A stretch of 64,000 bases of DNA. It comes from a virus. Made by a program: the position numbers and the translations under genes. How positions within the stretch are numbered: position 1 is the stretch's first letter; each line of letters opens with the position of its first letter. Below, piece after piece: positions 1-64,000 of this stretch. Location of the stretch: UHGV virus genome UHGV-0090440; one strand, 5' to 3'. The notes under the pieces were generated by a model. The model searched no databases. It was not told the origin of the DNA and was given only the letters and a program-made list of their open reading frames with translations.

Positions 1-83
1 CGGCGGAAAAACCGGTATTTAACCGCACCGTTGGGCTGCGTGATACCTGGGCGAAGTTAGGTTAATAGGTATTTCGCCACATA

Positions 84-116
84 AAAAAGTAAACGCCGCT
101 ACTGCGGCGTTTTTTA
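84..116. terminator. rho-independent terminator hairpin 3' of dam
   Basis: Stem aaacgccgc/gcggcgttt (91-112) with tact loop, flanked by A-run and T-run, directly after the dam stop codon at 114-116. Confidence 0.6.
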
Positions 117-1019
117 CTTCATTATTGCAATTATATCGTTAGCAACTACACGTGTTGACGCCTTGCAGGAAACCGACCGTCTGGCTGCCATATGATGTAC
201 TTTAAACCCGTTTCCTTCATATAGTTCACGGATGCTTGGCGCACCACTATTTGTAATCACTACCTTAGCGCCGCGCTGGTGGGCTTCCACCAATAGAGAT
301 ACCAGCCGTTTCTGTTCGTCGAAACGGAAGCTATTTCCTGAATAACTGGTAAACCCTTCTGTATCCGGCAGCGGTTCATACGGCGGATCGCAAAAAATCA
401 CATCGCCTTCACCAGCCGCCTCGATGACGCCAGCAAAGTCACCTGATACAAAGGACGTGTTTTTGAGTACGTCATCAGCCAAAAATGCCTCCATCTCTGC
501 ATGTGGGAAGTAGGGCGCTTTGTATTTGCCATACCCCACGTTGAACTCGCCATTTTGGTTGTACCGCGTTACGCCATTAAAACAGTGCCGATTAAGGTAC
601 AAAAAGGCGGCAGCATGATGTAGCTGGTCATACTTTCCTCTGTTAAATGCCTCACGCACTTCGAGGTAACCGTCAGCGTTGTTGTAATTTTGGAAAAAAC
701 TATATGACAGCGTGACGAGCGAATGTCCTTCTCGCTGCAATGTCTGATAGAAGTTAATCAGGTCACCGTTAATATCATTAAGCAGGTTGTGGCGAAATCC
801 TGCATTCGTAAATACAGAACCGCCACCAACGAACGGTTCTATTAACCGCTTGCCGTGTGGTAGATGCTCAAGCACTGTAGGCAACTCTGAGAATTTACCG
901 CCTACCCATTTGAAGATCGGACGCTCATATTCATCCGGAGTCCGAATGGTGCGCATATAGCTAATTTCAGCCATCGTATCCTGTTTTTCTATGGCTATGC
1001 TTGCTATAGATTTACTCAT
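114..1019 (-). CDS. dam: DNA adenine methyltransferase (Dam family)
   Basis: Translation carries Dam hallmarks (FKWVGGK near the N-terminus, EPFVGGGSVF AdoMet motif, DPPY catalytic motif) and aligns along its length with E. coli Dam as I recall it. Start taken at ATG 1017-1019 (MSKSIAS), which overlaps the upstream gene's stop by 8 nt; the ORF-track N-terminal extension is discarded. Confidence 0.85.
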   Translation of the reverse strand: MSKSIASIAIEKQDTMAEISYMRTIRTPDEYERPIFKWVGGKFSELPTVLEHLPHGKRLIEPFVGGGSVFTNAGFRHNLLNDINGDLINFYQTLQREGHSLVTLSYSFFQNYNNADGYLEVREAFNRGKYDQLHHAAAFLYLNRHCFNGVTRYNQNGEFNVGYGKYKAPYFPHAEMEAFLADDVLKNTSFVSGDFAGVIEAAGEGDVIFCDPPYEPLPDTEGFTSYSGNSFRFDEQKRLVSLLVEAHQRGAKVVITNSGAPSIRELYEGNGFKVHHMAARRSVSCKASTRVVANDIIAIMK

Positions 1020-1764
1020 AGAGCACCCCCTTATTCGCTTCGAAAACTGCCTTTGCGAATCCATGTGGAGTAGCACTTCGAAAATTAGCCCTGTCAGGCC
1101 CTGGTGGCGCGGCATGGATTCTGTTATCTGGCTTGCCTAATGATTCGTCCATTAGGGCATCAGGCATGACAAAGCCCTGGCCGCTCCAGAGGCATGTTTT
1201 TTTGGTGTAGTTATCTTCCTGACAATATGCAGTGAAGAAGTAAGGGTGAAAGATGTGATCTGGCTTACGCCAGAATGTCGATATTTTGCTGACCGGATTT
1301 TCAATCATGTACGGACAACCGATCATCTTTGCAATGTCATAACACTGCCAGACAACCTGCATTGCTTTGAACTGGAAAACCGGATCTTTATTAGCCTTGT
1401 CCGAAAACCAGCGCGCGCCGGAAACAGCCAGGTCAGTACACGGTGGGAACCCGGCCAGAAACACGATGCGCTGCAAATTCTTACGGAGAAAAGCGTATAC
1501 TTCATCGCTATCGATGATCGCACTAATACGCGTCAGAACGGCACCTGATTGCATCCGCTCGTCACTGGTCGATAAGTGCTGTGGATCGACGATAGCGGCA
1601 TCGACACCGTATTCCAGCCAGGGGGCAACCATTGCCCCCGTAAAATCACACAGACTCACAACAAGCGGTCGGTTATTATCGTTCTGCTTCACCGCCAATA
1701 GCCTCCACCAGCGCGTTAAACAGTGCAGATAATTCGCCCGTAAAGAGCACGAAATCAGCATCAA
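1012..1764 (-). CDS. putative DNA (cytosine-5) methyltransferase, short form
   Basis: Motifs resembling C5-MTase motif I (VVSLCDFTGAM), motif IV (GFPPCTDLAVSG) and ENV motif VI (YMIENPVS). Stop is translationally coupled to the dam start. The start codon is uncertain because the 5' end overlaps the rdgC-like ORF. Confidence 0.5.
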   Translation of the reverse strand: MMLISCSLRANYLHCLTRWWRLLAVKQNDNNRPLVVSLCDFTGAMVAPWLEYGVDAAIVDPQHLSTSDERMQSGAVLTRISAIIDSDEVYAFLRKNLQRIVFLAGFPPCTDLAVSGARWFSDKANKDPVFQFKAMQVVWQCYDIAKMIGCPYMIENPVSKISTFWRKPDHIFHPYFFTAYCQEDNYTKKTCLWSGQGFVMPDALMDESLGKPDNRIHAAPPGPDRANFRSATPHGFAKAVFEANKGVLYE

Positions 1765-2581
1765 ATCGTTGTGCTACATCCTCCCGGTCGATATCGTCGT
1801 TCTGGTCATAGAGATCATCACAGAATGTCAGGGCTTTGATACTCATATCATCGTTGACTCTGAACGACGCGCGGTCCATCCAGTTAATTGCAACGGTCGT
1901 AGCTACTTTCCCCGCCTCAATGTGAGACATAATCTCGTCGGACTGTAGATCAACTTTGTTGCAGCGAACGGCACCACCATTATCGAGCAGACCCTTTAAT
2001 GTGGCGTCTTCACCTGCTGTAAATCCGGCAGGGAAGCTGTTTTTAAACCACTCGGTCATTGTAATTTCCAGCGGTTCGCGTGGTGTGAATGGAATGACAG
2101 GCAGGCTGCCGAGCGATTTTCGCAATAAAGCCAGCTGGTCCTCTGCCTTTTTGGCGCTGCTTGCCTCAACGAATACCAGATGGTTGCTGCGGTCGATCAG
2201 GATTTTTGCGAGTGATTTTCTCGTGAAAGCACGAGGAAGAAGAGAGTGAAGCACTTCATCCTTCAGCGAATCTTTTTCGGTCTTCTTCAGCTTTCTGTCT
2301 TGCTCTTCTTCAAGTTTCAGGATTTTTTTCTGTAACTCTTCTTTGAGTACTTGAGAAGGCAGGATTTTTTCCTCTCGTTTATGCTGCATCAGAAGAAAAC
2401 CCTGGTATTCATGGGTGAGGTTGTCGCCAAGAATTGGGGTCCAACCAGCTTTAGCCATATCCTGAGAACCGCATGGGGTAAACACAAACTTGCTAAGGGC
2501 TGCATTTACTACTGCGGTATCCCAGTTAACTTCGCGTGAAAGACGATAGATGAAGATATTTTTGAAAGCGACTGATCTCAT
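1676..2581 (-). CDS. rdgC: RdgC-like recombination-associated protein
   Basis: N-terminus MRSVAFKNIFIYRLSRE...FTPCGSQDMAKAGW resembles E. coli RdgC (MLWFKNLMVYRLSRE...FTPCGSQDMAK) from memory; length about 300 aa as in RdgC. Confidence 0.7.
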   Translation of the reverse strand: MRSVAFKNIFIYRLSREVNWDTAVVNAALSKFVFTPCGSQDMAKAGWTPILGDNLTHEYQGFLLMQHKREEKILPSQVLKEELQKKILKLEEEQDRKLKKTEKDSLKDEVLHSLLPRAFTRKSLAKILIDRSNHLVFVEASSAKKAEDQLALLRKSLGSLPVIPFTPREPLEITMTEWFKNSFPAGFTAGEDATLKGLLDNGGAVRCNKVDLQSDEIMSHIEAGKVATTVAINWMDRASFRVNDDMSIKALTFCDDLYDQNDDIDREDVAQRFDADFVLFTGELSALFNALVEAIGGEAER

Positions 2582-2592
2582 TTCTCACCATT

Positions 2593-2626
2593 TGTGTTAG
2601 AAAATATGCGTTAATTATCTAACACA
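2593..2626. promoter_or_regulatory. paired operator-like motifs (TGTGTTAGAAAAT ... ATCTAACACA) upstream of the rdgC-like gene
   Basis: Inverted pair of the dispersed TGTTAGAAA / TTTCTAACA motif, 10-40 nt upstream of the rdgC start on the minus strand. Confidence 0.45.
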
Positions 2627-2640
2627 AATGGGTGCATTTT

Positions 2641-3294
2641 CTATCCTTTCTTGAAATCGAAGTTGCCAGCAGTGGCCTGAAAGGTTCCCCCTGCCTTGAA
2701 AGCTATGTCCCCGTTAGCGGTGACAGCAATATTTTCCCCATTAACATTGATGTTGTTGGCTGATTTGACGTTAACACTCCCTCCTGCATTCACGATTACA
2801 TCAGCCGGACCAATGATATATATCTGCCCGGACTCATTCATGCCAATCCTTGAGCCTGCTGCCGTATTGGCAATTTCATAGCCGCCACCAGCAGTTCGTA
2901 CTTCAAGAATATTGTTGCGGTGAATAACGAAGTCTTTCGTTGCTGAGATTTGGGGGCGGGGAGGTGCTCCATCTACTTCCGGCGGCGTCCAGCCGCTACC
3001 ATTGCCTGACGCCTCCGGCGCGACGTTTGGAACTCCGCCAGGCGCATCCTGAGCCGCGCCAACTATCATTGGGCGTCTGGTGTCTATTCGACCGTTAACA
3101 TCTAAATAAGGAAACTCTACCCAGACCAGGTCACCTTTGACTGTAGGTACAAAAGCGTTCCCGATGGGTAACAGGTATTCCGCCCAGGGTAGATCGTCAT
3201 CAGGAACGCCATTCCAGTCAGGTAAAACACGGACTTGAGCACGCATAAGCCCTGCCGGGTGCACAGTTCCAACAATTTGCGCTCTACGCTTCAT
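2641..3294 (-). CDS. putative baseplate spike / gpV-like protein
   Basis: N-terminal OB-fold-like pattern (LPW...G..PTVKGDLVWVEF...G) typical of P2 gpV / Mu gp45-family spike proteins, followed by a Gly/Asn-rich repetitive C-terminus (NAGGSVNVKSANNINVNGENIAVTANGD). Confidence 0.4.
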   Translation of the reverse strand: MKRRAQIVGTVHPAGLMRAQVRVLPDWNGVPDDDLPWAEYLLPIGNAFVPTVKGDLVWVEFPYLDVNGRIDTRRPMIVGAAQDAPGGVPNVAPEASGNGSGWTPPEVDGAPPRPQISATKDFVIHRNNILEVRTAGGGYEIANTAAGSRIGMNESGQIYIIGPADVIVNAGGSVNVKSANNINVNGENIAVTANGDIAFKAGGTFQATAGNFDFKKG

Positions 3295-4271
3295 TTGTTA
3301 GGCACTCCCAATATCATTCGTGTTGTGTAGCCTACTCGGTCCTCAAAGTGCGCAACATTTTTTACTATCAGCTTACGGGGCATTGATTCATCAATGCGGT
3401 TTTCCTGGTCATAGCGGTATACGATAATCTCTATTACCATCCCCGGTTTTATATCAGGATTGCCTGCGACTTCTATATCCATTTTGGGGACGAGAGACAG
3501 CTGCATATTGCGAAGAGTTTCCATATCAGAGTCGGATATATAACGCACTGGGAGTGAGCTATCGCCATATTCGACGTAGCCATCGGTCATGGAATACCCA
3601 ACAAAACGATATTGATTCTTTGCTGTTGTCGCATGTTCCTGTTGGAGTAGGCGCATTTTGGACAAAGTGTATTCTGCTTTAGGGTTATTCCCCTCGTAGG
3701 TAAATGATGGCGTTTGCTTCATCAGATCAGCCAGGGTGTAAAAGTTAAATTCCCCCCGACATACCCAACACAATGCACCTTTGTCTCGCGCTATCTCCGA
3801 AAGCATTTTTGACGGTTTGTCACCAGCATTCAGATGATATGTAACTGCGCGTTTTAGCACGCTGCTGGTAATTTTAAGTTTGCCGGAATATGCCTTGAAT
3901 ATAGCGTCTGGTGTTTTGTTGGTATGTAAATTTGTGCGCGGGGAGGGGATCTTAAACCTGCGCACGTCTTCACTGACAGCAATAACGGTAACAACATCAC
4001 CAGCCAGCATTGCAGACGTAACAAAGAAATCTGTTTTAAAAGTGCCAGCATTACCGTTTGGATCGCCCATTTCAGCCACCAGCGATGCACCGTATTTGGC
4101 TTTCCAGTCATCAATTACGGTGCCGGTAGCGTCATGAATTTCCAGTTTTAGCAAAGGGGCTTTGAGGCAGGTTTTTTCTACATATACTGCGGTAAAAATC
4201 CAGTCTCGTGGCACTTTGTTATCGTTAATGAGCACTGACTGTAGAAAATATTGTTGTAACTCCTGGGCCAC
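3291..4271 (-). CDS. hypothetical protein (possible virion/baseplate module)
   Basis: 326-aa ORF, stop overlaps the start of the spike-like gene (translational coupling); no recognisable motif. Confidence 0.35.
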   Translation of the reverse strand: MAQELQQYFLQSVLINDNKVPRDWIFTAVYVEKTCLKAPLLKLEIHDATGTVIDDWKAKYGASLVAEMGDPNGNAGTFKTDFFVTSAMLAGDVVTVIAVSEDVRRFKIPSPRTNLHTNKTPDAIFKAYSGKLKITSSVLKRAVTYHLNAGDKPSKMLSEIARDKGALCWVCRGEFNFYTLADLMKQTPSFTYEGNNPKAEYTLSKMRLLQQEHATTAKNQYRFVGYSMTDGYVEYGDSSLPVRYISDSDMETLRNMQLSLVPKMDIEVAGNPDIKPGMVIEIIVYRYDQENRIDESMPRKLIVKNVAHFEDRVGYTTRMILGVPNK

Positions 4272-4274
4272 TTA

Positions 4275-5042
4275 TCACCCCATAGATATCGAGGTTTCGG
4301 TAATAATACGTTTTGCGTCCAACTCCCATGCTGTGATCACGTCTGCAATCACACTTATCGGCGCTTGTGTGGCATAAATACGCTCTTCTCCAATTGGTGC
4401 TGAAACATCCGTAAAGCCGACTTCTTTGGCATCCTGTATCGAGCAAATCAGCGGGACCGGGACACGAACAAGGTGAGTGGTTGCTTCAAATTGTGTACCT
4501 GTCATCAGGCGAAGCCGTGCGCCCAGCGAATTACACATCAGACTCATGGTCGCTTTATCAGTTGCCATTAACGTAACGTCATACGTCAGAATGGCCTGGG
4601 TGTATTCCAGTTCTGCTAAAGGCGTTCCGCTATCTGGTTCGCAAAAACTGGCTACTTTTTTGCGGTCAATCTGCTGATCATCGTTGATATAATTGATATC
4701 CATAGTGCGTGAGATATTGACCAGGGGGAGAGCATCCCGGTTAATGTTCTGGTTTTCAGGTTTTCTCCCTTGCCCGGCATTTGCGCGACGAACTGCTTTA
4801 AGAAACTCGATCGCATTGTCGAAACGGGCCATATAGACACGCTCTGCTGGTGGACGATTCAGGAATGACGCAAAGCGTTTTTCTTCCGGCGCGGGGGCCA
4901 CCAGTAAGATATCAGAAAAAATGTTGCTGATTAGCGTCGCAAACGCGTTATCCACGTTTTCAAAGCCCGTGGTCTGGAATTTTCCTGTGCGTAAGGTTTG
5001 CCATTCACCGGTTCGCGCCAGGAGGGTTTTATTTGACGTCAT
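4275..5042 (-). CDS. hypothetical protein
   Basis: 255-aa ORF in the same tightly packed minus-strand operon. Confidence 0.35.
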   Translation of the reverse strand: MTSNKTLLARTGEWQTLRTGKFQTTGFENVDNAFATLISNIFSDILLVAPAPEEKRFASFLNRPPAERVYMARFDNAIEFLKAVRRANAGQGRKPENQNINRDALPLVNISRTMDINYINDDQQIDRKKVASFCEPDSGTPLAELEYTQAILTYDVTLMATDKATMSLMCNSLGARLRLMTGTQFEATTHLVRVPVPLICSIQDAKEVGFTDVSAPIGEERIYATQAPISVIADVITAWELDAKRIITETSISMG

Positions 5043-5872
5043 TCGATCACTCCGTTTTGAGTCGTATCAAAATTCCTGGCAGGTATGCAGTAATAAAGCG
5101 AACCAACATGCTGTGTGCCGTAGCTAAAAATACGGTGCACGTACCACCAGCGGCGGGCTACGCCGTTTACCATCTCTTCATTCCATTCAAGAATTGAGCC
5201 GACGGGGACGTTATTTGCTGCAATACGCAGAATCAGAACATCATCGGTTAAGCCATCCTGCTCACCGTCTGCGTCAATTGCATGGAAAGAGTCACGCCCG
5301 TCAGGGTTATCCAGCACATAAACGATTTCAGGTTCCTGGTAAGTCAGTTCGCGTTGGTTGTTATCCAGTTCAGTGAATGACTCTTCTCCTGTTTCGTCGC
5401 TGACTACCCCATATGTGCCAACATCTGGTCGATATAAGAGAGCCTGAAACGCGTCTGGGCTGGATTCAATAATCAGCATCCAGTCTGCGCGGATTTGGTC
5501 ATTAAAGGCTTTATGCCCGTTATAGCGTGCTTTTAACTGTGGAGTCGGTTCTCTGCCAGCCAGGGAAGGTGGAAGTATGGCTATATCTGATTCGCCAGCG
5601 TCCGGAGTAAGGCCACCGTTGCTATCAGCAAAATTATCATGGCTATCAGCTTCGGCGGTGGATTGCTCTTCCAGAATGCTGAATGAATCCGGTCCGGCAT
5701 TGCCATGTTCCGGCGCGCTTCCTGCATCCGCTTCAACCGTCGCTGGCGTTTCTCTCTGCGTGCTGTCATGTTCTGACTCCTTACTTGCCAGGTTTGCATC
5801 GTCAGCAAACCATTCGTCAAAACGGCCCATAAGCATCCTCAAAGGTCGATTTATCAGGTATCGAGGGTGCAT
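5039..5872 (-). CDS. hypothetical protein with acidic low-complexity N-terminal half
   Basis: 277-aa ORF, first gene of the minus-strand block; D/E/S-rich N-terminal region. Confidence 0.3.
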   Translation of the reverse strand: MHPRYLINRPLRMLMGRFDEWFADDANLASKESEHDSTQRETPATVEADAGSAPEHGNAGPDSFSILEEQSTAEADSHDNFADSNGGLTPDAGESDIAILPPSLAGREPTPQLKARYNGHKAFNDQIRADWMLIIESSPDAFQALLYRPDVGTYGVVSDETGEESFTELDNNQRELTYQEPEIVYVLDNPDGRDSFHAIDADGEQDGLTDDVLILRIAANNVPVGSILEWNEEMVNGVARRWWYVHRIFSYGTQHVGSLYYCIPARNFDTTQNGVIE

Positions 5873-5909
5873 TATCTGGAGATTGTGATTTCAATTCATA
5901 TCCCGGCAT

Positions 5910-5945
5910 GGGACTAAAGTGCTTTACATTGTCCCATATTGGGAC
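5910..5945 (+). promoter_or_regulatory. palindromic operator-like sites upstream of higB
   Basis: GGGAC-N16-GTCCC and the perfect palindrome GTCCCATATTGGGAC lie 30-65 nt upstream of higB, consistent with antitoxin autoregulation. Confidence 0.45.
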
Positions 5946-5975
5946 TAGCATACTTTCAGAGAGAAGGAATCTGTG

Positions 5976-6278
5976 ATGAAAATAATTTCGCTAAAAACAC
6001 TAAGGGATTTCTGGGCGAAGAATCCCGATGCAGAACAGCCATTAAAGGCATGGGTTGATGAAGCAACAAAGGCTGACTGGAAAAATCCGGCTGAAATCAA
6101 AGAACAGTACCGGACAGCCAGCATCCTTAAAAACAGGCGCGTGGTGTTCAATATTAAGGGAAATGATTACAGGTTAATTGTCGCAATTGCTTATCAGCGA
6201 GGATGGATGTTCGTTAAGTTTATTGGAACACATAAGGAATACGATGCCATTGAAGCGGATACAATAGAACTGGAGTAA
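5976..6278 (+). CDS. higB: type II toxin HigB (RelE/ParE superfamily)
   Basis: C-terminal VFNIKGNDYRLIVAI...FIGTHKEYDAI matches the HigB pattern (YVFNVGGN..RVV...THKEYD). Toxin gene precedes the antitoxin, as in hig loci. ATG at 5976 has an upstream GAGAAGGA RBS. Confidence 0.75.
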   Translation: MKIISLKTLRDFWAKNPDAEQPLKAWVDEATKADWKNPAEIKEQYRTASILKNRRVVFNIKGNDYRLIVAIAYQRGWMFVKFIGTHKEYDAIEADTIELE

Positions 6279-6281
6279 ATC

Positions 6282-6641
6282 ATGAACATTAAACCTATCC
6301 GTACAGAACAAGATTATGAGGCCGCACTGCGTGCGGTCGAACCGATGTTCGATAACGAACCGGAAATGAACACACCGGAAGGCGATTTCTTTGAAGTAAT
6401 GTGCCTGCTCATTGAAGAGTACGAGAAAAAGCATTACCCAATTGAGCCACCATCACCTATTGAAGCCATTAAATTCCGTATGGAACAGCAAGGGCTGACC
6501 GTGAAGGATCTGGAACCGGCGATTGGTAAGTCAAATCGTGTTTACGAAGTGCTAAATGGGACACGAAATTTAACGTTACCTATGATTCGTCGTTTACATT
6601 CCCAGTTTGGCATTCCTCTTGAAAGCCTGGTTGGTGTATGA
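6282..6641 (+). CDS. higA: HigA-like antitoxin, HTH (XRE family)
   Basis: 119-aa ORF starting 4 nt after the higB stop; C-terminal half has a helix-turn-helix pattern (LTVKDLEPAIGKSNRVYEVLNGTRNLTLPMIRRL). Confidence 0.7.
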   Translation: MNIKPIRTEQDYEAALRAVEPMFDNEPEMNTPEGDFFEVMCLLIEEYEKKHYPIEPPSPIEAIKFRMEQQGLTVKDLEPAIGKSNRVYEVLNGTRNLTLPMIRRLHSQFGIPLESLVGV

Positions 6642-6675
6642 GTTTGGCGGTCTGTATGACCGCCTTTGTTGTCAA

Positions 6676-7872
6676 TCAAGAACCTTTCTTCACGTACTCC
6701 ATAAACATTTTTTCAGCTTGCTCAGGTGACGTTCCTGCCATGACCAGTGCATCAATGAACGCCTGCTTCTTCAGTGCGAACTGATCGGCAAGGCGTTGCT
6801 GAAGTTCCTTATTTTTCTGTTTCTCACGTTGCAAGGCCGCTTCTTTTGCAGCCGCCCGTTTTTTCTGTGCGTCTGACAACTTTCTGGCCCTGGTCAGCTG
6901 GTCACGTAGCTTGTCAATCTTCCCGTTGTCCTTTGCCAGTTTTGTACTTAAAGCGGCCTGGCGCTTCTGATAGAGCCTCCATTCGCGTTTGGCGGCTTCA
7001 ACGTTCGTTTTACTGCTACGATTGCGATTAAACTCCTTCTCGTCTTCTTTTGAGAAGTGTTTAGTTGTACGGCGGCGATCGTCACCAAATGCAATTTGCG
7101 TTGCAGCCTTTTGTAGCGCACGAGCAATACTCATTTGCCAACTGGCGGACTGTAACCGCGTCATTGAGTGGATCACGTGTTTACAGGCGACGCCTTGCAG
7201 CTTCGGGTTGCGAACTTTTGGATAGGCGTATTCTTTTGGCGGTGCCAGGGCAAAGTTACCCGCAGTGGCGATGTAACGATACCAGTATTGATGACGACCA
7301 CAGTCACAATCGAAAGACACTCGCCCGGCGCACAGTGATTTAGTGATTTTGAGAGCTGATTTATCGTCTTCTGCGATGTCATCAACCATCTGATCCCATT
7401 CTTCAAAGCGTATCCGGACGATATGGTGCTGGTGGACGGATATATCCGATGCTTCTACGCGGATATTAATCACATTGTGGCGAAGAGATACGGGGGTAGC
7501 TCTTTTGATACCAGATCCGTCATCCACGGCGTTATTTGCACGCTTAATATCGATTGCCTGGCTGGATGCCACCAGCTGGGCGTATGTGATGCCAGCCGTC
7601 TTGCTGTCATATTTTTCGCGCGTTTTACTCCGTAGCTTTTCGAAACCTTTCAGGTCGTCTCGCGTGAAGAACGTGCCGCCTTTTTTCTTCCCTAACTTGA
7701 GAATATCTTCGGCGGATTTGTTCCTCAGTCTACCTGGCGTCAGCGTCCGGTGAGCTTGTCGGCGCTTACGGGTTTGTTCTTTCCTGATAATCTCGAATAA
7801 ACGCGTGAAGTCCTTAGAGGACAGGCCGTCAGTGATATAGCGCCCGTCCTGGTTTTTCAGGAAATCAGGCAT
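6676..7872 (-). CDS. hypothetical protein with SWIM-type zinc-finger motif and K/R-rich coiled-coil C-terminus
   Basis: CxCx(n)CxH pattern (FDCDCGRHQYW...CKHVIH); C-terminal 120 aa highly charged and coiled-coil-like. Confidence 0.4.
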   Translation of the reverse strand: MPDFLKNQDGRYITDGLSSKDFTRLFEIIRKEQTRKRRQAHRTLTPGRLRNKSAEDILKLGKKKGGTFFTRDDLKGFEKLRSKTREKYDSKTAGITYAQLVASSQAIDIKRANNAVDDGSGIKRATPVSLRHNVINIRVEASDISVHQHHIVRIRFEEWDQMVDDIAEDDKSALKITKSLCAGRVSFDCDCGRHQYWYRYIATAGNFALAPPKEYAYPKVRNPKLQGVACKHVIHSMTRLQSASWQMSIARALQKAATQIAFGDDRRRTTKHFSKEDEKEFNRNRSSKTNVEAAKREWRLYQKRQAALSTKLAKDNGKIDKLRDQLTRARKLSDAQKKRAAAKEAALQREKQKNKELQQRLADQFALKKQAFIDALVMAGTSPEQAEKMFMEYVKKGS

Positions 7873-8194
7873 TTTCTATCTCCGGTTCCGCGCTCGCGTA
7901 ATCACGGATCTTGTTCCTCAGCCATGCCACATCAGGAAGAGTTAACGTGGTCCCGGCGGGCATTTCTTCCATTTCTGACTCATGGCCCACCAGCACCCGG
8001 AATACCCAGCGCAAATCTGCATTGCCATACGCCCTGTAGGCTGCAAGGTCTGAACGATATACTTCATCAATCTTTATCGTGTACTGGAAATTATCAGAGT
8101 GATACTCCGATACCCGCTTAATCATTTCCTGGTGAAACAGCGCACGAAAAATATCGTCTTCAATGTACCTATCGTCGAGTCTGCTATAGCCCAT
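7865..8194 (-). CDS. hypothetical protein
   Basis: 109-aa ORF overlapping the downstream gene's start by 8 nt (operon). Confidence 0.35.
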   Translation of the reverse strand: MGYSRLDDRYIEDDIFRALFHQEMIKRVSEYHSDNFQYTIKIDEVYRSDLAAYRAYGNADLRWVFRVLVGHESEMEEMPAGTTLTLPDVAWLRNKIRDYASAEPEIENA

Positions 8195-8387
8195 AACAAA
8201 GCCTCTCAGTCATAACCTGGGGGAAACTGTATGCAGGGTGTGAAATGCGAGAAACAGACAGGCCACCAGTTCAGGGGGATGTGGTTCATAAATCCCCTCA
8301 CTGGTGACAAGTGACTTTCATTAATCTTTATGCGGGGGCCAGCTTCATTTGCTGGCATTAGATTAAAAATTAAACGGAGTGAATGAC

Positions 8388-8522
8388 ATGGATGTTATCT
8401 TCGAATTATTAATGCTAATTGATCTGTTTATGAACGCCTCATTGACCACGCAAATACTGGCGTCAATATTTTTGTTACTCTTCTACCTGGTATTGAGGGA
8501 GTTAACAAAGCTACTAATGTGA
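8388..8522 (+). CDS. small hydrophobic peptide (44 aa), candidate membrane peptide
   Basis: ATG at 8388 preceded by ACGGAGTG; translation MDVIFELLMLIDLFMNASLTTQILASIFLLLFYLVLRELTKLLM is almost entirely hydrophobic. Not in the supplied ORF track because it is under 60 aa. Confidence 0.25.
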   Translation: MDVIFELLMLIDLFMNASLTTQILASIFLLLFYLVLRELTKLLM

Positions 8523-9176
8523 TCAAAGTATCACGGTATCTTCATCAACTTCTTTCCCAGTCAGTGTCTTTGGCTGGGAGGTGCCTGCTTTAACTTTTTC
8601 ATGCCCAATAATGGACAGGAACGAAGCGAGTATGCCTGTTTTTTGCTCTTTCTCGACTGTACCGGTCATCTGCTCTACGTAATCCGCACTGGCTACATTG
8701 TGGTATACGGTCGCGTAGCAACACAGGATCATCAAAATATGCTCCGGCCTGATATCCTGCCAGTTCACCCGGTAGACTTCTTCTCCGTTACCGTTGTATT
8801 CGGTGTCAACGATGGAGTCAGGGATTTCGAAAGCACCTTTGTTATTTTGCGGCAGGGATAATAGCTTCTGGAGTTTTAACTCTCTGTATCTTTCCATCCC
8901 GACGATGATTGCTGCTCTGCCATCGGCATGACGGGTCTTGAGAGTCACCTGGCTTGCTCCGGTGCCAGCGGAGATCGTTGGCGTAATTTCGTCTACCAGT
9001 ACCTTAAATTTGCTTTTCCGCAGGGCTGCTATAGCTGGAGGAATTTTTTGCTTTTGCTCCAATGCTGACGCGGGAAGGGGTTTTACTTCGTTAATAATGA
9101 GAGCACCGTCTTTCAGTATTGCAGTGAGCATTTGAGGCTTGCTGGTGGTCAGGCTGAATATTGCGATCTTTTCCAT
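8523..9176 (-). CDS. hypothetical protein
   Basis: Start taken at MEKIAIFSL (ATG 9174-9176) with a GGAGGAAGG RBS; the ORF-track extension to 9218 runs into a terminator hairpin. Confidence 0.4.
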   Translation of the reverse strand: MEKIAIFSLTTSKPQMLTAILKDGALIINEVKPLPASALEQKQKIPPAIAALRKSKFKVLVDEITPTISAGTGASQVTLKTRHADGRAAIIVGMERYRELKLQKLLSLPQNNKGAFEIPDSIVDTEYNGNGEEVYRVNWQDIRPEHILMILCCYATVYHNVASADYVEQMTGTVEKEQKTGILASFLSIIGHEKVKAGTSQPKTLTGKEVDEDTVIL

Positions 9177-9202
9177 TGTCCTTCCTCCACGGATGACGGA
9201 TA

Positions 9203-9228
9203 CAAAAAAAGGCCGCACATGGCGGCCT
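9203..9228 (-). terminator. rho-independent terminator (minus-strand orientation)
   Basis: On the minus strand: GGCCGCCATGTGCGGCC hairpin followed by TTTTTTT. Confidence 0.5.
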
Positions 9229-9444
9229 GCTTTGGCGTTATGACTCCCTACCGCGCTTCGGCTGAAAGTTAATCGTCAAAAGAACCTTCAACGGGAGCCG
9301 TTAGCGCGATGGATTATGTGCAGTTTGTGATTTCCAAAATAGTGTCAACCACTTTTGGTGGATTTTATTTTTTAACCGAAATTTGGCCTAAATCATGTTT
9401 ATGTAGTTAATTGTTTTTATAACATAAAAATTCATTTTGTTTGC

Positions 9445-10068
9445 ATGAAGGATGGTGTAGTGAAGTTAAGGGCTTTAGGGGCCGCGCTCGCGGCTATGTT
9501 GGGATGCGTATCTGCTAATACTGCCAATGCAACTGCGTTACCTGCACAATTCAGGGCAGGGCAGCAGGTTATGAATAACGCTGGTGGAGATCATTCACAA
9601 GCGGCCATTATGGACTTTTGCAAGAGGGAGGGCATTCCATTACGGCCTGTTGGAACTCAGTTTATTGGTAAAACTGACTTTTGCGTTTTTGCATATACAG
9701 CATATCTGACGGACAAAGCTATAACAAAAACAGGTTATTCAACCAAAGATACTCTTTCCAGATTAAGTCAGGGATGGCAGCAATTCGAAGTGTATCGCCA
9801 GCAAGGATTAGGTGAGTTATTGCAACCTCTTTTTATGCTTGCGTTGGTGCCAGAGGGGCAGCAATTTTTGGTTAAAAAGGGAATGCTTCGCCAAAGTGAT
9901 ATTGCCGGGTTCGATAGCATGATGGCTTATGAGCGCAAACTAACCGAGCAGCGAAATAAAAAACCATCTGCTTCATGTGTGCAAAGTAAAACAGCAGAAT
10001 ACAGTGCAGTAGCCGGGCCTTTAGCCAAACAAATGGCAGAGCAATGGTGTAAAAAATACGGGCAATAA
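9445..10068 (+). CDS. secreted protein of unknown function
   Basis: N-terminal signal-peptide-like segment (LRALGAALAAMLGCVSANTANA); preceded by an AT-rich intergenic region. Confidence 0.45.
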   Translation: MKDGVVKLRALGAALAAMLGCVSANTANATALPAQFRAGQQVMNNAGGDHSQAAIMDFCKREGIPLRPVGTQFIGKTDFCVFAYTAYLTDKAITKTGYSTKDTLSRLSQGWQQFEVYRQQGLGELLQPLFMLALVPEGQQFLVKKGMLRQSDIAGFDSMMAYERKLTEQRNKKPSASCVQSKTAEYSAVAGPLAKQMAEQWCKKYGQ

Positions 10069-10088
10069 GTTACGCAGCGGAGGCAGAA

Positions 10089-10481
10089 TTGAAAAGATTG
10101 GCTATTGCTTTACTGGCGTCTTTCCCTTTGATCGCGAGCGCCGGAAATTTACAAGTTAAGTGCGGTCGGTTTGATATAAAAATCTATCCAGATGCCATAT
10201 TTCTGAATGGGAATAAGGTTGATAACGCACACCGAAAAACTGAATCTGACGTAATGAGCTATGTGTTCCAGGAGTATGCGGAGATGGGGGGAACTTACAC
10301 GCTGTACTCGCTGGATGTTCCTTCTCGCGGTGATATGACATTATCCCATCAATGGCAGAACGCCGATGGCGAAGCTCTGCGCGAGGTTAAAACAGAAAAA
10401 TGTGGCACTTTCCATTCTTTTAAAGGGAAAGCGCCAAATGTTAAATCTGTGCTTGAAAAACAGCGCGCAGGTGAGCTTTAA
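10089..10481 (+). CDS. secreted protein of unknown function
   Basis: Signal-peptide-like N-terminus MKRLAIALLASFPLIASA; RBS GGAGG 8 nt upstream. Confidence 0.45.
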   Translation: MKRLAIALLASFPLIASAGNLQVKCGRFDIKIYPDAIFLNGNKVDNAHRKTESDVMSYVFQEYAEMGGTYTLYSLDVPSRGDMTLSHQWQNADGEALREVKTEKCGTFHSFKGKAPNVKSVLEKQRAGEL

Positions 10482-11367
10482 ACACCTTTAACCACGGAGA
10501 TGCCGTTCCCTGCACGATAGCGGCGGGGAACGGAATTCTCCATCAGGTCACGAATTACTCCCGCCTCATGTAGTTCCACTGTTTCCCAGTATCTGTTTGT
10601 CGCCAATTACGCCCCGTTCCGCCAGGGGAAGGTATGAACGAGCTTCTGCTTCGGTTGCAGCCATGACGCAGATATACAGGTGTTTTTGGCAGGAATAGAA
10701 ACGCCAGATAAATTCAGAATGAGTTGGGGTGGGGATAGTAGCGATATTGGCAGCCTCCTTTGACTAAGTTAAGGAGCTACCGCGTGAGGTTCCAATCCCG
10801 GCACCCGTTTTTCTAAGGTGCCGTAGAAATATACCCCACGATAAGGCCAGGGCGCAAAAGTCAGTATTTTATGCTTTGGCGGATTTCTTCCGGGCTTGCT
10901 TGCAGGCGTAGGCCATTGCTTTAGCTTTCACTTCATCCAGCTTCCCGGTGATCACTTCTTTTCCGAGAGTGACAAACCAGTCATAGCAACCGCCAGTGAT
11001 GTTCTGGATTTGAAAGTTGAGGTAGCGAACGGTCATTTTGACACCCCCAGCGCGAGTAAAGAATGCAGATTATCGCGTGAGTGGCGGACAACGAGTGACG
11101 GGAAAAGACAGTAGCTGTTCATAGTGTAGTGACTCCTTGCTTTCGGAGCCGCCATCGACTGTTCCACGGTCTGGTGGCGGCGCAATAAAGGCTGGAACAC
11201 CGTGAGTCAACGGGGGCTTTTCAGCCACCTATATTGCACCGCCATAGGTATGGCGGCGGCAATAATACGAAAAACTATACAGTTTGTCTCAAAAAGTTGA
11301 CCGGTGTGCCAATCGGTAGTGAATGTACATCGGAGAAATTTATAATTCAACTTAAAATGTTAGAAAA

Positions 11368-11943
11368 CTAATTCATCAATTCAATCGCCATCTGATACAA
11401 CGTCATTTCATCAGCATTGTGCCGCCTGAAATCTGCTTTACCGCCTATTTTTCCATCAGCATGAACAGGAACCAACCAGGGGTATTGCTCGCGGATCTCT
11501 GCTGGCGCTGCGTGTTGATGGTGCCATTTACACAAAGGGAGGACGTATTTATGCGCGTTCTCTGCTGTTCTTCCGAAGATGTGGTGCAGGGATACCACAG
11601 GGCTATGCTGTCCGTGCATATGGCAGGCAATGCAGGGGAGAGCACCGATGGCAGTTTGTATCCGGCGCTCATCTGCTGTGAGTGTTCTGCCTTTCAGGCC
11701 GCGTGACGCGCGAGTTTTTTTGACAGGAGCAGAAGCGGCCTTCTCTTTTCTTCGCTGTTCATATTGCTTCGCTTTTTCAATTTTCTTTTGACGATATTCA
11801 GGCGATGCGGCTTTTTCTCGCGCACGCTGCTGCTGGCGTTGAGCTTGCTGAAGACGCTTTGCCCTTTGTTCCTCCCGCCATTTCGGATCAGCCAGTTTTT
11901 GCAGGGCTTTTTGTGTCTGTTTCTCCCAATAGCTTTGCTTCAT
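11368..11943 (-). CDS. ref: Ref-like HNH endonuclease
   Basis: Basic, low-complexity N-terminal region followed by an HNH-type core (CIACHMHG...SLHHIFGR...LPLCKWHH), the architecture described for P1 Ref. Start taken at the first ATG (MKQSYWEK). Confidence 0.55.
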   Translation of the reverse strand: MKQSYWEKQTQKALQKLADPKWREEQRAKRLQQAQRQQQRAREKAASPEYRQKKIEKAKQYEQRRKEKAASAPVKKTRASRGLKGRTLTADERRIQTAIGALPCIACHMHGQHSPVVSLHHIFGRTAENAHKYVLPLCKWHHQHAAPAEIREQYPWLVPVHADGKIGGKADFRRHNADEMTLYQMAIELMN

Positions 11944-11987
11944 AGAAATACCCGGTTTGTCTACATAGCCGCTATGGTTGATCAAAC

Positions 11988-12020
11988 ATGTTAGAAAATC
12001 AAAATTGATTTTCTAACACA
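11988..12020. promoter_or_regulatory. perfect inverted pair of operator-like motifs
   Basis: TGTTAGAAAATC-aaaatt-GATTTTCTAACA: 12-bp perfect inverted repeats, in the divergent region between the ref-like gene and the plus-strand gene block. Confidence 0.5.
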
Positions 12021-12214
12021 AAATGAAGATACTTTTTTCAGACGCTATATCAGGAGGTCATGATGCTTGTCGCAATTAGTGCAATCCACCAGCAATCCGG
12101 TACAGAAATTGGGTTGCTATATGTCCTGTTTTTCACTGTCCTGGCGTTGTTTGAGCTGGGCATTGAACTCTTTGCTCTCATCAACTTTTGCGTAACGTTC
12201 CTGGGGAAACTTTG

Positions 12215-12826
12215 ATGTCAAAACGCATTATGAAAATTTACATCGCGGGGCCGATGACTGGTTATCCCGGCTACAACCGCACAGCGTTTTTTTCGAAAGC
12301 AAAAGAGCTGATGGAGGTAGGGCATATTGTTCTGAATCCGGCGCTGTTACCTGCTGGCCTCTGCGAGAGCGAATACATGGATATTTGCCTTGCAATGGTG
12401 CGTTCGGCTAATGCGGTCTATTTGCTCAAGGGGTGGGAGGAATCAGTTGGCGCTCGTGCAGAGCACGAGCTGGCTCAAAAGCTGGGGCTGAATGTAATTT
12501 ATGAGTCACCAACCAACATTGAATGCCAGGTTGCTCCGCATATTTACCGGGAACTGGTCAATGCACTGCGTGATATCGCTGCTGTATATCACGGCACAGA
12601 ACAGCTTCGTGAGCGCTTAGCCCATACCATTTCCTATTACCTTTCTTTATCTCATGAGCACAAGCTCCGCCAGAAGGTAATGATCAAATTTATCATGAGG
12701 TTATCGAAATCCCTGGCAAACGCCGATCCAAAGAATCCATTACCGAAAGAGGCAATGAATTACCTAAAGTCCTGCAACGTTGTTTCTGAAGATGGCGTTC
12801 TTTTGGTTAGAAGGAGTTCTGCGTGA
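12215..12826 (+). CDS. DUF4406-like (nucleoside 2-deoxyribosyltransferase-like fold) protein
   Basis: KIYIAGPMTGYPGYN motif near the N-terminus is the DUF4406 signature as I recall it; ATG 12215 has a GGGGAA RBS. Confidence 0.45.
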   Translation: MSKRIMKIYIAGPMTGYPGYNRTAFFSKAKELMEVGHIVLNPALLPAGLCESEYMDICLAMVRSANAVYLLKGWEESVGARAEHELAQKLGLNVIYESPTNIECQVAPHIYRELVNALRDIAAVYHGTEQLRERLAHTISYYLSLSHEHKLRQKVMIKFIMRLSKSLANADPKNPLPKEAMNYLKSCNVVSEDGVLLVRRSSA

Positions 12827-13140
12827 GCTGGCGGGGATGGGGAAGGGCAGAAATCATGATACTCCGCCAGTGCGCCGGGACTATGACAGTCGAGGGTATT
12901 GGGAGACTGATCGGGCGTACCGGTGGTGCTGTCAGGACTAAAGCGCGGCAACTGCGGATCAGCATGATTCTGAAAGGAGACTTTCATCCGTCAGCCAAAT
13001 ACCGGCAGAGCGATATAGAACTGGCACGGCAGCTTCATCAGTGTGGTGTTCCCCGCCGTGAGATCGCAGAAAAACTCGAAATGCCCCTGGGAATGATTAA
13101 TCAGTACGTTTATTTCGAAAGGAGAGTACATGAAGTCTGA
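12823..13140 (+). CDS. hypothetical small DNA-binding-like protein
   Basis: 105-aa ORF overlapping the neighbouring stop; HTH-like segment VEGIGRLIGRTGGAVRTKARQL. Confidence 0.3.
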   Translation: MSWRGWGRAEIMILRQCAGTMTVEGIGRLIGRTGGAVRTKARQLRISMILKGDFHPSAKYRQSDIELARQLHQCGVPRREIAEKLEMPLGMINQYVYFERRVHEV

Positions 13141-13831
13141 AGGTTTAACGCCAGAGCAACTGGCGGAGATCGAGCTTTACTATCCGTTACGTGAACGTTA
13201 TTCACCGAAACCAGCGCCTAAATGCCCTGTTTGTGGCGAGGAAATGTCAATGCAGCGCATATCTGGATCACATGTTGTTTATGCCTGTTCCGGCATGGAG
13301 GATGACGGATGCTTCAAAACTGGACGAACTTATGCTGACGAGCATTACAAAAATTCGCGCATATCAGTAGTTGATGGTAGCGATCCTGATGTGATTGAAC
13401 TGCTGGACGAGAACGTGGAGAAGGCTCTAACGCTTGAGAATCTGCGTGTTGAGCTGGAGGCCGCTAAAAAGTGTATTGCAGAGCTGGAAAGCAATTGCGG
13501 GGCGCTGGTGGCGGAATGCCAAAACAAAAAAGCAGCACTTGAGGAAATTCTTAGCCATCTCCCAATTAATCATCCAGATATAGACATCGCATGTGTAGCG
13601 AACATAGCTCATAACAAATTAGGCGAGGCGAAAAGCACTACATCTGAAGCTTACCTTGTTGAAATACAGGCTCAGGGATTGGAGGCATTCGCTTTGACGA
13701 TGCGCGATACCGGAGATGATCCATTTTTTGATTCCGTTGCTTCTGCTTGCGCGGATGCGGCTGACAGGTTCGCAGCCCTGCTTCGTAAAGGACAATCCTG
13801 CCTGCGCCCGAACTTTGAAGGGAAAAGATGA
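13130..13831 (+). CDS. Ea22/Ead-like coiled-coil protein (paralogue 1)
   Basis: Coiled-coil segment [23 protein letters not shown] shared with the three paralogues below. Confidence 0.4.
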
Positions 13832-14154
13832 TGCCCACATCGCATTCTGCAATTACCCAGGAAAAAGCCTTCCACATACTCGAACGATTAGAGACGCTCG
13901 CTACGGAGGAGGATATATCCCCGGAGATGCTGGTTGAGTGCAGCCGTGTGATATTGCGTCGCAAGAACGACATCGCGCGGCTGACATCTGGCGCACCATC
14001 CGTATCAGCCAGTCCAACGCTTTATTGCAGCTTCTGCAACAAATCCCAGCACACCGTTAAAAAGTTAATTGCCGGGGACAACGCTTTCATATGCAACGAG
14101 TGCGTGAAAGATTGCAACAACATTATCCAGGAAGATCAAAGGGAATCAGCATGA
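13828..14154 (+). CDS. standalone ClpX N-terminal zinc-binding-domain homologue
   Basis: C-terminal 40 aa ([39 protein letters not shown]) align almost residue-for-residue with the E. coli ClpX N-domain ([40 protein letters not shown]), including all four Zn-ligand cysteines; no AAA+ module follows. Confidence 0.6.
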
Positions 14155-14834
14155 AATTTTCCAAATTTTCTGAGTTGGTGAATCGTATTTTGTCCAACAA
14201 CCACAGCCATCGTCGCGATATGGATGTAACGATCGTTGTTCATTCGCCTGGCAGCATTGGTTCAACACCTTCAGTTGAGGTTCAGTCAATTCACGCTGGT
14301 TTTGATTGGGATTCCGGGAAAGTGCTGATTTTCCCAGCACAGGCACTGACCACGCTAACACCAGAACAGATTACTGATATTACTGATAGTGTGCGCAAAG
14401 GTCAGTCCTGGCACGCATATCAGGAATATAAAAAGCATAAAGAGCAGTTGGAAAAATTGTCGATTGAACTGGATGCTGCAAAACAGCGCGTAGCAGAACT
14501 GGAGGCCAGTCGCGTGACGCTGGCGGAGGAGAACTCGTGGCTGAAGATGCTCATAGAAGATCATGCTGGTTGTACTGCTGTCTGCCCAAATTGCTCTCAT
14601 GAAGAACCCAGTGAAACAGACGACATTGTTTGGTCTTACCGTTCACGGGAAACGCCAGCCACCGATGCTTTCCTGGCTGAAGTACGTGCGCAGGGCGTGG
14701 ATATGGCTCGTAACGCGATGATTGATTTTGTCGATGGTGAAGTTGGGCCAAACAAGAACGTTCCGGGGCTGATTAGAGGCGCAGAGATATGCGTAAGTAT
14801 TGCTGAACAGCTTCGCAAAGGAGGCAGCCAGTGA
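14151..14834 (+). CDS. Ea22/Ead-like coiled-coil protein (paralogue 2)
   Basis: Start ATG overlaps the upstream stop (ATGA). Shares [17 protein letters not shown] and the C-terminal [11 protein letters not shown] with the 17717 paralogue. Confidence 0.4.
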
Positions 14835-15139
14835 ATATCGACACGACAATAACGATCGATACGCTCCTAAATACCGGTCTGGCACTTCTCGGTTGGCTTT
14901 ACATCATGTCCCGTACATGGCGTTGGCTGGGTTCCATTTTCCTGAAACAGTGGAAAAAACGGCGCAAACAGGAACTACGCCAGAAGGCATTAGAAGCGTT
15001 CTATGACGCATTTGAGCTTAGCCGCATTGAACCAGGCACAACAGCGAGGATAGCGACAAAAGGCGACCTGATGATAGTGATGTTCAGACAGGAGAAACCA
15101 AATGACAGAACAGACGATGACAAATCGCGAACTTGTTGA
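14831..15139 (+). CDS. hypothetical protein, N-terminal hydrophobic segment
   Basis: 102-aa ORF, stop/start coupled to neighbours. Confidence 0.3.
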   Translation: MNIDTTITIDTLLNTGLALLGWLYIMSRTWRWLGSIFLKQWKKRRKQELRQKALEAFYDAFELSRIEPGTTARIATKGDLMIVMFRQEKPNDRTDDDKSRTC

Positions 15140-15326
15140 TGCCGCGATTGAACTTGCTGGCGATTTTTATTCCATGATGGGGTACACGCATCGCCCAGGC
15201 TTCAAATATTGGGAGTCTCCGCACCCGCAAGAGCAACGGGTATTTCAAATGGCCTGCCGCGCTTTTGAAGTTATTCGCGGTTCTGATGTGATGGACGCGG
15301 TTGCTGATTTGGAGGATGAAGAGTGA
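15102..15326 (+). CDS. hypothetical protein
   Basis: 74-aa ORF in operon context. Confidence 0.25.
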   Translation: MTEQTMTNRELVDAAIELAGDFYSMMGYTHRPGFKYWESPHPQEQRVFQMACRAFEVIRGSDVMDAVADLEDEE

Positions 15327-15634
15327 ACACAATTAAAGAAATGCCGGTAGAACGTGATGAATATGGCTGCTGGACACATCCGGAGTATGAAAAGTTTTGC
15401 GCAGGTCGTGAATATATATCCACTGAGGAATTTGACGCCTGGATGAAGGAAAATAATCTTCAGTGGACTATTCGCAGTATGGATGAAGATCATTTTAATC
15501 TGGACGCAGATGGTCCCGATATTGCCGCCTGGGAACCAGAGCGACCAGAGGGCGAAGGATGGTTTGTTGGCTCTATTCATGACACTGAAGATGGCCCGGT
15601 TTGTATCTGGCTGCGGGAGAAGGTTGCCGCATGA
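15323..15634 (+). CDS. hypothetical protein
   Basis: 103-aa ORF overlapping the neighbouring stop codon. Confidence 0.3.
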
Positions 15635-16323
15635 ATCAGGCGCTGCATGAAGTGAATTTATATAGCCGTATTGATGGTTCAGGCTACAGAAACATATGGG
15701 TTGTTGGTGATTTGCACGGTTGCTGCACCCTACTTATGAATGAACTCCATCGTGTGGATTTTGACCCGACACAGGATTTACTGATATCGGTTGGCGACCT
15801 TATCGATCGCGGCACCGAAAATGTTGAATGCCTGGAGCTATTGCAGATGCCCTGGTTTCGGTCGGTTATGGGAAACCACGAGCGATTAATGATCGATGCG
15901 TTAAGTCCCGCAGGCAATGTGAATAACTGGCTAATGAATGGCGGTCAATGGTTCTTCATGCTGGACACTGATCAGGAAATATTAGCCAGGGCGCTGGTGG
16001 AGCTGGTAAAGCGTCTGCCCTATATCATTGAGCTGAACACCGGGCATGAAACTATCGTTATAGCCCATGCCGACTATCCAGGTGGAGAGTACCAGTTCGG
16101 TAAGGATGTGTCGCTTTTTGATGTTGTCTGGTCGCGCAGTCGCGTCGGTGATTCGATAGATGGCATTGGTGGAGAAATCACAGGCGCAGATCGCTTTATC
16201 TTTGGGCACACACCGGTACGAAGACCAAAAGCATACTGGAATCAGCACTACATAGACACGGGCGCGGTTTTTTGCGGAAATCTGACGCTAATGCAGGTGA
16301 AGGGAGGGCAGCTTAAAGTCTGA
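15631..16323 (+). CDS. ppp: Ser/Thr protein phosphatase (lambda-PPase / PrpA-like metallophosphoesterase)
   Basis: Metallophosphoesterase motifs GDLHGC, GDLIDRG, GNHE present; start taken at MNQALHEV (ATG 15631). Confidence 0.75.
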
Positions 16324-16349
16324 TCAAATCATTTACGCACTCAAAAAAG

Positions 16350-16380
16350 CGTTAGAACGTTGATTTTAGTTTTCTAACAT
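16350..16380. promoter_or_regulatory. operator-like motif pair
   Basis: GTTAGAACG ... TTTTCTAACAT, 40-70 nt upstream of the 16422 gene. Confidence 0.4.
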
Positions 16381-16421
16381 ATTATTTTACCGCTCGGAAC
16401 AAAACAGAGTCGGTATACATT

Positions 16422-17417
16422 ATGAGTGCAATAATCACACCTCATTTCGTAAACGGAGCTGGTGTGGCTGTCTTTCCGGTAGACAAGCCCACCAGCAACT
16501 ACATTGGCGCAGGTCGCCGTTTCATTATCTCTCCACTTCCGCGCGAACAGGCTGAAAACACGCCAGATGGCGTAGTGGATCTGAACTATTCGCTGGTTGC
16601 CAACCAGTCTCTGAAAGCATTTTTTCAAAGCGAGCGCGTATTTAACGCATTAGGCGGTGAAGATTCGCTTGTTCATTGGGTAAGTTCCAATATCCACGAT
16701 TGCCAGGCGCACGATAAGCGCGATTGCAGCCACCAGCTAACCACTCATTTCTATAACGGCTCTGCCGTTCGCCTGTGCTGGAAGCATGATGCGGAATACA
16801 TGATGAAGGGGTACGGCAAGCTGGATGACCAGTTATCCCTGAATCGTGCCAACTGGGTTATGAACTGGGCTGCGAGCGAGTTAAAACTACCGCCAGAACG
16901 CGATCTGAGCATGGTTGAACTCACTTTTTGGGCCATTCGCCGGAATCTGAAAGACGAGCTGCCAGATGAAGCCGGTCGCATTGCATTTTGTCAGCCAAAA
17001 CAGGAAATCCCTACCGGCACACTGAAAGAATCGGATATCACCTGGGAGCACAGCACCCGTGAGCTGGTGGACATAACCGCAGAGCAGATCGTCAACCTGT
17101 CTGTAGATGAGGATTCCGGCCTGCTGTATATGCGCCGACCAAAAGCAGTCCTCGGTAAAAGCCCGGCTTATCTCCGGTTTGTGGTTTCTCGTCCGTGCAT
17201 CGGATGCGGTGGCAAAGTTAACCACCCGTTCATGTACCGCGCCCGCTCGTTAAACGAACACGATCGCTGGGCCGTTCCTCTTTGCGATGAATGCGCCAGA
17301 AGCGCAGAAAACGATGTCCGGGCATGGGAAAAAGCACATGGCATACGCCTTTACGTAGCCGCCAACCAGCTTTTCGACTTCGCCATCGAGCGCGGAGTGA
17401 TCACGTTCAATAACTGA
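16422..17417 (+). CDS. hypothetical protein with C-terminal Cys-rich region
   Basis: 331-aa ORF; CIGCGG...PLCDEC near the C-terminus. Confidence 0.35.
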   Translation: MSAIITPHFVNGAGVAVFPVDKPTSNYIGAGRRFIISPLPREQAENTPDGVVDLNYSLVANQSLKAFFQSERVFNALGGEDSLVHWVSSNIHDCQAHDKRDCSHQLTTHFYNGSAVRLCWKHDAEYMMKGYGKLDDQLSLNRANWVMNWAASELKLPPERDLSMVELTFWAIRRNLKDELPDEAGRIAFCQPKQEIPTGTLKESDITWEHSTRELVDITAEQIVNLSVDEDSGLLYMRRPKAVLGKSPAYLRFVVSRPCIGCGGKVNHPFMYRARSLNEHDRWAVPLCDECARSAENDVRAWEKAHGIRLYVAANQLFDFAIERGVITFNN

Positions 17418-17430
17418 TGGGAACAATGCA

Positions 17431-17730
17431 ATGAGTCAAGGTAATGGTGACGGAGCTGCAAAGTGCAGAATCTCCACTTGTTTGATTAATGACAAAAAAA
17501 TAGAACCGTGCGCGGCGTTGGCACAATCCCTGGAGCAGGATGCTGAATACACGACGCGGAAAGGTCTGCTGAAATACAAAATCTATAACCATGAATTAAT
17601 TCATTCACAAGACCTGATCATGCTGCGGTCAGGCGAGCTTTCTAAATCGCCGATTCGAATTTCATTTTGCCCGTTCTGTGGTGAAAGTCTGAAAACGTGG
17701 GAAGCGGAGGCAACCAGTGATCAAAATTAA
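17431..17730 (+). CDS. hypothetical protein with Zn-ribbon-like C-terminus
   Basis: 99-aa ORF; C..C ... CPFC spacing. Confidence 0.3.
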   Translation: MSQGNGDGAAKCRISTCLINDKKIEPCAALAQSLEQDAEYTTRKGLLKYKIYNHELIHSQDLIMLRSGELSKSPIRISFCPFCGESLKTWEAEATSDQN

Positions 17731-18415
17731 CTATCAAGAACTGCGCGAGGCGGCGGAACAGGCAACGCAAGATGAATGGGTAGCATATATTTTGCCGGGT
17801 CATAACGGCATTTATCCTGCGCGCACGTCTGAGGGTAGGCATTGCGGATACTTTATTGACTGGCCTGGCATTGATGGACAAAGAAATGCTGGTGCTAATG
17901 CCCGTTATATCGCGGCTATCCCACCAAAAGTTGCGCTGGCACTCCTGGGCGAAATTAAGCGCCTGGAGGACACAAATATTGATGCTATGTGCCGAATAGC
18001 ACCGCTTGAGACTAAGCTCGCGGCTCTGGTGGCAGAGAACGCCGGGCTGAAACTCGCAATGGCTGTAACTCTTAATCATGTGTCGGTCACGGATGCAGGG
18101 CAGGCCGGAGTTGCTGCAATGATAATCAACGATGCTCTGCACCACAGCGAAACCCCAGCCACCGATGCTTTTCTGGCTGAAGGGAAGACTGAAGCACGCA
18201 AGGAAGGCGCTTATTTTGTGGCGAACAGAATGTTGGCAGCCTGGAAAGCTGGTTTTATTGATGATACTGCGAAGAACGCCGCGGATATTGCCCGGATGAT
18301 CCTTACCTCTACTGAGTTTATGGCTAATGCGCCGGAAGGCGATTTTGATCGCTCATTCTCTGATGGCGTTCTCGAAGATATCGCCGAACAGCTTCGTAAA
18401 GGAGTCATCCAATGA
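17717..18415 (+). CDS. Ea22/Ead-like protein (paralogue 3)
   Basis: N-terminus KINYQELREAAEQATQDEW and C-terminal [11 protein letters not shown]...[11 protein letters not shown] shared with paralogues. Confidence 0.4.
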   Translation: MIKINYQELREAAEQATQDEWVAYILPGHNGIYPARTSEGRHCGYFIDWPGIDGQRNAGANARYIAAIPPKVALALLGEIKRLEDTNIDAMCRIAPLETKLAALVAENAGLKLAMAVTLNHVSVTDAGQAGVAAMIINDALHHSETPATDAFLAEGKTEARKEGAYFVANRMLAAWKAGFIDDTAKNAADIARMILTSTEFMANAPEGDFDRSFSDGVLEDIAEQLRKGVIQ

Positions 18416-19122
18416 GCAAGATTGATTATCAAAAGCTTCGTGAAATCGCTGAAAAAACAAAAATTGCTGGTGAAGCACCTGTAATGCCTTTCGATCAGCG
18501 AATTAATGCGCTTAACGATTTTATGAAGCACTTTTCGCCAGATATCGCGCTGGCATTGTTGGATGAATGGGAAAGAAACCAGCAATACATAAAACGCCGC
18601 GATCAGGAGAACGAGGATATTGCGCTAACGGTAGGGAAGCTGCGCGTTGAGCTGGAAGGCAAAGACAGCAAAATAGCCAATCTTACCGCCGAACGCGATG
18701 CTCTTCGTGAAGGTGAGATGGGCGACGCTAGGCATAGCAACACACGGGCCGCAGCTGATATCTACTTCCAACTGGTCGAGGAGTGCGAAATTCCTGCTGG
18801 CGGTTCTCTGGTCGAGTACGTTGACGATATGCGCGAGAAGCTGGAAGCCGCAGAGAAGCGCATTGCAGAACTGGAAAGCAACGAAGTCCGTGAAGTCGGA
18901 AATCAGTTTCTTGTTGTTCGCCATCCTGGGAAAACTCCTGTCATCAAGCACTGCACTGGTGACCTGGAAGAGTTTCTGCGGAAGTTAATCGAACAAGACC
19001 CGTTAGTAACTATCGACATCATTACGCATCGCTATTACGGGATTGGCGGTCAATGGGTTCAGGATGCAGTTGAGTATCTGCATATGATGTCTGACGCTGG
19101 CATTCGCATCAAAGGAGAGTGA
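18412..19122 (+). CDS. Ea22/Ead-like coiled-coil protein (paralogue 4)
   Basis: N-terminus SKIDYQKLREIAEKT and coiled coil LEAAEKRIAELESNE parallel the other paralogues. Confidence 0.4.
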   Translation: MSKIDYQKLREIAEKTKIAGEAPVMPFDQRINALNDFMKHFSPDIALALLDEWERNQQYIKRRDQENEDIALTVGKLRVELEGKDSKIANLTAERDALREGEMGDARHSNTRAAADIYFQLVEECEIPAGGSLVEYVDDMREKLEAAEKRIAELESNEVREVGNQFLVVRHPGKTPVIKHCTGDLEEFLRKLIEQDPLVTIDIITHRYYGIGGQWVQDAVEYLHMMSDAGIRIKGE

Positions 19123-19123
19123 T

Positions 19124-19954
19124 ATGAGCGCTATAACCAAAGATCGACTACTGACAATCAAGCAGTGGCGCGAAACATACGGACCTGGTAGCAACGTTGT
19201 ACTGCCAGCAGAAGAAGCGGAAGAACTGGCGCGGATTGCGCTGACATCGCTGGAAGCAGAGCCTATTGGTGAAGTTTCAGAGAAGCAACATGGCCTTGTT
19301 ATGGATGGGACGGTAGACCTTGGCGGGAAATCAACTTATCGCATCATTAAGGGAGAAAAAGCGATGAAGTTGTTGCCGTTGGGGACGAAGTTTTATACCG
19401 CACCGCCAGCGCCGATAACGCCGGAGGCCATTGAAAACGCAATTGAATACATCCGCAGTATCGCTTTTCACATCGATGAAGACGATTACCACGGCAAACA
19501 TATTGCGTATTTCATGCGACAAGCATTGGCCTGGCTGGAAGGGCATTCATGCAGCGACGACAGACAGGGTAAAGCCGAGAATCAACCAGTACGCGGCAAC
19601 CATGCTGCCGAATCCAATCGCGGTAATGAGTGGACCGGCAATCCTGATATTGATAACGCAATCATCATGCTCGACCGCATAGATACGCTGGAAAATTGCG
19701 ATGATGACCGTATTGAGGCTGTTAAGGCCGTTTTGCGTAGACTGGCTGGCAACCATCCGGATTTTCCGGATAGCTCCCAACAATCGCCCAAGGAAAGCGT
19801 AAAAACCACTCTGGAAAGAGGCTATCTTGAGGCCGCATTAAAGATTAAGCCGGGCCATACGCTAGGCGTCATTGATGCCATGTTGGTTCATGAAATGGCG
19901 AAGGCTTTATTGCCGCTGGTGGCTGATAAAATTCCGAATAAGGCCGATATCTGA
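19124..19954 (+). CDS. hypothetical protein
   Basis: 276-aa ORF, last gene of the plus-strand block, followed by a terminator. Confidence 0.35.
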   Translation: MSAITKDRLLTIKQWRETYGPGSNVVLPAEEAEELARIALTSLEAEPIGEVSEKQHGLVMDGTVDLGGKSTYRIIKGEKAMKLLPLGTKFYTAPPAPITPEAIENAIEYIRSIAFHIDEDDYHGKHIAYFMRQALAWLEGHSCSDDRQGKAENQPVRGNHAAESNRGNEWTGNPDIDNAIIMLDRIDTLENCDDDRIEAVKAVLRRLAGNHPDFPDSSQQSPKESVKTTLERGYLEAALKIKPGHTLGVIDAMLVHEMAKALLPLVADKIPNKADI

Positions 19955-19965
19955 TCACCATGCTA

Positions 19966-19997
19966 AAATCCCCTCAATTCACAGAGGGGATTTTTGT
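19966..19997 (+). terminator. rho-independent terminator
   Basis: Stem atcccctc/gaggggat with 9-nt loop followed by TTTTGT. Confidence 0.55.
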
Positions 19998-19999
19998 AT

Positions 20000-20266
20000 A
20001 TGTTGCATAGAGTTTTATGGAAAAGCGTTATTGTCGGCGCGATCTTGGCTATGTCTGGGTGTGCAATGGTGCAATACAACGACGGTGAAAAGGTAAGCAT
20101 CCAGTCAGATGGCTGGTATGGGCTGGATAGTCTGCAAAAAACCGCAGATAAAGCCTGTCAGCAATATGGGAAGTCTAAAGCCGTATATCAGCATAGCGCG
20201 AACGCTAATCCCCATCTCGCGCCCGGTACGGGCGTTCAGAACACCATTTGGAAATGCGAACCATAA
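20000..20266 (+). CDS. putative small lipoprotein
   Basis: Start at ATG 20000 (MLHRVLWK...); signal-peptide-like segment ending in AMSGC (lipobox-like). Confidence 0.35.
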   Translation: MLHRVLWKSVIVGAILAMSGCAMVQYNDGEKVSIQSDGWYGLDSLQKTADKACQQYGKSKAVYQHSANANPHLAPGTGVQNTIWKCEP

Positions 20267-20305
20267 TGCTGGTGGCATCTTTGTTACAAAGAGGAACACC
20301 TGCTC

Positions 20306-20656
20306 TCAATGCAGGGGATGAGATTTAACGAAATCGATCACCCTATCCTGAACTTCAGAAAGAAGGTCTTTTTCACGCGCCAGGACGTCAGGATATTGAC
20401 GTTCTGGCCTTACCAGATGCCGGAGCTTCCCATTAAGCAGAATGGCCTCAGAAAACACTTTTACGCTGTGCTTTATCCCCTCTGTTTCACTTTTCAGCGT
20501 CAAAATAAAGCGCAATTGCTTATTAGCCTGATTCGGATTCAATACACGAATTTGCAGTTCGGCTATGCTGTTTCGCAATGGGATTGATGCCACCACACTG
20601 GTGCAGTCCCTGATTGTCTGAATTGAACGGCTAACATTGAGAACGTTATTGTGCAT
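20306..20656 (-). CDS. hypothetical protein
   Basis: 116-aa ORF on the opposite strand between the lipoprotein and hot. Confidence 0.25.
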   Translation of the reverse strand: MHNNVLNVSRSIQTIRDCTSVVASIPLRNSIAELQIRVLNPNQANKQLRFILTLKSETEGIKHSVKVFSEAILLNGKLRHLVRPERQYPDVLAREKDLLSEVQDRVIDFVKSHPLH

Positions 20657-20688
20657 GTGCCTGATCCACTAACTCCTGGAGGTTTCTT

Positions 20689-20940
20689 GTGTCAGATCGA
20701 AATATAGCAGCTAAAAGCCAGGAAGAGCGAGACAAGGTGAACGTAGACCTTGCCGCCAGCGGCGTTGCTTACAAAGAACGGCTGAATATACCTGTGATTG
20801 CAGAGCAGGTGGCCCGTGAGCAACCGGAAAACCTGCGCGCCTATTTCATGGAACGGCTACGGCACTACCGGCAGTTAAGCCTCCAGTTGCCAAAAGGGAG
20901 CGATCCGGTGTATCAGAAAGAAGATATAGCCAAAAAATAA
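20689..20940 (+). CDS. hot: homologue of DNA polymerase III theta subunit (Hot)
   Basis: [43 protein letters not shown] aligns closely with E. coli HolE ([44 protein letters not shown]) from memory. Confidence 0.8.
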
Positions 20941-21038
20941 CGCACCACCAGGCGAGCGCAAAGCATCGCGCTATTGCACACTTCAAGCATCTTTAATGTA
21001 TACTGTATGGATAAACAGTATTCTGAGGTGAAAACGCT

Positions 21039-21428
21039 ATGGGCTTCCCTTCTCCTGCGGCGGATTATGCTGAGAGCCGTATTTCTCTTGATCAGCAGAT
21101 AATTAGACATCCTTCAGCGACCTACTTCATGAGGGCAGCTGATAGTCATCATCGTGAGGGAATATTACAGGGTGCTTTGCTGGTGGTTGATTCCTCGCTT
21201 ACTCCGGTTGATGGTTCTCTGCTTGTGTGCGCTATGGAGGGTGAATATCGCATAAAGAGATACAGGAAGTATCCGCGCCAGCACCTGGAGGATTTAAGCA
21301 CCGGGAGGAAAGAGGCGTTACCAGTGGATGACGATGGATGCACGGGGAGTAATGCTGTTTTTGGTGTGATCACTCATGTCATCAATGATGTCCGAAGTGG
21401 GGAATTTGATGATTGTCCGGTGATTTGA
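21039..21428 (+). CDS. humD: UmuD'-like protein (HumD)
   Basis: GFPSPAADYAE..ISLDQQIIRHPSATYF aligns with UmuD (GFPSPAADYVE..IDLNQLLIQHPSATYF); C-terminus VFGVITHVI matches UmuD VFGVVIHVV. The GDSM Ser-nucleophile motif appears replaced (DSHH), as expected for a pre-processed UmuD' analogue. Confidence 0.75.
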   Translation: MGFPSPAADYAESRISLDQQIIRHPSATYFMRAADSHHREGILQGALLVVDSSLTPVDGSLLVCAMEGEYRIKRYRKYPRQHLEDLSTGRKEALPVDDDGCTGSNAVFGVITHVINDVRSGEFDDCPVI

Positions 21429-21500
21429 GCTGCAAAGTGCTGGTGCTTTATACCTGTGAAGTTTATAGTTGTGTACACATAACGAGCACATGAGGTGTTT

Positions 21501-21722
21501 ATGCAATCCATTAACTTCCGTACCGCGCGCGGCAACCTTTCTGAAGTGCTCAACAATGTTGAAGCCGGGGAAGAGGTTGAAATCACCCGCAGAGGCCGAG
21601 AGCCAGCAGTAATTGTCAGCAAGGCTACTTTTGAAGCCTACAAAAAAGCGGCGCTGGATGCTGAATTTGCATCCCTGTTTGACACCCTGGACTCCACCAA
21701 CAAGGAACTGGTTAACCGATAA
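21501..21722 (+). CDS. phd: Phd antitoxin
   Basis: [39 protein letters not shown]... matches P1 Phd as I recall it; immediately followed by doc. Confidence 0.85.
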
Positions 21723-22102
21723 TGAGGCATATATCACCGGAAGAACTTATTGCGCTTCATGATGCGAATATAAGCCGCTACGGCGGCCTGCCGGGAATGT
21801 CAGATCCGGGTAGGGCAGAGGCCATTATCGGGAGAGTTCAGGCCAGAGTTGCCTACGAAGAGATCACCGACCTTTTCGAAGTCTCCGCCACCTACCTGGT
21901 GGCTACGGCGAGAGGGCATATATTCAATGATGCCAATAAGCGTACCGCGCTAAACAGTGCGCTGCTATTTCTACGCCGTAACGGTATACAGGTATATGAT
22001 TCTCCCGTGCTGGTGGAACTTGCGGTGGGGGCCGCAACTGGTGAAATCCCCGTATCTTCAGTAGCGGAAAAACTACGTGAATTATTTGGTTCCAATATTT
22101 GA
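21722..22102 (+). CDS. doc: Doc toxin (Fic-fold kinase)
   Basis: 126 aa; start overlaps the phd stop; [11 protein letters not shown] Fic-like motif. Confidence 0.85.
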
Positions 22103-22107
22103 AAAGA

Positions 22108-22130
22108 AGCCCGCTCAACCAGGCGGGCTT
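22108..22130. terminator. hairpin terminator between doc and the convergent minus-strand operon
   Basis: aagcccgc-tcaaccag-gcgggctt stem-loop; a T-rich tract follows on the minus strand. Confidence 0.45.
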
Positions 22131-22185
22131 CCTACTATCACTCAATGATTTTTTCTGCTGTCAGCCAGCTAATTCGGTGATGTTT

Positions 22186-22986
22186 TTAGGCGTCAGCATC
22201 CTCCGCTACCTCTGCTTCAACATCAGCCACGGCTTCATCGGACGGTTCTTCTTTGGCCTGCTCTGCAATCGCCGCACGGCATTTTGCCCTTGCTGTGGCG
22301 ATTGCTTCAGCACGCACATCATCAGGAATCATTGACGTGATATACATATCCAGTTCTTCGGCGCGGAACACTGTTTGGTCCAGATATTCGCGTAGCATCC
22401 AGGTAAACTCGAAATCACACGCGATAATCTCTGCGCTACCTTCTGCACCATTTGGGAAATGAATAAATGCCTGTTTAGCCAAACCGATAACACGACATGC
22501 GGTTGCCAAAACAGCGGCAACCAGGTTTACATTTTCACACGCTACGGGCTGATTAACGCCGGAGATTACTCCATTTAACTGTCGGTTATATGGAAGGTAG
22601 TTTGAGATGCGTTCTACGCGCCATGTGCCAGTCAGGCTGCCATTCTTAAAGATAATTGGTGTAACGGATAGCCCAAGCTCGCGTATAAGTCGTTGCGCTA
22701 TAGCAGGATCATTAAACATGTCTAATGCTACACATTCGAAAGACTGTGCAAGGGTAAACAGTTCTTCCAGAGAGTAGTCTTTGCCCCTGGCGGTGATGTA
22801 ACGATGAACGCCGCTTTCTGCATCACTCCATATAGCTACGCCATGCTCTTCATTCAGCTCTTCATTAAAGCCGAGATACGTCATGATAGTACGTTCAATC
22901 GTGTCAAACGGCAGTGACATGTCGGCGTTAACAGCCACCAGCAGGCCATTACGCAAGCGGTATTGAATTGCTTTAGTATTTTCCAC
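22186..22986 (-). CDS. hypothetical protein, acidic C-terminus
   Basis: 266-aa ORF. Confidence 0.35.
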   Translation of the reverse strand: MENTKAIQYRLRNGLLVAVNADMSLPFDTIERTIMTYLGFNEELNEEHGVAIWSDAESGVHRYITARGKDYSLEELFTLAQSFECVALDMFNDPAIAQRLIRELGLSVTPIIFKNGSLTGTWRVERISNYLPYNRQLNGVISGVNQPVACENVNLVAAVLATACRVIGLAKQAFIHFPNGAEGSAEIIACDFEFTWMLREYLDQTVFRAEELDMYITSMIPDDVRAEAIATARAKCRAAIAEQAKEEPSDEAVADVEAEVAEDADA

Positions 22987-22992
22987 GTTAAA

Positions 22993-23655
22993 TCACTCCA
23001 CTACAAACCAGTCACATGCCAGTAAGTCGCCTACAGAAGGAACCCACGGAACAACTACACCTTGTGCATTTTTTAAGGCGAAATAAGCACCATACGGAAC
23101 GAGATCGCCGGGGAAATATCCCTTAATGGCTTCCATTCGTGCCGGGTACTGTCCTTCAGGAACCAGCCAGCAGAATTGGTTTTCGCCGTTCCACCCGCGC
23201 CGGGCAACTTTCTTGCCATCCTTCAGCCACATCAGCGCGTCAGAAAAGTCGGCTGCTTCAAGGTCGATTTCTTCTTGTAGAGTAGCGATACCGCCAGCAG
23301 AAATAGTTACGTCCCTGGCTGTAATGAATGTCACCCCATTGTGACCTTCAATGCTGAGCGATACCCCATTTTCGGAGGCGACGTTAACCCGGCTATAGCA
23401 TTTTTCAAATGCTTTCTCTGGCACATAGACCAGATAGCCATTTTCAGCAGTGACGAGATATCCTCCTATTTGCGGTCGGAATTTTTCCAAGAACGCACCA
23501 TCAACACGAAGCGTCATTCCTTTTGGCTCAACGACTTCGATACTGCCAAAAATGGGCGCATAAGCTTTGCCGACAATAACAATATCTTTGATTTTCGATG
23601 CCCGAATGATGCTGTGGCATTTGTATTTGGGGAACACCTGAAAAGTGCTGACCAT
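22993..23655 (-). CDS. hypothetical protein (DUF2829-like C-terminal motif)
   Basis: C-terminal W..KDGKKV.RRGW...VP....GDLLACDW resembles the DUF2829 signature as I recall it. Confidence 0.35.
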   Translation of the reverse strand: MVSTFQVFPKYKCHSIIRASKIKDIVIVGKAYAPIFGSIEVVEPKGMTLRVDGAFLEKFRPQIGGYLVTAENGYLVYVPEKAFEKCYSRVNVASENGVSLSIEGHNGVTFITARDVTISAGGIATLQEEIDLEAADFSDALMWLKDGKKVARRGWNGENQFCWLVPEGQYPARMEAIKGYFPGDLVPYGAYFALKNAQGVVVPWVPSVGDLLACDWFVVE

Positions 23656-23669
23656 AATCCTTCCTCTAC

Positions 23670-24164
23670 TTAAAACTTTGCGTACTGAAGCGGTGTACGC
23701 TTGATTTCAACGCGGTCTTCCGATGTGCTACCAAAGCCACCAGCGCCTCGCTCTGTTTCATCGAGTTCATCAACTTCTACCAGCGATACCGGTTCAACAC
23801 GCTCAAAAATGCCTTGCATGACCGCCATTCCTGGCTTGAGGCAAACGCCTTCACCACCGGGATCTGTAATCAGTTTTGCCATGATTTCACCGCGATAATC
23901 GGAGTCGATAATTCCTACGCAGTTAGCCAGGCGAGTATGTTTTTTGCAGCCCAATCCGGAACGCGGATAGAGTTTCAGACACCAGCCGGGCGGGATCTCC
24001 ATAGCCAGTCCGGTGTACACCCACCAGCTTGAGGAAATTGCACCATTGCTATCGACACATGGTTTTATTTCAACAGCCTCAAAATCCATCGCCGCCGATC
24101 CGGAGGTGGCATAAGCTGGAAGTTTTGCTGCCGGATGTAGGCGTTTCACTTTTACGTAAATCAT
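23670..24164 (-). CDS. dut: dUTPase (trimeric dUTP diphosphatase)
   Basis: Conserved dUTPase motifs: AMDF, RSG, IIDSDYRGEI, and C-terminal ERGAGGFGSTS. Confidence 0.8.
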   Translation of the reverse strand: MIYVKVKRLHPAAKLPAYATSGSAAMDFEAVEIKPCVDSNGAISSSWWVYTGLAMEIPPGWCLKLYPRSGLGCKKHTRLANCVGIIDSDYRGEIMAKLITDPGGEGVCLKPGMAVMQGIFERVEPVSLVEVDELDETERGAGGFGSTSEDRVEIKRTPLQYAKF

Positions 24165-24637
24165 TGTTTTTTAGCTCTCTGCGTGAAGGTGTAAACCCGA
24201 CGTTTGATATGTGGAACGGTAGGAACAGGAATACAGGAACTTTCAATAACTCCTTGCTCCTCCAGCGATCGCACCGCCCGCAAGAACTGCGACGTGTCGC
24301 CGCCAAACTGGCGGGCATAGGTGCTGCCGTTATGAAGTATTTGAGCTATTACCCGGGCTTTTGTCTGGCTGTCACGATATGCGAATAGCCGCACGGCCTC
24401 TTCTGGCGCAATCGATAACTGATAGCCTTTACCGGCACGGTGTCGAATGAATCCATGCGCCAGTAGGTTTTTGAGTTCGTTACGAGTGCGAACAGATCCG
24501 TAATCCAGGAAGTGTGGATTGATAACGACTGGCTTAAACCATTCCGTAGGTGCTTTAGCTAATAGAGCTAACAGCTTCCCGGACAATCCTGGATAGGAAG
24601 ACGGGTAACAATTCAGAGATGGGTAATAAGTTTTCAC
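24161..24637 (-). CDS. hypothetical protein
   Basis: 158-aa ORF overlapping the neighbouring stop. Confidence 0.3.
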   Translation of the reverse strand: MKTYYPSLNCYPSSYPGLSGKLLALLAKAPTEWFKPVVINPHFLDYGSVRTRNELKNLLAHGFIRHRAGKGYQLSIAPEEAVRLFAYRDSQTKARVIAQILHNGSTYARQFGGDTSQFLRAVRSLEEQGVIESSCIPVPTVPHIKRRVYTFTQRAKKQ

Positions 24638-24990
24638 CGACGCCCCCTTGCCGGATATCGACCTGCATTAGTATCCGGTGCAATAAAGCCGGTAGTGGGG
24701 CGAGTGAAAGCGAGATTAATCTTCTCGACCATAGTGCGATAATTTTCCTGATAGTGGGCCAGGAGTTTTTCGGCGGCAATGATGGTTACTTTCCGGACGT
24801 AGCTTTCTGCTTCCTCCAGATTTCGCCAGTTTTTTTCGAGGGTAAACACAGGGACGGCCTCAAGCCCGGTCATGATGCCGAATACAACGACAGCATGACT
24901 GTTCTTAACACCAGCGGCGAAGGTTACGGTGTAACCATCCACCGTGAAGCGTCTTGATTCCGTGATTTGACTCTGCAAAGCACCCTCCAA
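24634..24990 (-). CDS. hypothetical protein
   Basis: 118-aa ORF, first gene of the minus-strand block downstream of dre. Confidence 0.3.
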   Translation of the reverse strand: MEGALQSQITESRRFTVDGYTVTFAAGVKNSHAVVVFGIMTGLEAVPVFTLEKNWRNLEEAESYVRKVTIIAAEKLLAHYQENYRTMVEKINLAFTRPTTGFIAPDTNAGRYPARGRR

Positions 24991-25034
24991 AATAGGCGAG
25001 GGTACTTTACAGCAAAGATAACAATCTAAAAAGA

Positions 25035-25046
25035 TGTGTTAGAAAT
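25035..25046. promoter_or_regulatory. operator-like motif TGTGTTAGAAAT
   Basis: Single copy between the dre stop and the start of the 24990 gene. Confidence 0.4.
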
Positions 25047-25051
25047 TTAAT

Positions 25052-26080
25052 TTACGAATCCATCAAGCGGCTATTAGCCCCCACAGACACACCGCCACGG
25101 CGCAGATACCGCATAAGTGTTTCCGGTTTCTTCCAGGTTCCTTCCTGCATGATCTCCACCATAGACACCTGCTTTTCAGCCATATCAATAGCGGCCCCGA
25201 CGCGTGCACTATGCCCGGTCCACGTCCGGTATCTTCCTTTGTTTGGCGTAGCATCCCTTTTATTCAGCAACCCCCAGGCGTCGCTGAATATTTTCTCCAT
25301 TGCAGGTGCAGTAAGGGGCGTTGTCGTAATCCTGGCCTTATTGCTACGGTGTATCGGCGGGAACAGCACCGCGTCAGGATGTTCACGAAGCCCGGAAACA
25401 TCCAGCCAGTCATTCAGCACAGCAGTAGTGCGACGGGAAAGCACCTTATCAAGCCCGGCGGCGGTCGTTATTGTCTTCGTGTGTGAAATATGTAGCGTGA
25501 CAGTGTCACCTATTTGGTCCAGATCTCCTACACGAATACGCGAGATTTCCGACATACGCATCAGCGTATTGTATGCAACAAAGAGAAAAGCCCGGTTGCG
25601 CTGGTCCACCAGCCGTTCTGACCTGGACAGCAGGACGTCGAGCAGTTTCAGGTCGTCCCACCGCAACGGTATAGCCTGGCCTGTTCGCTCGCCTTTTCCC
25701 GTTGCCGCTTCGCGCCGGATGCGCCGCATGGCCAGAGACACACTTTTATCGTCCGACAGCGGCGGGAGGCCACATTGCGAAAGCAGCATGTTAAGCATGG
25801 CATAGTGCTTATCAATGGTGGTCGAAGCCAGATCGGCATCATGCAACTGAAGAAAATACTCGCGGGCCATTTCTGGTGAGATCGGAAACCAGGCAAGCTG
25901 GCGAGCGTGACACCAGCGCGCCCAGGAATGAAACACCAACCGGAGGTCGCGCAGAGTATTCGGCGCATAAGCCCCCTGGTCATTCATGAACCGCATAAAG
26001 TTTTCTGCGGCTTCCTGGTACTCTTTGCCAATGTTGCGCAGAAAACCACCGGAACTGCCAGAGATAATCAACTCACTCAT
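25052..26080 (-). CDS. dre: Cre-family tyrosine recombinase (Dre-like)
   Basis: 342 aa, collinear with P1 Cre (WFP, NML, MRRIR, AYNTL.R..EI.RIRV.D, WSGHSARVGAA.DMA...EIMQ.G.W), with the catalytic R..H..R..Y arrangement, but only about one third identical to Cre. The sequence matches Dre of phage D6 as I recall it. Confidence 0.85.
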   Translation of the reverse strand: MSELIISGSSGGFLRNIGKEYQEAAENFMRFMNDQGAYAPNTLRDLRLVFHSWARWCHARQLAWFPISPEMAREYFLQLHDADLASTTIDKHYAMLNMLLSQCGLPPLSDDKSVSLAMRRIRREAATGKGERTGQAIPLRWDDLKLLDVLLSRSERLVDQRNRAFLFVAYNTLMRMSEISRIRVGDLDQIGDTVTLHISHTKTITTAAGLDKVLSRRTTAVLNDWLDVSGLREHPDAVLFPPIHRSNKARITTTPLTAPAMEKIFSDAWGLLNKRDATPNKGRYRTWTGHSARVGAAIDMAEKQVSMVEIMQEGTWKKPETLMRYLRRGGVSVGANSRLMDS

Positions 26081-26232
26081 GGAACTATTTCACCTCTATA
26101 TACAGATGACGCTACGCGAAAAATATAAAAATGACAGGGTAGCTATAAGTTAATTTTCAAAATACAAGCCTTTGATTCGAAGCACGTATTTTCAGTGATG
26201 TCAATACTGTTCATCTACACATGATTATAGTC

Positions 26233-26264
26233 TAACTTTAAATAATGCCAATTATTTAAAGTTA
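26233..26264. promoter_or_regulatory. rox-like recombination site (lox analogue)
   Basis: TAACTTTAAATAAT-GCCA-ATTATTTAAAGTTA: perfect 14-bp inverted repeats around a 4-bp spacer, about 150 bp upstream of dre. The arm shares TAACTT with loxP (ATAACTTCGTATA) and the site matches the published rox sequence as I recall it. Confidence 0.8.
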
Positions 26265-26364
26265 TAAAATGCCGATTTTTTTGTAATCCATCATAGATTG
26301 ATGATGGACAGTAACACGTTGCCTTCATGGTCTTTAATTTGCGAAGTGTGGTTTCAACGGTTGG

Positions 26365-26374
26365 TTTTCTAACG
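26365..26374. promoter_or_regulatory. operator-like motif TTTTCTAACG
   Basis: Copy in the dre / 26474 divergent intergenic region. Confidence 0.3.
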
Positions 26375-26447
26375 TTGATGACAAAAAAATCATAGTCCGA
26401 TCCTTTACTCGCTCTGTTATTCGACATAAATTTGTCATAGTAATTTT

Positions 26448-26460
26448 ATGTTAGAAAACT
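26448..26460. promoter_or_regulatory. operator-like motif ATGTTAGAAAACT
   Basis: 14 nt upstream of the 26474 start codon. Confidence 0.4.
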
Positions 26461-26473
26461 AAATCGCGTAGGA

Positions 26474-27514
26474 ATGATGAGTATGAAGTCGATCGAGAAA
26501 GAGTACAAACGGTTCCTGCAAACCGCAGAACGGTGGAAAGAGCTGGTGGTCGCAAACTCTGTTTTCCATGATACCAGTTATGCTGGTGAGGAATTCCGCC
26601 ATGTTGCATTAACGCATGACCAAAACATATTAGAAGAAGCTGAAAAATGTCTTGCTGAATGGAAAGCCTTCGTTGACATGTGCCGCGATGCCGACGGCAA
26701 AGCGTCGAACATTGTTGAGTCCGTATATTCTCCGATCCCATTCATCATTGAGGACACCAATCAAAGCACGCATGTCGTTGTGCAAAGCGCTACAACAACA
26801 CGTGCATTTACACGTGAACAATTGCTAAAAAAATACGACAAAATCATAAAGAAAAGCCTGAAAAATAGGGTTTTTTCTCAAATCGTAGGTGCTCTTGAAG
26901 AAGAACAGCGCTTCTTTGAAGCTGAGCCTGAAGGCGAGATCTACCGGGCGCGTAAAGAGGCATATACAGATGTTGTGCTGACAACAAACATCGAAGGCAG
27001 TAATGCCCTTTCTCGCTTTAGAGTTGGCGCACATGGCGCATTGGTTTTCGCAAGACTACCGAAGACAACGATCCCCGTTGTCAATAATGTTGGTGAACGC
27101 CGGAGCATTACAATTTATTCTGGCGTCGAATCGGTACCTTGCAGCCTTCTCGGCGATTTTAACTTATATCGTGTTCGTGACCTGGAAAAACACCAGCCAA
27201 GCTACGTTGCGAAGTCGTATATCTTAAGGAACATCGATATTCGCAATGAAAGCCTTAAGCAGAAATCCGCTAAGATGCTGGAGGATGCCGATCCGGCTAT
27301 TCGCCATATCATTGAGCGTAAGATACGTACATCACGTGAAGCAATGGCAAGGCTGGATAAAATGGATCTGGAATTGTTAGACGTAATGATGGCCTCTGGA
27401 GACGACCTGACCGGCATTAAACTGAATGAAGCTCGTAAAAAATACGGCAAAGCAATCGAAGAACGTTACGGATACACATTCCCCCAAACGCAGTACGCCG
27501 CGAAGCTCTGGTAA
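26474..27514 (+). CDS. hypothetical protein divergent from dre (possible regulator; function unknown)
   Basis: 346-aa ORF with an operator-like motif directly upstream; no recognisable similarity to P1 C1. Confidence 0.4.
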   Translation: MMSMKSIEKEYKRFLQTAERWKELVVANSVFHDTSYAGEEFRHVALTHDQNILEEAEKCLAEWKAFVDMCRDADGKASNIVESVYSPIPFIIEDTNQSTHVVVQSATTTRAFTREQLLKKYDKIIKKSLKNRVFSQIVGALEEEQRFFEAEPEGEIYRARKEAYTDVVLTTNIEGSNALSRFRVGAHGALVFARLPKTTIPVVNNVGERRSITIYSGVESVPCSLLGDFNLYRVRDLEKHQPSYVAKSYILRNIDIRNESLKQKSAKMLEDADPAIRHIIERKIRTSREAMARLDKMDLELLDVMMASGDDLTGIKLNEARKKYGKAIEERYGYTFPQTQYAAKLW

Positions 27515-27523
27515 TCACAACCG

Positions 27524-27549
27524 GCCCCGCATCGCGGGGCTTTATATAT
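27524..27549 (+). terminator. rho-independent terminator
   Basis: ccccgc-atc-gcgggg hairpin followed by TTTATATAT; overlaps the pacB stop on the other strand. Confidence 0.45.
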
Positions 27550-29050
27550 CCAGATCCGGCATTTCGATATCCGCCAGAACCTGATCTCGGAAAGTTGCCA
27601 TTTCGGCACCAATATCTTCATTAGCAGGCACATAGTCCACCAGCATAGTGAAGCAGTAGGTATCCCATCGGTCAGGCGATTTGATGTTTAGCTTTTGCCG
27701 CATGTGCTCTTTGCGCATCATCGCCATTTTCCCTTCTTCATTCATTAAAAAGGGGATTTTTGACGCTTGCTCTGCCGTTTTAGGGTCACTGTCTATCCGC
27801 ATACGCCCTGACTTTATGGCATCACGCGCCATGATATTTGCGTAGGCACGCTGATTAACAAATCGCTCCCTGTCTTTGTTCGCAAACATGGGTTTTCCCC
27901 ACCGAATACGTACCGGGTTCGCACCACGACGCACCAACTGCGCACACGTATCAGAACCAAAACCATCAGCATCAACCGCGATTGTTATATTCGGGTATTT
28001 TTCCGGCGTACATTCGTTATATATGAAGTCAGCAAAGGCCAATGGGTCCATAGTGCCAGGCATCTCCATTACCTTAAAGTTAACAACGCGCCGCTTATCC
28101 CTGTGACCTGATACCTTGCAGATGTTGAGGACCGACTTATCTCGCCCATTACCAACGTCAGCCGTTGCCACCCATCCCCAGTTTTTCTCCAACAACACCT
28201 TGCGGCGAGCAGAGCGATCGCATTCATCACGACCAAGCAAATAGCCGTTAATTTCTCGTGGGAACTGACCAAGCACCTTGACCATGTACTCAATAGAATC
28301 GCGCCCGCCATATTCCAGAAGCTTCTCCTTGATGAATTGTGGTGTGACGAACGGTGATTCTTCCGAGTTAAGAACAATTGCTGTCCAGATCCCTTTCGGG
28401 TTGTCTGGGGTTTTTGCTCGAGAATGGTGCGAATCGTAGAAATAACCACTTGGCCTTGTTGGCTGGGATAGCATCAACATCCGGTTATCTTCTTCAGTAA
28501 GAGCACCGGTCATTACGCCGATCGCCTTATCAGATATACCAGATGCTTCATCCAGAATTAGAAGCAAATGTGCCGCGTGTTCCCCCGCCAGCGCTTCTTC
28601 GTTGCCGAGTCGATAACCTTTGCAGAGAACTTCCCAAATCCCCTTACGGGAGCGCTCATAAAACATGGTGTCAGAGAGGACAAAATAGGTCTGCAACCAC
28701 CCATGACGCTTAACTGCATTCGCCCAATACTGTTTAACGTATTTGAATACGCCTGTTTTTACCTGGCCTATCTTGTTAGCAACAATGATGACACGGGCAT
28801 CGGGGAACAGGATCATAAAAATCAACAGCAACATCGCGGTAAGGGACGACTTCCCCGTTCCGTGTCCGGACGTGACGGTAGTCCTACTCCCCGTTTCCTG
28901 TACGGACTGAATGATCTGCTGCTGCTGCGGGGAGGGGAACATCCCAAAAATATCGACAACAGCCTGGGTAAAGTTGTAGCGGTATTTGATTACCATATCG
29001 CGCCAGCGTGGATCTCTGGTGACGCATTTAACCTTGCGCCCGCCAGCCAT
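27542..29050 (-). CDS. pacB: terminase large subunit (PacB-like)
   Basis: 502 aa; Walker A-like TSGHGTGKSS and Walker B-like LLLILDEASG in the N-terminal ATPase half; sits directly downstream of a PacA-like gene with start/stop overlap. Confidence 0.7.
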   Translation of the reverse strand: MAGGRKVKCVTRDPRWRDMVIKYRYNFTQAVVDIFGMFPSPQQQQIIQSVQETGSRTTVTSGHGTGKSSLTAMLLLIFMILFPDARVIIVANKIGQVKTGVFKYVKQYWANAVKRHGWLQTYFVLSDTMFYERSRKGIWEVLCKGYRLGNEEALAGEHAAHLLLILDEASGISDKAIGVMTGALTEEDNRMLMLSQPTRPSGYFYDSHHSRAKTPDNPKGIWTAIVLNSEESPFVTPQFIKEKLLEYGGRDSIEYMVKVLGQFPREINGYLLGRDECDRSARRKVLLEKNWGWVATADVGNGRDKSVLNICKVSGHRDKRRVVNFKVMEMPGTMDPLAFADFIYNECTPEKYPNITIAVDADGFGSDTCAQLVRRGANPVRIRWGKPMFANKDRERFVNQRAYANIMARDAIKSGRMRIDSDPKTAEQASKIPFLMNEEGKMAMMRKEHMRQKLNIKSPDRWDTYCFTMLVDYVPANEDIGAEMATFRDQVLADIEMPDLDI

Positions 29051-30414
29051 TAATCATCCTCCGGCGGTTCTATCGCGATATCATCATCTCCGGCGTCATA
29101 CCCTGCATCAGATGCATCATAATCACCGTAAATTTCAGCCGTTGCCGAAGGGTCAATATCCAGCTCTTCGTCGTTGGCCTCGAATTCTCCAGCTTTACGC
29201 TCGCCATTGCGGTCATAATCTCCGCACCCCAATTCTTCAACAATGGTTGCCACATCCGCCCGGCGCTCTGCCAGCCATTGCGGATGGTTAGCCTGAAGCG
29301 TTGCAAACTCCCTTGCCTCTTTGTCCAGCTGTTCATCATCAACATCATTGACGTCAGAAACAGGTGGTTCGAGAAGAGTGATAGCTTTCGCCGCGCGCGC
29401 CGCGAGGATAGCCGGGACGCTGACCCCCTGGCGCTCGATGTATTCAGCAACACCGATATCATCCAGTTCCTCGCGCTCACGCATACGTATAGCGGCGGCG
29501 ATAACTCTGGCTGCGCGTGCGTCAGCGCCAATGCGATATTCAATCTCTTTGCCACGCTGTTCGGCCTGTAGGCGTGCTAATTCGAGTTTTTCTCTGGCCT
29601 CAGCCTCTTTGAATGCTTGCTGGCGAGCGCTCTGACGAAGCTTTTCATCCCCCTGTCGCAGCTTTTGTTCGGACTGATATATAGCTGCCAACCTACTGAT
29701 AAAATCATTCATGTAGTAGGCCGCGTCACTGATTAGACCGAGAAGGCGCTGCCCAGGGTGCATTCCTTCTGGCTCTTTATCGCCCAAGGTGTCTATTTCC
29801 GCCTGTAGACGTTCGGCCTCCTGATCAACAATGCTTTGATACTGAAGTGCGCGCTCTTGCGCCATTTGAATTGCTAACCGCAGGTGTTCTTCTGCGCCGT
29901 TCTTCATCATATCGCGAGCAACATTCGTAGTTGGCAATGTGGCACGCTGCACAGCACCGTCAGGGATCATTGCAGAAGATCCCTCAATTTTTGGGGCGCT
30001 TTTATCTTCTTCGGGGATCATTTTCGCCATTTTTTCGCGCAATGATCTCCTGACGGATTCTTTTATCTCATTGTTATTATTTGAATTATTTTCATGATCC
30101 GAAGTTTTCTTTCTCGGCATACTTCGGAAAGAACCTGCGCCCTGCGAATTGTCAATTTCTGTAAATTTTGTTTTTTCTGCACCCTCTTCCTGCTTTTTTG
30201 TTGCTCTTCCTGCCCGTTTTTTTTCAGGTGATTTGGTGCTTTTTTTTGTTGTCTTTACCTGCGACCGCACCTCATTTTTTTTCATATTGAGATGCTTTCT
30301 GGCTGTATTGAAGCTAAGGCCATGCTCCTCACAGTATTCCTTTACAGTGATCCCTTTTTCTTCACGCAACGCTATAAAGCGGGCGCGGTGCTCCTCCCAA
30401 TTAACCAGACTCAT
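29050..30414 (-). CDS. pacA: terminase small / pac-recognition subunit (PacA-like)
   Basis: N-terminal HTH-like region (ITVKEYCEEHGLSFNTARKHL), then a long charged region; positioned upstream of pacB as in P1. Confidence 0.55.
   Translation of the reverse strand: MSLVNWEEHRARFIALREEKGITVKEYCEEHGLSFNTARKHLNMKKNEVRSQVKTTKKSTKSPEKKRAGRATKKQEEGAEKTKFTEIDNSQGAGSFRSMPRKKTSDHENNSNNNNEIKESVRRSLREKMAKMIPEEDKSAPKIEGSSAMIPDGAVQRATLPTTNVARDMMKNGAEEHLRLAIQMAQERALQYQSIVDQEAERLQAEIDTLGDKEPEGMHPGQRLLGLISDAAYYMNDFISRLAAIYQSEQKLRQGDEKLRQSARQQAFKEAEAREKLELARLQAEQRGKEIEYRIGADARAARVIAAAIRMREREELDDIGVAEYIERQGVSVPAILAARAAKAITLLEPPVSDVNDVDDEQLDKEAREFATLQANHPQWLAERRADVATIVEELGCGDYDRNGERKAGEFEANDEELDIDPSATAEIYGDYDASDAGYDAGDDDIAIEPPEDD
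29964..30099. other. candidate pac site (GATC-hexamer cluster inside pacA)
   Basis: Five GATC sites within 136 bp (29964, 29978, 30016, 30044, 30096) embedded in TGATC/GGATC hexamers inside pacA. Confidence 0.3.
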
Positions 30415-30803
30415 AAAGCAACACCACGCTTTTTAACGGCGGCATTCCACAGCTTATTCGCCATGTCCACCAGCTCTCGTTGCTCTTTTCGCGCCTGTTC
30501 GACTGATTTCCTGCTACAGTTTTTAACCAGTAAACTGCCGTATTCAGGGGTTCGCCCACGCACCTTGAACTGATATCCGTTCAGGCCATGCAACCAGTAT
30601 TTTCGTGGGTAAACGCGATCATCAAGCTCACAGATTGCCCTGCTTGAACGAACAAAATGACGAATGATGTTAGTTACACTTACTCGTGAGACATGGAGAT
30701 GAGGGTATTTTTCTTTGGCGAGAATGGTAATTTCAGTGACTGTCAGATAGCAGTCAGCCCTAATCATGATATCCGCAATTTCTGCGCTGCTGATTTGTTC
30801 CAT
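30411..30803 (-). CDS. hypothetical protein upstream of pacA (position analogous to a late-gene regulator)
   Basis: 130-aa ORF, stop overlaps the pacA start. Confidence 0.3.
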   Translation of the reverse strand: MEQISSAEIADIMIRADCYLTVTEITILAKEKYPHLHVSRVSVTNIIRHFVRSSRAICELDDRVYPRKYWLHGLNGYQFKVRGRTPEYGSLLVKNCSRKSVEQARKEQRELVDMANKLWNAAVKKRGVAL

Positions 30804-30879
30804 TAATCCCCCGGGCAGGAAATGACCGAGGGGATGATAATGAGAATGTTAAAATTGTATAGACTGGCAAAAAGATGAT

Positions 30880-30911
30880 TGTATTAGAAAATTAATACTA
30901 AATATCTAACG
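30880..30911. promoter_or_regulatory. operator-like motif pair
   Basis: GTATTAGAAAATT ... ATATCTAACGC, upstream of the 30803 gene / pacA operon. Confidence 0.4.
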
Positions 30912-31304
30912 CTACCAGCGAGACAAACGAACAACATGTTTCACTTTTGCGATCCACTTTCCGCGACAACTATTGATTACGGCCTGTGCCAGCTTCAAAT
31001 TGGCTTCAAAATCAGCCTTACTACCATCAGACTCCACCAGCATTCCGCCATCTATTTCTGGTAAACATAGATAATCCTGCTCAACCTGCAGCGGCATTGA
31101 TGGCTCTCTGAATGGCGTTACTTGCTCTGCTTTCCAGCGAAAGCTAACCCTCATCCCCCTGGTGGTCATTACCAGATAGCCTGTTATAGTGCTTTTATGG
31201 CCCACATCAGTACGCGTGGCATTGCATGACACGATCTTACAGTTAGCGATAGACCACTCCATATTGGTGGCCTGTTGAGTGCTTAATTTGGTAGTCCCGT
31301 ACAT
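30912..31304 (-). CDS. hypothetical protein
   Basis: 130-aa ORF. Confidence 0.3.
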   Translation of the reverse strand: MYGTTKLSTQQATNMEWSIANCKIVSCNATRTDVGHKSTITGYLVMTTRGMRVSFRWKAEQVTPFREPSMPLQVEQDYLCLPEIDGGMLVESDGSKADFEANLKLAQAVINSCRGKWIAKVKHVVRLSRW

Positions 31305-31879
31305 CAGAAAGCCTCCCAGTCAGTCGCGATAATATCCACACCAGTTGCAAACCAGTCTGTCTGCGCCTGTAAATCACCATTCATCATTACCAGGCGAGGC
31401 ATCACCATCACATCGCACCCTTCCACAATATCGAATGCCTCTTCCGGCAAGAATTCGAAGAGCTTTTCTTTGCTGCCAATGCTGCCACGGAACATCGATA
31501 TATAGCTCCCTTTAGGCCATGATGTCCGCCGGGCATCAAGCCCTTTCATCATCCAGTAAAAAGCCGAGGAAAAAGGGATATTCTTTTTGCCAATGATTAC
31601 ATTATTCGCTTCTGTGTACTTCAGGAACTTAACTAACCTTACCATTGACTCGGATAACGCAACGTATGGCTCATGATTGATTGCTGACACGCTTACACCG
31701 TGCAATCCAACGCTTACCACTGTCATATCGCCGCTCTGTGCGGTTTCGATATTGACGCCTTTGCGAACTAATGAGGCGTAAAGTTCCTCTCGCTTTTGGG
31801 TCCAGCGTTCCCGCCTCCCTATGAAGTCACTCAAAATGAGATCTTCTTCTGCATATGCGTTATCGTTCGCCGTTAACAT
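31304..31879 (-). CDS. hypothetical protein
   Basis: 191-aa ORF; stop overlaps the next start. Confidence 0.35.
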   Translation of the reverse strand: MLTANDNAYAEEDLILSDFIGRRERWTQKREELYASLVRKGVNIETAQSGDMTVVSVGLHGVSVSAINHEPYVALSESMVRLVKFLKYTEANNVIIGKKNIPFSSAFYWMMKGLDARRTSWPKGSYISMFRGSIGSKEKLFEFLPEEAFDIVEGCDVMVMPRLVMMNGDLQAQTDWFATGVDIIATDWEAF

Positions 31880-32098
31880 AACGTCTCCTTTTTACACGCG
31901 CGACCATCTCTCGGTTAAACCGATAGAGATGTCGAAACTTCGTATTAATTAAGGGTTACAGCCTGAGCGGCTATATGATGAATTGAAAGGAGTTGTGGCG
32001 GTGGTGCCTCCACCTGCCAGGTTAGCCACTCCTGGCGACGTCACTTATCAGAACGTAGTGAATGAAAATGGCTTCGTCACGAGCGCATAGCCGCAATT

Positions 32099-32148
32099 AC
32101 CACAACGGAAACGGCGCTCGCGTTAATTAAACGCCTTTTCCTGTTGTG
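32099..32148. repeat. hairpin element U0 (CACAACGG ... CCTGTTGTG family)
   Basis: ccacaacggaaacggcg / cgccttttcctgttgtg arms; shares the conserved stem base of elements U1-U4. Confidence 0.4.
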
Positions 32149-32322
32149 CGCCGTACTCTTCCGGCTGTCACACCGAATCGCCAGGGTGGTGAGTCCTCGG
32201 TCCGACGATATGAACGGGGCTTGCACATTCCGGCTACCTGGTTTGTTGCCTGAGCTAGGGGAAAAGGTAACCCCTTTAACGTCACCAGACCGCTAACGAC
32301 GCATGTGCCATACGCCGTGTTA

Positions 32323-32398
32323 CAACCAAATATGGTGGCCCCTACCGGACTTGAACCGGTGACCGTGCGATTATGAGTCGCCAGCTCTAACCACTGAG
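32323..32398 (-). tRNA. trnI: tRNA-Ile (anticodon CAT, lysidine type) - could alternatively be Met
   Basis: 76-nt cloverleaf ending CCA; anticodon loop CTCATAA; close to E. coli ileX (GGCCCCTTAGCTCAGTGGTTAGAGCAGGCGACTCATAATCGC...) from memory. Confidence 0.7.
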
Positions 32399-32562
32399 CT
32401 AAAGGGCCAGATTACTGTTAATTCCGCTTACGCTTTTTGCCAGGACCGCGTAAGGCTTTTGCTGCTTGCTCGACCCCATATACAACCACCAGCAGAAATA
32501 AAAATGTCCACCAAGGGTTCTTATCGGCAAACGTCCAAAATTCCATCATGTTCTCTATTTGG

Positions 32563-33390
32563 TTATTTCACCGGAACAAACGGAACAGCGGTATTACTGG
32601 TCATATACTGCGGTAGCGTTCCGTTCCATTTGTTGATCGCTTCCAACTCCATAACGCCGGGGTTCTGGCGCAGAGCCTCACCGCGTAAACGAATGGCATC
32701 AGCTTCAGCCTGGGCTTTTGTGCGAATGGCATCGGCCTGTCCGGCAGCTTCTGCGCGCAGCATGTTGGCTTCTGCTTCGCGTTGCTTGACTTCCTGCTCG
32801 CGTTGCAGAGTTTTCTGGTTCGCCGTGACTTTGGCATTAATGCTGTCGATAACGGTTGGCGGGTACTCCGGCTTGCCCACATATGAGAGGCTCATTACCT
32901 GAATACCGATGGGCGTCATTTCTTCCTGGATGTCTTTAAGAGCTGCATCCAGTAGTTCAGACTTGCCACCGTCGATAAATTTGTCGGTGGTCATTTTGCT
33001 GGCCAGTCGGTTAAGTGCGTCGGCAATCTTCTGGCGCAGATCGGTGTCGGTAATGTCATCCACGCCTTTGCGGTAGGTCTGAAATACAGTTGTGACTTTT
33101 GCCGGATCAACCTTGTAAGCTACACCAATGTGGTAACCAATTGTTGTCCCGTCGCTCATTTGGAAGCTGAACGGATCATCATAGGTCTTCATTTGCTTAA
33201 AGGTCGGGAAGATATAAACTTCTGTGTTCCAGCCTGTCCAGTAGCGACCAACGCCAACTACTTCGCCGACACCTTTATCATCCCCCAGCTTATTTACTTT
33301 GATCCCTACATTGCCTGGTTCTACCCGGTCGCATCCGGTCAGACATAAAGAACCAAAAATAATCGCTGCACTAATCAACGTTTTTTTCAT
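32563..33390 (-). CDS. plp: SPFH/band-7 domain lipoprotein (Plp-like)
   Basis: Signal peptide with lipobox LTGC; SPFH-like core; coiled-coil C-terminal region (QREQEVKQREAEANMLRAEAAGQADA). Confidence 0.6.
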   Translation of the reverse strand: MKKTLISAAIIFGSLCLTGCDRVEPGNVGIKVNKLGDDKGVGEVVGVGRYWTGWNTEVYIFPTFKQMKTYDDPFSFQMSDGTTIGYHIGVAYKVDPAKVTTVFQTYRKGVDDITDTDLRQKIADALNRLASKMTTDKFIDGGKSELLDAALKDIQEEMTPIGIQVMSLSYVGKPEYPPTVIDSINAKVTANQKTLQREQEVKQREAEANMLRAEAAGQADAIRTKAQAEADAIRLRGEALRQNPGVMELEAINKWNGTLPQYMTSNTAVPFVPVK

Positions 33391-33607
33391 TAATCAATTT
33401 CCTGGTTTTTTCACGAAAAAAGACTACTGCAAAAGCCGGGTAAATGAGCGCGAGAAGGACTCCCAACAATACAAGTATTGTGCTGTCAGATGAGATCATA
33501 TTTGGCAAAAGCCAAACATACAGAACCAGTGACACAATCAAACAGAGGACGGCATAAATATATAGCCGCACCCATAGCGTTCGACATTTGTTCGGATTGT
33601 TCTGCAT
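33371..33607 (-). CDS. upl: small membrane protein upstream of plp (Upl-like)
   Basis: 78 aa with two hydrophobic helices; overlaps the plp start. Confidence 0.45.
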   Translation of the reverse strand: MQNNPNKCRTLWVRLYIYAVLCLIVSLVLYVWLLPNMISSDSTILVLLGVLLALIYPAFAVVFFREKTRKLINEKNVD

Positions 33608-33754
33608 CCTCTCACTCCATTATTCAACGAATAAAAAAGCTGCGGTGCCTGGTGCCTCCAGGTGACGTTAACCAGTTAACAATTAACGCCGGGATGTTTG
33701 ATTTAACCACTACGGAGGATTGTTTTAACTGTTCCGCGTGCGCTTAGCCGCATT

Positions 33755-33869
33755 CACCGCAATGGTAAGAGCACTTGGCTGGCTGGGCGGCGATGACGCC
33801 TGTACGCATTTGGTGATCCGGTTCTGCTTCCGGCATTCGCTTAATTAGCCAAATACTCTTAACGTTGCG
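33755..33869. repeat. long imperfect hairpin element U1
   Basis: Arms ccgcaatggtaagagcacttgg / ccaaatactcttaacgttgcg; abuts the 3' end of the tRNA-Ser-like gene. Confidence 0.4.
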
Positions 33870-33956
33870 CTGGCGGAGAGTAATGGAATCGAACCATCAT
33901 CGCTTGCGCAATGGGACGGTTTTCAAGACCGCTTGAGCACCATGCTCCCTACTCTC
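33870..33956 (-). tRNA. tRNA-Ser-like (anticodon TGA), class II, atypical D-arm
   Basis: Acceptor GGAGAGT/ACTCTCC with discriminator G and CCA; anticodon arm GCGGT-CTTGAAA-ACCGT nearly identical to E. coli tRNA-Ser(UGA); long variable arm; T-loop TTCGATT. The D-arm is short and irregular, so it may be a tRNA-like RNA or pseudogene. Confidence 0.4.
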
Positions 33957-34081
33957 CAATTGTTGTGGTTACCGGTACTGATCTCCGGCTTAGCGACCCC
34001 GGCTACTGACTGCATTGCAGTGTGTGAACTCGCCTCGTGTGTCGCTGGGGCATTTCTTTCCGCGCATCAGTCTGCGCATCA

Positions 34082-34158
34082 ACCACAACGGAAAGAGCAT
34101 TGGCTAACCAGGCTCGCCGACTCTTCACGATTATCGGCCCAATGCTCTTACCTGTTGT
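34082..34158. repeat. long imperfect hairpin element U2
   Basis: Arms ccacaacggaaagagcattgg / ccaatgctcttacctgttgtg (about 20 bp stem) around a 34-nt loop. Confidence 0.4.
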
Positions 34159-34340
34159 GCGCTCCGTTTCGTGGAGCTAACGGCGGGTGATCGGGCCGCA
34201 CCAGACTGGACTTATTTCAGCGTTATGCTCATGCCAGAGAATCAAACTGTGATGGTCGGTGCTGAACTCCGACACAGGGTTGTAGCAAGCCCCGCAAAGC
34301 GCGCACTACTGTAGTTGCGGCACATCAGCCTGTGCATTCA

Positions 34341-34435
34341 CCACAATGTTGAGAACACTGGTTGTCACGCTGCCTCGCGACCTTTATTCATAGATTGGGA
34401 TATGACCCCGTTACGCCAATGTTCTCAACGTTGTA
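34341..34435. repeat. long imperfect hairpin element U3
   Basis: Arms ccacaatgttgagaacactgg / ccaatgttctcaacgttgtag; stem differs from U2/U4 by compensatory changes. Confidence 0.4.
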
Positions 34436-34574
34436 GTGCCGGTTACGGTTCCGGCCAGGCTTCTTCCTCAACGGGGTGTTCTCCATACGGACTACCGTTT
34501 ATTGGTCGTTCCTGCGGTTTATGTTGTGAAGCCAGATGCTTATCTTCTGGTTGCTTCAAAGAGCTGCACTTCAT

Positions 34575-34661
34575 CACAACGGTAAGGGTACTTCGTAGGG
34601 ATTCGAACCCTCTGCCAAGCTCGGCGATCTCCGACGTCGCAAAATACCCTTACCTGTTGTG
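34575..34661 (-). ncRNA. hairpin element U4: long stem enclosing a tRNA-like T-arm (candidate small stable RNA)
   Basis: Arms cacaacggtaagggta / tacccttacctgttgtg; the loop on the minus strand contains AGGG-TTCGAAT-CCCT, a canonical T-arm. Lies directly 3' of tRNA-Thr on the same strand. Confidence 0.35.
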
Positions 34662-34662
34662 T

Positions 34663-34738
34663 TGGTGCCGGTTAACGGACTCGAACCGCTGACATCCTGC
34701 TTACAAGGCAGGCGCTCTACCAACTGAGCTAAACCGGC
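34663..34738 (-). tRNA. trnT: tRNA-Thr (anticodon TGT)
   Basis: 76-nt cloverleaf: acceptor GCCGGTT/AACCGGC, D-arm GCTC-AGTTGGTA-GAGC, anticodon loop CTTGTAA, T-loop TTCGAGT, 3' CCA. Confidence 0.75.
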
Positions 34739-34742
34739 AATT

Positions 34743-34829
34743 TGGTGGGGAGTGATGGAGTCGAACCACCCGAGTCGCAATGACAGTAGATTTACAGTCT
34801 ACCCCGCTGCCCCTACGGACTAACTCCCC
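34743..34829 (-). tRNA. tRNA-Tyr (anticodon GTA), class II
   Basis: Acceptor GGGGAGT/ACTCCCC, anticodon arm GTAGA-CTGTAAA-TCTAC (identical loop to E. coli tRNA-Tyr), long variable arm, T-loop TTCGACT, CCA end. Confidence 0.55.
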
Positions 34830-34834
34830 TAAAT

Positions 34835-34909
34835 TGGCGATGGTGGGTGGATTCGAACCACCGACCAGTTGGTTAACAGCCAACTGCTCTACCGCTGAGC
34901 TACACCATC
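34835..34909 (-). tRNA. trnA: tRNA-Asn (anticodon GTT)
   Basis: 75-nt cloverleaf: acceptor GATGGTG/CACCATC, D-arm GCTC-AGCGGTA-GAGC, anticodon arm GTTGG-CTGTTAA-CCAAC, T-arm GGTGG-TTCGAAT-CCACC, CCA. Confidence 0.75.
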
Positions 34910-35106
34910 ACTTGCCGGGTACGTCTCCGGCGAGGGCTTCCACCTCCGTATGCTTTTCGGCGCACCGCGCCCTGGCTGCAATTCGGTAACAGGGGATGCA
35001 TAACCCTGGCTTCCAGCGTGATTAGCGCCTTCAGCATGACGGGATATACCCGTTGCAAGACATTATCCCAGAAAGCCATTAACCAATGGCTGTTACGCGG
35101 GAGGGA

Positions 35107-35189
35107 CGTAACAGGTAAGGGCGCTGACCAGAAAGACCTGACCCTTCTCATTCATCTGGTTAATCACACCAGCGCCCTTGCCTGTTATG
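35107..35189. repeat. long hairpin element U5
   Basis: Arms cgtaacaggtaagggcgctg / cagcgcccttgcctgttatg (about 19 bp) around a 43-nt loop; shares the AACAGGTAAGGG core with U4. Confidence 0.35.
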
Positions 35190-35415
35190 CCTCCCCGTTC
35201 CCTAATACACAGACGGGGACACTCTGCGGTCGATTTTTTGACGGGGGACGACTCATACCCCGTGGCGTCAGGCTTCTTAGGCCGCTACCATCATCAGATC
35301 ATCGTTTGCATTTACTTTAATGGTCGGTTTCTAAACCGCCGCAAAGTCGCTAACCATGACGAAAACCCTAAAAAAGCCCACCCGAAGATGGGCAAATACG
35401 CTACGTATCACACAA

Positions 35416-35488
35416 GAAAGAAGCCGACTGCCTGAACTGGATTCACTTTCAAATGCCCGCTGAAAGGGATCACAAGTCGGCTTCTTTC
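35416..35488. repeat. long perfect hairpin (14-bp stem, 45-nt loop)
   Basis: gaaagaagccgact ... agtcggcttctttc. Confidence 0.35.
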
Positions 35489-35708
35489 TTGATGCGGCAC
35501 TCTCTCCGCCCGTCACCGCTCTGTCTCGGTTGTCGCGTTTGCCACGCCAGCCATAACGAGGTTTAAAGTCTTTGCACGTTCCCATCACTCGACTGCCGTC
35601 TGAGGCTGTTCGTTGCAGCGGGGGTGCCTCCCCCTGGGGATATCCCCGGCCTTACCCCATTCTTTCAAGACACAATGCAAGGCCACATCCGCATAGGTGC
35701 ATTACCGC

Positions 35709-35762
35709 AACATTAAGGAGGCATAGGGCGGTTACCTTTTGCCCTGAGTCTCCTTAATGTTG
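35709..35762. repeat. long perfect hairpin (13-bp stem with nested hairpin in loop)
   Basis: caacattaaggag ... ctccttaatgttg; the loop contains agggc...gccct. Confidence 0.35.
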
Positions 35763-35966
35763 AAGATGTGCATTGATGATTAGATGCAGCATGTACCGTT
35801 ACTCTCTGCCGGACCATCATCAATGAACACCTTAAAAAGACCTTCCGTGGCTCAACATGGACTGTCGTTTACTCCGCAAAGTGCTCTCTCTGAAACCACT
35901 TTCCGCACTAAACCTGCTGAATTTTGGCCTGCACGGTGCCAAAGCGTGCTCTTGCGTTACCATACT

Positions 35967-35977
35967 TTTCTAACGCT
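35967..35977. promoter_or_regulatory. operator-like motif TTTTCTAACGC
   Basis: Copy of the dispersed motif inside the ORF-free region. Confidence 0.3.
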
Positions 35978-35990
35978 TTAATTTGTTAAA

Positions 35991-36062
35991 TGCTGGTGGG
36001 CGAACAATAACCAATAAGTGACTATCAAGCCCAGCAAGCGAAACGTGGGTGCCGCCCACCAG
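35991..36062. repeat. long hairpin (10-bp stem, about 50-nt loop)
   Basis: ctggtgggcg ... cgcccaccag. Confidence 0.3.
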
Positions 36063-36121
36063 CAAGGAAAATTCTATGTTAAGTTACCTTCACAATCAAT
36101 ACATTCGAATCGTAATTTTAG

Positions 36122-36133
36122 ATTTCTAACACA
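36122..36133. promoter_or_regulatory. operator-like motif ATTTCTAACACA
   Basis: Immediately 3' of the stop codon of the 36134-37342 gene, at the edge of the ORF-free structured region. Confidence 0.4.
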
Positions 36134-37342
36134 TTATTTCCCGTAAAGATCTTCTACACCCCCATTCTTCTTATCCCATTCGTTCGCCCATACCCGGCAA
36201 GCGTCAATGATTTCCTGACGACGATCTCCTTGCATGAACGGAATGCTTTCATGGAAACAGCTTGGAATGCAGGCCACACTGAATACAGTATCAAACTCCG
36301 TCTGCTTGATTGCCTCCAGCGTCTCCGGACGCATTTTTAATTCATCGATTGGCGCATCCTTAGAGTCCATAATCCGGCGATATAAGCGCGGAAAATCCGT
36401 CTCCAGGTACGCCATAATTTTATCTGCGAGACATTCGTCTATGTCGGTATTCCAGTCCTTTTCGAAGCCCGGCAGGCGATAGTAAAGCGGCGTTCCCCAT
36501 ACCGATGGGATCACATCCATCGTTAACAGGCGATTGGTTCTGATTTGTTGATGGTAATTAGCCGTCAGCAGTGCTTCGCCACGCTGCCCAGTTTCCGCAA
36601 CCAGGCCGTGCGGATACTCATGGATGTAGGCAATGGCATCCCGCCCATCATACATAAGTGGAAATGTCTCTGGTCTTTGTCCCATGCCACAAGCACGGTT
36701 CAGATCGTGACCAAGCTGTGAGCACTCTCGCTTTAATGTTTCGATAATGCTCTGTGCTGTAGCCAACTTTTTACGCAGTGTGACGCCTTCGCCTTGATAA
36801 TCAATGCATTGCTGATTGAGCTTGGTTAAACGCTCTTTTAGTTCCCGGCGCTCTCTTTTCAGCGTGCGGTTATCCTTCTCCGCAACATCCAGCCGCTTTG
36901 TCAGGCTGGGCGGATAGTCTTTTTTGTAACGGTTCAAATCGGCTTCGGCAGATTTACGCAGTGTATTTGCCTGTTCAAGACGCGCTTCCAGATTGCCGAT
37001 CTCATTACGCATATTCACGGCAAATTGATTAACTGCATCACCCAGGCTTTCAACTGTCGCTGATACGCCTGTGACTTGTGAAAAACGGATCAAGCCATCA
37101 TTAACGGCTTGTTGGTATTCCTCAAACTGATCCACCAGCTTATTGTAATCAACTGCCCCATCATCAAGCAGCTTGTTGATTTCCGCCACCAGGTTATCTG
37201 TAGTGGCAATGACACTCTCGTGCAGTCGCTTTGACAGGTCATCACCCGGATTCCGTTTCTGTATAAGAGCGATTTGTGTGCGCAGCGTTTCAATTGCTGT
37301 CGAGATAATTTCCAGATTAGAAGCATCAGTGTGTTGACTCAT
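36134..37342 (-). CDS. hypothetical protein, coiled-coil N-terminal half
   Basis: 402-aa ORF with an operator-like motif about 25 nt upstream of its ATG. Confidence 0.4.
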   Translation of the reverse strand: MSQHTDASNLEIISTAIETLRTQIALIQKRNPGDDLSKRLHESVIATTDNLVAEINKLLDDGAVDYNKLVDQFEEYQQAVNDGLIRFSQVTGVSATVESLGDAVNQFAVNMRNEIGNLEARLEQANTLRKSAEADLNRYKKDYPPSLTKRLDVAEKDNRTLKRERRELKERLTKLNQQCIDYQGEGVTLRKKLATAQSIIETLKRECSQLGHDLNRACGMGQRPETFPLMYDGRDAIAYIHEYPHGLVAETGQRGEALLTANYHQQIRTNRLLTMDVIPSVWGTPLYYRLPGFEKDWNTDIDECLADKIMAYLETDFPRLYRRIMDSKDAPIDELKMRPETLEAIKQTEFDTVFSVACIPSCFHESIPFMQGDRRQEIIDACRVWANEWDKKNGGVEDLYGK

Positions 37343-37370
37343 TGCTGTTCCCGTTACCTTGTTAAATTAG

Positions 37371-37380
37371 TTTTCTAACA
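37371..37380. promoter_or_regulatory. operator-like motif TTTTCTAACA
   Basis: About 25-35 nt upstream of the 37342 start (reads ATGTTAGAAAACTAA on the coding strand, the same as upstream of the 26474 gene). Confidence 0.4.
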
Positions 37381-37422
37381 TATTTTATTAGTTTGATGAC
37401 GGTAGCGAAAGATGCAATAAAC

Positions 37423-37450
37423 AAAAAACCCGCCAATTGGCGGGTTTTTA
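37423..37450. terminator. bidirectional rho-independent terminator
   Basis: AAAAAACCCGCCAATTGGCGGGTTTTTA: perfect GC-rich hairpin with A- and T-tracts on both sides. Confidence 0.7.
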
Positions 37451-37455
37451 TGCAA

Positions 37456-37770
37456 TTACTGTGTTGCAGCCTGATAAATAAGATACGAGATAAATACAGG
37501 TACGATGGCCCATTCCAGCAATGAAAGTAGCCTCATTACTGTTATTGGGGTAACTCCATCCACGTATTGTTTCTCTGACATTTTCCCTAACCAACTAACC
37601 GACAACAGTGCCGAGTTTTCACCCAATTCCAGCTCTCTGAGCGCTTCACGGATTAACGGCGCTGTCACAGCCTTAACCGGTGTGCTCAACGTGATACTCC
37701 GCGTCCTCCCCGCATCGTCAGCGAACGCCAGACTCACATAATATTTTTTGCTCAATGTACAAACTCCCAA
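37456..37770 (-). CDS. hypothetical protein, C-terminal membrane helix
   Basis: 104-aa ORF ending in a hydrophobic segment (LLSLLEWAIVPVFISYLIY). Confidence 0.3.
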   Translation of the reverse strand: MGVCTLSKKYYVSLAFADDAGRTRSITLSTPVKAVTAPLIREALRELELGENSALLSVSWLGKMSEKQYVDGVTPITVMRLLSLLEWAIVPVFISYLIYQAATQ

Positions 37771-37952
37771 TCATCAGCGCTTGCACTTTCCGGGGTTATG
37801 TGAACCTTATCGCCAGTAACAATATTGCGAGCTTCAAAACTTCCATTGATACGTTTCGAGATCTCAATACATAGAGCCTGCTGCCATGAGCGACGACGAG
37901 CAATAGCATTAGTTCCTGCAGGGATAAGTTCTGCCACGTTAAGTAAACGCAA
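37752..37952 (-). CDS. hypothetical small protein
   Basis: 66-aa ORF coupled to neighbours. Confidence 0.2.
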   Translation of the reverse strand: MRLLNVAELIPAGTNAIARRRSWQQALCIEISKRINGSFEARNIVTGDKVHITPESASADDWEFVH

Positions 37953-37966
37953 AACGATTTCTCCGT

Positions 37967-38275
37967 TTAATCAAGACAAACATACTCCGTGATAGCTTTT
38001 ATGGCTTCAGCGGCACTGCGCGCCTCAAAGCAGTAGTAACCGGCTTCTGTGAGGCGCGTCATCCAGACGAGTTGTTCGGGAGTCAGGCGATTTCTCCCAT
38101 GTTTCATCTCAATGCGCATTCCGTGGTATCCCCCGCAAGCAAGGTCTATAGAAAGATCGGGATATCCCTTCTTTTGGCCCTCTGCCACCATTTTTATTGC
38201 CGTCCTTATGCCTCGCAGGCCACCGTTTGGAGTGGCGTGAGTATGCTCATACACATAACGCATATTGCGATACAT
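37967..38275 (-). CDS. VRR-NUC domain nuclease-like protein
   Basis: KKGYPDLSIDLACGGYHGMRIEMKHG fits the VRR-NUC (PD-(D/E)xK-like) signature. Confidence 0.5.
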   Translation of the reverse strand: MYRNMRYVYEHTHATPNGGLRGIRTAIKMVAEGQKKGYPDLSIDLACGGYHGMRIEMKHGRNRLTPEQLVWMTRLTEAGYYCFEARSAAEAIKAITEYVCLD

Positions 38276-38402
38276 CCAGTCCAGGACGCGAACCTGCTCG
38301 TAATGCTCATGGTTCCTTTTGATTAGATCTGGGTTTTTCTCCAGTTCTCTAAGAGCTGCGGCATGTGGGGATGTTTCAGAATATTCACTGCGACGCCTTC
38401 TC

Positions 38403-38414
38403 TTTCGCTCTATT
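38403..38414. promoter_or_regulatory. operator-like motif TTTTCTAACACA
   Basis: In the intergenic region upstream of the VRR-NUC gene. Confidence 0.35.
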
Positions 38415-38604
38415 TTCTAACACACCCATTGATAGTAAATATGCAAAATAATAACAACAACGTTAGGTTTGTAGAATAAGAGAGATACTACTCAAGGATC
38501 ATCTATATGCAACAGGTCGGATGTCCTTTTAAGGTAAAGCGTGACCTTAATCAACAAGGAGGGTAAATCGCATGGCATTTACCCAACCTGTTATTTTTAA
38601 AGGG

Positions 38605-38859
38605 TTATATTTTATCCTGTTCGGATAATTCTTTGATTGTCTTGTCGATTGCGATCAACCAACCTTCATAGGTTAAATCATCAACAAGTTCTACCAACTT
38701 ATCATCGGTGTGAGGAAAGTATATCCAGCTCCAGTTCGCCGGGTTTTCTGCTTTTCGCAGCGTAAAAACCTTCTTGTATCGGTGGAACTCAAGGACATAC
38801 CCCTTCGATATGGAATATCCCTTTAGGTCTTCGACCGTAAACCTACGATTCTTTCGCAT
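38605..38859 (-). CDS. hypothetical protein
   Basis: 84-aa ORF. Confidence 0.3.
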   Translation of the reverse strand: MRKNRRFTVEDLKGYSISKGYVLEFHRYKKVFTLRKAENPANWSWIYFPHTDDKLVELVDDLTYEGWLIAIDKTIKELSEQDKI

Positions 38860-38861
38860 GG

Positions 38862-39296
38862 CTACCCCATGATTCGATATTTCTCTACAGACTCGTCGTA
38901 ACTTGTGTACACGTATGGCTCTGTATCATCGGCATAAGGTGCGACTTCCAGAGCATGAACAGGATTGTATACCGCGTCATTTTCCAGGCGATCGCTCGAA
39001 TACAGATGCCCAGCCAAAACCGTAAGCGCCGGGCGACTCATTTTGTAGATCTCTGCCACATCACTATCTACAACTTGTCCAAATGATATGTCGCCGCGCT
39101 CCAGCAATAACGTTTTAAGCGCAGGCCACCACGGCCCATAAAGGTGATAAAGCTGTGGATCTCGTTTCAGCCTTTCCACCATGCCATTCAGATATGCATC
39201 CAGAAATGCCTCTTCACTCCTGCCATTGAGCGCCTGCGGCAAAATGTCCTCAAGGTAGGATTCCGTTGGTTTTACTGTGTCGATCAATGTTGTCAT
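38862..39296 (-). CDS. hypothetical protein
   Basis: 144-aa ORF downstream of darB. Confidence 0.35.
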   Translation of the reverse strand: MTTLIDTVKPTESYLEDILPQALNGRSEEAFLDAYLNGMVERLKRDPQLYHLYGPWWPALKTLLLERGDISFGQVVDSDVAEIYKMSRPALTVLAGHLYSSDRLENDAVYNPVHALEVAPYADDTEPYVYTSYDESVEKYRIMG

Positions 39297-39332
39297 TTTA
39301 ATTCGGCCTCTTTCGAGGCCGCTCCATATCTG

Positions 39333-42300
39333 TTAAGCCGCCGCTTCAATGATTTTACGCACTTCATCAATTGAATAGCGCGTCGATACCATCCAGGCCG
39401 GACGGTCAAAGTCCACATCGGCAACCGGGTTAACTTCGAAGTTCCAGAAACGCCCACCGATTTTCTTGATGGCATCTTTTGCGTTGCGAATAGATGAAGA
39501 TCCGGGCATATCTGCAATGAGATAAACAGCACCAGCGTCTTCACTTACGCTCCACCAGCGACCGCGGACACGTGCTTTGGCGCGAATAGGCTTATCGTTT
39601 ACCACGATAATGTAATCATCATTTGCTGCCTCGTCAGCCTTGTTCTCAGCAGCATCAGCCTGTTCTTCCCGTTCAGTCTTAGCCGCCGCAAGACGTTCAG
39701 CAATCTCTGACTCCGTAGCGCCACTATTTTTAAGCGACACAAAGTCATCCCACGTTGCAGATTTCAGAGCATCAGGCAACTCTTCCACATACCCGCCCGC
39801 TTTTAAGGCGTTAGCATGGCGTATAGCCATCCCGACAAGACGATTCAAGCTATCTGCATCTGCGAAATCATCACGGGTAATGCTTTTATCCTCAAATGCA
39901 TGAATTAACGCCCCCGCTTTAATCCAGACTGTTGCAGATGTTTCAAGCGGATTATCGGCATTAGAAATGCTTAGTTGCGCACTGTAAACTGACTGACCTG
40001 CCAACGAGGCAAGTGACGCCCAACCATCTGCATCACTTTGCATTTTGTACTGATCAAACAGCGCATCACGCCATGCATTTAGCGCCATGCGTGTTTTCTC
40101 AATTTTGGTTGTGATTTTGGACGTTCGCAGTTGTTCGAACATCTGCGAAATCTCTGAACCATTGGTGAAGGCTTTCATGCGCCCCTGGAAATCGCGGAAA
40201 GAAAGCACGCCTCGCCAGTACGTTTCCAGGCCTTCTCCATTTGGCTTGCGGAACAAGCTGCGGACATCTTCCTGAGTCACTTTTTCAAGTGAACGCCCGG
40301 AGAGATCGCGCCCTGCCATCCAGCCATCGAACGCCTTGACCACATCATCCATAGTGGCCTGAGCGCCCCATGCCTCCATACCTTGCTCATAATCGAAGCC
40401 AAACAATGCACGGAGAAAACCTTCTGCCTCTGAAATACGAAGTGGGTTATCACCTGTCTGGATTTTCGCGACTTCGCGTTTTAATGCTTCGTCGTTTACA
40501 TCAGGATAAATCCATTGTTCAGGTGCTATCTCGTCACTTCCAGATGCGCTAATTTTTTGACCAATCATCCCGCCATAGGTAAAGGCCATTTGAATCTGAC
40601 CATTGGCGTTACGATAAGCCCAATAGTTTACATCCGGTGCTCCTTGCCAACCGCCACGATCTCTCCCAGTTACCCGCATAACACCGCTACGAATAGCGTC
40701 ATAGAATTGATCGCGAGAAAGAGAGGTTGAAAGCTGGTGGCTTTGAACACCACGTGCCGCTATTTCTCGTGATTCAGCCACCCCCTCTTCAAATGTTACC
40801 GCTTCAACCACTGAGTCAAACGGTAATGTCATGGTTGAGCCAGGAGAACGAGAGTGGCGACTTGCTCTATCCAGCCAGGCGACGCGGCAGGTGTATTGCG
40901 CTTTTTCGCCCTCAATTTGTGTCACGCGTACAATCGCCGTTGTCTCGTATTCAGCATCAATGACTGCACGGTAGTAACTACCTTTATGCAACAGGATGTT
41001 CTTGCCAGTGCGCATATACTCCTGCGGGTTCTGAATAACATCGATACTGATATCCAGCACACCAGACTTAATAGCACGCTCCACATCACCACGAGAGCGT
41101 TTCATAACAGTATCCGCGTCCTTCGCCCTGGTGATTGCAAATCGCAATTCACGCACTCTTTTTTTAGCTTTGCTTAGTGCTGAAAGCGTATATTTCTGTC
41201 CGTTTTTGTTGGTGCCGCTCTTAATCAGTCCATCCAGATCACTCTGGTATCGTTGCGCCTGCTCCATCGCGCTTTTCAGTTCTGCCTCCATCATGCCGAT
41301 ATCCTTCCCGGCAGCATTCGCCGCTTTCAGGTAGTTATCGAGAGCATTATTGGCTTCGCGTTGCGCTTTAAGTCGCAGGCGTTCCTCACGTTCTTTCGAC
41401 TGACGAGCCATAATTGCGCGTCGTTCTTCCGGATTTGCCGCCAGCATAATGGCGCGTTCATCAGCGTCATCCGCATCACCATTGGCGATCTCTGACATAT
41501 CGGAGGTCATCACCATCTTGATCCAGTCTTTCTTACGTTTAAGCGTATCCAGACGGAAGTCATCGAATGTGCCTTTGCCACAATAATAGTGAACATTAAC
41601 CTTCTCTTGCGGAGAACCTACGCGCGCACCGCGCCCATTTCGTTGGTCGATACTGGCAGGAGTCCAGGGTAGTGTCAGGTGGTGAATATCGGTCGTTCCA
41701 ATATGCAGGTTGATACCTACTTCGGCTTTCTTGTTACAGATAATGATCCGCGTGCGCCCTTCGTTATAGTCGGCAGCAATACCTTCCATCCCCTCAAGGC
41801 CAGCATCATTTTTAGCAGAGAGATAATCCTCATATTGGGCCAGTTTACTGTAGTAGGTTTCCCATGCGCCTTCTTTGTATTCACCGTCTTTGTTTGGCGT
41901 CGGTTCGGTCGGTTTTTTGACCTTTTTCAGCTTAACACCACCAGCCTGGCTAACAGTCGTAGCATTGATAATGCCTATCTCCTGCTCTGACATTTGCAAC
42001 GCACTGGCAATGATGCGACGTAGTTTCTGGTGCTGGGCTTTCTCGTCGATAAAGATAATTTGCTTACCGTTCTTAAGCCCTTCACGAAGGTTCTCGATAA
42101 GTGCGGCATACTTAGGCGGGATCGGGTGTGACACCTGTTTCATGTCGATGCCTGCATCAGCAATTGCCTTGAGTATTTCAGCCTCCAGGTCAATGCTGGC
42201 ACGCAATTCGACGTGATTTGGATGCTCACTAAATGTTGTAGCTACAACCTTGCTGGTACGGGTACTGACCAGGCCTCCGGTCGCATCCTCCTCTGCTTCT

Positions 42301-45300
42301 TCTGCATCGTCTGCCGCTTTCCCACCAGCCACTTTTGGTAGGTTATTAGCTATAGACTTCACCTGTTCAGTAAGCTCTACAGGGAACTGGAATGTGATAG
42401 CGCTGGCGTAAAGATCCGGGTCGATAGCGACCTTATCCATGTCGCGAATGATAGAGAAAATGAAATCATCCGGTTTCTCGCGAGTGATATTGCCTTCATC
42501 ATCGACAGTGACGTCATCACCACGACTTAACTCCTGCGCGCGTTTACGAAGCTCTTCATAAGCTGCTTGCTGCTCTGGAGTCATTGGGATCTGCAAGGTG
42601 TTTTCGACGATATCCGGGATTTTTACCGTTGCACCAACATCGGAAGCCGTTTTAAGCGTTGTCCAGCGGTGGAAAATGCCACGCAGACCATCAAGGTTCT
42701 GGAAGCCCACCAGCCCCTGTTTCTCTTCCACTTCGCCAGAAATTTTCTGGACCTGAACAGTGGCTGTTTTACCGAACACTCGCACAAAGTCGTCAGGGGT
42801 AATAATCCCCATGTGCATCCACTCGTGCTGAGGGATCACCGTTGACAGCATGTTGAAGGCGTCAATAGGGCTATTAACCAGCGGAGTTGCTGTCAGCATT
42901 ACGACGCCGCGCCCATTGTGACGTTTCATCATGTACGCAGCTTTTACAGCCATGTCACGGGCCATTTTGGATACCGCCGGATTAGGTAAATATGCCAGTT
43001 GCCCCGCTTCACGCCCGGCACCAAAGGAGTTGCGGTAGTTGTGCCCTTCGTCGGCAATTACGCTATCGAAGTTCATATCCTCAAAGTACGGGATATTCTG
43101 CTTCTTCGCTGTACCGGTATTCGCGGCCTGGTCCTTAATCTTGTTCTTCTTCTGCGCATCACGGTGCTTGCCTGACGCCAGGTCAAGACGCCCCATTTCG
43201 GCGGCATTAAAGACAGCCTGCTGTGAGTTTTCTCCGATGGTTTCATCGCGCAACGGGATAGATGCGAACTGCTCTTTTGTCATGATGACCGTTCGCCAGT
43301 TCGACGATGGGATCATGTTCATGCGTTGAGCGATAACGGCACTGGCGGATTCTTTAACAACATTACGGGTGATCGGATTGCCGTCGTTATCAAGTCGCGG
43401 GGTGCCGTCCTGGTCGAGCACTGGGGCAGTCTGAATATTTCCGTCACCATCGCGCACTTCGTCCAGACCGATAAACATCATATTGGCGAAGGCATCTGCA
43501 CTGTAGAAGCTCTGTGCCTCGTGATACCAGTTCTGGTATACGGCCTTTGGAACAACGATACAGGTACGTTTGGTTCGCCCGGTTTCAAAGTTATAGGCTT
43601 CCAGTGCCAGCGCGGTCGTCGTTTTACCCAAACCAGTTCCGAATCCCATAATCCCGCGCCCATCTTCCGACAGACGACGAACTTCTTCGTTCTGGTAAGA
43701 AAGCGGTATACGTTTCCCGCTGATGCCTTCAAGCCCCAGGGGTGCGTCTGAATGGGTAAATGGAATATAACCGTTAAAGGCGTCGTTATAATCGCGGGCG
43801 ATCTGGTCTGCCTGCGGGTGAGTTCTTAACCAGTCGTTAAAACTCGTCTCAAGCTGGGCGATTTTGTCCAGGTACTCGTTAGCGTTCTGTCCGCGCGGTT
43901 TAACACCGTTCAGGTAGTTCTCAAGCTGATTCAGGAAGCCATCTTTGTTATTCGCTTTCTTGAACTCGTTCCCGTTTTTGCCGTTTACGGTTCGTAGTTG
44001 ATAGCCAGTAAATACCCCGTCCTTACCTTCGTAATCGTCCGGGGATACCAGAATGCCGTTCTCAACCTTAAGGTCGGGTTCTGTATACTTAAACTCGTCA
44101 TAGCCCTGCTCTGCCAGGAACTCTTTTATCAGGCGGCGATCCAACCACCGTGCGTTAAGGTTTACCGTGACTTTGTTCAGCGGTGTAAACGTGCGTTTCT
44201 CTTCGATTTTTGAAAGCTGGCGCTCAAAGTTGGCCTTCCGCTCTCCTGTGGACGCGTCTCGCCAGCCCACCAGCAGTGCCACTTTTGATTTAATATCACC
44301 GCTGGTGGCACGGCCCATCGGTAGCAGGCAACCATATCCATCAATAGCGATATCGTCGAATTTCGCCAGGTATTCCAGTGCTTGATCGTCGTCTTCTGGC
44401 AGTTCGCCTTTAAACGCCTCGCGGAAGTCATCAAGATTGATAGGATTAAGGGCAACATCGCTGAAAAGGTGTGTCACAACCTGTTCCGGACGAGTGAAAT
44501 CAATACCAGCAGCCCCTTTGCTAACATCAAGCCGTCCGGACAGCAGATCGGATGCTTCACCGTCCTGATTGACGTTCCCGGTAAATGTCAGCCAGTTCTT
44601 CGCGCCCGCTTCGGTAATGTCGTTTAGCTTAATGGCGTGTGGTGGGCCATATTTAGCAACTTCGGCAGCCGTCAGACGTGCGGCATCAGCCAGTTCATCA
44701 TCGACGTTTTCACCAAGGTTACGCTTATCCAGCGCTTTATTGATAAGTTGCCCGATCAGCGCACCGCGCATAATGCGCTCACGGTCTTTTTCGCGTTGTT
44801 TCCCAGCAAAGCGAATCATTGCCGCTACTTCATCACTGATAACCGATGGATAGTCGGAAGCGATCGCGGATATCTGCCCCCATGACAGAGCCAGAATGCC
44901 GTTTGTTGATTGGAACGTTGTTTGCAGATCACCGAATGTCGAAACACCATATCGGCTTACATCAAGTACGGAGGATTTGGTTGTCGCATCTTTAACCCAT
45001 TGCAGGCCATCAAACTCGTGCCAGATGCCACCTACAAGGCGCTTGTCTCCTACTTTGGCGCCCTGCCATGCCTGAGTAGTTACGCCAAGCAAATCCCAAT
45101 TAATGCGGCTTTCAAAGCGGCGTGATAGCGCGGTTTTCATCGACTCATTGGATACACGACCGTCCTTTTTCACCACCAGAGTATTGCGGAAGCTGGTACG
45201 TTCCATGTCGCCGTAAACAAATCGCTTCCCTTCGGTTGTAAACCATTTTCCTTTGAGGAAGGTATCCCAAAGGACGTTTGCCGATTTGAGTGTTGAATCA

Positions 45301-46250
45301 TCCGTGTCGGGGATCATCTCCAGGAAGGTTTCCGGGTGTTTACGCAATACCCATACGTCCACCACGGTATCTGTACCGGATTCGCTGAACGTACCGGAAG
45401 GCATACGATGTGCGCCCAAAAATTCCGCTTTACGGCTGACTTTATCGCGCAATTTTTTATATTTCGTACCATCGGTCATGCCATTCGGCACCACCAATAC
45501 GATAAGCCCACCAGGCTTAACCTTGTCGATCGTGCGCAGCACAAAGTAATTGCCAACGTTCTTCTCGTTTGCATATGCCGGATCAAGCCCGGCGACACCG
45601 GAACGCCCTTCACCAAACGGTACGTTACCAACAGCGTGATCATACATTGCGTCTTTCGCCGCCAGCGCCTCAAACGCCCCGATATTCACATCGTCTTCCG
45701 GGTGCAAAAGCTGGTTTATTCGACCGGAAATCGGAGACAGTTCGGCGCTGGTCATTATCATGCCCTGTCGTTTTGTCTCCTGGAAAATACCTGTGCCCGC
45801 TGATGGTTCCAGTACGTGCCCGCCATCAATACCGTAGTCAGCAAACAGATCCCATATACCTTCAGCCATAAACTGTGGCGTGTAGTATTCGTATTGGCTG
45901 CCCTCACCATCTGTCAGGCCGCCTTCACCGGTATACCCGGCAAGAATCTGACGCTGTTCGTCAGTTAATTTCGCCCCATCGAAGCCGGGCGGAAGGGAAT
46001 TAAGAAGCTCTACTGCGGCGTTGTTTGCTGCCCGCCGTGTTTTTTGAATACTGACACCATCGACTTTCTTAACGCCAAAGGTCGCAACAGCACGTAATTT
46101 ATGCAACCGGCTAACAATCTCAATCAGTTCGCCTAAGCTGGAGGCTTCACTGATTGAATGAAGTAGTTTATCCAAAGGATTACCCCCTCTAAACCGTAAA
46201 AAATCCGCTATGCGGTACGGTTGAGAGGGTATGGAGAATGTTATTTTCAC
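39333..46250 (-). CDS. darB: DarB-like giant antirestriction protein (N6-adenine MTase + SF2 helicase fusion)
   Basis: 2305 aa. N-terminus has MTase motif I (VLEPSAGTGIF) and motif IV (NVPFGE); the middle has helicase Walker A (GTGLGKTTTALA) and DEGH box (VIADEGHNYRN) plus later helicase motifs. Architecture and size match P1 DarB (about 2255 aa). Apparent GTG start at 46250. Confidence 0.75.
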   Translation of the reverse strand: MKITFSIPSQPYRIADFLRFRGGNPLDKLLHSISEASSLGELIEIVSRLHKLRAVATFGVKKVDGVSIQKTRRAANNAAVELLNSLPPGFDGAKLTDEQRQILAGYTGEGGLTDGEGSQYEYYTPQFMAEGIWDLFADYGIDGGHVLEPSAGTGIFQETKRQGMIMTSAELSPISGRINQLLHPEDDVNIGAFEALAAKDAMYDHAVGNVPFGEGRSGVAGLDPAYANEKNVGNYFVLRTIDKVKPGGLIVLVVPNGMTDGTKYKKLRDKVSRKAEFLGAHRMPSGTFSESGTDTVVDVWVLRKHPETFLEMIPDTDDSTLKSANVLWDTFLKGKWFTTEGKRFVYGDMERTSFRNTLVVKKDGRVSNESMKTALSRRFESRINWDLLGVTTQAWQGAKVGDKRLVGGIWHEFDGLQWVKDATTKSSVLDVSRYGVSTFGDLQTTFQSTNGILALSWGQISAIASDYPSVISDEVAAMIRFAGKQREKDRERIMRGALIGQLINKALDKRNLGENVDDELADAARLTAAEVAKYGPPHAIKLNDITEAGAKNWLTFTGNVNQDGEASDLLSGRLDVSKGAAGIDFTRPEQVVTHLFSDVALNPINLDDFREAFKGELPEDDDQALEYLAKFDDIAIDGYGCLLPMGRATSGDIKSKVALLVGWRDASTGERKANFERQLSKIEEKRTFTPLNKVTVNLNARWLDRRLIKEFLAEQGYDEFKYTEPDLKVENGILVSPDDYEGKDGVFTGYQLRTVNGKNGNEFKKANNKDGFLNQLENYLNGVKPRGQNANEYLDKIAQLETSFNDWLRTHPQADQIARDYNDAFNGYIPFTHSDAPLGLEGISGKRIPLSYQNEEVRRLSEDGRGIMGFGTGLGKTTTALALEAYNFETGRTKRTCIVVPKAVYQNWYHEAQSFYSADAFANMMFIGLDEVRDGDGNIQTAPVLDQDGTPRLDNDGNPITRNVVKESASAVIAQRMNMIPSSNWRTVIMTKEQFASIPLRDETIGENSQQAVFNAAEMGRLDLASGKHRDAQKKNKIKDQAANTGTAKKQNIPYFEDMNFDSVIADEGHNYRNSFGAGREAGQLAYLPNPAVSKMARDMAVKAAYMMKRHNGRGVVMLTATPLVNSPIDAFNMLSTVIPQHEWMHMGIITPDDFVRVFGKTATVQVQKISGEVEEKQGLVGFQNLDGLRGIFHRWTTLKTASDVGATVKIPDIVENTLQIPMTPEQQAAYEELRKRAQELSRGDDVTVDDEGNITREKPDDFIFSIIRDMDKVAIDPDLYASAITFQFPVELTEQVKSIANNLPKVAGGKAADDAEEAEEDATGGLVSTRTSKVVATTFSEHPNHVELRASIDLEAEILKAIADAGIDMKQVSHPIPPKYAALIENLREGLKNGKQIIFIDEKAQHQKLRRIIASALQMSEQEIGIINATTVSQAGGVKLKKVKKPTEPTPNKDGEYKEGAWETYYSKLAQYEDYLSAKNDAGLEGMEGIAADYNEGRTRIIICNKKAEVGINLHIGTTDIHHLTLPWTPASIDQRNGRGARVGSPQEKVNVHYYCGKGTFDDFRLDTLKRKKDWIKMVMTSDMSEIANGDADDADERAIMLAANPEERRAIMARQSKEREERLRLKAQREANNALDNYLKAANAAGKDIGMMEAELKSAMEQAQRYQSDLDGLIKSGTNKNGQKYTLSALSKAKKRVRELRFAITRAKDADTVMKRSRGDVERAIKSGVLDISIDVIQNPQEYMRTGKNILLHKGSYYRAVIDAEYETTAIVRVTQIEGEKAQYTCRVAWLDRASRHSRSPGSTMTLPFDSVVEAVTFEEGVAESREIAARGVQSHQLSTSLSRDQFYDAIRSGVMRVTGRDRGGWQGAPDVNYWAYRNANGQIQMAFTYGGMIGQKISASGSDEIAPEQWIYPDVNDEALKREVAKIQTGDNPLRISEAEGFLRALFGFDYEQGMEAWGAQATMDDVVKAFDGWMAGRDLSGRSLEKVTQEDVRSLFRKPNGEGLETYWRGVLSFRDFQGRMKAFTNGSEISQMFEQLRTSKITTKIEKTRMALNAWRDALFDQYKMQSDADGWASLASLAGQSVYSAQLSISNADNPLETSATVWIKAGALIHAFEDKSITRDDFADADSLNRLVGMAIRHANALKAGGYVEELPDALKSATWDDFVSLKNSGATESEIAERLAAAKTEREEQADAAENKADEAANDDYIIVVNDKPIRAKARVRGRWWSVSEDAGAVYLIADMPGSSSIRNAKDAIKKIGGRFWNFEVNPVADVDFDRPAWMVSTRYSIDEVRKIIEAAA

Positions 46251-46325
46251 GGGGACGATACTACCGTCAAAATCACATACTCCCCATAGTTTGCCTACTT
46301 ATTAACCAATGACCGGAAAAAAAAT

Positions 46326-46811
46326 ATGGCAAACATTGAACCTCGCTGGCTAATTGAAGCACGTAAGCACATTGGCCTGACTGAAATAAAAGGCGCTAAA
46401 CACAACCCTGAAATCGTTCAGTTTTGGCGCGACATCAAGCGCAGCGGAATTAAAGACGATGAAACGCCGTGGTGCGCAGCATTTGTCGGTGCAATGCTGG
46501 AACGTGTAGGCATCCGCTCAACAAGATTTGAGTCGGCAAAATCCTATCTGGATTGGGGCGAGAAATTAGATACACCGGCATACGGATGTATCGTTGTATT
46601 TACCCGCGTAGGCGGTGGGCACGTAGGCTTCGTTGTCGGACGCCGCGCCAATGGCGATCTGCTTGTCCTGGGTGGGAACCAGGGGGATGCGGTTAATATT
46701 CGCGCATTCCCAACATCAAGAGTGTCTGGCTATCGCTGGCCTGCTGGCGAACCACGCAATACCGCTCTGTTACCAGTCGGAGACGCAGCAACCTCAACTA
46801 ATGAGGCATGA
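46326..46811 (+). CDS. putative peptidoglycan hydrolase (TIGR02594/CHAP-like Cys-His protein)
   Basis: 161 aa; conserved-looking Cys (TPWCAAFVG) and His (GGGHVGFVV) spaced as in small phage cell-wall amidase/peptidase families. Assignment from memory. Confidence 0.35.
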   Translation: MANIEPRWLIEARKHIGLTEIKGAKHNPEIVQFWRDIKRSGIKDDETPWCAAFVGAMLERVGIRSTRFESAKSYLDWGEKLDTPAYGCIVVFTRVGGGHVGFVVGRRANGDLLVLGGNQGDAVNIRAFPTSRVSGYRWPAGEPRNTALLPVGDAATSTNEA

Positions 46812-47467
46812 AAAAAGCCCCGACCAGGCCGGGGCATCACGCTTCAAGTCACGATCCAATCATTACCGACTATATCAGCCGTCGATAAATCAACTTCCCG
46901 GATCTGGAGTCCATCAGTGTGCCTCCGCAATGCTGGGATTGGTAATATTGCGATACCAGGGATTAGTGTTTGGTTGTGGGGAAGTAGAGAAACGACCAGT
47001 AAGAACACCATACTGATCAGGGATCAGAGAACGGGCTTCTTTTTCGGTTGCGGCAATTGCGAAGTGATCGCAGTGTTTTTGCAGGGAGTGGAAACGCCAG
47101 ATGAATTCTGGACGTGAGCAAGGATTGGCATTAACCATAGTTACGGCCTCACTAACAGGTTTAACAACCTGCTACCCGCTGTCAAACAGGTGGCAGGACG
47201 TGACAGGGTTGACAGACTGGCGTTAGTGAAACCAGCAGGCCGAAGCCTCCCCATCACGCCCCACCATAATTCGGGCGTAACGCGATTTACGGACACAAAA
47301 ATACCGCAATATCGGAAATCTGCGGTTGTCCGCACTAACATTCAGGCTGTCAAACCTGGTCGCAGAATTTGCTACGACGGCATTAATATAAGCCTGAAAA
47401 CATGGAAGATCAACTAAAAATTTCAGCAATGGATGACTTCAGTCGATGATGCAGATCATACATTCCG

Positions 47468-47498
47468 ATTTAGAAACAGGAAATTAATTTTCTAATAC
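47468..47498. promoter_or_regulatory. operator-like motif pair
   Basis: TTTAGAAACA ... TTTTCTAATACA. Confidence 0.35.
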
Positions 47499-47551
47499 AA
47501 ATCATCGAGCGAGCATTTGCCGATCATTGGGAAGTTTTGTAGGCACACAGG

Positions 47552-48514
47552 TCATCCCCTAAATCCCGCAGGGATTGACCAATCCTCCCGGTCAAATTCA
47601 GACCGATAGCCACGCTGTTTCATCAGGTCAAAGGCTTCACCAATGGTTGCACACCCCTGGGAGCCAGAATAATCCATTGAGAAATCCAGGACACTGGATT
47701 GTTTAGGCTTATTCACTGCGGTAGCGGCACTACGTATCCATGCAAATTTTTTTGCCAGCTTTTCAGCGGTACGATACAGAGCCTGCCGTTTTGCGTGCCC
47801 CTCGTCTGAACGACGCTTTGCAGCTCTCGCTTTTGCCGCCGCCAGGCAGCGGTTGGTATGTTCTTCCCTGATTACTGGTTTTTTATCCAGCGCCCCATTA
47901 TCCGCTTGAGAACTATCTGCTGGTGAAGCCTTTGGCTGAACCGCGCATGATCTTTCTCTTCTTTTTGCTATAGAGTGACTCTTATTTTCTATTGGCTGTT
48001 CATTTTGAACATGGGGGGACTTGTTCAAAATGAACAGGGGGTTCCCAGTTTCAAAAAAATAACGAACCTTTGAAATCAACTGCTTAACCAGTTTTGTGGC
48101 GTTGGCAAATTTGATGCCCTGCTTACCCCCTATCTCCATTGCTGCATGAATGAAGTGGAGAAATTGTGTCGTAAACCGATATACGTTACACACCTGGGCA
48201 TTGTTATTCGCTACCTGATGTTGCCTAACAAGCATTCCGCACTTCGTCGCTTCAGCAAATGCCCGGCGTACAGTAGAAATACTGCGTCCTGTAATCTCGG
48301 ACATATCAGCATATGAGCGACGGATCATGTATTCATCGGTAGCCCCTGCCAGGTTGGCGAACTCGGCAATAATAGCGCTATGTGAAGGGGAAAGAAGACC
48401 GCTATGACGAGCAAAAAAACTCAACTGATGACCTTTGATTTTTTTGTGGTATTCAGTGTTGTTTTTATACTCAGAAGTGTTGAAAGTTACTGAAACTGAA
48501 TTTAAAATATTCAT
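47552..48514 (-). CDS. hypothetical HTH-containing protein (possible replication or regulatory protein)
   Basis: HTH-like segment MSEITGRSISTVRRAFAEATKCGML; basic C-terminal half. Confidence 0.35.
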   Translation of the reverse strand: MNILNSVSVTFNTSEYKNNTEYHKKIKGHQLSFFARHSGLLSPSHSAIIAEFANLAGATDEYMIRRSYADMSEITGRSISTVRRAFAEATKCGMLVRQHQVANNNAQVCNVYRFTTQFLHFIHAAMEIGGKQGIKFANATKLVKQLISKVRYFFETGNPLFILNKSPHVQNEQPIENKSHSIAKRRERSCAVQPKASPADSSQADNGALDKKPVIREEHTNRCLAAAKARAAKRRSDEGHAKRQALYRTAEKLAKKFAWIRSAATAVNKPKQSSVLDFSMDYSGSQGCATIGEAFDLMKQRGYRSEFDREDWSIPAGFRG

Positions 48515-48575
48515 CAGATAGTTCCGTGAAAAAATCTATCTACCGTATAAATCTATGCCAGTGGATTTATACACC

Positions 48576-48609
48576 CAAAAGCCGCTTCTCAGCGGCTTTT
48601 GCTTTTTTT
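48576..48609. terminator. bidirectional rho-independent terminator
   Basis: aaagccgct-tctc-agcggcttt hairpin followed by TTTTGCTTTTTTT. Confidence 0.6.
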
Positions 48610-48686
48610 GGCAGTCGCTACCGGAGCAGTGACCGCGATCCTACTCGATCACATCGGACAGAATCAACAGTGTATATAAATACACT

Positions 48687-48699
48687 ATGTTAGAAATTT
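48687..48699. promoter_or_regulatory. operator-like motif ATGTTAGAAATTT
   Basis: 15 nt 3' of the stop of the protease-like gene; nearly identical 20-mer to the copy at 25035. Confidence 0.4.
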
Positions 48700-48714
48700 A
48701 ATTTCATTCTGCGG

Positions 48715-49713
48715 TTATGCCCGTCGTGAAACGAAGAGTAATGGGGTAGTATTTTTGCTCTCCTTCGGCGATAACTCCGGCTCTTTCTTGCCTGATATCG
48801 GCAAGCCATAAGTCGCATTTGCCCCCAGTGATTCAAGCATCGCAGCCACTATGCGAGCATCATCTTCAGACTGCATACGGCAGAGCGCCCGGCGCTGTTC
48901 TGCGCTAATAAAAACAGGCATTTCCTGGATAGCGTCACGCAAAATCCGGCGGCATTGCTTTGCATTTTCCCCCTGGCTTTCCATCATCGCTGTTTGAGTG
49001 CGCAGCTTATCTCGAAGCTGTATGTTTTCCACTTCAAGGAGCATCAATTCTGACTCAAGGGCTTCACGCTGTGCTGACTCGAAAATAGCCTGCTGATTCT
49101 TCATTGCTGAAAAGTGGTGAACAAGATCCGTAGCCGCGTTATCGGTAAAACCTTGTTCGATAAGTGCCGCATGAATAGCCGCGTCGCGCTCTTCTGCTGA
49201 TTCCAGCATCAGGCTTTTCTTGTCCAGACTGATATAGTTAGGCACAGTTACGTAATCAAAGCCGTGAAAAGACTTTACCAGGGATACAGATGAATCTGGG
49301 CCAGATGTAGCCCATGACCAACCACCAGCACCTGAATTAATCATTCCCTGTACAATACGCCCGGTGTCTGTATCCAGTATTTCCTGCGTATGGGTAACAA
49401 TGCCGTTGTCGTCAATCGAAATGTCGATAGTCCTGTTTGATGGCACGTTCTCCAATACAACAGGTTTCCCATCAACCATCACAACAGAGACTTCCGGCAG
49501 GTTCAGGCTTTTCGTTTTGTTATAGTGCATCGCCCGGCGACCATGACCGTAATAGCCATACATCTCACCAAGTGCGATACGCTCTTTTGTTTCTGGCGAG
49601 TTGAATGTGTCTCGCACCGACTGAATAACGTAATTTCGGTTGTTCTGCGGTGTGTGTTTGCGGATTTTCTCTACCAGGGAGAAGCGATCCGTAACAGTGT
49701 TCAGTGATTGCAT
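48715..49713 (-). CDS. putative head maturation protease / scaffold-like protein (Pro-like)
   Basis: 332 aa directly downstream of the portal-like gene; C-terminal coiled-coil region. Assignment by position and composition only. Confidence 0.35.
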   Translation of the reverse strand: MQSLNTVTDRFSLVEKIRKHTPQNNRNYVIQSVRDTFNSPETKERIALGEMYGYYGHGRRAMHYNKTKSLNLPEVSVVMVDGKPVVLENVPSNRTIDISIDDNGIVTHTQEILDTDTGRIVQGMINSGAGGWSWATSGPDSSVSLVKSFHGFDYVTVPNYISLDKKSLMLESAEERDAAIHAALIEQGFTDNAATDLVHHFSAMKNQQAIFESAQREALESELMLLEVENIQLRDKLRTQTAMMESQGENAKQCRRILRDAIQEMPVFISAEQRRALCRMQSEDDARIVAAMLESLGANATYGLPISGKKEPELSPKESKNTTPLLFVSRRA

Positions 49714-49726
49714 TATTTCCCTCCGG

Positions 49727-51409
49727 TTAATTGCTCATCACAAATTTTGCAAAGTTTATTAACTGTTCTGGCGTCCAGTTTTCCGGATCGTCACCGGACG
49801 ACAACGGCGCGGATTCGTACATACCATGCTCGTTGTTTTGCTCTGATTCATTCGCCTTAAACTCTTTGATCATGGTGTTGAGAGTGTCATCGTCGATGTG
49901 CAACTGCTCGGTGAACAGATAACGCATAAACGCGTCACTACCAGCCAGTTTCGGGTTGTTCTGGATCTGGTCCATAATTTGGGAGATGACAGCAACAAAG
50001 TTGGCGCGTGCATCCAGTTCCCGGTTTTCCTCTTCCTGAATAGCAGTGTTCATTGAGTTGAATTGCACGTCATAAGGGCGGTTTTTTTCGGTGTAAACCT
50101 TGCCGTATTTATAAGCGAGGTGAATGTCCAGAAGCCGATAAATAGTTCGCTGGGCGGCCTGTCTGATCCAGTTCGCGCGTAAGGCGGCCTGGATAGCTGT
50201 TTGCTGCCAACCGCCTTCTCCAAGTCCACCACTCATCTGATCAGCCCAGCCAAGCATTGTTGCGTCAATACCGAGGCTTGCCGCGAGCTGTCGGAGATGA
50301 AACATAACGTCTTCGATACCACTGATATCTGCGGGTATAGATTGCGTATCAATGGTGATCCCGTTCTTCCCATCCCCCATGACGGGTATCAGATGGTTAA
50401 GCACAGTTGGAATAGCGTTGGCATTAATCGACCTTTGCGCCACCAGGTCACTATGACGCTTCAATGCCTGGCTGACGCCACGCGTATAGTTCGCCGCATT
50501 AACCGGGTCAAGTGTGTTCGTCGTAAGAGCAATCAGGCGGTCAATTTTGGCTGCATTATTTCGCGTTGATTTCAGCGCGGCGAGCGAAGCACATAAATTA
50601 AGGTAAGGTTCATAGCTGTATTCCAGGAATGAAGTTCCGTAATTCTGCGTCTCCATTAACGGCTTATCAGCTTGATCACTTAACAGTGAGTACCCTTTTG
50701 TGCCGTAGCTAACCGGAATAACTTTATGCTGTGGCGTCCAATAGGGATTTTTCATGGAAACCAGATTCCACGGTTCGGTTATTACTCTGCGCAAACTATG
50801 CGTATCCAGGATGTAATCACCACTGAATCCAACCAGCTGGCTGCCGCGATAAAATTCCTGGACGAAATGTGGCAGAGTGTAATAACTGGACTCAATGCCT
50901 GTTATCCCCCTGCCCTGTTCAGCATAAGGTCGGACATAAGACACCCCAAAGATCGCCATGATCATGGCCCATGAAGGAAGTCCGTCATTAATCATCGCCC
51001 CCAAATCAGCGGTTAACTCTTCACATCTACTTACTGCCTCGGCATCGGAACCATCCTTTGGCGAAAGGATGAATGCCTGTCCGTTTTTTTTTGAAGGCGC
51101 AAGCGCATGTGCAATGTGAATGTTTAAAGCCGTCGAGATAGTCGGGCTTTTAGCCATCGTTTCCAGGATGTTGTACTTTTGCAGGCGCTCGCCGGGCAGT
51201 TCAGCGGATAAAGAAATTGAATCTGCCTCACTCGTCATGCCATCGCTATTGCTCCCCAGGATGCCTGGACGTAAAGCAGACAGGCCGGAACGAGCAACGA
51301 CACTATGTCCGCTCGTAAAAACGACCGGATCGGCGGGCGTAACATCACCACCGTTGAAGGCTTTCTTCAATGCTGACAGAAAGCCTTTGTTTTTGTCTTT
51401 CGTTGCCAT
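49727..51409 (-). CDS. putative portal protein
   Basis: 560 aa, acidic C-terminal tail, located in the head-gene block between the DarA-operon genes and the protease-like gene. Assignment by size and position. Confidence 0.4.
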   Translation of the reverse strand: MATKDKNKGFLSALKKAFNGGDVTPADPVVFTSGHSVVARSGLSALRPGILGSNSDGMTSEADSISLSAELPGERLQKYNILETMAKSPTISTALNIHIAHALAPSKKNGQAFILSPKDGSDAEAVSRCEELTADLGAMINDGLPSWAMIMAIFGVSYVRPYAEQGRGITGIESSYYTLPHFVQEFYRGSQLVGFSGDYILDTHSLRRVITEPWNLVSMKNPYWTPQHKVIPVSYGTKGYSLLSDQADKPLMETQNYGTSFLEYSYEPYLNLCASLAALKSTRNNAAKIDRLIALTTNTLDPVNAANYTRGVSQALKRHSDLVAQRSINANAIPTVLNHLIPVMGDGKNGITIDTQSIPADISGIEDVMFHLRQLAASLGIDATMLGWADQMSGGLGEGGWQQTAIQAALRANWIRQAAQRTIYRLLDIHLAYKYGKVYTEKNRPYDVQFNSMNTAIQEEENRELDARANFVAVISQIMDQIQNNPKLAGSDAFMRYLFTEQLHIDDDTLNTMIKEFKANESEQNNEHGMYESAPLSSGDDPENWTPEQLINFAKFVMSN

Positions 51410-51473
51410 GAATCACCGCAAATTGTTTCCAGTTTTGCGGCAGCATAATCAGTATGTGATTTCAGCGGTTGGT

Positions 51474-52859
51474 TTAGTTTTCTGTACGGCAATTATTTGG
51501 AACTGTAGAATTTTCAAACATAGCAAAGTTCAGACCTTTCCCTTCGCCAAATTCACCCTCAATCTCATCGGAAACGGCAGACAAAATGCTACGCAGATCG
51601 ACATCTCCGCCGCCGAACATATCGCCTAACGCTTGTTGCTGGTGAATAAGCTCATCGTTAATTTTTTGCGCCAGTTTCTTGAAAGCGGCCCCCATACGCT
51701 TAGCGCTTCTGTTGTTGGCAACAATAAACAGAGCAAGCGCTTCCGCTTCCGGAGTGCTATCTCCAAACAATCCACGCTGTGCGATCACCTCTTCTACTGC
51801 CTGACCGTTATCTTTTGCTTCACGAACAAGGTTAATTGCTTCCTGTAGCGCGGCAATAGCCTGTTTATCCAGACCATTCAATTGCTCTATGCCGTCTACC
51901 AGTCCGGTTACCGTGTCATGGTGAACATCGCCTGAAAGTGACTGCATTTGCGCAAAATCGCTGGCTGCCGTATTTAATGCGGTAAGGATGTTACGCATTT
52001 CCGGATCTGGCTCTTCCGCCACCAGCCGAACAAGCCTTTCATCCTTGTACGCTTTGGCAAAAATTGCATTCTGGATGCGGTCGATAAGTTGTTTCGTTGG
52101 ACGCCCATCGGCAGTAAGCAAACCTGCCGTCGCCGTATCACCTATTTCGCGCAAAAACGCACGAATAAACGCATCATTGGACCGCGCCAGTAGATTTCCA
52201 TCATCTGAAGGATTAAATAGCGCCATGACGCTCTCAGTGAGAAATTGCGCATCCGCATACGCTTTTTCACTTGCAGCCATCTCTTGCAGATCGCTGATGT
52301 TTGAATCGCGGGCAAATTGAGCGCGGTCTACATCTGTGAGTCTTTCTCGCACCAGTACGGGCATAGACATTTGCGAAATTTCGTCAGGATTCAGACCAAA
52401 CTCTTTCGCATGGTCGATCAGGTACTGGCGATATTCATCCGCCTGCCCTTGCTCATAGGCACGCCAGATACCCATGCTCCTTCCGTTGCCGGATTCAACA
52501 ACGTTGTCCGGACCAACTATCGGCGCTCCGTGGCTGCTCATGCCGGAATCCGTTAATTGTGCCGGGCGTAAATTGGAGGCAATACGGTTAACCTGGAGTT
52601 TGCTTGATAGCCGTGTACGGTCACGTGGCTGGAGTTCTTCCGGGAAGGCCGGATTAATCGTACCGTCAAGGTTGTTCGAAATGATCAGACTGCTGGCATC
52701 AACGACCTTAAAAGCCGTCTTTACCTCTGCCCCTTTACTGGTGACTACGTAACTACTGCGCCCCTGGCGTGTTTCTCGCCTCTCTAATGAAGAAACCAGC
52801 GCAATAACACTGTTAATGTCTGCTGCTTCGGATAGCGCGGAAGTAACTGACTTGTTCAA
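51474..52859 (-). CDS. virion-associated protein of the DarA operon (Ddr-like)
   Basis: 461-aa ORF downstream of darA in the same operon. Confidence 0.35.
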   Translation of the reverse strand: MNKSVTSALSEAADINSVIALVSSLERRETRQGRSSYVVTSKGAEVKTAFKVVDASSLIISNNLDGTINPAFPEELQPRDRTRLSSKLQVNRIASNLRPAQLTDSGMSSHGAPIVGPDNVVESGNGRSMGIWRAYEQGQADEYRQYLIDHAKEFGLNPDEISQMSMPVLVRERLTDVDRAQFARDSNISDLQEMAASEKAYADAQFLTESVMALFNPSDDGNLLARSNDAFIRAFLREIGDTATAGLLTADGRPTKQLIDRIQNAIFAKAYKDERLVRLVAEEPDPEMRNILTALNTAASDFAQMQSLSGDVHHDTVTGLVDGIEQLNGLDKQAIAALQEAINLVREAKDNGQAVEEVIAQRGLFGDSTPEAEALALFIVANNRSAKRMGAAFKKLAQKINDELIHQQQALGDMFGGGDVDLRSILSAVSDEIEGEFGEGKGLNFAMFENSTVPNNCRTEN

Positions 52860-52952
52860 AATACACTCCCCTTACATAGAAAGCAGGAAGTGTAAAAAGT
52901 GTGTGATTTATGGACTTGCAGGAAAGTGAAAGGGGCATTTCAGCCCCTTTGA

Positions 52953-53321
52953 TTAGCCTGCATAACCGTTGGCTTTCACCCAGCTTATGGTCTGCTCTTT
53001 AGCCTGTTCCAACGTAAGGAACTCGCCTACATAGTTTGAGATCCCACGTAGCGCATCAATAAATTCCATTTGTGTGGACTTTGTGAACACACCGCCCAGG
53101 AAGTCAGTCACTATCTTAGGGACTTCATCTACAACAGGATCAGTCTGTTGTTGCGGTTCCGCTGCCGGTTGCGCGGCAGTCCCCAGGCCCAATTTCAGCA
53201 TCACATCAACAATCTGCTTACCAATGGTGACGCGTTGCAATACTGGCGCAGTTTTCTGCGCCTGCATTAGATCTGATAGCTCTTTACCTAATTTCAGGCG
53301 GTCTAAAACAGAGATGGTCAT
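52953..53321 (-). CDS. small DarA-operon protein
   Basis: 122-aa ORF whose start overlaps the darA stop. Confidence 0.35.
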   Translation of the reverse strand: MTISVLDRLKLGKELSDLMQAQKTAPVLQRVTIGKQIVDVMLKLGLGTAAQPAAEPQQQTDPVVDEVPKIVTDFLGGVFTKSTQMEFIDALRGISNYVGEFLTLEQAKEQTISWVKANGYAG

Positions 53322-55252
53322 TAAGCACCTCCCTGCTGAATTTCAGCCAGAATGTTGATCAGGTAGTCAACTGCTGCACCCACAGTGGCTTCGTTCTCGT
53401 CGTATCGACCTGCACTGATTAGAGCATTTGCTGCTTCCTGTACATGATCAAGTTCAGTACTGATGACCGTCAGATCGCGGGATGTAAACTGCTCCGGCAC
53501 GGATTTCAGGTACTCCAGCGCTTTATCTGCCTCCTGATCAGCTTCACTTGCTGATTCACCCGCTTCTTCTGGCTCCGGCTCCTGTTCTGGTGCTGGTTGT
53601 GGTTGTGATTCTGGCTCAACCACATGCTCTGTTTTTACTTCGCTTGAATAATTTTGAAGGGCGTTATACACGTCCATAATGAAAAGGTTCTCCCCATCAC
53701 CAAGTGGATACGCCACGTTTGGAAACGCTTTGCGGAAAAGAATTTTCACTTGCGCCTTGAATGTTTTCAGGTCACTGCCAAACAGGTCCACATAGCCATC
53801 AATATGTTTAGACATGCTGGACACAACCAATTGGCCTGCAAAATCTTTCAGCTCATCTTCATCAGGAAGATAGAGCAACTCGTACTGGCTGACTTCTTTA
53901 TCTGTCAGTTTACGGTCATACGTAATGATACCGTGACGAGCATATCCGTAATACTGATCAGCCTGGTCAGGACGATCAAGCACGGCTTTATTTCCATCCG
54001 GCACAGCACCAACACCAGCCGGGCGAGATTGAAGTGCATAGTGGTATTTACCTACATCTTGGCTCTCTGGTTGTGATACTGGGTTCGTCTCGGGGGCTGT
54101 CTGTGGTGGTTCGGAGTCTTCCTGCTGGCCTGGTAACACATCAACTTTATATTTATCTGCGTTATGCTCTCGGTAGGCTTTAAGTAATTTGGTTGCAGCA
54201 TCTGCCAAACTGCCTCCTTTGACAGCACTGGCATCAATACTGAATTTACCTTCAGGTGCTACTATCGTAACGAAATTGTCACTGCCGGACGTGACATAAT
54301 TAACTTCAGCGCCATTATCCAGCACTGTTTTTCCGTCAATGGCAAGATTATGTTTTACATGTCGCAGCTGGTCACTAAACGCTCGCTCCTTCGTTTTTTC
54401 ACCTTTAGCAGACAACAATTTATCGCGTTTTTCTTGTAATTCCTCGTTGATGGCTTTCTGGGCATCAAGTTTTTTTTGCATCTCCGTAAGAGCAGCACGC
54501 TTTTCAGTCAGCCCACGTTGCGCAACGTCCACCTGATCAATTGTTATTGACCGTTCTTCTGCCAGTTTATCTGCTTCATTGAGATAACTCTCAATATCTG
54601 CCTTCATTTTGTCCTGGCGCTCTTTTGCTTTCTTAAATTTTTCGCTGTTACGCTCAATCAAATTAGATAGCGCCTGGCATACCTGGCTTAAAGAAACATC
54701 TCTCCCACCAATCGGGGCGACAACGTGAGTTACGTTACGCTTATTAAGTAAAAACTGAAATGCAACAAGCTCGTCGTTACTCTTTATTTTTGCCCCGTCA
54801 GCTGTTGGAGAGTGGAAAATTATGCTTGTACTCTGCCCGTCAGTAAGCGGTATCTGCGCGGTCAAAACAGGGATATTAGCTACCCGACGTACACGACCGA
54901 TAATCGCACCACCAATACAATTACGTCCATTTTCATCGGTCCCGGCTTCATCAGTCCCTGCCATAATATTCGTACCATTCAGGCCACGATTCAGCGCACG
55001 GACGAAAGCTCGCATTGTTTGAGCTAACCGAATTCTGGTTGTAGTTATGGACTCAAACATAGCTTCGTCAGACACAACCAGAATTTCATTGCCCATATAG
55101 GCAAGCTCAATATCTTCTAAGGTCGCCGCCTCAAAAATCAGGTCATCTTCGCTTAATTCTTCTGAAGACCAGCGACCTGGCATATAGCCGGGGATCGTAT
55201 CAGCAAAAGTAGACTGAATATTAATTCGTAAAGGATTGTTAATCATGCTCAT
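53321..55252 (-). CDS. darA: DarA-like internal head / antirestriction protein
   Basis: About 643 aa from the MSMINNPL start (P1 DarA is about 639 aa); central coiled coil; acidic P/E/Q-rich C-terminal region; located between an Hdf-like gene and Ddr-like genes. Confidence 0.55.
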   Translation of the reverse strand: MSMINNPLRINIQSTFADTIPGYMPGRWSSEELSEDDLIFEAATLEDIELAYMGNEILVVSDEAMFESITTTRIRLAQTMRAFVRALNRGLNGTNIMAGTDEAGTDENGRNCIGGAIIGRVRRVANIPVLTAQIPLTDGQSTSIIFHSPTADGAKIKSNDELVAFQFLLNKRNVTHVVAPIGGRDVSLSQVCQALSNLIERNSEKFKKAKERQDKMKADIESYLNEADKLAEERSITIDQVDVAQRGLTEKRAALTEMQKKLDAQKAINEELQEKRDKLLSAKGEKTKERAFSDQLRHVKHNLAIDGKTVLDNGAEVNYVTSGSDNFVTIVAPEGKFSIDASAVKGGSLADAATKLLKAYREHNADKYKVDVLPGQQEDSEPPQTAPETNPVSQPESQDVGKYHYALQSRPAGVGAVPDGNKAVLDRPDQADQYYGYARHGIITYDRKLTDKEVSQYELLYLPDEDELKDFAGQLVVSSMSKHIDGYVDLFGSDLKTFKAQVKILFRKAFPNVAYPLGDGENLFIMDVYNALQNYSSEVKTEHVVEPESQPQPAPEQEPEPEEAGESASEADQEADKALEYLKSVPEQFTSRDLTVISTELDHVQEAANALISAGRYDENEATVGAAVDYLINILAEIQQGGA

Positions 55253-55874
55253 CCTCCAGGCGCGCGATTTCTTCTTTAAGAGCACGTGTCTTAGCTACTT
55301 CCTGAGACAAGGCAGCTTTAACGTTACCCGTATCTTGCATTACTTTGTCTGACTTGCTCTGGAGTTTAGACAGTTTGTCGTTAGCATTAGCGATATCTTC
55401 ACGGAGTGCATCACGTGATTCTTTCGCTTCAGCTAATCTCTGAGCGTTGGATTTAACTCCCTGCCGCTTCTTATTTTCGTCATCAATATTTTTTGCTGCA
55501 CGAGCAAGTTTTCGAGCTAATGACTTCTGGAAAGAAGTTGCTCCGCGATTAAATAAAGCCGCAAGAGATTGCCCCAAAGCCGACATTGTTTTTACTGGCT
55601 TGAACGGTACTGTTTTACCATTCAGTTTGATCCCAGATATATCACCGGTATCGTTAACCTGAACTTCCATTGTCTGTTCATCAAGACCAATAAGGGTAAA
55701 CGTGCGCGTCATGATCCCATCTTTCTTCCTGCCATTACTTGCAGGGACCACCCTCGCTATCTTGTAACCACCTTTGCTGATTTCTTTGACGAGTTTTGCC
55801 AGCCCCTTTTCGTTTAACTCATCATAATTAAGAAGAACATAATTATTCTTATTTGACATCCCAGTCTCCTTCAC
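55239..55874 (-). CDS. hdf: Hdf-like protein (DarA-operon coiled-coil protein)
   Basis: 211 aa with a C-terminal coiled coil resembling the DarA central region; stop overlaps the darA start. Confidence 0.4.
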   Translation of the reverse strand: MKETGMSNKNNYVLLNYDELNEKGLAKLVKEISKGGYKIARVVPASNGRKKDGIMTRTFTLIGLDEQTMEVQVNDTGDISGIKLNGKTVPFKPVKTMSALGQSLAALFNRGATSFQKSLARKLARAAKNIDDENKKRQGVKSNAQRLAEAKESRDALREDIANANDKLSKLQSKSDKVMQDTGNVKAALSQEVAKTRALKEEIARLEDEHD

Positions 55875-56295
55875 GCTTTTCGATCGTAAACTGGCGCTCT
55901 ATGCAGTCATTGATAGGGAAAATGCGATAAAGCGGATTCAGTCGGCAGTTACCGTTAGTCAATGTGACTTTCAGATCCCACTTCGTTGGCTCAAGATATT
56001 TCGTATCGATGAGCAAATACTCTTCTCTCTCACCGCGTTTTGAGGCGTCAACTGGTCGCGTTTTCCCTGAAATAACCACAGATGGATTTTTCAGGTCTTG
56101 CAACCAATATTCGATTTGAGCATTGCTGACCCAGCTTCGCTTAACACGTAGCGAAACAGGAAATGCTATAGCGGATTCTTTCACTACAGCGTCACCAATA
56201 CTCAAAATCTCAACACTCTTGCGACGAAAAATGAAACGGTCAATGATGGCAACAAATGCCATGATAAAAATGAAATAATTCCCAAAGTTACCCAT
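55849..56295 (-). CDS. lydB: LydB-like antiholin / lysis regulator
   Basis: 148 aa with one N-terminal TM helix, immediately downstream of the holin-like gene (P1 LydB is about 147 aa). Confidence 0.5.
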   Translation of the reverse strand: MGNFGNYFIFIMAFVAIIDRFIFRRKSVEILSIGDAVVKESAIAFPVSLRVKRSWVSNAQIEYWLQDLKNPSVVISGKTRPVDASKRGEREEYLLIDTKYLEPTKWDLKVTLTNGNCRLNPLYRIFPINDCIERQFTIEKREGDWDVK

Positions 56296-56621
56296 TATTT
56301 CTCTCCACCTTTTCCCCCATTCGCTATTACGCTTAAGAGATTCAAGACGTTACTAGCTCTGGACTTCAAGCCCTGTAAAATTTCTCTTCCGTTGTTACTG
56401 GCAATCAGAACAACGCAGAAAATGATACCTTCAGGCCATTCCTGGCTAACCGCCACCCCATACCCCGCAAGCCCGGCTGTTACCGCAGTAAACAATTCAC
56501 TCGCAAGATTGAGCAGGGACGCAGAAATGCGCCCGTCTCTAACTCCGAGAAGGAATACGCCGGTTCCACTTAGTAGGGATGTTATGACTACTACAGCCAG
56601 ATTTTCATAATCTGCAAACAT
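56295..56621 (-). CDS. lydA: LydA-like holin
   Basis: 108 aa with hydrophobic helices and a charged C-terminus (P1 LydA is about 109 aa); stop overlaps the lydB start. Confidence 0.55.
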   Translation of the reverse strand: MFADYENLAVVVITSLLSGTGVFLLGVRDGRISASLLNLASELFTAVTAGLAGYGVAVSQEWPEGIIFCVVLIASNNGREILQGLKSRASNVLNLLSVIANGGKGGEK

Positions 56622-56726
56622 ACCCCTCCAGAAATAACATCTAATGCGCCACTAACTTAGTCAGTTTGTTATTTCCTTACAGGACATCTTCTAAAATCTC
56701 CCTCCTTAACATACAAGGGGGAACAT

Positions 56727-57287
56727 ATGCTTATTGGATACATTCGCGTATCAACTAATGACCAAAACACAGCTTTACAACGAAACGCCCTTGAAAGCGC
56801 AGGATGTGAGCTAATTTTTGAGGATAAGGCGAGCGGCAAAAAGGCTGAACGCCCTGGGTTAAAAAAGGTTCTCCGTATGCTTTCCAGAGGTGACACCCTA
56901 GTCGTATGGAAGTTAGATCGTCTTGGGCGCAGTATGCGTCACTTGGTTGTGCTGGTGGAAGAGCTTCGTGACATAGGCATTAACTTCCGGAGTCTCACTG
57001 ACTCCATCGACACCAGTACACCAATGGGGCGCTTTTTCTTTCACGTAATGGGGGCGCTGGCAGAAATGGAACGTGAACTTATTGTTGAACGTACACGAGC
57101 TGGACTTGATGCAGCTCGCGCAGAAGGTCGAATAGGTGGGCGTCGGCCTAAATACCAGGAAGAAACATGGCAGCAAATGCGGCGATTGCTGGAGAAGGGC
57201 ATCCCCCGTAAGCAGGTTGCAATCATCTATGATGTGGCTGTTTCCACTCTTTATAAGAAGTTTCCGGCGTCATCATTTCAATCCTAA
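56727..57287 (+). CDS. cin: serine DNA invertase (Cin/Gin/Hin family)
   Basis: MLIGYIRVSTNDQNT...LVVWKLDRLGRSM...SPMGRFFFHVMGALAEMERELI...GRIGGR is near-identical in pattern to Gin/Cin, with the catalytic Ser in RVST; lies adjacent to the invertible segment. Confidence 0.9.
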   Translation: MLIGYIRVSTNDQNTALQRNALESAGCELIFEDKASGKKAERPGLKKVLRMLSRGDTLVVWKLDRLGRSMRHLVVLVEELRDIGINFRSLTDSIDTSTPMGRFFFHVMGALAEMERELIVERTRAGLDAARAEGRIGGRRPKYQEETWQQMRRLLEKGIPRKQVAIIYDVAVSTLYKKFPASSFQS

Positions 57288-57304
57288 ACCTTGGTTTAAG
57301 AGAA
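57279..57304. promoter_or_regulatory. cixL crossover site
   Basis: CAATCCTAAACC-TT-GGTTTAAGAGAA: 26-bp site with the TAAACC/GGTTT half-sites of gix/hix/cix around a 2-bp core; overlaps the cin stop. Confidence 0.75.
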
Positions 57305-59740
57305 CTCGGTACCAGCGGTGAAAAGATCCCCCTGTTGAGCACGGCTAACACATGGAGTGCGCGCCAGACTTTCAACGGCGGGATCACCGGGGCGCTGACA
57401 GGGAACGCCGACACCGCGACGAAACTTGCGACGGCAAGAAACATCAACGGTGTTAAATTTGATGGTTCTGTGGACATTTCGATACCAACAATTACGTCCA
57501 GAGGGCGTGTTACTGCGCTCACCGGTACAACACAAGGTGCTGCTACTGGATTGCAAATGTATGAGGCGTACAACAACGGCTATCCTTCTGCTTACGGGAA
57601 TGTGCTTCATCTTAAGGGCGCAACGGCAGTTGGTGAAGGTGAGTTGTTCATAGGTTGGAGCGGTACAAGTGGCGCTCATGCACCTGTACATGTACGTTCG
57701 CGACGAGATACTGATACAGCCAGTTGGTCAGAGTGGGCGCAGGTCTACACATCGAAGGATTCCATCCCTGGTGTAAATACCACGGGCAACCAGAACACAA
57801 CCGGAAACGCGGCGTCTGCAACGAAATTACAAACGGCAAGAACTATTGGTGGTGTTTCATTTAATGGCACCGCAAACATCGACCTGCCGGGCGTGAATAA
57901 AACAGGCAATCAGAGCACTACCGGCAATGCAGCTACAGCCACAAAACTGCAAACAGCACGCACCATTAATGGGGTTTCATTTGACGGAACGGCTAATATT
58001 TCTCTGTCACCGGCAAATATTGGTTGCCCGGCATCTCCTACTGGTTGGCTTGAAACAGGTGATAATGGAGCATCAATAACAACAGAGCAATTAGTGACTC
58101 TGCTACGAGATAATGGTGCTTTTAATGCAAAGGTATGGATAGCGCGTTGTGCCTGGGCGTATGCAAATAGTGCATCCATACCAGACAGCGAAACAGGATG
58201 CGGCATTATTCCACTGGCTGGCGCAGTTATAGAGGTATTTAATAATAGCAGTAGCACGAGTTATTTTACCATTCGTATAACAACGGCAACGACGACAAGT
58301 GTATCTGGCGCACTCACTAATGCTGAATTTATCTATGTGTCTAATGGCACAAGTTATTCACCAGGATGGCGCAGAGCGTATAACACTAAAAACAAACCTA
58401 CTGCGGCTGATGTCGGAGCTTTACCACTATCTGGAGGAGCGTTAACTGGCGGATTAACTGCTGCTGGCGAGATTATTTCCAAATCGGCGAATGGTCTGCG
58501 CATTGCCTATGGCAACTATGGATTCTTTATCCGTAATGACGGCGGCAGCACATATTTCATGCTAACAGCATCAGGAGATACGTTAGGTTCATGGAACAGT
58601 TTGCGACCGATTACAATTAATAATACCAGCGGTGTTGTGTCTATTGGTAATGGACTAAATGTTACTGGTGGCGTTAATGGTAGTTTGAACGGTAATGCAG
58701 CGACAGCGACCAAGTTACAAACCGCTAGAACTATAAATGGGGTGTCGTTTGATGGTTCTAAAAATATTGAGCTAACGGCGGAAGATTTAAATCTTGAGCA
58801 AACTGTAGAATTAGCCGCAGGAGCATTGCAGAAAAACCAGAACGGCGCAGATATTCCGGGAAAAGATACCTTCACTAAAAATATTGGTGCATGTCGCGCT
58901 TTTCACAGTTCTATTAGTACAGGTGCAGGGAACTGGACAACGGCACAATTGATTGAATGGCTGGATTCTCAAGGGGCATTCAATCACCCATACTGGATGT
59001 GCAAATGTTCATGGTCATACGGCAGTAATAAAATTATTACTGACACCGGATGTGGACTTATTCACCTTGCGGGTTGCGTTATTGAAGTTATGGGCTATAA
59101 AGGCGCCATGACCATTCGTATAACCACACCGAGTACCTCTAACGGTGGTGGCACTACGAATGCGCAATTTATATATATTAACCACGGTTCAGAGTATTTA
59201 CCTGGCTGGCGACGTGACTACAACACGAAAAACCAGCAGCCTGCATTTGCTTTAGGGCAGACAGGAAGCATAGTTGGAAATGACAAAGCTGTTGGATGGA
59301 ACTCGATTAGCGGGGTTTATAACGCTAATATTGGTGGATCATCTACGTTGATTCTCCATTTTTATATGGGAGCTGGTAGTTGTCCGGCTGTTCAGTTCCG
59401 CGTGAATTATAAGAACGGCGGTATTTATTATCGTTCTGCGCGTGACGGTTATGGTTTTGAAGCCGACTGGTCGGAATTTTATACTACAACACGTAAACCA
59501 TCTGCGGGAGATGTTGGGGCATATACCAAAGCAGAATGTGATTCACGATTTATTACAGGTATTCGATTAGGTACAAAATCGTCTGTGCAAACATGGAATG
59601 GTCCTGGATGGAACGATAAATCTGGTTATGTTGTTACTGCCTCAATTAACTCAAATAAGGACGAACTTATTGATACAACTCAGGCAAGGCCGCTGCAGTA
59701 TTGTATCAATGGTACATGGTATAACGCGGGAAGTATTTAA
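57290..59740 (+). CDS. alternative tail-fibre variable part (Sv'), currently promoterless and silent
   Basis: Reading frame opens at cixL; the first about 45 aa ([46 protein letters not shown]) are identical to an internal stretch of the minus-strand S gene; repeated [23 protein letters not shown] units follow. Confidence 0.7.
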
Positions 59741-59742
59741 TT

Positions 59743-60276
59743 ATGCAGCATTTAAAAAACATCAGATCAGGTAATCCAAAAACTGTTAAACAATATGAAT
59801 TGACGCGACAATTTGGTGTTGTCTGGTTGTATTCTGAAGACGGTAAAAACTGGTATGAGGAACAAAAGAACTTCCAGGATGACACTATAAAAATTGCTTA
59901 CACATCAGATGGAGTTATTGTGGCTATAAATAAAGACGTATCTACAATAAATCCAGAAGGTTTAAGTGTGGTTGAGGTTGCTGACATTACCGCAAATCGC
60001 CGTGCTGACATTTCTGGTAAATGGATGTTCAAAGATGGCGTAGTGATAAAGCGAACTTATACCGAGGAAGAACAGAGGCAACAAGCTGAAAATGAAAAGC
60101 AAAGCCTATTGCAACTTGTCAGGGATAAAACCCAACTGTGGGACTCACAGCTACGGCTGGGCATCATTTCCGATGAGAATAAACAGAAATTAACCGCGTG
60201 GATGCTATATGCGCAGAAAGTAGAATCTACAGATACCTCCATCCTGCCAGTAACGTTTCCCGAACAACCAGAATGA
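59743..60276 (+). CDS. alternative tail-fibre assembly chaperone (U')
   Basis: 177 aa; paralogue of the minus-strand U gene (shared GNPKTV.QY.LT..F...W...[19 protein letters not shown]). Confidence 0.7.
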
Positions 60277-60303
60277 GAAAAGGCCCGTTATCGGGCCTTA
60301 TTT

Positions 60304-60831
60304 TTACTCAGGTTTTTGTGGCCATTCTGGCTTTGACGTATCCACGCGGCTTACAAGAACGCTGTAGCGTTCCCATGCTTCCAGTCGGCTGTGGTCCTCA
60401 TCCGTTGCCATATTCAGCCTTACTGCACGCTCTAGTAGTTGAATGACTGATTCAGCATCAGCAAGAAGTCTGGCTTTCTGATTTTCTACCTGCTGCTGTA
60501 ATTCCTCTGCCGTATAAATACGTTTAATAACTGCGCCATCCTTAAACATCCAGTTACCAGAAATGTCGGCACGTCGGTTAGCAGTAATATCCGGCACTTC
60601 AACAACACTTAATCCATCCGGTCTGATAGCTGTTACATCCTTTTCCACATAGCGGATGATGTTATCTTTGTCATACGCTAATTTTATCGTGTCATCCTGG
60701 AAGTTCTTTTGTTCCTCATACCAGTTTTTACCGTCTTCTGTAAAAAACCAGATGACATCAAAATGTTTCGTCAGCTGGTATTGCTCAACTGTTTTTGGAT
60801 TACCCGCTGTTATATTGATCAAATGCTGCAT
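60304..60831 (-). CDS. U: tail-fibre assembly chaperone U (expressed orientation)
   Basis: Start taken at [18 protein letters not shown], 4 nt after the S stop; homologous to U'. Confidence 0.7.
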
Positions 60832-60835
60832 AAAT

Positions 60836-63800
60836 TTAAACCTGTGCCACGTTATACCATGTTCCATTAATCTGTTTCTGAACCGGCCTGTAATATACAC
60901 CTCCAATATTATCGGCAGAATTCGAGCCGGTATCCTGGACTATAATGCCAGTATAAACGCAGCCTGATGGTGCCTGATGCGTCCATGTCGAGGTGTTATT
61001 TGCTGGTTTATATGTAGATGCTCCACCAAGTCGCATGTCTCTTACATAACGAGAATCAAAGTTACCGTAATCCGAGGGGTTAACACGCCCTGTAATATTT
61101 ATGGTTTTATTACTTTGAATGCTGCCGGAGACAAAGCGCATAACATGAACGTTATTAGCATAAACGTCCAGATTACCGTCGCCATTTTGTTTAAAGCCCG
61201 TGTCATTATCACCCAAAACAATCGAGTTACCGCCAAGAGCACTGGATGTTCCGATGCCCAGTGCACCATTCAATTGACCGCCAGATAATGACAACGCCCC
61301 AACCTCAGCAGCAGTCGGTTTAATGTGCGAACTGTAAATTACATATACAGTTCCATCTGTCAGGCCTGTTGGTTTATTCGCTGTATAAGTTGGTGATGTA
61401 TGAATCGTTACGCTGGCGTTACTGGTATAATCCCACTGAATATTAACACCTGTGGCGTAATTACCTATTTCAACATAAACATCATAGGTATCACCGGATG
61501 TATTCACCCATGCAAAATTAGTAAATCCAACCGAGGTCCGTCGCCATAATGCACCAGTAATACCTTTTGGATTTCCATTTCCTGCACGCAGAACCAGCTC
61601 AGAGATGCCTGCTTGCTGCGGGGAGCCAACGTTAAACCCTGCACCACCAATCAGGCTTATGTAAACCACGGAACTGGCCTGTGGCATGGTTACAGTTGCC
61701 AGTTTGAACCATCCAGCACCACCACTAAAAGACATTGTTGTGGAGTTGATCGTGCCTATAGACCGTGGGTTAAGTTCAATATCTTTAGAACCATCAAACG
61801 AGACGCCGTTGATAGTACATGCTGTCTGCAACTTGGTCGCTGTCGCTGCATTACCGGTAGTGTTCTGATTACCTGTTTTATTCACACCTGGCAGGTCGAT
61901 ATTGGCACTACCATCGAATGACACTCCGCCTATTGTGCGTGCTGTTTGCAGTTTTGTTGCAGTTGCAGCATTACCGTTCAAACTACCATTGATGCCGCCA
62001 GTAACATCCAGACCATGCCCCATGCTTATCCGACCAGTTCTAAGATTAAGCGTAAAGGGACGTAGTGGCCCTATATCACCATTTTCCCCCTCATTCTCTC
62101 GTGTAGGGATGATATGCAGGCATTCTTCAGAACGACGAAAAATAGCACCAAAAGATGAATTAAATATCCTTAGTGCATTGACTGTCGATATTTTTACTTC
62201 ACTGCTGAAAAGGGCTTTAACAAGGACAGACAAAGCATCCCATTTAAGATTCATCAGGTCTTTTGTTGTGGTGCTCTGGCGACTTCTCCATTTGAAATAT
62301 TCATTGCCGTTGTCGCCTGTTTCAAACCACATGTATGAATCAGTATCGCTGTCGGCATCATTTTTAAAACCAATCTTCGCCCAGTCAGTATTCCGAATCC
62401 AGGCAAGGATTGAGTCGTTTTCAAAAGTAAGTCCACCGGACAAGGTATCGCCTGTCTTTTGAACCGCGTTATCAGCCTTGTTTACCGTTTCCTGTAGATT
62501 TAAATCTTCCGCCGTTAGCTCAATATTTTTAGAACCATCAAACGACACCCCATTTATAGTTCTAGCGGTTTGTAACTTGGTCGCTGTCGCTGCATTACCG
62601 GTTGTGTTCTGATTACCTGTTTTATTCACACCTGGCAGGTCGATATTGGCACTACCATCGAATGACACTCCGCCTATTGTGCGTGCTGTTTGCAGTTTTG
62701 TTGCAGTTGCAGCATTTCCTGAAAGGCTTGAAACAAACTGATGTGAGCAGTAATAACCACGTCCATTTTTAAAATCCAGAATGGTTTGAGTATTTGTACT
62801 TTCTGCTACTGGATCTGTGGCCCCCCACTTATAGGTGGCTTGACCAACGGTATAGTCAGTAGTAGGAACAATTACGTTCAAGCCCTCCTCAGCAAATATC
62901 TTGATAGGAAATGCTCTGGCTTCAACGTAAAATACACTACACAAATCGTCATCTTTCACACTTGAAATAATCGAGTGTATAGCTCGCTCAGTAGTAGAAT
63001 ATATTGAGAAAAAACCAGCTGCATATGAACCGCGATCAGACCAACCGCCAGGCATAACAAAACCATTAAATTCACAATTATTCATGGCGTATCCGCCAGC
63101 TGAGGAATAAGTAGTTATCACAACTCGTGAGGCTAATTCATCGGTACTGCCTCCAGATCGGCGAAAGACTATAGGATACCACTTACCGCTTACTGCATTT
63201 GCAGGCGCTGAAAAAGTGTATTTTCTCATCCCTTTTTTATTGTCTATTTCGCTTTTGCTGTAAACGTCCAGATCTTTAGGAGTCAACGTAATGTCAGCCG
63301 AACCATCGAACCTGACGCCATTAATGTTTATGGCTGTTTTCAATTTCGTCGCGGTGTCGGCGTTCCCTGTCAGCGCCCCGGTGATCCCGCCGTTGAAAGT
63401 CTGGCGCGCACTCCATGTGTTAGCCGTGCTCAACAGGGGGATCTTTTCACCGCTGGTACCGAGTTCTCTTAAACCAAGGTATTGGATAACGGCCAGTGTG
63501 CTTGTTTTAGCCAGAATATCTCGACCGACTGACGTTAAATCAGTCTGCGCTACCGTATCCTTACCAGTGAAATAAGGCAGTTTGTTTGCGCCTGTCGCAA
63601 GACCAGCAAGCGCGGTTAAAGTTGCATCAAGTGGCTGTTTCCCTGCCAGCGCATTTGTCATTGTTGTCGCAAAGTTCGGGTCATTGCCCAGTGCTGCTGC
63701 AAGCTCATTCAGGGTATCAAGAGCTTCAGGTGATGAGCCGACCAATGCAGAGATAGCAGCCCGTACGTAAGCAGTCGTAGCGATCTGCGTATTGTTTGTG

Positions 63801-64000
63801 CCCTGTGCAGCCGTAGGCGCAGTAGGGACACCCGTTAATGCAGGGCTTGCCAAAGGCGCTTTGAGAGCCAAGGCATTGTTGATAGTTGTGCTGTAATTCG
63901 GGTCGTTATTGATCGCAGCCGCTATTTCTTTCAGCGTATCCAGTGTGCCAGGCGCACCGTTGATAAGTGCAGTTATAGCTGCCTTAACAAAGGCTGTATT
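60836..64000 (-). CDS. S: tail-fibre protein S (5' end lies beyond the window)
   Basis: The frame stays open to the window edge; the ORF-track TTG start at 63871 is internal. It crosses cixR at 63464-63489, so the constant N-terminal part joins the variable part (60836-63463) in the current orientation. Contains [15 protein letters not shown](G/N)GVSFDGS repeats. Confidence 0.8.
63464..63489. promoter_or_regulatory. cixR crossover site
   Basis: TTCTCTTAAACC-AA-GGTATTGGATAA: differs from the Mu gix site (TTCCTGTAAACC-GA-GGTTTTGGATAA) as I recall it at only about 3 positions outside the core; in inverted orientation to cixL, with about 130-bp inverted repeats (57293-57423 and 63344-63475) inside it. 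Confidence 0.75.

Follow-up and report, generated by a model that had tools for sequence, protein, structure and literature searches.

Hairpins of one conserved type lie in the leaders of several described phages and prophages, namely just past the 6S/tR' terminator in the late leader of lambda, in the ban leader of P1 and, in the K-12 prophages, at KilS/kilR (the kil leader) of Rac and upstream of dicF (the dicBF leader) of Qin. For Qin, a 190-nt DicF species has been described whose 5' end, mapped by primer extension, depends on RNase III and is lost in delta-rnc. Counted from the DicF 3' end at 1649434, this length places the 5' end at about 1649245, at stem position 12 in the 3' arm of the Qin hairpin, with a possible error of a few nucleotides as the placement uses the stated 190 nt. 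Secondary sources give the RNase III step of dicBF otherwise, at the 3' end of the 72-nt DicF, and for KilS of Rac, which begins where the 3' arm has its top, a promoter of its own and not RNase III has been given as the source of the start.

Here, we describe a group of such hairpins in a 64,000-nucleotide stretch of virus DNA (UHGV virus genome UHGV-0090440; hereafter the window), which belongs to a P1/D6-like phage-plasmid. The first-pass annotation had picked out six long hairpins (U0 to U5) in positions 31900-36130, and all of them are present (Table 1). The five tRNA genes that it had placed there are called by ARAGORN, with Rfam in agreement, all on the minus strand, and its description of the region as almost ORF-free is a fair one, the credible genes being those for a 275-aa lipoprotein, a 78-aa membrane protein and perhaps a 43-aa ORF; homologues of this protein cassette are annotated in Ro157c2YLVW and RCS47. 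The highest Rfam score of the tRNA-Ser gene, 44.6 bits, is for tRNA-Sec and falls short of the gathering score (47), and in the D6 record its amino acid was left unassigned by tRNAscan-SE. The tRNA-Tyr gene is absent from P1 and D6 and present in Ro157c2YLVW. The structured leader ahead of the 78-aa gene is nearly identical, by direct comparison, to the Qin dicF-dicB and the Rac KilS-kilR spacers and is related to STnc100/PasD, with an Rfam STnc100 score of 37.1 bits that does not reach the gathering score (47). Downstream of U0, a weakly leader-like stretch is followed by the Tad2-like gene.

Table 1 Features of the tRNA and hairpin region of the window and its edge.
Feature	Position	Strand	Basis
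Tad2-like gene, past U0	31304-31879	-	Pfam Tad2-like E 1e-9
U0, shortest family hairpin, 48 nt	32101-32148	-	model R1 57.6 bits, E 9e-15
tRNA Met/Ile2(CAT), anticodon CAU	32333-32408	-	ARAGORN, Rfam; P1 annotation is tRNA-Ile2
Protein-coding cassette (78-aa, 275-aa and 43-aa ORFs)	32418-33607	-	ORF list
43-aa ORF, perhaps credible	32418-32549	-	ORF list
SPFH/Band_7 lipoprotein, 275 aa	32563-33390	-	ORF list; Pfam Band_7 E 7.8e-31
78-aa membrane protein	33371-33607	-	ORF list
Structured 5' leader ending in T-run, ahead of 78-aa gene	33641-33761	-	Rfam; Qin/Rac comparison
U1, family hairpin with degenerate arms	33757-33870	-	sequence, folding
tRNA-Ser(UGA), atypical, followed directly by U1	33871-33957	-	ARAGORN
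U2, family hairpin	34084-34159	-	folding; covariance model R1 30.6 bits
Small stem-loop GCUCCACGAAACGGAGC, adjoining U2 5' end	34161-34177	-	sequence
U3, diverged family hairpin CACUACAA-C-GUUGAGAACAUUGG / CCAGUGUUCUCAAC-A-UUGUGGUG	34339-34438	-	inverted repeat I4
U4, family hairpin, ~21 bp, bulged A	34575-34661	-	sequence, folding
tRNA-Thr(UGU), CCA encoded, U4 starts 1 nt later	34663-34738	-	ARAGORN, Rfam, sequence
tRNA-Tyr(GUA)	34743-34829	-	ARAGORN, Rfam
tRNA-Asn(GUU)	34835-34909	-	ARAGORN; Rfam tRNA 75.5 bits
U5, first family hairpin upstream of tRNA trio	35100-35196	-	inverted repeat I2
Intrinsic terminator, 3' of 17-bp hairpin	35376-35393	-	terminator scan
17-bp hairpin, perfect arms	35413-35491	-	inverted repeat I7
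Hairpin, 22-nt arms 86% complementary, 11-nt loop	35708-35762	.	inverted repeat I5
Hairpin, 12-bp perfect arms, 50-nt loop	35991-36064	-	inverted-repeat search
Sigma-70-like promoter TTGATT-17-TAGAAT, upstream of 12-bp hairpin	36071-36099	-	consensus match only

The structure and its folding strand were directly observed: all six hairpins fold far better on the minus strand than shuffled sequence (z -3.4 to -6.5), with stem stabilities of -24 to -53 kcal/mol, and the minus strand gives the stabler fold for U0-U4 (for U0, -24.4 versus -18.4 kcal/mol on the plus strand). Minus-strand values are -45.7 kcal/mol for U3 (z -5.0), -41.4 kcal/mol for U4 (z -5.3) and -53.4 kcal/mol for U5 (z -6.5), the last of which reaches -58.7 kcal/mol on the plus strand. 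Two plus-strand C.A mismatches in U1 are G.U pairs on the minus strand, a 1x1 internal loop replaces the bulge in U3, and in U5 the A that mostly bulges elsewhere has a pairing partner, which makes the base a perfect palindrome. The compensatory stem changes noticed at first reading are borne out in U2 (GTAAGAGCA/TGCTCTTAC), U3 (GTTGAGAACA/TGTTCTCAAC) and U4 (GTAAGGGTA/TACCCTTAC), as are the close junctions of two tRNA genes with their hairpins, U1 lying directly at the 3' end of tRNA-Ser and U4 1 nt past that of tRNA-Thr, and the T-arm AGGG-TTCGAAT-CCCT in the apical part of U4. This tRNA-Thr(+1 nt)-hairpin junction recurs in 10 distinct contexts. Three further hairpins listed at the upstream end of the region also exist, and in relatives they differ too little to reveal covariation. 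One of them forms, with its terminator, the counterpart of the 'dicF-like region' annotated in P1 and is not a U-family member; the hairpin with 22-nt arms is likewise outside the family, and in relatives its loop alone varies.

The same element occurs in unrelated phages across Enterobacterales, with more than 80 distinct copies in IMG/VR phage contigs, and an Rfam scan of the family gave no matching family. On the minus strand its base reads 5'-CACAAC-A-GG...CC-GUUGUG-3', nearly invariant and with the bulged A, within a helix of about 19-23 bp in which stem position 9 is frequently a 1x1 mismatch. Covariation marks the upper part of the stem, position 17 is mostly U.G, and the loop is arbitrary (5-66 nt, 51 unrelated families). 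In related genomes it is the arms that are conserved, not the loops. Among 72 distinct copies, pairing is kept in 94.7% of cells, and at 12 of 19 pairs both partners have changed; not one of 500 shuffles matches the observed value on any of five measures, and slid controls pair in only 36-62%. The covariation thus exceeds chance. Counted under a strand-neutral filter, G.U pairs outnumber A.C by 90 to 15, or by 37 to 15 once positions 9 and 17 are left out. In 63 of 75 cases the hairpin and the gene downstream of it point the same way, in the other 12 they are opposed, and the U hairpins lie on the same strand as the tRNAs and P1's Pban. Covariation, G.U excess and co-orientation together argue for an RNA element on the transcribed strand, in line with the earlier proposal of selection on RNA structure, here on the minus (tRNA) strand. 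Further, 87 of 106 contexts have a tRNA 3' end, a terminator or a small stem-loop next to the hairpin on its 5' side, small stem-loops abutting it in 55 of the 106 versus a random baseline of 18%.

In our analysis, U0-U5 are probably RNase III processing or insulating signals at the junctions of tRNA, sRNA and accessory-gene (moron) modules. They would be copies of a conserved stem-loop RNA in a long, mostly untranslated minus-strand leader, where host RNase III would bind the helix, whose length fits this enzyme, and cut both arms at a predicted position about 12-14 bp above the base; for the hairpins of the window cleavage is predicted by homology, with its RNase III dependence taken from the Qin copy. 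Such cutting would divide one long polycistronic, non-coding RNA into its tRNA, small-RNA and mRNA parts. A tRNA 5' of a hairpin, as at tRNA-Thr|U4 and tRNA-Ser|U1, would keep about 15 nt as a trailer to be trimmed by exonucleases, and the RNA 3' of the hairpin would gain a defined 5' end, be it a DicF/KilS-type sRNA, an STnc100-like small-gene leader or, in other phages, a tRNA-Arg with its first 3 nt inside the stem. In this way the hairpins may insulate tRNA, sRNA and moron modules from their neighbours. An enzyme supplied by the host would explain how unrelated phages across Enterobacterales come to carry one element. RNase III demands little of the sequence that it cuts, which leaves the bulged A and the near-invariant base of 8 bp unexplained; they may reflect another binding partner or spread by recombination.

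The first-pass annotation had instead suggested genes for stable small RNAs that include a tRNA-like domain, in the manner of Y RNA/YrlA or the T4 stable RNAs, and serve as decoys for tRNA-processing or tRNA-targeting enzymes, which we find distinctly unlikely. A T-arm-like motif (4-bp stem with a UUCRANN loop) does occur in three unrelated loop families and on the functional strand only, with 0.025 occurrences expected in shuffled loops; in U4 it (AGGG-UUCGAAU-CCCU as RNA) is stacked on a 7-bp helix that resembles an acceptor stem and has CCC after it, the hairpins lie among Tyr, Asn, Thr and Ser tRNA genes, and the T-arm-bearing subset including U4 is intriguing. However, the motif is present in only 8 of 83 distinct hairpins, the loops of the other ~90% are unrelated, and it is the lower stem that is conserved, not the apical domain. 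ARAGORN makes no tRNA call at U4, and the likeness to Y RNA fails in that Rfam Y RNA, tmRNA and tRNA-like models give no match even up to E 10. The supposed tie to the tRNA cluster does not hold either, as copies also lie in the lambda late, Rac kil and Qin dicBF leaders, and many precede ordinary genes with no tRNA gene nearby. The one experimental lead also points the other way: the 5' end of the DicF precursor inside the 3' arm of the Qin hairpin indicates a processing signal and not a stable decoy RNA. In a further, highly improbable reading the helices are structural insulators that stay uncleaved and, with no specific endonuclease, block Rho loading, 3' exonucleases or RNase E scanning that depends on the 5' end. 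Their stability, the long untranslated RNA in which they lie and their start right after a tRNA 3' end, terminator or small stem-loop, where they would form the 5' end of the downstream fragment once processed, would suit such a role, but it leaves the near-invariant base, bulged A and constant stem length unexplained, and the Qin homologue gives an RNase III-dependent end.

The arms also coincide with homology breakpoints, which in comparisons with P1, D6 and Ro157 were directly observed at 32147 (in U0, versus P1 and Ro157), 33773/33778, 34141, 34323 and 34437/34438. Versus P1, the window has an extra spacer and tRNA-Ser unit between two hairpin copies. Among same-loop pairs, 97 share the 5' flank only, 49 the 3' flank only and 72 neither, and 40 further pairs have both flanks in common and different loops. 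These breakpoints, the reshuffling and the hairpin-flanked unit would suit sites that act mainly as DNA, folded single-stranded or by short homology, and move cassettes between phages with RNA structure incidental, much like integron attC sites or the PeSL motifs of T4-like phages; variable length (48-110 nt), conserved ends, an extra-helical base and uniform orientation are all attC-like. We consider this unlikely, since there is no linked recombinase gene and none common to lambda, P1 and Rac-/Qin-type phages, the core on direct reading departs from the attC consensus RYYYAAC/GTTRRRY, and a promoter scan found no PeSL-type promoter. Moreover, selection at the RNA level predicts both the strong G.U excess and the conserved U.G pair, the Qin homologue is cut in vivo by RNase III, and ordinary homologous recombination already predicts breakpoints at short conserved repeats, with no need for a dedicated function. 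Arms resembling terminal inverted repeats around a variable interior, with same-loop copies in different contexts, could also suggest MITEs, non-autonomous insertion-sequence derivatives. This origin is hardly credible given the 51 unrelated loop families, copies confined to phage and prophage leaders and oriented with genes, and covariation and G.U bias unexpected of transposon ends; neither a consistent target-site duplication nor a same-ended insertion sequence with clean empty/filled-site pairs and duplications was seen. For RNase III processing signals, recombination between modules at the arms would be a by-product: because the arms are the sole sequence common to otherwise unrelated modules, they would join these by recombination, which would explain the mosaic structure.

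Counterparts of individual hairpins are found in described phages. In keeping with RNase III processing, no duplex between PR' and S of lambda is longer than the family hairpin, and a 1988 paper, going by its title, reportedly dealt with sites at which RNase III processes the Q-mediated late RNA in vivo. HK022, on the other hand, is without the element, so lambdoid late expression can do without it. U2 is 96% identical, loop included, to the lambda hairpin after tR', and the loop of U1 is a sequence found 3' of the hairpin in lambda. The P1 region homologous to the window is the C1-controlled ban-operon leader, in which U3 is kept, the U5 element is also present and the hairpin is preceded by the same small stem-loop as U2, and near-identical copies of U4 occur in P1, D6 and SJ46-like contigs.

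The six long hairpins U0-U5 are present between the tRNA genes at the positions proposed by the first-pass annotation, and all of them fold far better than shuffled controls. They are members of a family with conserved arms, whose consensus on the tRNA-carrying strand reads 5'-CACAAC-A-GG(U/A)AAGAGCAUUG ... CAGUGCUCUU(U/A)CC-GUUGUG-3'. Searching IMG/VR for the pattern formed by both conserved ends returned at least 120 loci, and 89 of the 126 matches listed are true long hairpins, with unrelated loops of 5-66 nt among the matches listed. Known relatives include a 76-nt copy in lambda, 96% identical to U2 and located immediately 3' of the 6S/tR' terminator and ahead of S, copies in the ban leader of P1, and two copies in K-12: one in Qin between ydfC and dicF, and one in Rac (1418480-1418565, minus strand; 9481-9566 of the Rac sequence L126) that overlaps the start of KilS upstream of kilR. 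In a scan of one genome per species, exact matches came from 12 species, all Enterobacterales apart from a single short scaffold, a probable contaminant. A covariance model built from loop-trimmed arms detects U0 and U2 and penalises long loops, making it a poor detector, and anchored pattern searches were relied on instead. An E-value scan of the region and the lambda late leader against Rfam gave nothing on the hairpins except microRNA-model noise, and a literature text search with the arm sequences found no paper carrying the hairpin sequence. The family thus appears to be uncatalogued and its breadth unrecognised.

Hairpins and neighbouring features of the window, in order of coordinate
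Feature	Coordinates	Strand	Remark
191-aa gene (orf6 of D6)	31304-31879	-	directly 3' of U0; C-terminal Tad2-like (Thoeris anti-defence 2-like), Pfam E 1e-9
D10 repeat, copy 1	31992-32016	+	GGUGCCUCC-centred
U0	32101-32148	-	
STnc100/PasD-like leader	33641-33761		RF02076, 37.1 bits, E 1e-6, model positions 31-147 of 206; gathering threshold (47) not reached
U1	33757-33870	-	starts directly after tRNA-Ser
tRNA-Ser(UGA), atypical	33871-33957	-	best Rfam model tRNA-Sec, 44.6 bits, below gathering score
U2	34084-34159	-	
125-aa ORF, plp/upl equivalent	34315-34692	+	from ORF list; Cys-rich; no Pfam match
U3	34339-34438	-	
U4	34575-34661	-	starts 1 nt past the encoded CCA of tRNA-Thr
U5	35100-35196	-	
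17-bp perfect hairpin and terminator	35376-35491	-	no Rfam DicF match
D10 repeat, copy 2	35612-35636	+	GGUGCCUCC-centred

The first-pass annotation had also argued that selection acts on RNA structure in these elements, and this is borne out. In an alignment of the arms of 72 distinct copies (among the matches listed), standard pairs occupy 94.7% of cells and 12 of the 19 pairs show changes on both sides (91 cells), values reached by none of 500 column shuffles; when the partner columns are slid by 1-3 positions, pairing falls to 36-62%. The conserved stem comprises 19 bp plus a bulge and often reaches 21-23 bp. Variation is almost absent from its lower eight pairs and its bulged A; a 1x1 mismatch (U.U) is usual at position 9, positions 13, 15, 16 and 19 co-vary, and position 17 is U.G in 53 copies. 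The arms are conserved across the family and the loops are unrelated. A strand-neutral filter counted 90 G.U against 15 A.C pairs among the matches listed, or 37 against 15 when positions 9 and 17 are left out. U0-U4 are more stable on the minus than on the plus strand by 0.3-8.5 kcal/mol, and the closest ORF of 120 aa or more on the downstream side lies on the hairpin strand in 63 cases and on the opposite strand in 12 (among the matches listed, with crude gene calling). Together, the G.U excess, the minus-strand stability and the co-orientation with downstream ORFs identify a sense-strand RNA element.

The window comes from a phage-plasmid of the P1/D6 type. The region 31900-36130 is 96% identical to phage D6 across 61% of its length and matches P1, RCS47 and Ro157c2YLVW patchily at about 92-93%. 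In P1 it corresponds to the leader of the ban operon, which C1 controls; there Pban/Op72, the 'dicF-like region', tRNA-Asn, tRNA-Thr, tciABC, tRNA-Ile(CAT) and ban follow each other on a single strand; in D6 and the window, the ban-leader material of P1 is placed between a pmgS-like gene and orf6. ARAGORN and Rfam recovered the five minus-strand tRNA genes reported earlier, and for the counterpart of tRNA-Ser(UGA) in the D6 record no amino acid was assigned by tRNAscan-SE. The description of the region as almost ORF-free holds as well, the credible genes being an SPFH/Band_7 lipoprotein, a 78-aa membrane protein and perhaps a 43-aa ORF. In P1 (NC_005856, here L001), the plp and upl CDS (L001 3660-4229) run antisense through the counterparts of hairpins U3/U4 and overlap tRNA-Thr; both these CDS and their 125-aa equivalent in the window are probably spurious annotations. 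RCS47 uses the names Plp and Upl for other genes of this stretch, apparently the SPFH lipoprotein and the 78-aa protein. On the basis of its Tad2-like match, the 191-aa gene is likely an anti-defence gene sitting behind a hairpin and leader. The tRNA sets of P1-like elements are modular (clusters in L021, L022, L023, L025, L040, L053 and L076), comprising {Asn,Thr,Ile2}, {Asn,Thr,Ser,Met}, {Asn,Tyr,Thr,Ser,Met} and {Arg,Tyr,Thr,Ser,Met}. Of the tRNAs in these sets, those for Tyr and Asn are attacked by anticodon nucleases, colicin E5 being an example.

The segment at 33641-33761 is nearly identical to the Qin dicF-dicB spacer and the Rac KilS-kilR spacer, and its sub-threshold Rfam match indicates a relationship to STnc100/PasD, with membership not certified. 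Based on this near-identity and the shared neighbours, the window shares its building blocks with the dicBF and kil leaders, and the three leaders follow, as read from sequence, a common plan of hairpin, sRNA or tRNA, structured leader and small gene. A second STnc100-like copy, suspected by eye at 31960-32100, was rejected when it gave no Rfam match. The end of the STnc100-like leader carries the motif CACCUGGAGGCACCAGGCACC, similar to the D10 repeat, GTTG(T/C)(G/A)GCGG(T/G)GGTGCCTCC(A/C)CCTG. At 35376-35491 a 17-bp perfect hairpin and the same terminator replace the P1 'dicF-like region' (L001 4809-4910), which is homologous to the segment of the Qin 190-nt DicF precursor between hairpin and DicF. 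The further hairpins noted earlier near 35413, 35708 and 35991 are present without the family base sequence, and relatives are either 97-99% identical across 35413-36064 or differ there in loops only.

Across 106 distinct contexts among the matches listed, the upstream neighbour of the hairpin is a small stem-loop in 55 (random baseline 18%), a T-run or terminator in 22 (baseline 4%), a tRNA 3' end 1 nt away in 10 and something else in 19; in one case it is isrJ, a short PR'-type RNA of a Salmonella-type prophage. Recurrent downstream neighbours among the matches listed are a small hairpin, GUGAAUGCGCAGGCUGAUGCGC, the STnc100/PasD-like leader, D-arm-like sequences and a tRNA-Arg(UCU) that overlaps the 3' end of the hairpin stem by its first three nucleotides. 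A prophage contig carrying the hairpin ahead of tRNA-Arg (L016) also contains a group II intron D1-D4 domain (13005-13230, minus strand; Rfam, 186.6 bits).

An experimental link to RNase III exists for the Qin homologue. A 190-nt DicF species is lost in a delta-rnc strain, primer extension shows that RNase III makes its 5' end, and the 53-nt form of DicF is made by RNase E (bioRxiv 10.1101/2023.04.14.536235); Faubladier et al. 1990, as cited in that preprint, agree on the RNase III 5' end. As the 3' end of DicF is at 1649434 in K-12, a length of 190 nt places the start of the precursor near 1649245, or position 21246 of the Qin sequence L125, a coordinate accurate only within a few nt because it derives from the stated length. 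This point corresponds to stem position 12 in the 3' arm (L125 21239-21257) of the family hairpin. For lambda, the title of Daniels, Subbarao, Blattner and Lozeron 1988 (Virology 167:568; reference 49 of PMC7547250) reports in vivo RNase III sites in the Q-mediated late RNA; no other duplex in the late leader is as long as the family hairpin, and we infer that the sites are located in this hairpin. With regard to KilS, published transcription-start data suggest a promoter of its own, and in agreement with this an extended -10-like TGTTAAATT lies in the loop of the Rac hairpin, some 7 nt ahead of the 5' end annotated for KilS; the position of that end at the Rac hairpin is therefore neutral evidence on RNase III. 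Hairpin loops can evidently carry functional cargo, as in the Rac case.

The family hairpins provide a helix close to two turns long (20 bp or more), as described for RNase III substrates, and they fold on the transcribed strand, that of the tRNAs and Pban. The best-supported explanation, which we consider rather probable, is that the hairpins form a conserved family of stem-loops at the junctions of modules, serving as RNase III processing signals or as insulators. In the proposed mechanism, host RNase III would bind the two-turn helix and cut both arms 12-14 bp above the base, leaving the upstream tRNA with a trailer of about 15 nt for exonuclease trimming and giving the downstream RNA a defined 5' end; a downstream tRNA-Arg would be released from the stem that otherwise holds its first three nucleotides. 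The defects of the lower stem (bulged A and position-9 mismatch) would hold RNase III away from this part of the helix and allow the two halves to come apart once cut. A downstream CCACAAC or CAGCACAAC offers the 3' arm GUUGUG(G) an alternative pairing partner, as seen for 32101-32148 with 31995-32001 in the window and for 3067-3080 with 3148-3161 in L124. Formation of the hairpin therefore precludes the helix that closes the following leader, and vice versa, and the two could form a structural switch following cleavage.

The first-pass annotation had suggested that U0-U5 might be stable RNAs, comparable to Y RNAs, acting as decoys. The canonical T-arm that it described in the U4 loop (AGGG-UUCGAAU-CCCU) is present. 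Among the matches listed, 8 of 83 distinct hairpins carry a T-arm-like motif; they belong to three unrelated loop families including that of U4, and the motif is confined to the functional strand, against 0.025 occurrences expected in shuffled loops. Like bacterial Y RNA (YrlA) and the T4 stable RNAs, U4 and the two other loop families thus combine a long stem with a T-arm. For the family as a whole the idea is not supported, as most copies lack a tRNA-like part and have no Rfam match; a cmscan of 31000-37000 with E up to 10 gave no match to Y RNA. What is left of it is the T-arm subset. In U4 the T-arm stacks on a 7-bp acceptor-like helix, UAUUUUG/CGAAGUA, followed by CCC, and inspection of sequence and fold revealed no recognisable D-arm mimic. 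If U4 were cut as at the Qin site, the apical RNA set free would carry an acceptor end like that of a tRNA: it would start at nucleotide 1 of the 7-bp helix and end in ...A-C-C, which the CCA-adding enzyme could complete. Speculatively, this minority of copies may be precursors of an RNase III-matured tRNA-like RNA.

The hairpins also coincide with the joints of a mosaic. BLAST breakpoints between the window and P1, D6 or Ro157 fall at 32147, 33773/33778, 34141, 34323 and 34437/34438, at or next to hairpin arms. A single hybrid hairpin in P1 replaces U2, the spacer, tRNA-Ser and U1, so that the window carries an extra tRNA-Ser unit between two hairpin copies. Among 121 full-flank instances (among the matches listed), pairs with the same loop share both flanks in 105 cases, only the 5' flank in 97, only the 3' flank in 49 and neither in 72, while 40 pairs with different loops share both flanks. 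Based on this re-assortment and the breakpoints, the arms are places of module joining, which we regard as probably a consequence of the arms being the sole conserved sequence between unrelated modules, a selected role being the less likely alternative. A more far-reaching interpretation, to which we give little credence, is that the hairpins are the joints of exchangeable cassettes, acting as RNase III insulators in RNA and as preferred crossover points in DNA, with the T-arm copies additionally serving as tRNA-like RNA precursors. A hairpin would then bound each tRNA, sRNA or moron module in the untranslated leaders of temperate enterobacterial phages, which, if true, would account for how P1-like and lambdoid phages come to reshuffle tRNA sets and anti-defence genes with one another.

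One homologue is thus already known experimentally, through the RNase III-dependent DicF end in Qin, and what appears to be new is the family and its breadth. If the RNase III interpretation is true, many temperate phages of Enterobacterales, among them lambda and P1, which count among the most thoroughly studied phages, use a single conserved RNA signal to organise how their accessory cargo is expressed, including tRNAs, sRNAs of the DicF/KilS type, small toxic proteins and anti-defence genes. The interpretation would further show how phage tRNAs set tight against long stems could mature, and offer a testable reason for the recurrent positions of mosaic joints in these leaders. For annotation, the element is missing from Rfam, and antisense ORFs running through the hairpin, such as P1 plp and upl, are probably not genes. 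The element could also be used as a natural portable RNA insulator.

Several other identities were considered for the repeated palindromes. A MITE is disfavoured by flanks without consistent target-site duplication and by the 51 unrelated loop clusters among the matches listed. A resemblance of the 3' arm UGCUCUUU to rrn boxA, over the first 8 nt of the latter, was noted, and the boxA reading was rejected because this part of the stem co-varies and is base-paired. An antitermination RNA of the HK022 put type was also rejected, HK022 having no family member and the hairpins standing after terminators, not before them. By-eye comparison with consensus sequences gave no fit to CsrA, Hfq, DnaA or IHF motifs. 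Integron attC sites, folded as single-stranded DNA, share several features with the U hairpins. Like them, they are imperfect palindromes that vary in length, have conserved ends around unrelated central parts, contain an extra-helical base and are uniformly oriented at cassette boundaries. Unlike attC, the U hairpins come with no integrase, attI or Pc promoter; no integrase-like ORF was found in 31000-37000 or beside the lambda, Rac and Qin copies, and read directly against the attC core RYYYAAC ... GTTRRRY, CCACAAC ... GTTGTGG misses 2 of 4 degenerate positions on each side. The evidence favours RNA over single-stranded DNA.

Among known systems, the Qin dicBF site is homologous, with the hairpin CAUAAC-G-CG-A-AAGCGCAUGG ... 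CCGUGCGCUU-C-CG-GUUGUG, and its neighbours match those found in the window: an sRNA of the DicF type and a small gene's STnc100-like leader. It differs in being a single copy without tRNA genes, whereas the window interleaves six copies with five tRNAs. As far as we are aware, the dicBF papers (Faubladier et al. 1990; bioRxiv 10.1101/2023.04.14.536235) do not present the hairpin as belonging to a family. For the joining of modules at hairpins, the nearest described parallel is the PeSL (promoter-early stem-loop) motif of T4-like phages, an early promoter with a terminator-like stem-loop (PMC2839356, PMC4122927). There too, conserved stem-loops lie at the boundaries of variable modules and form the end points of the insertions, deletions and swaps by which close relatives differ. 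Unlike PeSL, the U hairpins have neither a promoter consensus nor a U-tract, and a promoter search of 31800-36250 found one sigma-70-like site only, not at a U hairpin. The RNase III signals of T7 (R0.3 to R18.5, e.g. R1.1) are stem-loops between protein genes, with internal loops directing single cuts. In both cases, repeated stem-loops separate the units of long phage transcripts, and cuts by the host enzyme, putative for the U family, release RNAs and define their ends. The U family differs from the T7 signals in its conserved base sequence and bulged A, in being common to unrelated temperate phages and in flanking tRNAs, sRNAs and morons. We propose that the U hairpins are a device of the same kind as the T7 signals, placed in untranslated tRNA, sRNA and moron leaders.

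Follow-up and report, generated by a model that had tools for sequence, protein, structure and literature searches.

The DNA analyzed here (the window, 64,000 nucleotides of UHGV virus genome UHGV-0090440) carries a complete set of six Dar genes, ulx, darB, ddrB, ddrA, darA, and hdf, all on the minus strand (Table 1). Each has a family-level match, the order and orientation found in P1 and D6 are kept for all six, and the products share 87 to 99% identity with those of phage D6 and 33 to 64% with those of phage P1. Judged by its sequence, the window belongs to the P1 family of phage-plasmids and resembles D6. EcoKI (n = 6) and EcoBI (n = 12) sites occur in it at approximately the chance level; its DNA would therefore be a target for restriction unless protected. 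A sequence-only reading had placed an antirestriction set at 39333-55874, which correctly took in darB, darA, and hdf but missed ulx, ddrA, and ddrB and included unrelated genes. Also inside this interval are repL, c4/icd immunity, a CHAP hydrolase, pro, and prt, which are unrelated to Dar.

Table 1. Features of the Dar locus and its neighbors, with positions in the window
Feature	Position	Strand	Description or basis
ulx	38862..39296	-	144 aa; PHROG 'Ulx-like anti-restriction', E 1.8e-59
darB	39333..46175	-	2280 aa, 253 kDa, TTG start
Family-restricted C-terminal region, darB residues 1561-2280	39336..41495	-	AF2, cluster search
Predicted parts of the DarB tail			Long helices 1582-1703; small beta-barrel 1720-1793; alpha/beta 1799-1885; all-alpha 1896-2181; terminal alpha/beta domain 2188-2279
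SNF2-type SF2 ATPase/translocase, darB residues 821-1560	41496..43715	-	Large insert separates the two RecA lobes
Conserved middle region, darB residues 341-820	43716..45155	-	~480 aa between MTase and helicase, without annotation
LPD36-like region (GEGG, TP motif) and putative gamma-class N6-adenine MTase domain, darB residues 41-340	45156..46055	-	Pfam, PDB, motifs
Presumed capsid-targeting sequence, darB codons 1-30	46086..46175	-	Aligns with P1 DarB N terminus
Candidate sigma-70 promoter upstream of darB	46243..46270	-	TTGACG-16-GAAAAT; consensus scan alone
prt (portal) and pro (head protease)	48715..51409	-	Directly 3' of ddrB
ddrB, short form	51474..52859	-	461 aa: DdrB-ParB domain and ~280 more residues
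ddrA	52953..53321	-	122 aa; PHROG 'DdrA-like anti-restriction protein', E 4.8e-50
darA	53321..55246	-	641 aa from D6 start; ORF 53321..55285
hdf	55239..55859	-	206 aa from D6 start; ORF 55239..55874
lydA/lydB (holin and antiholin), operon head	55849..56621	-	D6 orf30/orf29, 99-100%; P1 LydA/LydB, 34-43%
Candidate P1-type late promoter upstream of lydA	56638..56666	-	AACTGACTA / AAGTTAGTG boxes, then TTAGAT

The same gene set, in the same order and with the same flanks, is found in phage D6 (orf14-15 and orf25-28; GenBank MF356679; Gilcrease & Casjens 2018). The Dar system is thus already known, as the earlier reading held: the D6 record carries a P1-like annotation, labeling these genes as similar to P1 ulx, darB, ddrB, ddrA, darA, and hfd. 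The flanking DNA is 96.6% identical to that of D6, whereas darB is merely 83% identical at the nucleotide level; furthermore, the window lacks D6 orf23 and orf24, located between prt and ddrB in D6, as well as the Roi-like antirepressor. The experimentally studied prototype is the Dar system of P1 (darB-ulx; lydAB-hdf-darA-ddrA-ddrB), which has six homologues in the window.

Read on the minus strand, lydA to ddrB (56621 to 51474) form a contiguous series, in part overlapping, with hdf and darA directly after lydA/lydB, followed by ddrA, ddrB, prt, and pro. In both P1 and the window, hdf-darA-ddrA-ddrB come after lydA-lydB; prt-pro, however, follow ddrB in the window and are divergent from darB in P1. 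The prt and pro products are 99.5% and 98.5% identical to their D6 counterparts and 50% and 43% identical to those of P1, where Pro trims DarA (PMC12810830). The candidate late promoter upstream of lydA was found by eye, by comparison with P1 LPdar (AAGTTACTT-4-TACCAT) and LPpro (AAGTGACTA-4-TAAATT), and is an imperfect match; a strict search for the P1-type pattern missed the region upstream of lydA and gave no clear late promoter.

Hdf matches Pfam DarA_N (E 3.1e-17), PHROG 'Hdf-like antirestriction' (E 1.2e-75), and PDB 9ukm_H (E 8.5e-26 over residues 3-199) and is 97.6% identical to D6 Hdf and 40% identical to P1 Hdf. DarA matches DarA_N (E 5.1e-40) and DarA_C (E 1.3e-18) in Pfam and PDB 9ukm_I (E 1.4e-122 over residues 35-640), passes the NCBIfam equivalog anti_RE_DarA (NF052326; 1138.6 bits; cut-off, 350), and shares 95% and 39% identity with its D6 and P1 counterparts. 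These NCBIfam, PHROG, and PDB matches, with lydA/lydB adjacent, bear out the earlier description of a DarA-like 643-aa protein and an Hdf-like partner in a head/lysis block; the DarA-like ORF encodes 654 residues when called mechanically, 643 from the start chosen by that reader, and 641 from the D6 start. DdrA is 93% identical to the D6 protein and 33% identical to the P1 protein. DdrB carries the Pfam ddrB-ParB domain (PF18763; E 2e-42, residues 42-173) and is 98% identical to D6 DdrB and 64% identical to residues 2-442 of the 995-residue P1 DdrB. The C-terminal ~550 residues of P1 DdrB, to which Iyer et al. 2017 (PMC5512222) assigned a predicted zincin-like metallopeptidase domain, are lacking here, D6 DdrB being likewise short, and no match to this C-terminal half was found anywhere in the window. 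Since DdrB lacks the metallopeptidase half, the details of assembly may differ from those of P1.

The short DdrB bears on an alternative in which the darA operon is devoted chiefly or wholly to head morphogenesis (head-size control, capsid stability), antirestriction having been reduced or lost in the D6 lineage through truncation of DdrB. In P1, 55 DarA-Hdf pairs lie on the inner capsid surface (solved chains 9ukm_I and 9ukm_H) and brace penton-hexon junctions, and mutations in hdf and darA affect head morphogenesis (PMC12810830); the bracing and the mutant phenotypes fit such a role, as does a DdrB of 461 residues against 995 in P1. However, head and antirestriction roles are not exclusive in P1, the short DdrB is common to D6 and retains its ddrB-ParB domain, and darB, ulx, and ddrA, which are dedicated to antirestriction, are all intact. 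Moreover, darB is under strong purifying selection, with dN/dS values against D6 of 0.05 (helicase) and 0.17 (tail), at saturated dS. We consider a mainly or purely morphogenetic operon quite improbable and prefer to read these genes as part of a Dar system.

The longest darB ORF (39333..46250, minus strand, with a GTG start at 46250) encodes 2305 residues, the length given in the sequence-only reading, which had described an N6-adenine MTase joined to an SF2 helicase. The ORF is present, as are the helicase and a putative MTase domain, but TTG 46175 is most likely the start, which would give 2280 residues rather than 2305: GAGGGGG lies 7 nt 5' of this codon, and the resulting N terminus, MDKLLHSISE, is the same as that of D6 orf15. 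The consensus scan that gave the candidate sigma-70 promoter showed no enrichment of sigma-70-like sites in this region; PdarB of P1 is predicted at the equivalent position. PHROG 1685 covers DarB from end to end, and the protein is 87.5% identical to D6 DarB. The earlier assignment to the architecture of P1 DarB also held, with 43% identity over residues 1-1937, collinear domains in a common CTS-LPD36-MTase-SNF2-tail arrangement (the CTS and MTase being putative), and an adjoining ulx. As in P1, ulx lies 36 nt downstream of the darB stop; its product is 99.3% identical to D6 orf14 and 48% identical to P1 Ulx. The Ulx protein of P1 is an accessory protein that aids incorporation of DarB into the head.

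The N-terminal 40 residues of DarB can be aligned with those of P1 and other family members, among which an S-S/V..E-L/I-I pattern is maintained; the first 30 would have a targeting role. In P1 DarB, the first 30 residues suffice to direct a reporter protein into the capsid (PMC9024508). A capsid-targeting motif common to the DarB and DdrB N termini was also considered; an HMM of DarB N termini matches the DdrB N terminus in register (E 0.035 for the P1 locus, the best non-self match, and 3.2 for the window), a signal too weak to claim.

The LPD36 and MTase domains of DarB were described by Iyer 2017 (PMC5512222). In the window protein, Pfam N6_Mtase matches residues 152-282 with 20.0 bits, slightly below the cut-off of 20.4; the Pfam Eco57I methylase is also below its cut-off, with E values as low as 4.9e-8 among family members, and PDB 7eew, a type I MTase subunit, matches the region at E 0.0011. 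Motif I reads EPSAGTG, and motif IV reads NVPF instead of NPP(Y/F), as in nearly all of the DarB family, P1 included. Given this motif IV and the marginal N6_Mtase score, methyl transfer by DarB is regarded as putative only. The middle region has no Pfam match, and its AF2 model (mean pLDDT 73.5) gave nothing at E ≤ 0.001 against the PDB with Foldseek; many of its columns are invariant in 7 lineages. SNF2-rel_dom (48.7 bits; cut-off, 24.9), ResIII, and Helicase_C match residues 826-1520, where the helicase motifs are GFGTGLGKT (I), DEGH (II), LTATP (III), and QRNGRGARVG (VI). The MTase and helicase motifs are conserved in nine family members or lineages, 36 to 87% identical to the window protein, with helicase motifs I, II, III, and VI invariant or nearly so.

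A giant MTase-helicase might instead be a prophage-encoded defense enzyme (R-M/DISARM/BREX-like) that remains unpackaged and defends the lysogen against other DNA entering the cell. In favor are the resemblance of the MTase to type I and Eco57I methylases and weak, far subthreshold matches of the helicase C-lobe to DISARM DrmD, DpdE, Dnd restriction, and ZorD models. However, these matches fall far under the curated cut-offs (e.g., 49 bits versus 610), and Pfam searches of the window protein and of family members found no nuclease domain. DarB is also collinear with P1 DarB, including the presumed capsid-targeting N terminus, with ulx immediately downstream, and P1 DarB was identified as a virion protein by proteomics (PMC9024508). 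A resident defense enzyme is therefore very unlikely, and a packaged Dar component remains our reading of DarB.

Helicase motif VI ends near residue 1520, leaving a tail of ~740-760 residues without annotation; the earlier reading had put this extension at about 900 residues, which was too long, and had rightly described it as devoid of a recognizable motif. No sequence match to the tail was found in Pfam, NCBIfam, or the PDB, and at E ≤ 1 no Pfam family was recurrent in the tails of 15 family members. The C-terminal region is predicted to be well folded (AF2 mean pLDDT, 83.9); with Foldseek, its model matched nothing in the PDB at E ≤ 0.001 and gave a tentative, weak Tudor/SH3/BAH-like barrel signal. 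Among 1.84 billion proteins, 28 representative clusters match the region, all of them DarB-like giants or fragments, and a word-indexed protein search with the tail yielded nothing beyond close fragments from E. coli and Salmonella. Residues 1938-2143 could not be aligned to P1 DarB by BLASTP, and the last ~130 residues match it weakly again (26%; pairwise E 6e-4). The tail evolves under purifying selection; positive selection was rejected because dN/dS is 0.17. The C-terminal 720 residues would represent a folded, lineage-specific module.

The darB gene is a mosaic whose modules have been traded among D6-like plasmids, with breakpoints at predicted domain borders. Between codon ~341 and the stop codon, the window carries a deeply diverged allele relative to D6 (dS of ~1 or more), and over residues 1741-2160 the two proteins share 55 to 75% amino acid identity. 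Two deeply diverged tail alleles occur in D6-like plasmids, the window type in 6 of 119, and residues ~1600-2200 recombine separately from the terminal domain as well as from the MTase and the motor. These two alleles, the swaps at domain borders, and the restriction of the region to P1/D6-type DarB lend support to the idea that this stretch might act as an interchangeable module for specificity, choosing which restriction or defense systems are countered, a speculation that we think rather unlikely to be correct. There is only a very slim chance that DarB binds and inactivates the restriction enzyme itself via this variable region, as do Ocr and ArdA, rather than acting on DNA: the region is the fastest-evolving part of DarB, with two deep alleles swapped as a module, the pattern expected for a surface touching variable host proteins, but conservation is strongest in the motor and MTase motifs, the tail shows no sign of positive selection, and P1 Dar acts only in cis, on DNA of the same capsid, according to the summary of Iida 1987 in PMC12707154, whereas a free inhibitor would behave otherwise.

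The gene content, the homologies, the conserved catalytic motifs, the purifying selection, and the modular mosaic were observed directly, and by homology with P1 the region very probably encodes the defense-against-restriction (Dar) system of a P1-family phage-plasmid that resembles D6. The cis action, virion location, and incorporation order of P1 Dar have been described (PMC12707154, PMC9024508, PMC12810830), and by homology packaging, ejection, and antirestriction are likely to proceed similarly here, with DNA tracking as the proposed mechanism. Late in infection, Hdf and DarA would attach to the inside of the procapsid and bring in DdrA and DdrB and thereafter Ulx and DarB, the last entering the head via its N-terminal ~30-residue targeting sequence. 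In the next infection, the Dar proteins would exit the head together with the DNA and, acting in cis, shield only this co-injected DNA against type I restriction enzymes, and probably against BREX as well, with DarB as the effector against EcoK/EcoB-type enzymes. Most likely, DarB would load on the entering duplex and track along it with its SNF2-type motor, either methylating adenines or blocking and displacing the translocating restriction complex. An MTase-translocase model of DarB was put forward by Iyer 2017 (PMC5512222), and even for P1 the mechanism is undefined after almost 40 years (PMC11109961, PMC12707154). When darB is carried on a plasmid, EcoKI restriction is alleviated by way of the darB DNA (PMC11109961).

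The MTase-helicase dyad is shared with the MTase-SNF2 'polyvalent proteins' of Bcep22-like, Ralstonia, and other phages (Iyer et al. 2017), which are annotated as DarB-like antirestriction proteins. However, such proteins match only the MTase and helicase cores, 10 to 25% of the query; they carry other domains, e.g., a lytic transglycosylase, and lack the P1/D6-type C-terminal region. A parallel to DarB is IPI* of phage T4, which is packaged into the head, carries an N-terminal capsid-targeting sequence, and enters the cell along with the DNA to defeat a restriction enzyme. The analogy between the two was drawn previously (PMC9024508); unlike DarB, to which it has no homology, IPI* is small and a direct inhibitor of its target enzyme, not an enzyme-motor fusion.

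The window instance is no new kind of system. What it offers is a DarB built of modules recombining between plasmids at predicted domain borders, with a tail that evolves under purifying selection, has a predicted fold, and provides concrete alleles for experimental swaps. Dar helps to explain how P1-family phage-plasmids, which often carry resistance genes, and the DNA transduced by them can move between strains whose type I restriction systems differ.

The DNA flanking the giant gene (46251-56700) is 96.6% identical to that of Escherichia phage D6, and many E. coli phage-plasmids match the window at about 97-98% over its first 25 kb; these alignments identify the window as a D6-like phage-plasmid. 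D6 belongs to the P1 family of plasmid prophages. At the DNA level, identity to D6 is lower in the giant gene, darB (83.4%). As judged from family matches, all six known components of the Dar (defence against restriction) system are present. DarA passes its NCBIfam equivalog (1138.6 bits, cut-off 350) and carries DarA_N and DarA_C domains, and Hdf has a DarA_N domain and a PHROG Hdf-like match; both match solved P1 chains over their whole length (9ukm_I and 9ukm_H, respectively). Ulx and DdrA each match the PHROG family of their own name, and DdrB matches Pfam ddrB-ParB. These matches bear out the sequence-only reading, which had recognized DarB-, DarA- and Hdf-like proteins of a known antirestriction system, as do the D6 counterparts labeled "similar to" P1 ulx, darB, ddrB, ddrA, darA, hfd, lydB and lydA in GenBank MF356679.

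The minus-strand order is lydA, lydB, hdf, darA, ddrA, ddrB, prt, pro, repL, the c4/icd immunity region, darB and ulx; the range earlier given to one gene set, 39333-55874, therefore comprises two Dar blocks separated by unrelated genes. Here prt-pro follows ddrB on the same (minus) strand as darB, whereas P1 has it divergent from darB. The prt-ddrB gap (51409-51474) is 64 nt; D6 has two extra genes there, orf23 and orf24 (about 1.1 kb). Just one weak consensus sigma-70 site was found upstream of darB, and an imperfect look-alike of a P1-type late promoter upstream of lydA. The CHAP hydrolase next to darB, assigned to TIGR02594 in RefSeq relatives, also hits PHROG 1259 ("baseplate hub subunit and tail lysozyme"), in the C-terminal part of that family. 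The immI region has a strong terminator-like hairpin (46817-46835) and is missing the Roi-like antirepressor gene that comes next after icd in D6. Elsewhere, Pfam PF11195 (E, 1e-9) marks a domain resembling Tad2 (Thoeris anti-defence 2) in a 191-aa protein encoded at 31304-31879 (minus strand), possibly the product of a second anti-defence gene.

Features of the CHAP hydrolase gene and immunity region, the predicted structure of the DarB tail and the mosaic darB of plasmid NZ_CP099330
Feature	Position	Strand	Description
CHAP-domain peptidoglycan hydrolase gene	46326-46811	+	directly upstream of darB, divergent
immI region	46817-47400	-	C4 antisense RNA 47186-47271; a1b1 targets 47339-47391; icd 46914-47138
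DarB tail	residues 1582-1703		long basic helices (AlphaFold2 prediction, computed charge)
DarB tail	residues 1720-1793		small beta-barrel (AlphaFold2 prediction)
DarB tail	residues 1799-1885		alpha/beta unit (AlphaFold2 prediction)
DarB tail	residues 1896-2181		acidic all-alpha domain (AlphaFold2 prediction, computed charge)
DarB tail	residues 2188-2279		terminal alpha/beta domain (AlphaFold2 prediction)
NZ_CP099330 darB	codons 1-300		third type, 78-88% to both window and D6 types
NZ_CP099330 darB	codons ~300-1560		window type, 91-99%
NZ_CP099330 darB	codons ~1600-2200		D6 type, 93-98%
NZ_CP099330 darB	last ~80 codons		window type, 94%

The 2305-codon open reading frame of darB (39333..46250, minus strand) is real; however, the protein length of 2305 aa probably does not hold. 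No ribosome-binding site was found for its GTG start, and the TTG at 46175 has GAGGGGG 7 nt upstream and gives an N terminus (MDKLLHSISE...) matching the start of D6 orf15, so that DarB is most likely 2280 aa (253 kDa). In the proposed architecture, the domain search upheld the SF2 helicase and gave marginal matches for the N6-adenine methyltransferase: Pfam N6_Mtase matches marginally at residues 152-282, with Eco57I methylase below cut-off, and SNF2-rel_dom, ResIII and Helicase_C lie between 826 and 1520. Nine DarB family members, 36-87% identical to the window protein, conserve EPSAGTG (methyltransferase motif I) as well as motifs I, II (DEGH), III and VI of the helicase; in nearly all nine, including P1, methyltransferase motif IV is NVPF, not NPP(Y/F). 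Also seen are the GEGG and TP motifs described for LPD36 and the methyltransferase N terminus by Iyer et al. (PMC5512222). A second unannotated stretch, residues 341-820, gave a model (pLDDT, 73.5) with no match by fold search.

Compared with their P1 homologues, DdrB (N-terminal half) is 64% identical, Ulx 48%, DarB 43%, Hdf 40%, DarA 39% and DdrA 33%. The 461-aa DdrB covers no more than residues 2-442 of the 995-residue P1 protein; the missing half, to which a metallopeptidase domain has been assigned (PMC5512222), is absent from the whole window, and D6 DdrB is likewise short (454 aa). The middle of the DarB tail has no BLASTP alignment with P1 DarB.

With the end of helicase motif VI near residue 1520, the tail is about 760 residues, not the roughly 900 first estimated. 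Its lack of a recognizable motif was confirmed: sequence searches against Pfam, NCBIfam and PDB gave no match, even with 15 family members at E <= 1. An exhaustive HMMER search of residues 1601-2280 against 1.84 billion representatives returned only 28 clusters, all of them DarB-like and about 2200-2300 aa long, or fragments of such proteins; this region is therefore specific to the DarB family. AlphaFold2 with a 15-sequence alignment gave a confident multidomain model (mean pLDDT, 83.9; pTM, 0.47), and the tail is predicted to be structured. A subthreshold NCBIfam DrmD match extends beyond RecA2 to about residue 1674, suggesting that the first helices may be part of the SNF2 module. Foldseek with the tail model returned nothing at E <= 0.001; Tudor, Agenet, BAH and KOW barrels recurred with high probability (TM, 0.6-0.77 to target), and the small barrel is tentatively Tudor/SH3-like.

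Against D6, the first ~340 codons of darB are 99% identical in DNA, the remainder to the stop codon is 63-95% identical, and ulx is back to 95-99%. Between codons 341 and 1620, dS is about 1 and dN/dS is 0.05; between 1621 and 2140, the values are about 1.25 and 0.17. From these comparisons, darB from codon ~340 is an old allele acquired by recombination and under purifying selection throughout. Amino acid divergence is concentrated at residues 1741-2160 (55-75% identity). In the plasmid collection, tail-coding DNA is bimodal: 5 records at least 99% identical, 1 at 90-95% and 113 at 60-80%. Modular exchange between deeply diverged alleles (window type and D6 type) is seen directly in Escherichia fergusonii plasmid NZ_CP099330, whose darB (1501-8337) is, by sequence, a four-part mosaic with breakpoints that coincide with predicted domain borders. 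Ulx is 99% identical to D6 though most of DarB is replaced, which argues that it does not covary with the tail.

In P1, pairs of DarA and Hdf line the inside of the capsid where pentons and hexons meet, touching DNA (PMC12810830). The remaining Dar proteins join in a set order, with DarB entering late, in about 40 copies and via its first 30 residues (PMC9024508). When the DNA leaves, they leave too, and their protection against type I systems and BREX covers just the DNA that shared their capsid (PMC12707154); the mechanism is still described as unclear (PMC12707154, PMC11109961). Iyer et al. proposed that the methylase is carried along the entering duplex by the SNF2 motor (PMC5512222). By analogy, DarA-Hdf here would line the inner capsid, with the other Dar proteins added in order and DarB late; they would leave with the DNA, protecting DNA of the same capsid from type I systems and probably BREX, and the SNF2 motor of DarB would move the methylase along the incoming duplex. 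A model in which both activities are needed fits the strict conservation of both catalytic motif sets. The first ~28 residues of DarB (46175-46086) and DdrB (52859-52770) are alike (S-E-A..I..V..L), as in P1, and an HMM of DarB N termini matches the DdrB N terminus in register (E, 0.035 in the P1 locus and 3.2 in the window); a shared capsid-targeting helix is possible, the window signal being too weak to claim it.

EcoKI and EcoBI sites occur at about chance level, and the window DNA would therefore need protection. EcoAI (GAGN7GTCA), the system countered by DarA and DdrA in P1, has a single site in 64 kb (2766-2779; expected, 6.0 +/- 2.3), a marginal depletion. There are 43 copies of the Chi sequence GCTGGTGG in 1-64000, against 1.9 expected from shuffles, and seven of them lie inside darB (39552-44308); P1 is likewise Chi rich, and the Chi sites of P1 darB are responsible for plasmid-induced alleviation of EcoKI restriction (PMC11109961).

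In conclusion, the Dar region is a known system that is already annotated, and the remaining interest lies in the modular, family-restricted tail of DarB.

Follow-up and report, generated by a model that had tools for sequence, protein, structure and literature searches.

The Cin-type inversion mechanism has been textbook material since the 1980s. In phage P1 the invertase Cin flips the C-segment, so that the constant part of the tail-fibre gene, Sc, is joined to one of two variable parts, and the resulting S and S' fibres have differing host ranges (PMC13172314). The Gin/G-segment of Mu has a homologous invertase and the same S/U versus S'/U' design, but its fibre is far shorter (504 aa) and its invertase gene points away from the segment. 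The gix sites of Mu also differ in sequence from cix, and P2 has a single, non-invertible fibre gene. The Min system uses six crossover sites. It is found on p15B, a P1-related plasmid, where an invertase of the Cin family acts on tail-fibre gene segments (PMC6906374 and the notes of the P1 record). The inversion region of Escherichia phage D6 is itself annotated "by homology with P1", and no other region varies as much among D6-like elements (PMC6799933). Inversion regions of P1-like elements are known to vary as well.

The window analysed here is a 64,000-nucleotide stretch that forms the first 64 kb of the ENA metagenome scaffold ERZ28589553 scaffold_20. The initial annotation had placed a Cin-type tail-fibre switch with two alternative cassettes at its end, and every element so described is present. 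The genes follow the order and orientation of P1, with lysis genes, cin, cixL, Sv' and U', then U and S on the minus strand, cixR and Sc, and the logic is also that of P1. Positions 57292-63476 together with cin very probably make up a working DNA-inversion switch with two states, built like the Cin/C-segment system of P1 and residing on a D6-like phage-plasmid. The anatomy of the locus, the match of sites and enzyme to P1, the continuity of the reading frames and the presence of both orientations among near-identical elements are direct observations. The locus is an ordinary, intact version of the textbook P1 switch, in which only the mix of fibre modules is new. It provides a clean and complete metagenomic example of a D6-like phage-plasmid with a host-range switch. 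Its practical value is modest.

The backbone is collinear with that of D6 and about 93% identical to it, and D6 has the same region upstream of cin and both cix sites. The D6 segment is shorter, at 4,266 bp, and 62% of the locus aligns with it, at 84% identity; Sv and Sv' in the window contain extra modules and the S tip is different. In P1 the region upstream of cin is unrelated to that of the window, the segment is 4,257 bp rather than 6,185 bp, and the terminal perfect repeat is 559 nt rather than 134 nt. Away from cin and the C-segment, alignment to P1 1-48000 is confined to two short stretches, at 67-70%. By genome-wide nucleotide similarity the element does not fall in the genus Punavirus, that of P1 itself.

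The following features belong to cin and its control.
56584-56611, plus strand: candidate sigma-70 promoter for cin, weak (ATGACT-16-CATAAT, 9/12)
56727-57287, plus strand: cin, serine DNA invertase of 186 aa, assigned by Pfam and P1 homology
56745-56816, no strand: putative recombinational enhancer (sis element, Fis-bound in P1-type systems), assigned by homology

Cin has Pfam Resolvase (3e-50) and HTH_7 (3e-18) domains, matches the Gin structure 3uj3 with E = 4e-88, and carries its catalytic Ser9 in the sequence YIRVST. It is identical to P1 Cin at 183 of 186 positions (98%), the differences being V6I, E12D and R83I. P1, D6 and Gin all lack the last of these, which bears on a different account of the locus, in which both orientations arise by RecA-dependent recombination between the 134-200-nt terminal repeats, Cin being dispensable or inactive, for example through R83I. 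This account is highly improbable. The I83 allele is not a private lesion, since the exact protein, I83 included, occurs in 263 blocks of the public collection, and it is linked to segments in both orientations, so R83I is unlikely to mark a dead Cin. Position 83, an arginine in P1, D6 and Gin, is a glutamine in gamma-delta resolvase and is not conserved across the family.

The putative Fis-binding enhancer lies in the 5' end of cin and is identical at 68 of 72 positions to P1 31678-31749, which is annotated "enhancer of Cin-mediated C-segment inversion". The annotated P1cin and P2cin promoters of P1 are not conserved because the DNA upstream of cin is D6-like.

The segment and its ends comprise the following.
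57279-57304, plus strand: cixL, 26-bp crossover site with its central TT at 57291-57292, 26/26 identical to P1 cixL
57281-57481, no strand: left arm of the terminal inverted repeat, encoding the shared start of Sv and Sv'
57292-63476, no strand: invertible C-segment, 6,185 bp from one central dinucleotide to the other, defined by its repeats and cix sites and found inverted in the assembly L023
63287-63487, no strand: right arm of the terminal inverted repeat
63464-63489, minus strand: cixR, 26-bp crossover site centred at 63476-63477, within the S reading frame, 26/26 identical to P1 cixR

cixL reads CAATCCTAAACC TT GGTTTAAGAGAA and overlaps the stop codon of cin; cixR, on the minus strand, reads TTATCCAATACC TT GGTTTAAGAGAA. 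The two sites are inverted relative to each other, and both have the central TT when read from outside to inside. In P1-like and D6-like backbones alike, which otherwise share only about 70-90% identity or cannot be aligned, both sites are the same as in P1 at every position; this indicates selection on the sites themselves and argues against exchange by RecA. The terminal inverted repeat is perfect for 134 nt counted from the cix centre and extends to 201 nt at 90% identity. These values agree with the 6.2-kb segment, inverted 26-bp sites and internal repeats of about 130 bp described initially. Such repeats are long enough for RecA, but in D6 only 25 nt are perfect, and D6-like elements are nevertheless found in both states.

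The length of the segment and its several internal inverted repeats might suggest multi-site shuffling like that of p15B Min or of a shufflon, with Cin inversions at several sites giving more than two fibre genes. Half-site matrix scores are 27.5 for cixL and 29.9 for cixR, against 11.8 for the next best position in the 64 kb and a maximum of 15.7 in 20 shuffled sequences. No third cix site was found in the 64 kb by a 14-mer search allowing three mismatches or by the 26-bp half-site matrix scan. The best candidate within the segment, 61753-61778, scores 8.5, in the range of shuffled sequence, and the internal repeats are homologies between coding modules that lack the cix core. A Min-like multi-inversion system was rejected on these searches, which gave the terminal sites only, and is the least credible of the alternatives considered. 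In contrast to the multi-site p15B Min, the window has just two cix sites, and the switch is therefore a two-state one.

The fibre genes and chaperones are arranged as follows.
57292-59740, plus strand: Sv', silent alternative C-terminal fibre part, 816 codons, without its own N-terminus
59743-60276, plus strand: U', fibre assembly chaperone paired with Sv', 177 aa (Pfam Caudo_TAP, 6.5e-36)
60280-60299, no strand: bidirectional intrinsic terminator lying where U' and U converge, each strand having a T-run
60304-60831, minus strand: U, chaperone of 175 aa for Sv, the part now expressed (Pfam Caudo_TAP, 1.4e-34)
60836-63476, minus strand: Sv, currently expressed variable C-terminus of S, 880 codons
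63477-64000, minus strand: Sc, constant N-terminal part of S, truncated at the end of the window

S thus reads on the minus strand through cixR into one variable part, followed by U, while the other part and U' lie on the plus strand, as the initial annotation had it. It had also taken the N-terminus of S to be cut by the window edge; S is open to that edge, and in the source scaffold, from which the full-length gene was taken, Sc reaches 64690. This gives 404 codons ahead of the crossover and a whole S of 1,284 aa, 230 codons of which fall outside the window. R and gene 16 lie upstream of Sc in the scaffold. As the locus illustrates, ORFs beside cin that are annotated "tail fiber protein" are silent C-terminal cassettes and not stand-alone genes.

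The two variable parts are unlike in sequence and in length. Sv and Sv' share 32% identity globally and 21% over the last 300 aa, and the lengths first estimated at about 880 and about 800 codons are 880 and 816. Within Sv' there is a trimerisation module like that of T4 gp34, and its tip is of the gp37_C type. The comparison with P1 and Mu proposed initially bears out the difference: over its distal 362 aa Sv' matches P1 Sv' at 87% identity, and over its distal 319 aa it matches Mu S' at 80%, whereas the last 167 aa of Sv match the C-terminal end of the P2 tail fibre protein at 90-91% identity. P2 H (with its chaperone G) shares the tip module alone with the expressed S. This tip is not of the P1 S type, with 42% identity to P1 S over the last 83 aa only. 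U' is 83-85% identical to the U' of P1, Mu and D6 (85% for Mu) and 99% identical to that of L002; U is 77% identical to P1 U and 99% identical to L002 U. Tips of different known types, P2 H-like in one orientation and P1 S'/Mu S'-like in the other, support two predicted receptor specificities. The alternation of the tips probably provides two host ranges, and knowledge of the tip types could help in predicting hosts or designing transducing particles.

Both frames are in register across the crossover, and when the segment is inverted in silico S' becomes an uninterrupted ORF of 1,220 aa, with U' 2 nt downstream of it. The silent cassette could in principle be a decaying remnant in a relic locked in the S orientation. 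A single orientation in this assembly and in three other contigs with an identical Sv' ORF would fit such a frozen switch, and impaired switches have been reported in some P1-like plasmids (PMC6906374). However, Sv' and U' are open throughout, with no stop codons in their 816 and 177 codons, and neither cin nor the enhancer nor either cix site is damaged. A near-identical element also has the segment in the opposite orientation (see below), making a frozen state less probable still than the RecA account.

The terminator at 60280-60299, which reads AAGGCCCG-TTAT-CGGGCCTT, separates the two cassettes. The R-S-U operon has its promoter beyond the window edge; inspection by eye of the source scaffold upstream of R recognised no P1-type late promoter. 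Since this promoter, gene R and Sc are all outside the segment, its orientation sets which C-terminal part is joined in frame to Sc. Sv' and U' were initially described as promoterless. A sigma-70 scan of the plus strand from 57292 to 59743 gave nothing convincing upstream of them, and the same stretch has no match of at least 9/10 to a late-promoter consensus built from six annotated P1 late promoters. A hidden promoter was rejected on these two scans, and the description holds at the level of consensus matches. It is weaker in respect of transcription from outside the segment, as Sv' and U' are co-directional with cin, no terminator-like site was found between cin and Sv'/U', and read-through from the cin promoter is possible.

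The same 6.2-kb segment exists in both states among public assemblies. L023 (GCA_016555225.1, a public isolate assembly) has the whole segment at 99.45% identity, inverted with respect to the window, between flanks that are 98.7% and 99.5% identical to those of the window. The outer cix half-sites have changed places there, and the uninterrupted S' frame gives a real S' fusion of 1,218 aa. The cix half-sites are likewise swapped in plasmid CP063732. L025 has the segment in the orientation of the window, at 99.69% identity. An identical U' protein is found in the silent position in L022, L025, L027, L028 and L030, and in the expressed position in L023, L026, L029 and L031. This sample provides one assembled orientation, and the three other contigs with an identical Sv' ORF have only that of the window. 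The initial annotation had named a single orientation ever observed, together with an inactive cin, among the grounds for refuting its proposal, and the inverted segment in GCA_016555225.1 shows that the other orientation occurs. The crossover in L023 maps to the interval from the outer half-site to the end of the 134-nt perfect repeat, a stretch without informative polymorphisms, so sequence does not separate Cin-mediated from RecA-mediated exchange in this element. This coarse mapping is compatible with the RecA account, and the observations on the cix sites, D6 and the I83 allele still favor Cin.

For the Cin-mediated switch, the proposed sequence of events follows P1. Cin, as a small serine recombinase, would bind both inverted 26-bp sites, and host Fis on the enhancer would help to form a synaptic complex on supercoiled DNA. 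Cin would then cleave both sites at the central TT, rotate the DNA and religate it, inverting the 6,185-bp segment. The present state would produce the Sc-Sv fusion (1,284 aa, P2 H-like tip) with U co-transcribed, and the flipped state would make U' and the Sc-Sv' fusion, which has 1,220 aa and the P1 S'/Mu S'-like tip. As each orientation makes one of the two fusions, a lysogen population would release two kinds of virion, which may differ in receptor specificity. We infer the Fis dependence, the strand-exchange chemistry, a flipping rate and the receptors from likeness to the known systems.

Besides its ends, the segment has further repeats, of which two are listed here.
58690-58807, no strand: internal inverted repeat of 118 nt, 97% identical to its partner in Sv at 62483-62600
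61773-61975, no strand: copy 1 of a direct repeat in Sv, with its partner at 62517-62719

The arms of the 118-nt repeat have equal codon phase, as worked out from their coordinates, and blocks of homology shared with relatives begin or end at them. Another in-frame inverted repeat pairs 57803-58000 with 62522-62719 (75%). In the close relatives L028 and L030 the two middle modules of the window are exchanged between the arms, with breakpoints at the internal repeats. Modules have probably been exchanged at these repeats in the course of evolution. That shuffling driven by homology adds a second level to the Cin flip, at a measurable rate within one lysogen population, is improbable, though the exchange in L028 and L030 speaks for it; if true, recombination at the internal repeats would swap tips or middle modules and give at least four fibre architectures per element, and not two.

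The extra 2 kb relative to P1, whose origin the initial annotation had missed along with the D6-like backbone, was considered as novel sequence and rejected, since its modules are common in other P1-like plasmids. The module at 57840-58720 is found in 150 P1-like plasmids at a coverage of at least 80%. The direct repeats in Sv are 203 nt long, 93% identical and 744 bp apart, an in-frame spacing of 248 aa. The insert in Sv is a 744-bp duplication-like block flanked by these repeats and is partly 93% identical to P1 Sv, and the closest plasmid has a single copy of the direct repeat.

The inversion locus in the window is a new mosaic example of a well-known switch type. The initial annotation described it as a Cin-type invertible tail-fibre switch with two host-range cassettes, and this interpretation is supported. 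ORF and repeat scans, together with reading of the sequence, confirmed that cin lies beside a segment bounded by inverted 26-bp cix sites. The fibre gene S is made of a constant N-terminal part (Sc) and one of two alternative C-terminal variable parts (Sv and Sv'), which are paired with the chaperones U and U'. The features of the locus are as follows.

56727-57287, plus strand: cin (ORF scan and direct sequence reading)
57279-57304: cixL, 26 bp, CAATCCTAAACC TT GGTTTAAGAGAA, overlapping the cin stop codon
From the crossover to 59740, plus strand: Sv', open throughout (ORF scan)
59743-60276, plus strand: U', after Sv', Caudo_TAP
60280-60299: perfect bidirectional terminator hairpin, between U' and U
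60831-60304, minus strand: U, after S, Caudo_TAP
Entering from outside the window, crossing cixR into Sv and ending at 60836, minus strand: S
61773-61975 and 62517-62719: 203-nt direct repeats bounding an insert in Sv
63464-63489, minus strand: cixR, inverted, TTATCCAATACC TT GGTTTAAGAGAA

The central dinucleotides of cixL and cixR are 6,185 bp apart, in agreement with the 6.2 kb first estimated. The repeat scan showed the segment ends inside the cix sites to be inverted copies of each other, perfectly so for 134 nt and at 90% identity over about 200 nt; this bears out the earlier figure of about 130 bp. A position-weight matrix derived from invertase half-sites was scanned over the 64 kb and compared with 20 shuffles. 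The two cix sites scored 27.5 and 29.9, and no third site was found in the 64 kb; the next best score was 11.8, below the shuffle maximum of 15.7, so there are two cix sites and no more. A multi-site Min-like system is excluded by the same scan.

Cin is a 186-aa protein with Resolvase and HTH_7 domains that matches Gin crystal structures (E = 4e-88) and is identical to P1 Cin at 183/186 residues, the differences being V6I, E12D and R83I. At position 83, Gin has R and gamma-delta resolvase has Q. The I83 variant is a common allele, since the exact protein recurs in 263 blocks of a public collection. Within cin, 68 of the 72 positions of the enhancer annotated in P1 are conserved. Those hallmarks of a Cin/Gin-type Fis-dependent switch and of a P1/Mu-type fibre switch that can be read from sequence are all present.

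In the present orientation S runs on the minus strand through cixR into Sv and is followed by U, as originally described and as found by the ORF scan and domain search. The N-terminus of S does lie beyond the window edge: the full gene encodes 1,284 aa and reaches 64690 in the source scaffold, with 230 codons outside the window and genes R and 16 upstream. The silent Sv' and U' were said to be promoterless on the plus strand. Their placement holds, and promoter scans gave no sigma-70-like or P1 late-promoter-like site upstream of Sv', but no terminator-like site was found from cin to Sv', which point in the same direction.

Inverting 57292-63476 in silico places the 404 codons of Sc and the 816 codons of Sv' in one continuous frame, producing a 1,220-aa S' with U' 2 nt later. 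The second orientation was looked for and found in L023 (contig AAYOXG010000016.1 of GCA_016555225.1), the main evidence for flipping: the whole segment is there, 99.45% identical and inverted relative to its flanks. Identity of the flanks to the window is 98.7% on the cin side and 99.5% on the Sc/R side, the outer cix half-sites are exchanged at the central TT, and the S' frame is intact. In L025, another metagenome scaffold, the segment lies in the window's orientation (99.69%), and the identical U' protein occupies the silent position in five loci, including the window's own scaffold, and the expressed position in four others. Thus both orientations exist for the window's own segment, seen across separate assemblies. 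The cix half-sites are also swapped in plasmid CP063732. Gene R of L023 (locus 4190-4339) is called as a 49-aa fragment only, perhaps because of a frameshift or a mistake in the assembly. Three public contigs with an identical cin (L016, L017 and L018) stop 30-120 nt past it, right at the cix site and inverted repeat; such breaks may be expected if both orientations were present in the sequenced culture, or from the repeat alone.

The variable parts differ in length and in sequence, as had been claimed, with 32% identity overall and 21% across the last 300 aa. The silent Sv' tip is 87% identical to P1 Sv' (last 362 aa) and 80% to Mu S' (last 319 aa). Over roughly its last 80 aa, the expressed Sv tip shares no more than 42-50% identity with P1 S and Mu S. 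Its identity to fibres of P2-like Yersinia pestis phages is 81%, and the final 167 aa match the C-terminus of the P2 tail fibre at 90-91%. Each tip is adjoined by its own chaperone. The P1 S and S' fibres have different host ranges, S recognizing LPS outer-core sugars and S' the O-antigen (PMC13172314). We infer receptor specificities for the window's Sv and Sv' alleles.

The segment is longer than that of P1 (4.26 kb). In the phage, plasmid and E. coli collections, coverage of the locus stays below 80% for every record; the best match there is plasmid NZ_CP074369 (94% identity at 79% coverage), whose chaperones are both 99% identical to U and U'. Compared with this plasmid, Sv' is longer by a block of about 820 bp (57868-58689) that includes a T4 gp34-like trimerisation domain and recurs in 150 other P1-like plasmids, and Sv by a duplication-like insert of 744 bp that keeps the reading frame. 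Since extra modules occur in relatives and segment lengths vary among them from 4.26 to 6.87 kb, the additional length is ordinary tail-fibre mosaicism.

In-frame inverted repeats are common to both arms, the main pair being 58690-58807 and 62483-62600 (97%), and homology blocks shared with relatives start or stop at them. In two close relatives, L028 and L030, the window's middle fibre modules (57803-58756 and 61769-62719) are reverse-complemented and placed in the opposite arms, with breakpoints at these same repeats. Both observations suggest homologous exchange between the arms at conserved junction motifs. Fibres are known to evolve by exchange of this kind; it also underlies a mildly novel reading, in which RecA would drive a second level of shuffling within the segment.

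The window corresponds to positions 1-64000, in the same coordinates, of ENA ERZ28589553, DAVI15-1_SAMEA3360674_METAG-scaffold_20 (87,377 bp), apparently a near-complete D6-like phage-plasmid from a metagenome. Its backbone is collinear with Escherichia phage D6 at about 93% identity (about 90-98% along the length), with D6 sequence missing or replaced at 5892-6683, 9503-10792, 14136-14820, 17749-20292, 23316-23652 and 32551-34322. Because the backbone is D6-like, the window falls outside the P1 genus; against P1 (first 48 kb), just two short stretches align outside the cin/C-segment locus, at 67-70%. This confinement of P1 likeness agrees with the literature (PMC6799933), where the inversion region is described as the stretch in which D6 and P1 resemble each other most and as the one that varies most among D6-like plasmids.

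Several stretches without D6 alignment carry genes of their own. An apparent toxin-antitoxin pair (5973-6638, plus strand) consists of a HigB-type toxin (Pfam 3.5e-34) and, after it, an HTH_3 protein, and two ORFs in 9445-10481 have no Pfam match. A 2.5-kb stretch absent from D6 contains a tandem pair of Ead/Ea22-like genes together with a 276-aa ORF that lacks any Pfam match (17717-19951, plus strand). An SPFH/Band-7 domain protein (32563-33390, minus strand), of a type annotated in some P1-like phages, lies beside a five-tRNA cluster (32333-34909, minus strand; Met, Ser(UGA), Thr, Tyr, Asn); the D6 annotation lists only tRNA Ser, Thr and Asn, making tRNA-Met and tRNA-Tyr extra in the window. 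The C4 antisense RNA and a1/b1 target elements of a P1-type ImmI immunity region (47186-47271 and 47339-47391, minus strand) lie upstream of icd/ant-like genes. The exact U' protein is also found in a chromosomal lambdoid prophage (GCA_024449585.1, 513-kb contig, locus 5029-10486), in the order 989-aa side tail fibre, U', U, silent 320-aa fibre fragment and truncated 64-aa resolvase, an arrangement that resembles the decayed remains of an invertible fibre cassette in a phage of unrelated type.
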